Source: Candidatus Methylomirabilota bacterium (GTDB taxonomy: Bacteria > Methylomirabilota > Methylomirabilia > Rokubacteriales > CSP1-6). Taken from it: a stretch of DNA of 17,291 bases. The translations under genes were made by a program, and so were the position numbers. The notes under the pieces are model-generated. The model did no database searches. It was given only the letters and a program-made list of their open reading frames with translations, and was not told the origin of the DNA. This document shows positions 1 to 17,291 of the stretch, one piece after another (within the stretch, counting starts at the first letter, position 1; every line of letters starts with the position of its first letter). The stretch is taken from NCBI GenBank assembly GCA_046726415.1, contig JBKPAK010000053.1, positions 1 through 17,291 of the forward strand. The letters are read 5' to 3'.

Positions 1-138
1 GTCGAGGAGCGCCCCGGGTTGCCCGGGGCGCTGCGCGCGGTGGGGGGGGTTGGGGGGCCGGTGGTCGAGGAGCGCCCCGGGTTGCCCGGGGCGCTGCCGA
101 GCGGTGGGGGGTTTGGGGGGCCATTTCGGGGCCCCCCA
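1..138. repeat. GC-rich palindromic tandem repeat (REP/BIME-like), two ~63-bp units plus a terminal hairpin
   Basis: GTCGAGGAGCGCCCCGGGTTGCCCGGGGCGCTGC starts at both 1 and 64. Each unit has a perfect 11-bp stem AGCGCCCCGGG-TTG-CCCGGGGCGCT (8-32, 71-95). The terminal hairpin TGGGGGGCC-ATTTCGG-GGCCCCCCA (114-138) abuts the amidohydrolase stop. The array may continue beyond the left edge. Confidence 0.85.
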
Positions 139-1278
139 TTACAATAATCCGTAGAACTTCCCCGCGTTCTCGCAGGTGATCTTGTGGACGACGTCGGGCG
201 GCAGGTGGCCGAACTGCTCTTCGATGTACTTCGACGACTCGGGCCACACGCCGTCGGTGTGCGGGTAGTCGGACGCCCACATGAGGGTTTCCACCCCCAT
301 CTCGTCGATCAGCTTGGTGCCGATCCGGTCAAACTGGAACGTGGCCTTGCACTGGCGCCGCCAATAGTCGCTGGGCTTCATGGTGAGGCCCAGATCGCGG
401 AAGCGGTCCTCCCACTCGAAGTCCATTCGATCCAGCGCGTACGGGATCCAGCCGATGCCGCTCTCGCCGAACGAGATCCGGAGGCTCGGATAGCGCTCGA
501 GCACGGCGGCGCCGATGACGGCGGCGAGGATGTTGACGAGATTCATCTGGAAGGCGGAGACGCCGGTGAACATCGCGGCGCGGCGGGTGAGTCCGGTCGC
601 CTTCTCGCGGACGCCCGGCGGCATCGAGGGGAACGTATGGAAGTGGAGCGGCAGGTTCACTTCGTTCACCGCCTGCCACAGGGGCTCCCAGACGGGGTGC
701 CACATCGGCTCCATGTCCCAGGAGCAGGAGAGCTCCAGGCCGCGCAGCCCCAGCTTGGCAACGCGGTGGATCTCCTTCACCGCGGCGTCGATGTCGCCGT
801 ACGGCAGGCATGCCAGCCCGATGTGCCGGTGCGGGTAGTGACGACAGAAGTCGGCCAGCCAGTCGTTGTAAATGCGGAACATCTCGCGGGCGGCCTCGTG
901 ATCAGCCAGCCGCGTCGCCGCGCCGAGGATGCCGAAGATCACCTCGGCGTCGACGCCGTCGAGTTCGGCGTCCTTCACTCTGAGGTGGGGATCGACGACG
1001 CGCCGGATGCCGCGCTTGGCGTCCTCGTAGAGCCCGGTCTCCGCCATCTTGTCGACGCGGTAGTTCTGGCCCGGGACGTACTTTTGACCGGAGGGCCCGA
1101 CACCGCAGACGAGGCCGAACGACATGCCGTTCCTCGAGGTCCAGTAGGGCCCGTCCGGCCCGTCGGCGACGTACGGCATCCGGTCCTTGAGCGCGGCGGA
1201 GGCGTTCGAGGTGAACAGGTCCGACGGCACCCAGGGCAAGTCGATGTGACAGTCCGCGGAGATCCGGGTATAAGGCAT
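139..1278 (-). CDS. Amidohydrolase family 2 (TIM-barrel metallo-hydrolase/decarboxylase), 379 aa
   Basis: Start MPYTRISADCHID with SD GAGGAGG upstream (the ORF track extends to 1380). Motifs SADxH, LHFH, GESGIGW, WASDYPH and ENAGKFYGL are typical of the family. Confidence 0.9.
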   Translation of the reverse strand: MPYTRISADCHIDLPWVPSDLFTSNASAALKDRMPYVADGPDGPYWTSRNGMSFGLVCGVGPSGQKYVPGQNYRVDKMAETGLYEDAKRGIRRVVDPHLRVKDAELDGVDAEVIFGILGAATRLADHEAAREMFRIYNDWLADFCRHYPHRHIGLACLPYGDIDAAVKEIHRVAKLGLRGLELSCSWDMEPMWHPVWEPLWQAVNEVNLPLHFHTFPSMPPGVREKATGLTRRAAMFTGVSAFQMNLVNILAAVIGAAVLERYPSLRISFGESGIGWIPYALDRMDFEWEDRFRDLGLTMKPSDYWRRQCKATFQFDRIGTKLIDEMGVETLMWASDYPHTDGVWPESSKYIEEQFGHLPPDVVHKITCENAGKFYGLL

Positions 1279-1303
1279 CGCGCCCTCCTCTCGAGGATGC
1301 GCG

Positions 1304-1333
1304 ATCGTACCCGCGTTTCTCCCGCGGCGGCAA
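1304..1333 (-). promoter_or_regulatory. Putative sigma70-type promoter for the amidohydrolase
   Basis: Minus strand TTGCCG (1333-1328), 18 bp spacer, TACGAT (1309-1304). Confidence 0.45.
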
Positions 1334-1474
1334 GGGTCTCCGGCCTGCCTGACTTTCTGGGCGATATCCACGCTGGTCACTCTGGTCTACACTGTGGCGC
1401 GGATGTCGGGTTCGATCACGAACGGGCGTGCCGACGTCTCGAGGGCGCCCTGACTGATCCGGGAGGGGACATCG

Positions 1475-2449
1475 GTGGCACCGGGCAAAGCGGAACTGGT
1501 CGACATGCTCGGCAAGATGGTGATGATCCGGGAGTTCGATCAACTCGCGATCGAGCTGCGCAAGCAGCGCCGGATCTATGGCGCGCTGCATCCCTACGTC
1601 GGGGAAGAGGCGGTGGCCGTCGGCGCATGTTCCGCACTGCGCACGACCGATCGCATCACCAGCACGCACCGCGGCCACGGGCACTGCATCGCCAAGGGCG
1701 CCGACATCAACCGGATGATGGCCGAGTTGTTCGGGCGGGTCGACGGGTACTGCAAGGGCAAGGGCGGCTCGATGCACATCGCCGACTTCGCCATTGGGAT
1801 GCTCGGGGCCAACGGCATCGTGGCCGGCGGGATGCCGATCGCCTGCGGGGCCGCCCTGGCCGCCCAGCTGGAAGACGCGGGCGGCGTGGCCGCGTGCTTC
1901 TTCGGCGATGGCGCCACCGGTGAAGGCGAGTTTCACGAAACCCTCAACATCGCCTCGCTGTGGAAGCTGCCGCTGATCTTCGTCTGCGAGAACAATCAAT
2001 ACGGCGCTGGCAACGCGGTCGAATCGGTGCGGGTGGTGCCCGACATCTCGCGGCACGCCCAGGCCTACGGGATGCCCGGCGTCTCCCTCGATGGCAACGA
2101 CGTCCTCGCCGTCCGCGCGGCGACAGATGAGGCGGTGGAGCGGGCTCGTGGGGGAGGGGGTCCGACCTTGCTCCATTGCCAGACCTTCCGCTGGCTCTTC
2201 CACGCCATGCGCGACGTGCCGCCACCCGAGACGCGGCCGGCCGATCTGCTCGCCGAGTGGCGAGGCCGCGCTCGCGATCCCATCGCTCGACTCGAAGATC
2301 ACCTCGTGGGCCACCGGATCGCGACGGAGGCCGAGGTGCGGGTGATACGCGACCGGGTCCAGCGCGATCTCCAGGCGGCGGTGGACTTCGCCGCAGCGAG
2401 TCCGTATCCCGACCCCAACGACCTGTTGATCGACATGTTCGCCGCGTGA
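1475..2449 (+). CDS. ThDP-dependent 2-oxoacid/acetoin dehydrogenase E1 alpha-like subunit, 324 aa
   Basis: GTG start after SD GGAGGGG. Motifs STHRGHGH, GKGGSMH and the ThDP-binding GDG...NN (FFGDGATGEGEFHETLNIASLWKLPLIFVCENN). Confidence 0.93.
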   Translation: MAPGKAELVDMLGKMVMIREFDQLAIELRKQRRIYGALHPYVGEEAVAVGACSALRTTDRITSTHRGHGHCIAKGADINRMMAELFGRVDGYCKGKGGSMHIADFAIGMLGANGIVAGGMPIACGAALAAQLEDAGGVAACFFGDGATGEGEFHETLNIASLWKLPLIFVCENNQYGAGNAVESVRVVPDISRHAQAYGMPGVSLDGNDVLAVRAATDEAVERARGGGGPTLLHCQTFRWLFHAMRDVPPPETRPADLLAEWRGRARDPIARLEDHLVGHRIATEAEVRVIRDRVQRDLQAAVDFAAASPYPDPNDLLIDMFAA

Positions 2450-2457
2450 GGGTGCCG

Positions 2458-3429
2458 GTGCGGGAGATCAGCTTTGCCCAGGCCCTGGTCGACGCCATGG
2501 CCGAGGAGATGCGGAGAGATCAGCGCGTGATCGCGCTGGCCACCACACGGGCGCCCGCCCTCGAGAACGAGTTCGGCGACAAGCGGGTTCGCATCACGCC
2601 GATCTCCGAAGCGGCCTTCACCGGGATTGGCCTGGGCGCGGCGGGCAGCGGCTTTCGCCCGGTCGTCAACTGGGGAATGGTCACCTTCTCCTTCGTGGCC
2701 ATGGACCAGATCGTCAATCAGGCGAGCAAGATCCGCTACATGTTCGGTGGCCAGGCCGACTTCCCGGTGACCTATCGGTGCACTACGGGCGGTGGGGCTC
2801 AGGTGGCGGCCCAGCACTCGCAGAGCCCGTATTCGATGTTCATGCACCTGGCCGGACTGAAAATCATCCTTCCCTCGACGCCGGCGGATGCCAAGGGGCT
2901 GCTCAAGAGCGCCATCCGGGACAACAATCCGGTGGTCTTCTTCGAGTGCAACCGACTGGCGGCGATCACCGGGCCCGTGGCGGAGGGCGACTACACGGTC
3001 CCGATCGGGGTGGCCGACGTCAAGCGCGCGGGGCGCGACGTGACCGTGGTGGGACTCGCCTACTATGTGCACGAAGCGCTCGCCGTGGCGGAGGCGTTGG
3101 CGGCGGAGGGGATCTCAGTCGAGGTGATCGACCCGCGCACCCTGGTGCCGATGGACGGGGAGGCGATCCGTGCCTCGGTGCGCAAGACCGGGCGGCTGGT
3201 GGTGGTCGACGAAGCGCCGGCGACCTGCTCGGCGGCCTCCGAGATCATCGCCCTGGTGACCGAGGATCCCGACACCTTCCAGGCTCTCAAGTCGCCCGTG
3301 CGGCGGGTGTGCGCCGCGCCGGTCCCGGTTCCGTTCAGCCCACCGCTGGAACAGGCGGCGCTGCCCGACCAGGCCCGGATCACGGCGGCCATTCGCCGCG
3401 TTCTCGAAGGCGCGCCCATCGCGGTCTGA
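2458..3429 (+). CDS. ThDP-dependent dehydrogenase E1 beta-like subunit, ~323 aa
   Basis: MREISFAQAL from GTG 2458 (in-frame GTGs also at 2446 and 2452). Motifs TPISE (cofactor-activating Glu), MDQIVNQA, AAQHSQS, EVIDPRTLVPMD, KTGRLVVVDE and PVPFSPPLE. Confidence 0.92.
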   Translation: MREISFAQALVDAMAEEMRRDQRVIALATTRAPALENEFGDKRVRITPISEAAFTGIGLGAAGSGFRPVVNWGMVTFSFVAMDQIVNQASKIRYMFGGQADFPVTYRCTTGGGAQVAAQHSQSPYSMFMHLAGLKIILPSTPADAKGLLKSAIRDNNPVVFFECNRLAAITGPVAEGDYTVPIGVADVKRAGRDVTVVGLAYYVHEALAVAEALAAEGISVEVIDPRTLVPMDGEAIRASVRKTGRLVVVDEAPATCSAASEIIALVTEDPDTFQALKSPVRRVCAAPVPVPFSPPLEQAALPDQARITAAIRRVLEGAPIAV

Positions 3430-3477
3430 CGCGACGAGGGCGCGGCGAGCAGTGACCTCAAGTGGGAGGAGGAACGC

Positions 3478-4104
3478 ATGATCCACGAAGTTCGCACGTA
3501 CACGCTGCGCACCGGGGCGGTGGCCGAATTCGAGGACCGCTTTACCAAACGCAAGCCGCTGCGGGAAAAGCATTCGAAGCTGGGGGCCTTCTGGCACACC
3601 GACTTTGGGCCCCTCAATCAGGTCATCCACGTCTGGGCCTACGAGGACCTGCAGCATCGCACCGCGGTGCGGGAGGCGATGGCCAAGGACCCGGAACTGA
3701 ACCAGCTTCCCGGTGGCCGGGACCTGATCCTCGCGCAAGAGGCCGACATCATGATCCCGGCTCCGTTCATGCACCCCCTGGGCAGCCGCGACTTCGGCAG
3801 CGGGAACGTGTATGAGATGCGGATCTACACTTACGCGCCGGGCGACATTCCGGCCGTGCTGGAGGCCTGGGGCAAGGCCGTTCCTGCCCGCGAGAAATTG
3901 TCACCTCTGGCCGCCTGCTGGTCCAGCGAGCTCGGCGGGCTAAACAAATTTGTGCACGTTTGGGTGTACCCGGACCTCAACGCGCGCGTTCGCATCCGCG
4001 AGGAATCCCGCAAGGGTGGGCAGTGGCCGCCCCAATCCGGGGTGCGGCCGATCCGACAGGAAAACAAGTTGCTGATCCCGGCAGCATTCTCACCCCTGCG
4101 GTAG
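3478..4104 (+). CDS. NIPSNAP family protein (two tandem NIPSNAP domains), 208 aa
   Basis: SD GGAGGAGG. Two domains: IHEVRTYTL...GPLNQVIHVWAYEDL...IMIPAPF and VYEMRIYTY...GGLNKFVHVWVYPDL...LLIPAAFSPLR. Confidence 0.92.
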   Translation: MIHEVRTYTLRTGAVAEFEDRFTKRKPLREKHSKLGAFWHTDFGPLNQVIHVWAYEDLQHRTAVREAMAKDPELNQLPGGRDLILAQEADIMIPAPFMHPLGSRDFGSGNVYEMRIYTYAPGDIPAVLEAWGKAVPAREKLSPLAACWSSELGGLNKFVHVWVYPDLNARVRIREESRKGGQWPPQSGVRPIRQENKLLIPAAFSPLR

Positions 4105-4116
4105 TCTTCGATCCAG

Positions 4117-4191
4117 ATGGGGGGCCTCGACATGGCCCCCCATGCTTCTCGCACTCGGAGGCCGATGGGGCGTCAGCTTCGGCGCTCCGAG
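4117..4191 (+). repeat. Second copy of the REP-like palindrome plus an adjacent hairpin, possible terminator or mRNA stabiliser
   Basis: ATGGGGGGCC-TCGACAT-GGCCCCCCAT (4117-4143, 10-bp stem) matches the reverse complement of 114-138 at 23 of 25 positions. A second stem CTCGGAG-GCCGA...TCGGC-G-CTCCGAG spans 4154-4191. Confidence 0.8.
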
Positions 4192-4247
4192 CTTGGAGGA
4201 CGTTCCGGGCCGGGTCACTCCGTGGTTCTCCGATGCGTGATGCCGTC

Positions 4248-4276
4248 TTGACTCCGCGGGCGGGCTAGCGCAGCCT
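4248..4276 (+). promoter_or_regulatory. Putative promoter for the second E1 alpha gene
   Basis: TTGACT (4248-4253), 17 bp spacer, CAGCCT (4271-4276). Confidence 0.4.
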
Positions 4277-4324
4277 CTCAGGACGGATCTAGGAAAACAC
4301 CCAACGGCGCGAGGGGCGTGTCCA

Positions 4325-5308
4325 ATGACGACGCAGGCAATCGAACCGCGGATGGAGCTGGAGCAGAACCTCCACATGTACCGCCAGATGGCGAAGATTC
4401 GCGCCTTCGAGGAACAGGTGCACGAGCTGTACAAGAGCGCGAAGATGCCGGGCCTGGCCCATCTCTACGTCGGCGAGGAGGCGGTGGCGGTCGGCGTCTG
4501 CGAGGCGTTGCGCCGCAACGACTTCATCACCAGCACGCATCGCGGGCACGGCCACTGCCTGGCCAAAGGGGCATCGGTCAATCGGATGTTCGCGGAGCTG
4601 CTCGGCAAGGAGTCGGGCTACTGCCGCGGCAAGGGCGGCTCGATGCACATCGCCGATCCCGAGACGGGGAACCTCGGCGCCAACGCCATCGTGGGCGGTT
4701 CGGCCGGCATCGCCACCGGCGCCGCGCTGTCGGCCAAGATGCGGGGCAGTGGACAGGTGGCCGTATGCTTCTTCGGCGACGGCGCGCTGGGCCAAGGCCT
4801 GGTCTACGAGGCGATGAACATGGCGGCACTCTGGAAGCTCCCCGTCATTTACGTCTGCGAGAACAACCTCTACGGCGAGTACACGCCCTGCGGCGAGACG
4901 GTGGCCGGCGAGATCCTGGCGCGGGCCCGGGCTTTCGGCATCCACGCCGAGACGGTCGACGGCCAGGACGTCCAGCTCGTGAACGCGGCGATGCGCAAGC
5001 TCGTCGAACGCGCGCGCCGCGGCGAGGGGCCGGCATTCCTCGAGTGCAAGACCTACCGGTACTACGGCCACCACGTCGGCGACGTCAACCGCGAATACCG
5101 CACGCGGGAGGAAGAGAAGGAGTGGATGAGCCAGCACGACCCCCTCCAAACCTTGGCCGGGCGGCTCACTGCCCAGGGGCTCGCCGACGCCACCGTCTTC
5201 GAGCGGATCCAGACCGACGTGAAGGCGGAGATCGACACCGGCGTGCAGTACGCCCTGTCCGCGCCGTACCCGGAGGCAACCCAGGTCGACGAGGACGTCT
5301 ATGCCTGA
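4325..5308 (+). CDS. Second ThDP-dependent dehydrogenase E1 alpha-like subunit (AcoA-like), 327 aa
   Basis: Motifs STHRGHGH, GKGGSMHIAD, FFGDGALGQG...VCENN and ECKTYRYYGHHVGD. SD-like GAGGGG upstream. No beta gene follows. Confidence 0.93.
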   Translation: MTTQAIEPRMELEQNLHMYRQMAKIRAFEEQVHELYKSAKMPGLAHLYVGEEAVAVGVCEALRRNDFITSTHRGHGHCLAKGASVNRMFAELLGKESGYCRGKGGSMHIADPETGNLGANAIVGGSAGIATGAALSAKMRGSGQVAVCFFGDGALGQGLVYEAMNMAALWKLPVIYVCENNLYGEYTPCGETVAGEILARARAFGIHAETVDGQDVQLVNAAMRKLVERARRGEGPAFLECKTYRYYGHHVGDVNREYRTREEEKEWMSQHDPLQTLAGRLTAQGLADATVFERIQTDVKAEIDTGVQYALSAPYPEATQVDEDVYA

Positions 5309-5456
5309 GGTGATGCTGGCGACATCGCGCCTCTCGCCCTCGGGGCCGCTCGCCACCGCGTAGAACGAGCGACCGCGCGCCGCGTGGGCCACCCATCGGC
5401 GTCGACGAGACCCGCCCCCGTCATCTGCGCCTTCCGCGATCGTCGTTCGGTCGCGC

Positions 5457-6800
5457 TCACCACGACACCTCGTGGGCACCAGGCACGACCACCCGCTTGT
5501 AGCGCTCCGGCGACTCCCCGAGCGGCATCGTGGCGTCGAAGCCCATCTTCGACGAATGGCGGTGCACCGGGGCCGACGGATCGAGTGGCGCGCCGACCAT
5601 GGGCGGAAAGATCATTGCGTCGGCGCTCGGCTGGCACCGGGTATACACGGCCCATAGGACCTGGTTCAGATCGCGCACGTTGACATCGGGGTCGACCACG
5701 ATGCAGTACTTGGCCTGGGGCGCCCCGGCCGTCGGCCCCAGCACGCTGAGAATCACGTTGCGCGCCTCGTAGGCCAGGCGCTTCTTGATCGAGACGATGG
5801 CGAAGTAGTACGGGCCGATGGCATGCACGTCGACGACTTCGGGGCAAGCCTGCTGGGCCATGCGCTTGATGGACTCGCAGATGGCCGGCCACGCCTGCAC
5901 GTGGTTGTCGGTGGTGGGCATGCCGGTGAGGGCCGTCTGGTACATGGCATCGCGCCGCATGGTGACGGCGCTGACCTCGAAGACGTGGCGATCGCCCAGG
6001 AGACCGTAAGTCCCGGCGACTTCCCCGAACGGCCCCTCGGGTTCGCGGACCTTGGGCAGGAAATGACCCTCGATGACGATCTCGGCGTCGGCAGGCACCT
6101 CGGCGTCGACTGTCTTGCAGGTGACCAGCTCGATTGACTGGCCGGCGAGCGCGCCGGCCACGCCCAGCTTTTCCTGGGCATGCGGGATCTTGGCCTGCGA
6201 GCCCAGGTCGACGAATGGGCCGGCGCCTAGCACGACTGCCACGCCGAAGCGCTCGCCGCGGTCCTCCGCCTTCAGCGCGGCACGACCCACCCGGCGCTCG
6301 GCGGGCATGTTGACGCCGAAGCGGCGGGGCCCCTTGAGCTGCATCCGTTGGAGACCGACGCCAAGGACGCCGGTTTCCGGGTCGCGCCCGAACATCACGC
6401 CGGCGGTGAGGTAGCGGCCAGCGTCGAGCTCCGAGTGCACGACGACCGGCAGCCGCGTGCAGTCGACCTCTTCGCCGGTAAGGACCATCTCCTGGCAGGG
6501 CCCGCTCGAGATCCGGCGGGGCGCGATGGGCTTGCGCACCGCCTCGCCGTACCGGTCGACGATCTCGCCGATGGGACAGCGGAGCGCGACGGGCAGGCGC
6601 GCCATCGTGCCGTAGAGCCCTGCCGCCACCTTCCAGCCCGGATGGCCGGTCACGTTCTCGAAGAGGAACGCCGGGCCATCCGTGTCGGACGACTTGCGCA
6701 CATAGGCCGCAATCTCGAACTCGGGGCGAACGGCCTTGCCGATGTGCACGAGCTGGCCGGCGCGGCTGAGCGCTTCGAGGTAATTGCGGAAGTCCGACAT
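5457..6800 (-). CDS. UbiD family (prFMN-dependent) decarboxylase, 447 aa
   Basis: N-terminal MSDFRNYLEAL...GPAFLFENV. Catalytic R152 and EGPFGE (E255/E260). Also VPADAEIVIEG, IVVDPDVN, LDPS and KMGFDAT. SD-like AGGGAG upstream. Confidence 0.92.
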   Translation of the reverse strand: MSDFRNYLEALSRAGQLVHIGKAVRPEFEIAAYVRKSSDTDGPAFLFENVTGHPGWKVAAGLYGTMARLPVALRCPIGEIVDRYGEAVRKPIAPRRISSGPCQEMVLTGEEVDCTRLPVVVHSELDAGRYLTAGVMFGRDPETGVLGVGLQRMQLKGPRRFGVNMPAERRVGRAALKAEDRGERFGVAVVLGAGPFVDLGSQAKIPHAQEKLGVAGALAGQSIELVTCKTVDAEVPADAEIVIEGHFLPKVREPEGPFGEVAGTYGLLGDRHVFEVSAVTMRRDAMYQTALTGMPTTDNHVQAWPAICESIKRMAQQACPEVVDVHAIGPYYFAIVSIKKRLAYEARNVILSVLGPTAGAPQAKYCIVVDPDVNVRDLNQVLWAVYTRCQPSADAMIFPPMVGAPLDPSAPVHRHSSKMGFDATMPLGESPERYKRVVVPGAHEVSW

Positions 6801-6928
6801 GCGTCCTCCCTGTGATCACCCGCGGGCGGCTATCGTAGTATAGGCGGCGGCTGCTGACCACGGCACCACCCTGCTTCACTTTGGGTCGTCCGAGCTTGGG
6901 GTAGCGTTGTCACTCCTGGAGAGGTGCC

Positions 6929-7027
6929 ATGATGAACGTCTACGCGTTCTGCACCGGGTCCATCGAGCTGGACCGCGCCAGCATGATCTCTGATCTGGCT
7001 CCGGGCTAGCGCTGGGCCGTGCCTCTC
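6929..7027 (+). pseudogene. 5' relic of an N-acyl-homoserine-lactonase-like (MBL-fold) gene
   Basis: SD GGAGAGG then MMNVYAFCTGSIELDRASMISDLAPG*RWAVPL, with an in-frame TAG at 7007. It resembles the N-terminus of AiiA/AttM-like MBL hydrolases, and the resemblance ends before any HxHxDH motif. Confidence 0.5.
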
Positions 7028-7071
7028 GCTCTTCGACGCTGGTCACGAGCCCTGAGTGGAATGAGCGCGTG

Positions 7072-7107
7072 TTGACATATTGATGCTTAGCCAGTATGTT
7101 TTGATGC
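7072..7107 (+). promoter_or_regulatory. Sigma70 promoter of vapBC with a direct-repeat operator, leaderless
   Basis: TTGACA (7072-7077), 17 bp spacer, TATGTT (7095-7100). The ATG lies 7 nt later with no SD. TTGATGC is repeated at 7080-7086 and 7101-7107. Confidence 0.75.
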
Positions 7108-7359
7108 ATGCGCACTACGATTCGCCTGAACGAAGAGCTCCTACGCCAGGCGAAGGCACTTGCCGCCCGGACGGGTCGAACGCTCACCGCAGTGATCGAG
7201 GACGCACTGCGCGAGACCCTTGCCCGGCAGCGCAGCCGCCAGGAGCGGCCGCGGGTGGCCCTGCCCACTTTCCGAGGCAACGGCCTGCAGCCGGGTGTCG
7301 ATCTCGACGACACCGCCGGCCTCCTCGACATCATGGACGGCAGCCGTGATCCTTCCTGA
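7108..7359 (+). CDS. vapB: Type II antitoxin VapB (ribbon-helix-helix/CopG-like), 83 aa
   Basis: MRTTIRLNEELLRQAKALAARTGRTLTAVIEDALRE fits an RHH pattern. C-terminal LPTF...PGVDLDD. Overlaps the PIN gene. Confidence 0.88.
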   Translation: MRTTIRLNEELLRQAKALAARTGRTLTAVIEDALRETLARQRSRQERPRVALPTFRGNGLQPGVDLDDTAGLLDIMDGSRDPS

Positions 7360-7774
7360 CGTCAACGTGCTGGTGTACGCGTATCGCGAGGATGCGCCGA
7401 GGCATGACCGGTACCGGATTTGGCTGGAGGGCGTGCTCAATGCGCGTGAGGCCTATGGTCTTTCGGACCTCGTGCTGGCCGGGTTCGTGCGCGTGGTCAC
7501 CCATCCTCGGGTGTTCTCCCCGCCGAGCCCCACGGGGCACGCGTTCGAGTTCGCCGAGGCGTTGCGGGGTCACCCGAACTGCGTCCACGTCGTGGCCGGG
7601 GAGCGCCACTGGGACATTTTCGCCGGGCTGTGTCGCGACGCGCGGACCAAGGGCAACCTCATTCCCGACGCCTATCTGGCCGCGCTCGCCATCGAGTCAG
7701 GAAGCGAATGGATCACGAGCGACCGGGATTACAGCCGCTTCCCCGGTCTGCGCTGGCGCGATCCTGGCGCCTGA
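7346..7774 (+). CDS. vapC: Type II toxin VapC (PIN-domain RNase, mycobacterial-type), 142 aa
   Basis: GTG start, MILPDVNVLVYA...FVRVVTHPR...GNLIPDAYLAALAIE...TSDRDYSRFPGLRW, with conserved PIN Asp residues. Confidence 0.92.
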   Translation: MILPDVNVLVYAYREDAPRHDRYRIWLEGVLNAREAYGLSDLVLAGFVRVVTHPRVFSPPSPTGHAFEFAEALRGHPNCVHVVAGERHWDIFAGLCRDARTKGNLIPDAYLAALAIESGSEWITSDRDYSRFPGLRWRDPGA

Positions 7775-7789
7775 GGGAAGCAGGACTCA

Positions 7790-7800
7790 TATAATCGCCG
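7790..7800 (+). promoter_or_regulatory. -10 element for a leaderless MNT-HEPN transcript
   Basis: Perfect TATAAT at 7790-7795, ATG at 7803 (7 nt later), no SD. Confidence 0.6.
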
Positions 7801-7802
7801 CC

Positions 7803-8225
7803 ATGCGACGTAAAGCGCCGCTTCCGGCGGAGATCGAACAGCGGCTGGCCACGCTCGGCGCGGTCCTCGAGGCACAGCCGGCGGTCCGGTTCGCCTATGT
7901 GTTCGGGGGGGCGGGACGCGGGACGCTCCGCCCGCTGAGCGACGTCGACGTGGCGGTGTACCTCGACGATGCGGTGGATCCGGTGCAGACGCGGCTCGAC
8001 CTCATCGGCGTGGTGACGAAGCACCTCGGCACCGACGAGATCGATCTCGTCGTCCTGAATCGGGCGGCGACCGCCCTGCTCGGACGTATCTTGCAATCCC
8101 GACGGATCATCGCCGAGAAGGACCCCTTCCTGCGGCACCGCTTCGAGTCGCTCGCGCTCCGGCAATTCCTGGACTTCCGCGTCTTCGAGCAGCGCTTCCT
8201 GGACCGCCGTTTCGCCCGTGGTTGA
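7803..8225 (+). CDS. mntA: Minimal nucleotidyltransferase antitoxin (MNT, type VII TA), 140 aa
   Basis: YVFGGAGRGTLRPLSDVDVAV fits G[GS]x10DxD, followed by EIDLVVLN. Overlaps the HEPN gene by 8 nt. Confidence 0.88.
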   Translation: MRRKAPLPAEIEQRLATLGAVLEAQPAVRFAYVFGGAGRGTLRPLSDVDVAVYLDDAVDPVQTRLDLIGVVTKHLGTDEIDLVVLNRAATALLGRILQSRRIIAEKDPFLRHRFESLALRQFLDFRVFEQRFLDRRFARG

Positions 8226-8631
8226 CCGCGACCTGCTTCGCCGGAAACTGGCGGAGCTGGCGGAATACGTCAACCAGGTCTCCGAGTACCGTGGCCTCAC
8301 GGTCGAGCACTACCGCGCGGAGTGGAAGACCCAGCGCATCGTCGAGCGCACTCTGCAGATGGCGATCGAGGTGTGTCTCGACATGGCGAGCCACATGGTG
8401 GCCGACCGGGGACTGCGCGCACCGACGACGTACGCGGAAACATTCGAGATTCTCGTTCAAGCCAGCCTCATGTCGCCGGGCCTCGGCCGGGCGATGGTCG
8501 CGATGACCGGATTCCGGAACGTCGTCGTCCACGAGTACGCGCGCATCGACGCAGATACGGTGATCAGGATTCTTCGGGAGCATCTGGAGGATTTTCACCG
8601 GTTCGAGACCGAAGCGCTGCGCTGGTTGTAG
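8218..8631 (+). CDS. hepT: HEPN-domain RNase toxin (DUF86/HepT), 137 aa
   Basis: VERTLQMAIE and GFRNVVVHEY, which carries the RX4HXY motif. Directly downstream of MNT. Confidence 0.92.
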   Translation: MVDRDLLRRKLAELAEYVNQVSEYRGLTVEHYRAEWKTQRIVERTLQMAIEVCLDMASHMVADRGLRAPTTYAETFEILVQASLMSPGLGRAMVAMTGFRNVVVHEYARIDADTVIRILREHLEDFHRFETEALRWL

Positions 8632-8686
8632 AGGCTGATCCGGCGCGAGCGGCCGGCCGGGCCACCCGATCGTCCACGACAAACAG

Positions 8687-9880
8687 TCAGATCGCTCCGT
8701 CCTCCGCGAGGGCGCCTATCGCGGCGTCGCTGTAGCCCAACTCCTTCAGGATCTCCTGGCGGTGCTGGCCGAGCAGCGGCGACGGGCCGATCGTCGTCGG
8801 AGAGGCCGAGAGCTTGATCGGATTGCCGACGGTCACGTAGCGACCCCGCACCGGATGCTCGACCTCGACGATCATGTCGCGCGCGTGGAGGTGGGGGTCG
8901 GTGAGGATCTCGCCGGTATCGAGGCAGGCTCCACAGGGCACGCCGGCGCCGGCCAGGATCTTCATGACCTCGTGCTTCGAGCGTTTCGACGTCCAGCCCT
9001 CCATGAGCGCGTCGACCTCGTCCTTGCGCTGCCCGCGCGCCTCCGCGGTCTCGTAGCGCGGGTCGCCGATGAGGTCGCCGCGCCCGATGGCGCGTAGCAG
9101 CGGGTGCCACATCTGTTGCTGGGCGTAGATGAAGACGTAGTCGTTGGGGCCGCCGGGATGACAGCGGTACGTCGTTCCCGGCACTCCGCCCACGAGCTGG
9201 TTCCCCGTGCGTTCCCTCGCTTTGCCGAAGCGCTGGTGGTCCCGGATGCTCACGCGAACGAGATTCAGCACGGCGTCCTGCATCGACACCTCGATCTGCT
9301 GGCCTTCCCCGGTGGTCTGGCGCTGCATGAGCGCGGCCAGGATGCCGATTGCGCAATGCATCCCTGTCCCGGAGTCGCCAATCGATGGCCAGTGATACGT
9401 CGGCGGCCGGTCGGGGAAGCCGGTGACGCTCATGGCGCCGCCCATGGCCTGCGCGATGGGCTCGTAGCTCTTGTAGTCGCGGTACGGCCCGTACGAGCCG
9501 AAGCCCTTGATGCTCGCGTAGACCAGCCGCGGATTGAGCTGGTGGACTTCGGGATAGCCGAAGCCCAGGCGCTCGATGACGCCCGGGCCGAAATTCTCCA
9601 GGAGGACATCGGCCGTCTTCAGCAAGGCGCCAAAGACCTCCTTGCCGCGCGGGTTCTTCAGATTGACGGTCAGGCTCCGCTTGTTGCCGTTGAAGGAGAG
9701 GAAGAAGAGGCTATCGGCGTCGGGGCGATCCTTCATGGAGCTCCGCGCGGGGTCCCCCTTCTCGGGCTCCTCCACCTTGATCACGTCCGCGCCCAGCCAG
9801 GCCAGCATCTGGCCACACGACGGACCCGCCTGGTTGTTCGTGAGATCGACGACCCGGATGCCGGCCAGCGCTCCACTCAT
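8687..9880 (-). CDS. Class III CoA-transferase (CaiB/BaiF family, formyl-CoA transferase-like), 397 aa
   Basis: Motifs QAGPSCGQMLAWLGADVIKVE, NGNKRSLT, ENFGPG, IGDSGTGMH (catalytic Asp in a Frc-like context) and SPLLGQH. SD GGAGG upstream. Confidence 0.92.
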   Translation of the reverse strand: MSGALAGIRVVDLTNNQAGPSCGQMLAWLGADVIKVEEPEKGDPARSSMKDRPDADSLFFLSFNGNKRSLTVNLKNPRGKEVFGALLKTADVLLENFGPGVIERLGFGYPEVHQLNPRLVYASIKGFGSYGPYRDYKSYEPIAQAMGGAMSVTGFPDRPPTYHWPSIGDSGTGMHCAIGILAALMQRQTTGEGQQIEVSMQDAVLNLVRVSIRDHQRFGKARERTGNQLVGGVPGTTYRCHPGGPNDYVFIYAQQQMWHPLLRAIGRGDLIGDPRYETAEARGQRKDEVDALMEGWTSKRSKHEVMKILAGAGVPCGACLDTGEILTDPHLHARDMIVEVEHPVRGRYVTVGNPIKLSASPTTIGPSPLLGQHRQEILKELGYSDAAIGALAEDGAI

Positions 9881-9904
9881 CGGTCAGGACCTCCTTTCCC
9901 GCTC

Positions 9905-9960
9905 GATTCTACGTCGTGACAGATCAAATCCCGACTCGAGGCCTCGCCGGCGCTAGAATC
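9905..9960. promoter_or_regulatory. Divergent promoter region with mirror-image TAGAAT -10 boxes
   Basis: GATTCTA at 9905-9911 (TAGAATC on the minus strand) and TAGAATC at 9954-9960 on the plus strand, each facing one of the divergent genes. Confidence 0.5.
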
Positions 9961-9988
9961 AGGGCACATGCGAGAGGGAGGTCGCCCA

Positions 9989-10870
9989 ATGCCCGTCATC
10001 ACCCGCCAGATCGGCCCGTGCTTCGCCGCCGAGGTGGAAGGCGTCGATATGACCAGGCCCTTGTCCCCCGATGACGTGGCGGCGATCCATGCCGGCATGG
10101 ACCAGTACGCGGTGTTGGTGTTCCACGACCAGAAGATCGACGACGAGCAGCAGCTCGCCTTCACGCGCAGCCTGGGGGAGCTCGAGCACGCCATCGGCAC
10201 GAGCCTGCGCGCGCCGGATGACTACCGCCTGCCCACCACGTTCGCCGACGTGTCCAATCTCGACAAGCACAACAAGACGTTCGCCCGGGACGACCGGCGG
10301 CGGCTGTTCGCCATCGGCAACCGGCTCTGGCACTCCGACAGCTCCTTCAAGGTGGTCCCCGCGAAGTACTCGCTGCTGCACGCGCGGAGCATTCCGTCAA
10401 AGGGCGGCAACACCGAGTTCGCCTCCATGGTCGCCGCCTACGATGCGCTCGACGCCGAGACCAAGGCGGAGGTCGAGGAGCTGATTTGCGAGCACTCGCA
10501 GATCTTCTCGCGCCAGCAGCTCGGCTTCACCGACTTCACCGACGACGAGCGCGAGCGCTTCAAGCCGGTGCGCCAGCGCTTGGTCCGCACTCACCCGGTG
10601 ACGAAGCGGAAGTCGCTCTACCTGTCCTCGCACGCGGGCTCCATTCTTGGCTGGCCGGTGCCGGAGGCGCGGGCCTTTCTGCGCGACCTGGTCGAGCACG
10701 CCACCCAGCGGCAGTTCGTCTATGCCCACCGGTGGCGGGTCGGCGACCTCGTGATGTGGGACAACCGCCAGACCATGCACCGCGCCCGTCCCTTTCCGGC
10801 CCACGAGCCGCGCGATATGCGTCGCACCACGCTCGTCGGCGACGGACCGACCGCGGCTCAGGCCGCCTGA
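9989..10870 (+). CDS. TauD/TfdA family Fe(II)/2-oxoglutarate dioxygenase (TfdA-like), 293 aa
   Basis: SD GGAGG at 9977-9981 favours ATG 9989. Motifs GNRLWHSDSSFK (HxD), GGNTEFA and WDNRQTMHRA (distal His). Confidence 0.92.
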   Translation: MPVITRQIGPCFAAEVEGVDMTRPLSPDDVAAIHAGMDQYAVLVFHDQKIDDEQQLAFTRSLGELEHAIGTSLRAPDDYRLPTTFADVSNLDKHNKTFARDDRRRLFAIGNRLWHSDSSFKVVPAKYSLLHARSIPSKGGNTEFASMVAAYDALDAETKAEVEELICEHSQIFSRQQLGFTDFTDDERERFKPVRQRLVRTHPVTKRKSLYLSSHAGSILGWPVPEARAFLRDLVEHATQRQFVYAHRWRVGDLVMWDNRQTMHRARPFPAHEPRDMRRTTLVGDGPTAAQAA

Positions 10871-10886
10871 GGTCGCGAAGGCGACC
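10871..10886 (+). terminator. Short hairpin right after the dioxygenase stop
   Basis: GGTCGC-GAAG-GCGACC, with no U-tract. Confidence 0.3.
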
Positions 10887-11060
10887 AGCCCGACCCACCC
10901 ATTTCCGGCACGCGGTCGCGTTTACTGCCGCGCGAGCAGGTTGGCCAGGATGTCTCGGACCGTCGAGGGTCGGGAACTGAGGTCTCCTGCGGAGGTCGGT
11001 GGCGTTTCCCAGGCCCGGCTCGGGAGGTCGCCCATCAGCAGGTCGGCGCCCGCGACCGTC

Positions 11061-11094
11061 TATAATCGCCGAAGAGGCCAAGGAGAGGAGGTGA
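11061..11094 (+). promoter_or_regulatory. -10 box and strong SD for the micro-ORF/ABC-F unit
   Basis: TATAAT at 11061-11066 and AGGAGGTGA at 11086-11094. Confidence 0.7.
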
Positions 11095-11098
11095 GCCC

Positions 11099-11161
11099 AT
11101 GGCGAAAGGCAAGAGCATGCAGAAGGAGAAGAAGAAGCCGAAGCAAAAGAAGACGAAGTAG
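11099..11161 (+). CDS. 20-aa lysine-rich small protein or leader peptide MAKGKSMQKEKKKPKQKKTK
   Basis: ATG at 11099 with a near-perfect SD and an upstream TATAAT. Ten of 20 residues are Lys. TAG at 11159-11161 is 6 nt before the ABC-F ATG. Below the ORF-track size cutoff. Confidence 0.75.
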   Translation: MAKGKSMQKEKKKPKQKKTK

Positions 11162-11167
11162 CGTCGG

Positions 11168-12964
11168 ATGACTCGCTCGCTCCTGCTCAGCTGTGAAGCG
11201 ATCAGCGTGGCCTATGGGACCCGGTCGCTCTTCGACGATCTGTCGTTTGGGTTGTTCGAGGGCGACCAGGCCGGTCTGGTCGGCCCCAATGGCTCCGGCA
11301 AGTCCACCCTTCTGAAGATACTCGCCGGCGACATGACACCTGACCGCGGCACCCGCTCGCTCCGCGGCGGCGTCCGTGTCGGCTACGTGCCGCAGGACCC
11401 CGTCTTCACAGCCGGTCGCACGGTCAGCGACGTCGTGCTCACGGCGTTGGTCGAGGTGGGCGAGGAGGACAGACCCGGCCGCCTCGCGCACGCTCTCGGC
11501 CGCGCCGGGTTCACGGATGGGCGCGCGGAGGTCGACACGCTGTCGGGGGGCTGGAGGAAACGGCTCGCCATTGCGCGCGAGCTGGCGGCCGAGCCCGACG
11601 TTCTCCTGATGGACGAGCCCACCAATCACCTCGACGTGGAGGGCATTCTCTGGCTGGAAGGCGTGCTGTCAGAGCGGGCGCGCGCATTCCTCGTGGTCAG
11701 CCACGACCGCTACTTCCTGGAGCACGTGGCCACACGGATGCTCGAGCTGAACGGGGCCTATCCGGATGGCCTGTTCGAGAGCGAGGGTCGATACAGCGAG
11801 TTCCTCGCGCGCCGCGACGAGTTTCTGCGCGGGCAGGCGGCCTATCAGGAAACGCTGGCCAACACCGTGCGGCGCGAGATCGAGTGGCTCCGCCGCGGCG
11901 CCAAGGCGCGTTCCACCAAAGCGAAGGGGCGCATCAAGGAGGCGGGACGGCTCATCGAGGAGCTTGAGAAGAGCCGGGCGCGCGGCGCCACGGCCACGGC
12001 GGGGATCGACTTGGCGTCCACGCAGCGCCGGACGCGCCGGCTCCTGGTGGCGCGCGGCCTGACGAAGTCGCTGGGCGGCCGGCGGCTCGTCAGCCACCTC
12101 GATCTCGTTATCACGCCCGGCAGGCGCGTGGGCCTGATCGGCCCGAACGGCAGCGGCAAGACGACGCTCTTGAACCTGCTCGCCGGCACGCTGCCGCCCG
12201 ATGCCGGTGAGATCGAGCGGCCGGACGACCTGCGCATCGTTCGCTTCGAGCAAGAGCGCGGCGGCCTGGATCCCACCCAGAGCCTGCGCCGCGCGCTGGC
12301 CCCCGAGGGCGACGCCGTCACCTGGCAGGGCCGCAGTGTCCACGTCGCCTCGTGGGCCAAGCGTTTCCTGTTCCGACCGGAGCAGCTCGAGGTGCCGGTG
12401 GGCCGCCTGTCGGGTGGCGAGCAGGCCCGCATCCTCATCGCGCGCCTGATGCGCGATCCCGCCGACCTCCTTATCCTCGACGAGCCCACCAACGACCTCG
12501 ACATCCCCACCCTCGAGGTGCTTGAAGACAGCCTCGCCGAGTTCGATGGCGGGCTCGTCCTGGTCACCCACGACCGCTTCATGCTCGAGCGCGTGTCCAC
12601 CCTGATTCTCGCCCTCGACGGCGCGGGCGGGACGGCCACCTTCGCCGACTACGCGCAGTGGGAAGCAGCCCGGCGTGCGGTCGAGCCGGCGCTGCGTCAG
12701 ACGGCGGAACGCGCGTTCGACCGCGAACGGCCGCGGGCGAAGCGCCTCGCCTATCTCGAGCAGCGTGAGTGGGACGGTATCGAGCAGGCGATCCTGGCCG
12801 CTGAGGGCGCGGTCGAGGCGTGCCAGCGTGGGGTGGAAGACCCGGCGATCGCCTCCGACCCGAGCGCACTCCAGCTGCGGTATGCGGCGCTCGAGGCCGC
12901 ACGCGCGGAAGTGGACCGGCTCTACGAGCGCTGGGCTGAGCTGGGGGCCAAGCAGGACGCCTGA
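11168..12964 (+). CDS. uup: ABC-F family ATPase, Uup-like, 598 aa
   Basis: Two NBDs (GPNGSGKST/LSGG/DEPTNHLD and GPNGSGKTT/LSGGE/DEPTNDLD) and no TM segments. Linker EIEWLRRGAKARSTKAKGRI. C-terminal coiled coil ending LYERWAEL. Confidence 0.9.
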   Translation: MTRSLLLSCEAISVAYGTRSLFDDLSFGLFEGDQAGLVGPNGSGKSTLLKILAGDMTPDRGTRSLRGGVRVGYVPQDPVFTAGRTVSDVVLTALVEVGEEDRPGRLAHALGRAGFTDGRAEVDTLSGGWRKRLAIARELAAEPDVLLMDEPTNHLDVEGILWLEGVLSERARAFLVVSHDRYFLEHVATRMLELNGAYPDGLFESEGRYSEFLARRDEFLRGQAAYQETLANTVRREIEWLRRGAKARSTKAKGRIKEAGRLIEELEKSRARGATATAGIDLASTQRRTRRLLVARGLTKSLGGRRLVSHLDLVITPGRRVGLIGPNGSGKTTLLNLLAGTLPPDAGEIERPDDLRIVRFEQERGGLDPTQSLRRALAPEGDAVTWQGRSVHVASWAKRFLFRPEQLEVPVGRLSGGEQARILIARLMRDPADLLILDEPTNDLDIPTLEVLEDSLAEFDGGLVLVTHDRFMLERVSTLILALDGAGGTATFADYAQWEAARRAVEPALRQTAERAFDRERPRAKRLAYLEQREWDGIEQAILAAEGAVEACQRGVEDPAIASDPSALQLRYAALEAARAEVDRLYERWAELGAKQDA

Positions 12965-12986
12965 CCCCCAGCTCCGCCGGACGGAC

Positions 12987-14717
12987 TTATTTTCCTTCCA
13001 GGCCGGCCAGCGGCGCGTAGTCGAACGTCGAGCCGTGGCCTCCCGCGAACTTGAGCGGCGAGATGCCGGCCTTCTTCACGCCGGCGACGAGCGCGGCCGT
13101 GTTCGGGACGAGGCTGAGGCTGGCGGGTAGCGGAGCGGCACCGGGGCTCCAGATGTCGGTGACGTAGCCGAGGCGCGCTTCGGGGATGTAGCCGATCAGC
13201 ATGCTGGCGGCGTGAGGATTCTCGATGACATAGGCCTCGACCTGCCGCGAGCCGTCCGAGAACACGCGCTTGTCCACCACCTCGATGATTTCCGTCCGAC
13301 TGAGATCGCGCCCGGTGAGGTCGGGGTTGCGGGTGTACGGGGCGGCGAGGACGCGGCGGAAATGCTCACTGGCACCCCGGCCGACGACGAGCGTGGCGCC
13401 CTCGGCGACGTAGGCGCGCAGCCCGCCGGCGTGATCCATGTGGTGATGGGTGAGCACGAGGTACTTCACGGGCTTGCCGGGGTACTTCGCGCGAGCGGCG
13501 TTGAGCACCCAGTTCGACTGCGCGTCGCTCACCGGGGCGTCGAACACGATCAGGTGGTCGCGCATCTCGACGACCAGGCTGTGATGGGTGCCGCCGACCG
13601 CATGCTGAACCCCCGGCGCCAGCTCGTTGAACCGCAGTCCCGTCGACGCCCGCGTGTCGTAGCTGGGAGAGTCGGAGTCCATGTAGGTACCGATGAACTG
13701 CCGGCGGATGACCCACTGGTACGGCAGGGCGCCGGTCGCGGGCTTCGGCGCCCCGGTGATGTACGCCGTGGGAATCCCGAACCGCTCGGCGGGGACGGAT
13801 GCGTTGAACTTCACCTCGGTGAGCTTGATCTCGGCGACCACGCGGCCGTTCAGCTCGTACTTCCGCGTGGTGGCGACCTTCACGCCGTCGAAGGTCTGCC
13901 AGTCTGAGAGCACGAGATCGTAGGTCACGTCGCCCCAGATATTGTCATAGTCGAACGAGCGGATGCGCGCCGGCAGGCCAGTGGTGGCATCGAACATGAC
14001 CCAGAGGCTTTCGTAGAGCGGCACCGTCGCCGGCAGAGGCGGGCACGCGCTGCTGAAGTTTGTCCCCGGCGCGGGCAGATAGACCCCTTGGCACCATTGC
14101 GCGACCCCACTTCCGGGTGCCCCGGGTGTCCTCGGGATTGGGGCGTCACCCACGCGGTACTCGACGGTGGGATAGGCGACCCCGCCTACCGTCACGTTGG
14201 GAACGTTGTAGTCGTGCGCGGGGTTCCGGTACATATCGAGCAGCAGCAGGGCGGAGTTGCGTCGCAGCTCGCGCTGGCTGACGGCGAGGCGCAGCCCCGA
14301 CATGTTGTGGGCCGGTGGGTTCGAATCGAGACTCTGCTTGGTGCGCCCGTTGCTGTCGATGCCGGCCACATAGCCGACCTCCGAGGTGACGATCTCGGTG
14401 AAGGTGAACGTGCGAGCAGTCGGGTACGCGAACTTGCGCACCCAGTCGACGCGCGTGAACCCGCTGCTGGCGTCGGTGACCGAGTCGAATGTCGCCTCGT
14501 TGGCGAAGCGCATCTCCCCGCCGGGAGCCATCGACTGCTCGGGCTCCCATTGCTTCACCGTGCCCTTCATCGAGACGGTCTTCACACCGCGCAGTGTGTC
14601 GAGACCCCCGAGCGCATGGACGGCGCGGACTACGGGGTCCTGACTCTCTTGCGGCATCGTGGTACTCGACACCGCGACCAGGGAAACAATGGCGAGCAGG
14701 AACACAAGCCGCTTCAT
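12987..14717 (-). CDS. Secreted MBL-fold metallo-hydrolase with a large N-terminal domain, 576 aa
   Basis: SD GGAGGAGG, signal peptide MKRLVFLLAIVSLVAVS. THHHMDH (HxHxDH) plus ENPH, VTD and GGHG give a full metal-ligand set. The ORF-track start at 14963 is an over-extension. Confidence 0.88.
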   Translation of the reverse strand: MKRLVFLLAIVSLVAVSSTTMPQESQDPVVRAVHALGGLDTLRGVKTVSMKGTVKQWEPEQSMAPGGEMRFANEATFDSVTDASSGFTRVDWVRKFAYPTARTFTFTEIVTSEVGYVAGIDSNGRTKQSLDSNPPAHNMSGLRLAVSQRELRRNSALLLLDMYRNPAHDYNVPNVTVGGVAYPTVEYRVGDAPIPRTPGAPGSGVAQWCQGVYLPAPGTNFSSACPPLPATVPLYESLWVMFDATTGLPARIRSFDYDNIWGDVTYDLVLSDWQTFDGVKVATTRKYELNGRVVAEIKLTEVKFNASVPAERFGIPTAYITGAPKPATGALPYQWVIRRQFIGTYMDSDSPSYDTRASTGLRFNELAPGVQHAVGGTHHSLVVEMRDHLIVFDAPVSDAQSNWVLNAARAKYPGKPVKYLVLTHHHMDHAGGLRAYVAEGATLVVGRGASEHFRRVLAAPYTRNPDLTGRDLSRTEIIEVVDKRVFSDGSRQVEAYVIENPHAASMLIGYIPEARLGYVTDIWSPGAAPLPASLSLVPNTAALVAGVKKAGISPLKFAGGHGSTFDYAPLAGLEGK

Positions 14718-14750
14718 AGCGCCTCCTCCAGCCGAGGATCGAACCGCCGC

Positions 14751-14780
14751 ACGGTACTGACACGGCGCCCCGCATGTCAA
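14751..14780 (-). promoter_or_regulatory. Promoter of the MBL gene with an overlapping TGACA-N12-TGTCA palindrome
   Basis: Minus strand TTGACA (14780-14775), 18 bp spacer, TACCGT (14756-14751). Inverted repeat TGACA 14758-14762 and TGTCA 14775-14779. Confidence 0.55.
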
Positions 14781-14875
14781 GTCCGCCCAACGACCGGGCC
14801 TGGACAGATGTTCCCGCGGTAGAGCGCCCGGTGGGAGAATCCTGCCGGCGGCACGACCGACCAGGACATGCCTGT

Positions 14876-15253
14876 CTACGTGCTCACGAGGTTCAAGCCG
14901 GGGATGTCGCGATAGTCCGGGCCGTTCAGCGTCCACAGACCCGCGCCGTTCGCCAGGGCGCACGCGGCCACTCCGAGGTCGAATTCCCGGTGGCGCGCCC
15001 GCGGCAGCGCGCGATACAGGTCGGAGGCCAACGCCGCTTCCCGAGGACCGAACGGCACCGCGTGCTCAGCCGGGAGGAGCGCCTCCTGGTGAGCGAGCTC
15101 GGATGCGCGGCGCGGTCCGCGCAACCATTCATACAGGACAAACGCCGAGATGGAGATTCGCTCGCCACGATCCAGGATGTCGCGGAGGGCGGGCGCCGAG
15201 CGCCTCGGCCCCGTCAGCGCGTCGACCAGTGCCGAGGTGTCGAGGTGGATCAA
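14876..15253 (-). CDS. vapC: Type II toxin VapC (PIN domain), 125 aa
   Basis: MIHLDTSALVD...VLYEWLRG...REFDLGVAACA...WTLNGPDY. The TTG start overlaps the antitoxin stop by 4 nt. Confidence 0.9.
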   Translation of the reverse strand: MIHLDTSALVDALTGPRRSAPALRDILDRGERISISAFVLYEWLRGPRRASELAHQEALLPAEHAVPFGPREAALASDLYRALPRARHREFDLGVAACALANGAGLWTLNGPDYRDIPGLNLVST

Positions 15254-15540
15254 GGACGCCGCCGGCTTTCCCGACGCCGACCCCAGCGGCGCCGGGACGC
15301 TCGGATCTTTTCGAGCTCTGCGTCCACTTCGGCGCCCGATCGGGTGGGCGGCTCCTGGACCATGCGATCCACGAGCGCCAGCATCCGCGCGCGCTCCTCG
15401 TCGCTCAGCTTGGTGGACCGAGCCTCGTACTCCTTGATGGCTTCGCGGACCACGTAGCTCTGCGGCTTTGCCAGGCGAGATGCCGTCCTGCGCAGGCGCT
15501 CGACGGTCTGGTCATCGAGGGTGAACGTGACCTTTACCAT
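15250..15540 (-). CDS. vapB: Antitoxin, ribbon-helix-helix CopG family (VapB), 96 aa
   Basis: MVKVTFTLDDQTVERLRRTASRLAKPQSYVVREAI fits an RHH pattern. Upstream of and coupled to the PIN gene. Confidence 0.85.
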   Translation of the reverse strand: MVKVTFTLDDQTVERLRRTASRLAKPQSYVVREAIKEYEARSTKLSDEERARMLALVDRMVQEPPTRSGAEVDAELEKIRASRRRWGRRRESRRRP

Positions 15541-15573
15541 AGGCAACCATACTACCGTACCTGACCATACCAA
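15536..15573 (-). promoter_or_regulatory. vapBC promoter/operator with four heptad direct repeats, leaderless
   Basis: ACCATAG 15536-42, ACCATAC 15546-52, ACCGTAC 15554-60 and ACCATAC 15564-70. Minus strand TTGGTA, 16 bp spacer, TATGGT, with the ATG 5 nt later and no SD. Confidence 0.65.
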
Positions 15574-15764
15574 CTTCGCTGAACTGCTCCCGGGGCGTGG
15601 AAGCGGACCAGGAGCTCGAAGGGCCCGCGAGGTCTCGACCGCGCGCCAAGAGCACTTGACGCCGCTCCTCTTTCGGTCGACTCTCGGGCGCATTGAGCGA
15701 CTCGCGTAGCCTCCTGATCGAGCGCCGCCCGCGCGGGGCGGCCGGGGATGAGCCGGAGGGAATC

Positions 15765-17291
15765 ATGGACTCACAGGGGAGATCCTGGCTGCTACCGTCC
15801 CATCGAAACCTGGCCGTCATGCTCGTAGCCGCTCTCTTGACCCTGGGGGTAGCCCAGGCGGCAGTCGCGCAGACGCCGCCGGGAGAGGCCATCGCCGCCT
15901 GGCACGTCACCATCGCCCCGAGCTGGTTCGACCCGTCGACGGCCCCGCCTCAGGTCACCCCCTTCGGGCTGCTCTATGCCATGCACGACGCGTTGCTCCG
16001 CCCTCTCCCTGGGCAGAAGATGGGCAACAGCTTGGCGGAGTCGTGGAAAGAGAGCCCGGACGGGCTCACCTACGAGTTCAAGCTGCGCCGTGGGCTCAAG
16101 TTCCACAACGGTGACCCCCTCACCGCCGAGGACGTGAAGTTCAGCTTCGAGCGCTACAAGGGGGCGGGGGCCAAGGCCTTCCAGGAGCGGGTCCGCGAGG
16201 TGGAGATCGTCGATCCCCTGACCGTGCGCTTCCACCTCAAAGAGCCCTGGCCGGACTTCCTGACCTTCTACGGAACCTCGGCCACGGCCGCCGGCATCGT
16301 CGTGCCCAAGAAGTACCTGACGCAGGTGGGGGACGACGGCTTCAAGAAGCATCCGATCGGCGTCGGTCCCTACAAGTTCGTGAGCCACAAGCCCGGCGTC
16401 GAGGTGGTGCTGGAAGCCTATCCCGGATACTGGCGGCACGCGCCCCACGTCAAGCGGCTCACCATGAAGAGCGTCCCCGAAGGCACGACGCGCGTGGCGA
16501 TGCTGAAGAACGGCGAGGCGGACATCGGCTTTGCCCTCGACGGGGAAGACGCCGCAAACGTGAAGCGGGATGCGCGCCTGCAGCTCGTGGCCTCGCGGCA
16601 CGCGTCCATCTTCTGGATCGAGTTCGCCGACCAGTGGGACCCCAAGTCCCCGTGGGCCGACAAGCGGATGCGGCAGGCCGTCAACTACGCGCTGGATCGC
16701 AAGGCGCTCAACGAGTCCGCCTGCCTGGGCTACTGCCCGCCTGCCGGGGTCATCGTGCCGCGCGTCATGGACTTCGCCCTGCAGGTCGAGCCGCCGGCCT
16801 ACGACCCGCAGAAGGCGAAGCAGCTGCTCGCCGAGGCCGGCTATCCCAACGGCCTCGATGCTGGAGAGTTCGTGCCGATTCCCCCGTTTTTCCCGGTATC
16901 GGAAGGCGCGGTGAACTATCTGGGCGCGGTGGGGGTCCGGGTGAAGATGCGGACAGTGGAGCGCGCCGCCTTCTACGCCGCCTGGCGCGAGAAGAAGCTA
17001 CGTGGATTGTTTCTCACCGCCGTGGGGAACTCGGGCAACGCGGCCAGCCGCGTGGCGGAGTTCATCTACTCGAAGGGGGCGTATGCCTACGGAGGCTATC
17101 CCGACATCGACGACCTGTTCCACCAACAGGCGCGGGAGCGAGATCCGCGGAAGCGCGAAGCCGTGCTGTTCAAGATCCAGCAGCTCACCATCGACCGGGC
17201 GATGTTCGCGCCGATCATGGACCTGCGCGCCCTGATGGGCGTCGGGCCCCGGGTGGCCGACCACACGATCAACTCACTTGCACTGGTGCCG
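15765..17291 (+). CDS. ABC transporter substrate-binding protein, family 5 (DppA/OppA/NikA-like), 3'-truncated by the window edge
   Basis: SD GGAGGG and ATG at 15765. Signal-like LAVMLVAALLTLGVAQAAVA. LAESWKESPDGLTYEFKLRRGLKFHNGDPLTAEDVKFSFERY is the family-5 signature; also PIGVGPYKF and AKQLLAEAGYPNG. It is absent from the ORF track, consistent with no stop before the edge. Confidence 0.92.
   Translation, partial: MDSQGRSWLLPSHRNLAVMLVAALLTLGVAQAAVAQTPPGEAIAAWHVTIAPSWFDPSTAPPQVTPFGLLYAMHDALLRPLPGQKMGNSLAESWKESPDGLTYEFKLRRGLKFHNGDPLTAEDVKFSFERYKGAGAKAFQERVREVEIVDPLTVRFHLKEPWPDFLTFYGTSATAAGIVVPKKYLTQVGDDGFKKHPIGVGPYKFVSHKPGVEVVLEAYPGYWRHAPHVKRLTMKSVPEGTTRVAMLKNGEADIGFALDGEDAANVKRDARLQLVASRHASIFWIEFADQWDPKSPWADKRMRQAVNYALDRKALNESACLGYCPPAGVIVPRVMDFALQVEPPAYDPQKAKQLLAEAGYPNGLDAGEFVPIPPFFPVSEGAVNYLGAVGVRVKMRTVERAAFYAAWREKKLRGLFLTAVGNSGNAASRVAEFIYSKGAYAYGGYPDIDDLFHQQARERDPRKREAVLFKIQQLTIDRAMFAPIMDLRALMGVGPRVADHTINSLALVP

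Follow-up and report, generated by a model that had tools for sequence, protein, structure and literature searches.

A UbiD-family protein with glycine, arginine and lysine at the positions of the metal ligands: a candidate metal-independent prFMN enzyme

The UbiD gene and its product

The window, which is the whole stretch of 17,291 nucleotides analysed here, is contig C53 of genome G000 and carries on its reverse strand a gene of the UbiD family whose nearest named homologues come from Candidatus Rokuibacteriota and Methylomirabilota. The product, P0001, is of the Lys type, with lysine at the position of the metal-binding glutamate, and belongs to the group termed clade A below. The reading frame is open over 5460-6800 (-) and translates into 447 residues with no internal stop. 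A promoter scan of the window found none on this strand. The features referred to in the text are as follows.

5457..6800 (-): UbiD-family gene P0001, Lys type, clade A; 447 residues and stop, identified by Pfam, TIGR00148 and fold match
6805..6809 (-): Shine-Dalgarno-like GGAGG seen in the sequence, 4 nt 5' of the P0001 ATG
6360..6362 (-): G147, at the position of the Mn2+-ligand Asn (Fdc1 N168); opposite an Asn in HmfF, AnInD and E. coli UbiD
6345..6347 (-): R152, catalytic Arg (Fdc1 R173); present in 116 of 116 covering rows among the best 120 of 6247 homologues
6297..6299 (-): E168, which in clade A only might stand in for a metal ligand or form a salt bridge; from alignments
6291..6296 (-): R169-R170, with R170 at the position of the Mn2+-ligand His (Fdc1 H191); from the HmfF and AnInD alignments
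6168..6170 (-): K211, at the position of the metal-ligand Glu (Fdc1 E233), the defining change; from alignment and conservation
6021..6038 (-): E255-x4-E260 catalytic motif; from homologue conservation and the RXnEX4(E/D) motif
5901..5903 (-): H300, aligned pairwise to a His of HmfF; His in most clade A rows

The neighbouring genes in the window belong to unrelated families. The segment 1475-5308 (+) encodes the alpha and beta chains of a thiamine-dependent E1, followed by NIPSNAP and by a further E1 alpha; this last gene has no beta behind it, and 148 bp separate its end from the stop of ubiD. Three toxin-antitoxin-type arrangements are also found: a ribbon-helix-helix gene with a PIN gene at 7108-7774 (+), with a promoter-like TTGACA-17-TATGTT at 7072-7100, a nucleotidyltransferase and HepT pair at 7806-8631 (+), and a second PIN gene with a small upstream gene at 14876-15510 (-).

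P0001 contains the three domains of the family, UbiD_N (PF20695), UbiD (PF01977) and UbiD_C (PF20696), each above the cut-off in a Pfam profile search, and scores 331 bits against TIGR00148 (cut-off 245). It falls under the cut-off of all six named-function NCBIfam models that it matches: VdcC (303 bits, cut-off 650), UbiD PRK10922 (214, cut-off 788), menaquinone decarboxylase (238, cut-off 496), BagN/FevL (139, cut-off 1000) and the phenylphosphate carboxylase alpha and beta models (145, cut-offs 565 and 469). In the ESM Atlas it matches generic UbiD clusters alone, and the closest protein in 450 plasmid records is 37.5% identical, so that no near relative is found there.

An AlphaFold2 model, built from a 52-row alignment and containing no ligands, has a mean pLDDT of 86.3. 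Residues 400-423 are of low confidence, and the block means over residues 141-220, which span the metal site, are 86-98. The best fold match is HmfF, the 2,5-furandicarboxylate decarboxylase of Pelotomaculum thermopropionicum (6h6x; Z 47.7, r.m.s.d. 1.6 for 394 aligned residues, 36% identity), which is also the best sequence match (E 1.6e-76). Fdc1, E. coli UbiD, VdcC, AroY, AnInD, HudA, PhdA, TtnD and Pcd share with P0001 the three Pfam domains, the catalytic motif and the fold (Z 35-41). The middle domain has the FMN-binding split-barrel fold (3e4v, Z 13.6). In many split-barrel proteins the flavin phosphate is held by basic residues with no metal. A split-barrel protein of M. thermoautotrophicum anchors the FMN phosphate through a metal held by His, Glu and Asn, according to passages of PMC3650080.

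HmfF (6h6v, 6h6x) has the same catalytic triad as P0001, the same Arg before the His site and, opposite H300, a His that is a substrate-binding residue of HmfF. It differs in having Asn, His and Glu where P0001 has Gly, Arg and Lys, and the two proteins are 36-37% identical. P0001 does not qualify as an HmfF orthologue, and a Pfam search of its neighbours recognised no hmf-like genes in the window. Since identity is about 37% and hmf-like neighbours are lacking, the automatic label 'furandicarboxylate decarboxylase' carried by homologues is no evidence of substrate.

Residues at the metal site

In A. niger Fdc1, Mn2+ is bound by N168, H191, E233 and K391 (passages of PMC4947166), and the catalytic motif of the family is given as RXnEX4(E/D) in passages of PMC10176493. 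P0001 carries this motif as R152, E255 and E260. An earlier note on this DNA had described the triad as intact and, by fixed offsets from it, had placed the three ligand positions at G147, R170 and K211; both readings hold, and the span given, 6021..6362, is exact: the G147 codon (6362-6360) opens it and the E260 codon (6023-6021) closes it. In the alignment to HmfF 6h6v (chain numbering) N147, H169 and E210 face G147, R170 and K211, with a one-residue gap before R170. The alignment to AnInD 7p9q is gapless from the Asn to the His site and puts its Asn at G147, its His at R170 and a Gly at E168. The Glu column of the local AnInD alignment is shifted by a gap, and the AnInD Glu is visible in a separate alignment. 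Pairwise alignments with E. coli UbiD and ShVdcC likewise put a Glu opposite K211. The equivalence to the A. niger Fdc1 residues rests on the HmfF, AnInD and T. atroviride Fdc alignments together with the published papers. K364 was considered as the counterpart of Fdc1 K391 and not accepted, as its column pairs with a His/Arg some residues beyond the Lys that we take to be K391 in the alignment used.

A canonical Mn2+/K+ site would combine Glu with Asn and/or His. The residues G147, R170 and K211 found here lower the likelihood that P0001 is a canonical metal-dependent UbiD, not that it works like a UbiD.

The pattern goes beyond chance, as the best 120 of 6247 matches show; these are 47-100% identical to P0001, and the names of some place them in Armatimonadota, Chloroflexi and Caldarchaeum. 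Within this set K211 is kept in 120/120, down to 47% identity, and R170 in 118/118 covering rows; position 169 is Arg in 104 and Lys in 11 of 118. Position 147 is never Asn in the 116 covering rows (Gly 93, Leu 8, Ala 7, Gln 5, and Ser, His and Thr one each, with a gap in 4). The joint occurrence of Gly, Arg and Lys in a clade of homologues, which the earlier note had proposed to look for, is found, with Gly in 93 of the 120. The catalytic acids are equally constant (E255 in 120/120, E260 in 119/119 covering rows). Against 11 orthologues the dN/dS of P0001 is 0.083-0.153 in 11 of 11 pairs, and Lys211 is encoded by AAG or AAA at every one of these loci, the window included. Because dN/dS is this low and K211 is present in all of the 120 homologues listed, the metal-site change is under purifying selection and is not decay, as had been supposed.

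The neighbouring acidic residues E168 and E210 had been named as ligands that might restore coordination. Neither is a convincing candidate. E210 is Glu in just 61/120 of the best 120 of 6247 homologues. At position 168 the 118 covering clade A rows have 112 Glu and 2 Asp, but AnInD has a Gly there and the clade B proteins listed (see below) have Arg in 120/120. One of the best 120 homologues, P0096, is chimera-like, with a clade B N-terminal half that includes the metal site and a clade A C-terminal half. The halves join at the conserved Glu motif, and this single member sequence may reflect misassembly or recombination.

Lysine types in the wider family

The three substitutions differ in weight. 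In solved UbiD structures the Asn site is variable, being Asp in AroY and His in Pcd by alignment. In HudA (PA0254) the metal lies on His188 and Glu229 with Ser165 in the second sphere, according to passages of PMC3650080; Counted from Arg170, Ser165 falls at the Asn site, and the activity of this enzyme is Mn2+- and K+-dependent (passages of PMC7976604). The His site is Gly in the alignment to E. coli UbiD. The K211 column contains Glu in 9/9 aligned enzymes (HmfF, E. coli UbiD, ShVdcC, PhdA, TtnD, T. atroviride Fdc, Pcd, AroY and AnInD) and, as reported in passages of PMC3650080 and PMC4947166, in HudA (Glu229) and AnFdc1 (E233); the survey covers these enzymes only. P0001 thus differs from every UbiD enzyme that was aligned or is known from these papers in having Lys rather than Glu here. 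As the Asn and His sites vary in solved enzymes that keep Glu, the change from Glu to Lys is the decisive and unusual step.

The wider distribution was followed in 232 proteins outside the seed set, a sample biased towards P0001 that gives no family-wide frequency. It comprises 141 of the 150 best representatives at 50% identity, out of about 6,000 with E under 1e-10 (the other 9 were not within 380-530 aa), together with 91 of the 94 UbiD frames found at genome loci (the P0001 copy itself and two short frames were left out). The Glu site is Lys/Arg in 46 rows, Glu/Asp in 180 and another residue in 6. Asn is kept in 3/46 Lys/Arg-type rows (P0133, P0214 and P0230) versus 175/180 Glu/Asp-type rows, and His in 2/46 versus 105/180. 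The rows are related, so the corresponding Fisher values are overstated and are not relied on. After the Glu column itself, Jensen-Shannon divergence between the types is highest at the His and Asn columns (0.81 and 0.80, the next column being 0.45), so that the change does not extend beyond the metal site. The catalytic Arg is present in 45/46 and the second acid in 46/46 of the Lys/Arg-type rows. Lys or Arg occupies the Glu site in 33 of the 141 nearest representatives at 50% identity, again in a sample biased towards P0001, and the type is therefore not rare near clade A.

These data modify two earlier proposals. The idea of three coordinated changes stands in so far as all three ligands are gone together; the changes are unequal, and Asn and His also vary in enzymes that keep Glu. 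The idea that two cationic side chains replace the metal fits clades A and B only, where both residues are present: the His site is Pro in 16/46 Lys/Arg-type rows, and with the His-site Arg not general the single Lys is the common core.

Other unusual sites were seen in the same sample. Five proteins (P0154, P0157, P0158, P0217 and L075:367-1830) have His at the Glu site with Asn kept, and are perhaps tuned to another metal. Two further paralogues in the P0001 genome have His/His/Glu (L008, G000:C200) and Asp/Arg/Asp (L002, G000:C252).

A tree of 69 rows, hand-picked from 251, was calculated with the metal-site columns excluded (LG+G4, no mixture model, unrooted). The Lys types do not form one group but fall into clades A, B and C (each 95-99% SH-aLRT) and four singletons, and 7 changes are needed. 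Clade A, which contains P0001, has mostly Gly/Arg/Lys and clade C mostly Ser or Gly/Pro/Lys. Clade B has Thr/Arg/Lys, with Arg at 168, 169 and 170, and draws its members from Alpha- and Betaproteobacteria and Methylomirabilota, including a paralogue from the P0001 genome itself. This second Lys-type UbiD (L006, G000:C120, match 6961-7548 (-)) is 36% identical to P0001 and of separate origin.

From these sequences the Lys swap appears to have arisen at least three times in the UbiD family. A different history, in which all Lys types go back to a single old lineage, or Lys is ancestral with returns to Glu, is distinctly unlikely, and would change the history while the biochemistry might stay the same. 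The tree is unrooted and its model lacks a mixture component, the three clades were delimited only after the first tree had been viewed, and the test rejected 5/71 true clades in its own benchmarks, all of which leaves some room for such a history. Against it, AU tests reject every union tried, both when the 35 Lys rows are joined against the 34 others (p-AU 1.9e-6) and, on 36 rows, for A+B (4e-11), A+C (0.0018), B+C (0.0037) and A+B+C (1e-4). Clades A and B are each nested within Asn/His/Glu groups behind starred branches, and a Pcd-like protein has Lys as well. The Glu-type sister of this singleton is already without Asn. In a tree-aware pairs test of Lys with Asn loss, about 5 pairs changed in the same way, 0 in the opposite way and 2 showed no difference (p 0.0625, not significant).

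The phthaloyl-CoA decarboxylase-like protein from a Dehalococcoidales MAG (L023:6102-7646 (+); E 2.9e-97 to 8pmk) has Glu/Leu/Lys at the metal positions, and the Glu at its Asn site might pair with the Lys. The paralogue L008 groups with this Pcd-like protein in the tree. For phthaloyl-CoA decarboxylase itself, loss of the cofactor on Fe(II) oxidation has been postulated (passages of PMC8379154).

Cofactor binding and genomic context

In the UbiD enzymes studied, the phosphate of the cofactor is clamped by Mn2+, held by Asn, His and Glu, and by K+. The metal-site Glu is a shared ligand of this K+. On balance, the sequence comparisons lead us to favour the reading that P0001 is an active prFMN decarboxylase in which Lys211, together with Arg, replaces Mn2+ and perhaps also K+. 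P0001 would then be a reversible prFMN-dependent UbiD decarboxylase that has lost its divalent-metal site. The ammonium group of Lys211 would occupy the place of the Glu-bound cation and, with Arg169/Arg170, pair directly with the phosphate, and Asn and His would be free to change because no metal is left to bind. The expected charge balance agrees, as Mn2+, K+ and Glu add up to +2, as do Lys211 and Arg170. Catalysis would proceed through the unchanged Arg-Glu-Glu triad. The joint absence of all three protein ligands beside an intact triad argues for this metal-free reading. Against it stand E168, which could ligate a metal and is Glu in 112/118 clade A rows, the three Lys-type rows that keep Asn, and the pairs test, which does not reach significance (p 0.0625).

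A precedent of a kind is offered by the pyruvate kinases, in which a change of a cation-binding Glu to Lys likewise splits the family and neighbouring residues co-vary (PMC4284704). The Lys117 enzymes are K+-independent and the Glu117 enzymes K+-dependent (PMC4284704, PMC4374775). The fold is unrelated, the ion is monovalent and there are two clusters as opposed to at least three Lys clades. The comparison is one of analogy only, and the monovalent ion counts against extending it to loss of Mn2+. As the best precedent, with Lys standing in for K+, it points to a second arrangement, in which Lys211 replaces K+ only and a divalent metal is kept by a rebuilt site made of E168, backbone oxygens and water; such an enzyme would be K+-independent and still need Mn2+. 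The near constancy of E168 in clade A (Glu 112, Asp 2 of 118 rows) and the tolerance of solved UbiDs to single loss of Asn or His fit this arrangement. It is nevertheless unlikely, since the three protein ligands have disappeared together, AnInD has Gly and all 120 clade B proteins listed have Arg at the position of E168, and Mn2+ beside Lys211 and Arg170 would be electrostatically unfavourable.

The supply of cofactor bears on whether P0001 uses prFMN at all. Eight UbiD matches, P0001 included, are found in its genome, and a single ubiX above the cut-off (TIGR00421, 236.8 bits; G000:C188), which lies on another contig, is shared with the other 7 ubiD genes and would supply prFMN to P0001. The earlier note had seen no ubiX in the window, and tblastn likewise finds none there. 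At the loci compared, ubiX is within 5 kb of 3/12 Lys-type genes (at 28 bp, 84 bp and 2.8 kb, the distance of 84 bp being that of the clade B locus L047) versus 5/72 other UbiD genes. The genes that adjoin it are those of clade B and L062; near clade A genes there is none at the 13 loci examined. As ubiX lies near 3 of the 12 loci, at least some Lys types are still in a prFMN context, which suggests continued use of prFMN by Lys types. The figure of 0/13 for clade A weighs against the metal-free reading.

It also gives some room to the view that P0001 performs no ordinary prFMN decarboxylation, and either binds unmodified FMN or a different flavin form, or acts towards another UbiD as a prFMN reservoir, a maturation helper or a non-catalytic subunit. 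The prFMN chaperone LpdD binds prFMNH2 without Mn2+ (PMC10865409), and the metal is suspected to matter for cofactor maturation in passages of PMC10176493. With eight UbiD genes in the genome such a division of labour is conceivable, and locus L033 has both a Lys-type gene and, close to it, a ubiD of the Glu type. The retention of the catalytic Arg (45/46) and of the second acid (46/46), which a non-catalytic role would not need, makes it a rather improbable view. The clade B and L062 genes beside ubiX also count against it, and no second ubiD was seen near clade A genes at the orthologue loci examined. Artefact or decay, through misalignment, assembly error or a pseudogene, can be set aside with near certainty: fixed offsets were used at first and one alignment has a gap just before R170, but the AnInD register is gapless at the Asn and His sites, the Lys is opposite Glu in three solved enzymes, the model is well defined here (pLDDT block means 86-98), and 120 listed homologues with dN/dS near 0.1 share the feature.

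The feature is real, conserved and broader than the earlier note saw, and metal independence is a good hypothesis for it. The wider proposition, that a sizeable subset of UbiD proteins binds and matures prFMN with neither Mn2+ nor K+, and that this switch evolved at least three and perhaps 7 times in bacteria and archaea, is put forward only tentatively. Full-text literature searches turned up no mention of a UbiD that is of the Lys type or metal-independent; supplements and several core structural papers were outside their scope, and the type may have been noticed before. All characterised UbiDs were described in 2017 as using metal-assisted binding (PMC5656893), which, like the dependence of HudA on both ions, speaks against metal independence. 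The wider proposition, if true, would upset this general view of how UbiD enzymes bind prFMN and provide natural chelator-proof biocatalysts for CO2 fixation or decarboxylation. Natural UbiDs without the metal site make the role of the metal beyond phosphate anchoring, for example in maturation or oxygen sensitivity, directly testable. The relevance is mainly to flavin enzymology and to carboxylation biocatalysis, where cofactor loading is a known bottleneck.

The substrate of P0001 would likely be a (hetero)aromatic acid from catabolism, and a molybdoenzyme of the xanthine dehydrogenase family possibly produces or consumes it. Clade A orthologues occur in 12/251 genomes of the class (13 matches, one of them Glu-type), and their neighbours differ among loci. 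A molybdopterin subunit of the xanthine dehydrogenase family lies 11-171 bp from the orthologue, head to head, in 5/12 (L105, L111, L112, L113 and L114), and 1.6 kb away in the distant member L011. For comparison, such a subunit is within 2 kb of a random G000 gene in 384/19728 draws and of 6/72 non-Lys UbiD loci. Four of the five Rokubacteria loci with the divergent neighbour share one orthologous gene (84-88% identity), and the five adjacencies therefore count as one event and are probably one inherited arrangement. The neighbour is absent from the window, and the best match to the subunit in G000 is 49% identical. A molybdoenzyme and a UbiD act together in lumazine breakdown, and the xanthine-8-carboxylate decarboxylase was assayed with K+ and Mn2+ (passages of PMC12391406). 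The molybdoenzyme context and H300 hint at a heteroaromatic acid in particular, for which the chances are about even.

Assignment of a substrate from synteny was attempted and rejected, because the neighbours vary, the molybdoenzyme adjacency counts only once and similar neighbours also occur beside sister genes of the Glu type. L100 and L096 were considered as clade A members and excluded, their metal sites being Asn/His/Glu and Asn/Asp/Glu. At L100:7972-10034 (G013) this Glu-type sister UbiD lies between molybdoenzyme genes and a gene for a 3-hydroxyanthranilate dioxygenase-like protein (3-HAO).

Follow-up and report, generated by a model that had tools for sequence, protein, structure and literature searches.

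A conserved polybasic micro-gene directly upstream of a Uup-like ABC-F gene in Rokubacteria

Does a lysine-rich open reading frame of 20 codons that stands directly before an ABC-F gene serve as a leader for that gene, or is it a gene in its own right? The question is raised by a locus of a Candidatus Methylomirabilota bacterium (order Rokubacteriales), which we analyzed within a stretch of 17,291 nucleotides, here called the window (contig JBKPAK010000053.1, positions 1 to 17,291, forward strand). A preliminary description of this DNA had proposed that ABC-F expression may depend on how ribosomes traverse the polybasic peptide; its alternative was that the peptide is a free small basic RNA- or ribosome-binding protein. 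A direct read of the window confirmed the TATAAT box, the strong SD sequence, the 20-codon ORF (sORF) and the ABC-F ATG of that description, at the following places.

11061..11066, + strand: -10 box TATAAT of the sORF/ABC-F transcription unit (direct read and conservation in relatives)
11086..11094, + strand: extended SD sequence AGGAGGTGA, 4 nt 5' of the sORF ATG (direct read and duplex energy)
11099..11161, + strand: sORF, 20 codons plus TAG; product MAKGKSMQKEKKKPKQKKTK, net charge about +9
11162..11167, + strand: 6-nt spacer CGTCGG between the sORF stop and the ABC-F start (gap length conserved in linked loci)
11168..12964, + strand: Uup-like ABC-F ATPase gene, 598 aa, own SD absent (Pfam, NCBIfam and duplex energy)
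12987-14963, convergent: metallo-beta-lactamase fold gene, the next gene after the ABC-F gene (Pfam)

The micro-gene, its signals and its conservation

In the window, the SD sequence of the sORF pairs with the anti-SD with a duplex energy of -13.3 kcal/mol, while the ABC-F start reaches -2.2 kcal/mol, in agreement with the earlier reading of a strong SD for the sORF and none for the ABC-F gene. Counting both strands, the entire genome contains no more than 106 TATAAT hexamers. A six-frame scan of this 7.6-Mb genome (67.5% GC) yielded only 7 stop-to-stop segments with at least 7 Lys per 15 residues, and the sORF peptide is single-copy in the six-frame scan of the source genome. A consensus promoter scan upstream of the sORF found no full -35/-10 promoter and no matching -35, and support for the putative promoter is confined to the -10 box, by way of its conservation in relatives. 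Two overlapping frames, 10941-11171 (+) and 11060-11629 (-), were dropped because they had no Pfam match and the upstream sequence was unconserved.

An HMM search found the sORF in 93 of the 183 genomes of the order, with one copy in each genome. The sORF was clean in 92 of these genomes, and the 92 loci are the set used in the counts below. The distribution is patchy: 40 of the 77 high-quality genomes of the order carry the sORF, and about 40% of the genomes in the source's own family are without the peptide. The peptides are 18-21 residues long and are invariant at M1, K3, G4, M7, K9, E10, K12, K13, P14 and K15 over the 92 loci, with ATG as the start codon in 62 loci and GTG in 30. Across the 92 loci there are 54 different peptides and, at the DNA level, 80 different core sequences. 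Each of the ten invariant columns carries 2-4 synonymous codons, and the synonymous variation includes GCG/GCC/GCA, AAA/AAG, GGC/GGA/GGT/GGG, GAA/GAG and CCG/CCC/CCA. For codons 2-15 of the 80 distinct sequences, whose pairs are non-independent, pN/pS was 0.155, a value that does not separate a product acting in trans from a chain acting in cis, amino-acid conservation being common to nascent-chain arrest peptides too. Judged from its substitution pattern, the sORF is a protein-coding gene under purifying selection. Poly(A) slippage on the sORF was dropped as a candidate because the Lys codons are mostly AAG (789 of 861 in the 92 loci).

The expression signals are conserved as well. The SD sequence, located 4-7 nt upstream of the start and conserved as GGAGGTGA or GGGGGTGA across the loci, has a median duplex energy of -12.4 kcal/mol (range, -13.6 to -8.2; 92 loci), and only 0.07% of 3000 random genomic 20-mers match or beat this median. 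Within the 90 nt 5' of the sORF, 58 of the 92 loci have a perfect TATAAT, and 65 have a 5-of-6 match. Unlike these signals, the sequence 5' of the SD is unconserved among relatives. It might still be argued that the sORF is a chance ORF or an annotation-free artifact that is never translated, as gene callers omit it and 20 codons are under the usual thresholds. This is hardly credible, being contradicted by the conservation, the SD sequence, the promoter and the selection data. With Lys-rich segments and TATAAT both rare in the genome and the core conserved, the sORF is beyond chance, and the gene is real.

The junction with the ABC-F gene

The protein encoded behind the sORF was matched twice by PF00005 (ABC_tran; 173.5 bits), with two ATPase domains per chain and no membrane domains. 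It was also matched by PF16326 (ABC_tran_CTD), with 50.1 bits against a cut-off of 32; in excerpts of PMC11381351, this CTD is described as typical of Uup. Among all the ABC-F NCBIfam models, the Uup model NF050005 scored best at 413 bits, and since this is below its equivalog cut-off of 900, the gene is called Uup-like only. Orthologs with 63-87% identity occur in 83 of the 183 genomes of the order. The next gene is convergent, so the operon is limited to two cistrons, the sORF and the ABC-F gene.

The comparative search for a K-rich sORF upstream of orthologous ABC-F genes, which the preliminary description had called for, gave a positive answer: the sORF is conserved, and the Uup-like ABC-F gene lies directly behind it in 65 of the 92 Rokubacteria loci. 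The arrangement that had been noted at the junction, an ABC-F ATG without an SD at 6 nt past the sORF stop, is confirmed, and the gap is 2-9 nt in 64 of the 65 linked loci. It is 6 nt in 52 of these 64 and 5 nt in another 5, with the remainder within 2-9 nt; the 65th linked locus has a GTGA overlap of stop and start. The SD energy of the ABC-F start has a median of -2.4 kcal/mol in the 64 linked loci, weaker than that of random 20-mers (-3.2 kcal/mol). The RNA around the junction (11070-11230) is less structured than its shuffled versions (z = +1.3; 184 of 200 shuffles form an equally or more stable fold). A search of Rfam over 10700-11400 produced no matches at E<=1, and neither a terminator or antiterminator nor an SD-sequestering structure is present between the sORF and the ABC-F gene in the window, where the gap is 6 nt.

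The 2-9 nt gap together with the SD-less ABC-F start indicates a termination-reinitiation coupling geometry. Since the sORF has the promoter and the SD sequence, and the SD-less ABC-F start is tied to the sORF stop, translation of the ABC-F gene very probably depends on ribosomes that complete the sORF.

Such coupling could be all that the sORF provides, in which case it would be a ribosome-loading device for which any well-initiated short ORF would do, with the peptide a functionless by-product. The idea is consistent with the SD-less ABC-F starts of the 64 linked loci, with the coupling of the ABC-F gene to whichever ORF is upstream, and with the Lys-rich, purine-rich and unstructured mRNA, which favors initiation. 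However, it leaves unexplained the 15-residue core conserved over 54 peptide variants at a pN/pS of 0.155, the 27 stand-alone copies among the 92 loci, and the presence of this peptide in three phyla, over a GC range of 38-74%. We consider a loading device improbable.

The junction would also permit read-through of the mostly UAG stop, which would yield an isoform of the ABC-F protein extended at its N-terminus by the polybasic peptide. In 54 of the 64 linked loci, the gap (3, 6 or 9 nt) keeps the ABC-F gene in the frame of the sORF, and the sORF stop is TAG in 75 of the 92 loci compared with 28% of the long frames in the genome. Yet 10 of the 64 loci are out of frame and one locus has the GTGA overlap, while the TAG bias is equal in the unlinked copies (21 of 27) and is more simply explained by the variable tail, where a single change turns an AAG Lys codon into a stop. 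Read-through is thus a very improbable account of the locus.

Copies without the ABC-F gene and copies in other phyla

The preliminary description held that the leader idea would not survive an sORF that occurs independently of ABC-F genes in relatives. Such independence is what we found: the sORF has no ABC-F gene behind it in 27 of the 92 Rokubacteria loci, and the constraint on the unlinked copies (pN/pS of 0.138) is as strong as that on the linked copies (0.166). At least 11 of the 27 unlinked loci face a convergent gene identified by Pfam, including genes for an acyl-CoA dehydrogenase, RecQ, an amidase and an alcohol dehydrogenase. The ABC-F ortholog is located elsewhere in the genome in 7 of the 27 genomes with an unlinked sORF; no ortholog was found at E<=1e-120 in the other 20, some of which are 93-100% complete. 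In genus g34, three genomes retain only about 10 ABC-F codons behind an intact sORF, and some unlinked copies may be recent relics of ABC-F loss.

The ABC-F gene also occurs without the peptide. In genus g42, it follows a GIY-YIG-like ORF in the 6 genomes in which the DNA upstream of the ABC-F gene was examined, all of them genomes with an unlinked sORF, and in one of these (L267) the two genes share a GTGA stop/start overlap. In family f4, the ABC-F gene is preceded by an SD of its own, or by a TATAAT at 8 nt from its ATG.

The same peptide was found at no fewer than 34 loci outside Methylomirabilota, in Acidobacteriota and Patescibacteria, so that it spans three phyla, with a GC of 38-74%; residue invariance beyond Rokubacteria is partly forced by the search pattern. 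Each carrier outside Rokubacteria has one copy. In samples of 401 genomes from each phylum, 8 Patescibacteria and 5 Acidobacteriota were carriers. A further sample of Patescibacteria gave three weaker matches only. Since the peptide is patchy in all three phyla, it is not a core component of anything.

The neighborhoods beyond Rokubacteria were counted from at least 80 loci, related genomes included. Among the matches listed, 21 of 24 low-GC loci have a hairpin and a T-run 0-23 nt past the sORF stop, and with a terminator right behind it the sORF is a single-gene unit in the low-GC lineages. In 13 of these 24 listed loci, tblastn gave an ABC-type match on the sORF strand at 90-900 nt downstream, and Pfam or NCBIfam confirmed 7 of the 13 as ABC or ABC-F; in the other 11, no such match was found downstream on the same strand (within 1.5 kb, or less near contig ends). 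The low-GC neighbor ABC-F belongs to a different subfamily, with ribo_prot_ABC_F as the best NCBIfam model and 26-32% identity to the protein of the window. Among 10 Acidobacteria loci in the matches listed, an ArfB gene is located 30-90 nt downstream of the sORF in two, which share synteny and count as one event, and a divergent YbiT-like ABC-F gene is beside the sORF in one. Two loci, L173 and L183, have the order sORF, terminator, ABC-F gene, with 89-94 nt from the sORF stop to the ABC-F start. In this arrangement, the 5' arm of the terminator stem (z = -4.5) covers the last Lys codons and the stop codon of the sORF.

In a broadened form, the leader idea holds that the sORF is a cis-acting sensor of ribosomes on a polybasic or Lys-codon-rich chain, or of drugs arresting at basic motifs, and that the downstream ribosome factors would be set by termination-reinitiation in Rokubacteria and by terminator occlusion at the stop codon in low-GC lineages. 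Consistent with this, the sORF recurs upstream of ribosome factors from different families (ABC-F in 65 of 92 Rokubacteria loci; among the matches listed, an ABC-type match in 13 of the 24 low-GC loci and ArfB in 2 of the 10 from Acidobacteria). Because the 5' arm of the L173/L183 stem overlaps the end of the sORF, its formation would be blocked by a ribosome that has reached the final codons. That ABC-F proteins act on polybasic stretches is documented: excerpts of PMC11162784 assign poly-basic stalling to YbiT, and excerpts of PMC11381351 describe mild polylysine stalling without YkpA/YbiT. Also in favor of a sensor, according to excerpts of the respective texts, Uup rescues stalled termination complexes (a preprint, bioRxiv 10.64898/2026.10.08.757592), and resistance-type ABC-F genes are controlled by leader ORFs (PMC10219788).

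Several observations speak against a sensor. For the 27 unlinked Rokubacteria copies there is no gene to regulate, or only an unrelated neighbor, in many cases convergent, and still these copies are as constrained as the linked ones. Likewise, 11 of the 24 low-GC copies listed have no downstream ABC-type match, though 21 of 24 carry the terminator. The window has no room for an attenuator (6-nt gap, unstructured, no Rfam match). Pure coupling would lower the ABC-F output when ribosomes stall, so that the feedback would be positive rather than homeostatic, which is the wrong sign for homeostasis. The invariant G4, M7, E10 and P14 are unexplained by a mere counter of Lys codons, and a GIY-YIG gene can take the place of the sORF in coupling to the ABC-F ortholog. 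We therefore regard a sensor as doubtful. What stands of the leader proposal is that the sORF is real, conserved, equipped with a promoter and an SD sequence, and tied to the ABC-F gene; as the main function, leader activity is contradicted by the stand-alone copies, by the other-phylum copies, most of which are single genes with a terminator, and by the coupling of the ABC-F gene elsewhere. The alternative in the preliminary description, a free small basic RNA- or ribosome-binding protein, would fit the distribution better than a leader as the main function.

A candidate micro-protein of translation

Searches for a known identity covered several sources. Four peptides of 20-24 aa had no match in Pfam or NCBIfam at E<=10, and a profile of the 54 peptides had no match at E<=10 among 177,635 distinct PDB sequences (chains of at least 20 residues). 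A divergent relative of 41 aa (P0003) had two protein-database matches, both without names; its nearest clusters in the ESM Atlas are "hypothetical protein" of about 42 aa without Pfam (score, 0.90), which is a lead only. A scan of viral contigs for the same DNA pattern gave no matches. Literature searches for the core peptide strings, and for lysine-rich leader ORFs or uORFs with ArfB, returned nothing relevant on such an ORF, and excerpts of the S. meliloti small-proteome paper (PMC10117765) contain no such peptide. The polybasic micro-protein family is so far unannotated by these searches of Pfam, NCBIfam, PDB and the literature. Words of the window were present in 20 sequencing runs, mostly of soil DNA; the one RNA run, also from soil, contained 6% of them. 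The run contigs (X20, X22, X1 and X4) are short pieces at conserved ABC motifs, none across the sORF, and are uninformative on transcription.

The reading we favor, with a probability of roughly 0.55, is that the sORF is an unannotated, conserved gene for a polybasic micro-protein that is selected separately and would also be the translational entry to the ABC-F gene. The 63-nt ORF would encode an 18-21-residue polybasic micro-protein of a family spread over Rokubacteria (Methylomirabilota), Acidobacteriota and Patescibacteria. With its own -10 box and exceptionally strong SD sequence, the micro-protein is probably made in large amounts. In the source genome and about 70% of the carriers in its family, ribosomes terminating on the micro-gene would reinitiate on the SD-less Uup-like ABC-F gene, 6 nt behind the stop in the source genome. 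The micro-gene would thus be the translational entry of a two-gene operon whose products would be made together.

The role of the micro-protein is probably related to translation. From its charge and its repeated neighborhood with ABC-F genes of different subfamilies and with ArfB, we infer that the peptide may be a trans-acting polycation with RNA or the ribosome as its target, in the process that the stalled-ribosome factors serve. As a tentative suggestion, which we hold to be rather unlikely in this specific form, it could be a facultative ribosome-binding polycation of about 20 residues, a partner of ArfB and of the E-site ABC-F ATPases on ribosomes that are stalled or idle. Its repeated placement beside ABC-F and ArfB genes, and the single translational unit in Rokubacteria, would then be accounted for.

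The locus resembles the leader ORFs and attenuators of resistance ABC-F genes (vmlR, msrD and cplR type) in having a very short ORF directly upstream, and some low-GC loci share the order sORF, terminator, ABC-F gene. In contrast to these systems, the window has no terminator or antiterminator, only an unstructured 6-nt gap, and the ABC-F protein is Uup-like and not of the resistance type. Known ABC-F leaders are, to our knowledge, lineage-specific and tied to their gene, whereas the peptide described here is conserved across phyla and is also found without any ABC-F gene (27 of 92). Ordinary termination-reinitiation coupling shares with the locus the 2-9 nt gap or overlap and the SD-less distal gene, and the same ABC-F gene is joined to a GIY-YIG gene in another genus; here, however, the proximal cistron is only 17-21 codons across loci, is itself conserved, and has the promoter of the unit and a top-0.1% SD sequence.

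The micro-protein is comparable in size (about 20-30 residues) to the tiny polybasic ribosomal proteins that are restricted to some lineages, such as bTHX, bL37, bS22 and eL41, and shares with them the extreme positive charge, the strong expression signals and the patchy distribution. It differs from them in that the profile search of PDB chains found no sequence similarity, and in that about 40% of its own family lacks it. Half of its residues are Lys, with a KKKPK motif, which is the type of chain that housekeeping ABC-F proteins (YbiT, EttA, Uup/YfmR) help according to excerpts of PMC11162784 and PMC11381351. Its Lys codons, however, are mostly AAG, which makes poly(A) slippage unexpected, and the same excerpts assign poly-basic stalls to YbiT/YkpA and not to Uup.

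Annotation pipelines do not see genes of 20 codons, yet this one has a core that is nearly identical in three distant phyla, a promoter of its own and a ribosome-binding site in the top 0.1%, to which the low-GC lineages add a terminator. The locus also teaches that a search for stand-alone copies should come before any regulatory model of what looks like a leader peptide. Which clients and partners the housekeeping ABC-F proteins have in nature is still under study, and the repeated placement of the micro-gene beside ribosome-rescue and translation ATPases provides a concrete and cheaply testable hypothesis.

The Lys-rich micro-ORF and the ABC-F gene behind it

The preliminary description had proposed that a TATAAT and a Shine-Dalgarno (SD) sequence serve a 20-codon Lys-rich micro-ORF (sORF), and that the ATG of an ABC-F gene lies six bases beyond its stop. 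Inspection of the window sequence confirmed each of these elements.

Features of the sORF region
11061-11066, +: -10 box TATAAT (sequence read directly)
11086-11094, +: SD AGGAGGTGA of the sORF (sequence read directly)
ATG 11099, TAG 11159-11161, +: sORF, 20 codons, peptide MAKGKSMQKEKKKPKQKKTK (translation)
ATG 11168, six bases past the sORF stop, +: ABC-F, 598 aa (translation)
9968-10870, +: TauD-family dioxygenase gene, upstream neighbor (Pfam)
12987-14963, -: metallo-beta-lactamase-fold gene, downstream, convergent (Pfam)

Since the sORF and ABC-F are flanked by the TauD-family gene upstream and a convergent gene downstream, the transcription unit consists of these two genes. The predicted anti-SD pairing was -13.3 kcal/mol for the sORF SD versus -2.2 kcal/mol for the 20 nt preceding the ABC-F start. 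A consensus scan gave no complete promoter at the sORF, the sORF/ABC-F junction showed no RNA structure beyond that of shuffled sequences (fold z = +1.3), and Rfam gave no match around the sORF.

The 598-aa protein contains two ABC_tran domains and an ABC_tran_CTD (Pfam). The top NCBIfam model was Uup, and because its score of 413 bits was below the cut-off of 900, the predicted architecture is described as Uup-like rather than as that of a certified Uup ortholog. It was reported that YbiT relieves poly-basic stalling and Uup poly-proline stalling (PMC11162784). Another report describes mild polylysine stalling in B. subtilis without YkpA/YbiT and a CTD in Uup-type proteins (PMC11381351), and a 2026 preprint describes rescue of stalled termination complexes by Uup, which needs C-terminal residues and has a larger effect at UGA than at UAG (10.64898/2026.10.08.757592).

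Elsewhere in the window, 7392-8225 (+) and 3478-4104 (+) encode a nucleotidyltransferase (Polbeta / NTP_transf_2) domain protein and a NIPSNAP protein in otherwise metabolic surroundings. No Pfam family was found for several long ORFs (4289-5479, 5299-6879).

Conservation and linkage within Rokubacteriales

In a six-frame scan of the 7.6-Mb genome to which the window belongs (G000; 67.5% GC), the sORF peptide was single-copy, and only seven stop-to-stop segments reached at least 7 Lys per 15-residue window. The minus strand of contig C90 (~29314-29407) carries two more Lys-rich frames, neither related to the sORF by sequence; one is a 19-codon stop-to-stop segment and the other is the terminal part of a 90-codon segment whose tail is A/K-rich.

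An HMM built from six orthologous peptides gave exactly one match each in 93 of the order's 183 genomes, one of them G000. The other carriers were 91 of 158 genomes in family f1 and 1 of 21 in family f4, with none among the three genomes of the remaining families; among high-quality genomes of the order, 40 of 77 carried the sORF. A richer HMM found no sORF in 68 genomes of the phylum's eight other families. All 93 places were fetched, and 92 were clean ORFs of 17-21 codons; the match in G172 was excluded as not clean.

The 92 loci encode 54 distinct peptides, in which M1, K3, G4, M7, K9, E10, K12, K13, P14, and K15 are invariant while codons vary synonymously. The pN/pS over codons 2-15 was 0.155, a rough figure, as sequence pairs are non-independent. 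The SD energy had a median of -12.4 kcal/mol, a value attained by just 0.07% of random genomic 20-mers (n = 3000). An exact TATAAT occurred within 90 nt upstream of the sORF in 58 of the 92 loci; the whole genome holds 106 copies on both strands. Apart from the TATAAT, DNA 5' of the SD showed no conservation among relatives. The sORF stop was TAG in 75/92 loci, and the genome's long frames use TAG in 28% and TGA in 64%. The simplest explanation of this TAG bias, which was alike in copies with and without ABC-F, is that AAG codons in the variable Lys tail gave rise to new stops; we do not invoke a release-factor mechanism.

Using tblastn with the window ABC-F and junction inspection, we found an ABC-F ortholog immediately after the sORF in 65 of the 92 loci (linked copies), 59 with a clean N-terminal match and 6 contig-end-cut, frame-interrupted or overlapping. 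Two loci (L031 and L033) come from unpublished genomes (G011 and G047); leaving both out gives 90 loci, of which 65 are linked and 25 unlinked. Of 64 loci, 52 had a spacing of 6 nt between sORF stop and ABC-F start and the others one of 2-9 nt, with a GTGA overlap in one further locus; the ABC-F start codon was ATG in 44, GTG in 19, and TTG in 1. Anti-SD binding in the 20 nt ahead of the ABC-F start had a median of -2.4 kcal/mol, and random sequence bound more strongly (-3.2). The junction has the geometry of termination-reinitiation coupling, from which we infer that ABC-F translation probably depends on coupling to the sORF.

In four loci (L057, L068, L081, and L096), ABC-F after the sORF is interrupted and the best tblastn piece begins at residue 103-210; L057 has a stop after 193 codons. 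These reflect either assembly frameshift errors or decaying genes.

The sORF family beyond the phylum

Searching one genome per species for exact matches to the degenerate pattern K-G-x-x-M-x-K-E-x-K-K-P-K yielded at least 119 stretches, of which 80 loci were fetched.

Classes among the matches listed
Rokubacteria / Methylomirabilota type: 41
Acidobacteriota: 10
Low-GC: 24 (Saccharibacteria, Paceibacteria, Nomurabacteria, Kaiserbacteria, Uhrbacteria and similar groups, plus single Kapaibacterium, Elulimicrobium and 'Gammaproteobacteria' genomes)
False matches: 5 (within long ORFs; four of them correspond to the N-terminus of Actinomyces SmpB)

The 'Gammaproteobacteria' genome was classed in the same phylum as a Saccharibacteria genome. 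The SmpB N-terminal extension (K-G-G-S-M-P-K-E-W-K-K-P-K; L154, L159, L176, and L197; Actinomyces / Schaalia) was treated as a chance match inside a long ORF; it is curious that SmpB is itself another ribosome-rescue protein.

The peptides among the matches listed have 18-24 residues and a common core, whose invariance is partly imposed by the search pattern. HMM searches of sampled genomes recovered the family from 8 of 401 Patescibacteria (2 of them at E<1e-4) and from 5 of 401 Acidobacteriota; some of these members are more divergent and reach 41 aa. Each of five genomes checked outside Rokubacteria had a single copy. No Pfam or NCBIfam family matched the sORF peptide even at E<=10, no PDB chain resembled its profile, and a literature search with its motif strings found no relevant paper. 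As far as these searches reach, the family is undescribed, although such tiny genes may be recorded elsewhere as 'hypothetical protein'.

Among the matches listed, a hairpin of 9-12 bp with a T-rich tail followed the sORF stop by 0-23 nt in 21 of the 24 low-GC loci; in L183 the hairpin is highly significant (z = -4.5), and its 5' arm takes in the final Lys codons together with the stop. A same-strand ABC-type match occurred 90-900 nt downstream in 13 of these 24 loci. All seven neighbors tested contained ABC_tran (Pfam), with two domains where the locus was long enough; the top NCBIfam model was 'ribosomal protection-like ABC-F' (~290 bits, partial proteins). They are 26-32% identical to the window ABC-F and belong to a different subfamily, and the sORF/ABC-F association is therefore independent. 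In several Patescibacteria lineages (for example L147, L201, L210, and L149), the recurring order was a Gmad2-domain gene (~195 aa), the sORF, a terminator, a ~100-aa ORF without Pfam family, and an ABC-F-like gene.

Among the 10 Acidobacteria loci listed, ArfB followed the sORF in two (177-180 bits, cut-off 100), which are syntenic and were counted as a single event, and a YbiT-like ABC-F was divergent from the sORF in one. The remaining neighbors outside Rokubacteria, among the matches listed, were unrelated. The recurrent ABC-F and ArfB neighborhood, together with the terminator geometry of the low-GC lineages, could be accounted for if the sORF were a translation sensor governing ABC-F expression.

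Copies without ABC-F and the role of the peptide

The preliminary description proposed the sORF as a candidate stalling-sensor leader of ABC-F, or else as a free basic peptide, and held that sORF copies occurring independently of ABC-F in relatives would refute its proposal. Such copies were found: 27 of the 92 had no ABC-F behind them and were equally constrained (pN/pS of 0.138 for unlinked versus 0.166 for linked copies; length and charge equal). The next Pfam-identified gene was convergent in at least 11 of the 27 unlinked loci, encoding, for example, acyl-CoA dehydrogenase (genus g42), RecQ, amidase, alcohol dehydrogenase, luciferase-like oxygenase, cold-shock protein or RNase H. An unrelated same-strand gene followed in two loci (CBS-domain protein and HpcH aldolase). 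In three loci of genus g34 (L097, L099, and L104), the sORF, SD, and -10 box are intact, and the ABC-F N-terminus is reduced to ~10 codons without a start codon, followed by a convergent gene; this remnant is evidently an ABC-F deletion scar.

Seven of the 27 unlinked genomes (G015 and six of genus g42) have an ABC-F ortholog elsewhere. None was found at E<=1e-120 in the other 20, some of which are 93-100% complete, although incomplete genomes are no proof of absence. In all six g42 genomes for which the DNA ahead of ABC-F was retrieved (L266-L271), ABC-F (63-67% identical) lies behind a GIY-YIG-like ORF, which in L267 (G137:C47) scored 49.9 bits in Pfam and has a GTGA stop/start overlap with ABC-F. 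In family f4, ABC-F is preceded either by an SD-like sequence of its own or by a TATAAT located 8 nt ahead of its ATG. Given the GIY-YIG coupling in g42 and these signals in f4, ABC-F appears to use any available entry. L015 (G033:C169) and L013 (G015:C120) have TATAAT or TATACT 8-9 nt ahead of the ABC-F ATG without an SD, which suggests a leaderless ABC-F mRNA in these genomes.

The sORF peptide is retained irrespective of the presence of ABC-F. A sensor governing ABC-F leaves the constrained stand-alone copies unexplained, and plain coupling would give its feedback the wrong sign; we consider it unlikely. The simplest account of the counts, to which we assign a probability of about 0.55, is that the sORF is a genuine gene for a micro-protein and, in Rokubacteria, doubles as the point of translational entry to ABC-F. 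The gene neighborhoods suggest a possible tie of the peptide to translation, and its charge of +9 on ~19 residues a possible tie to RNA.
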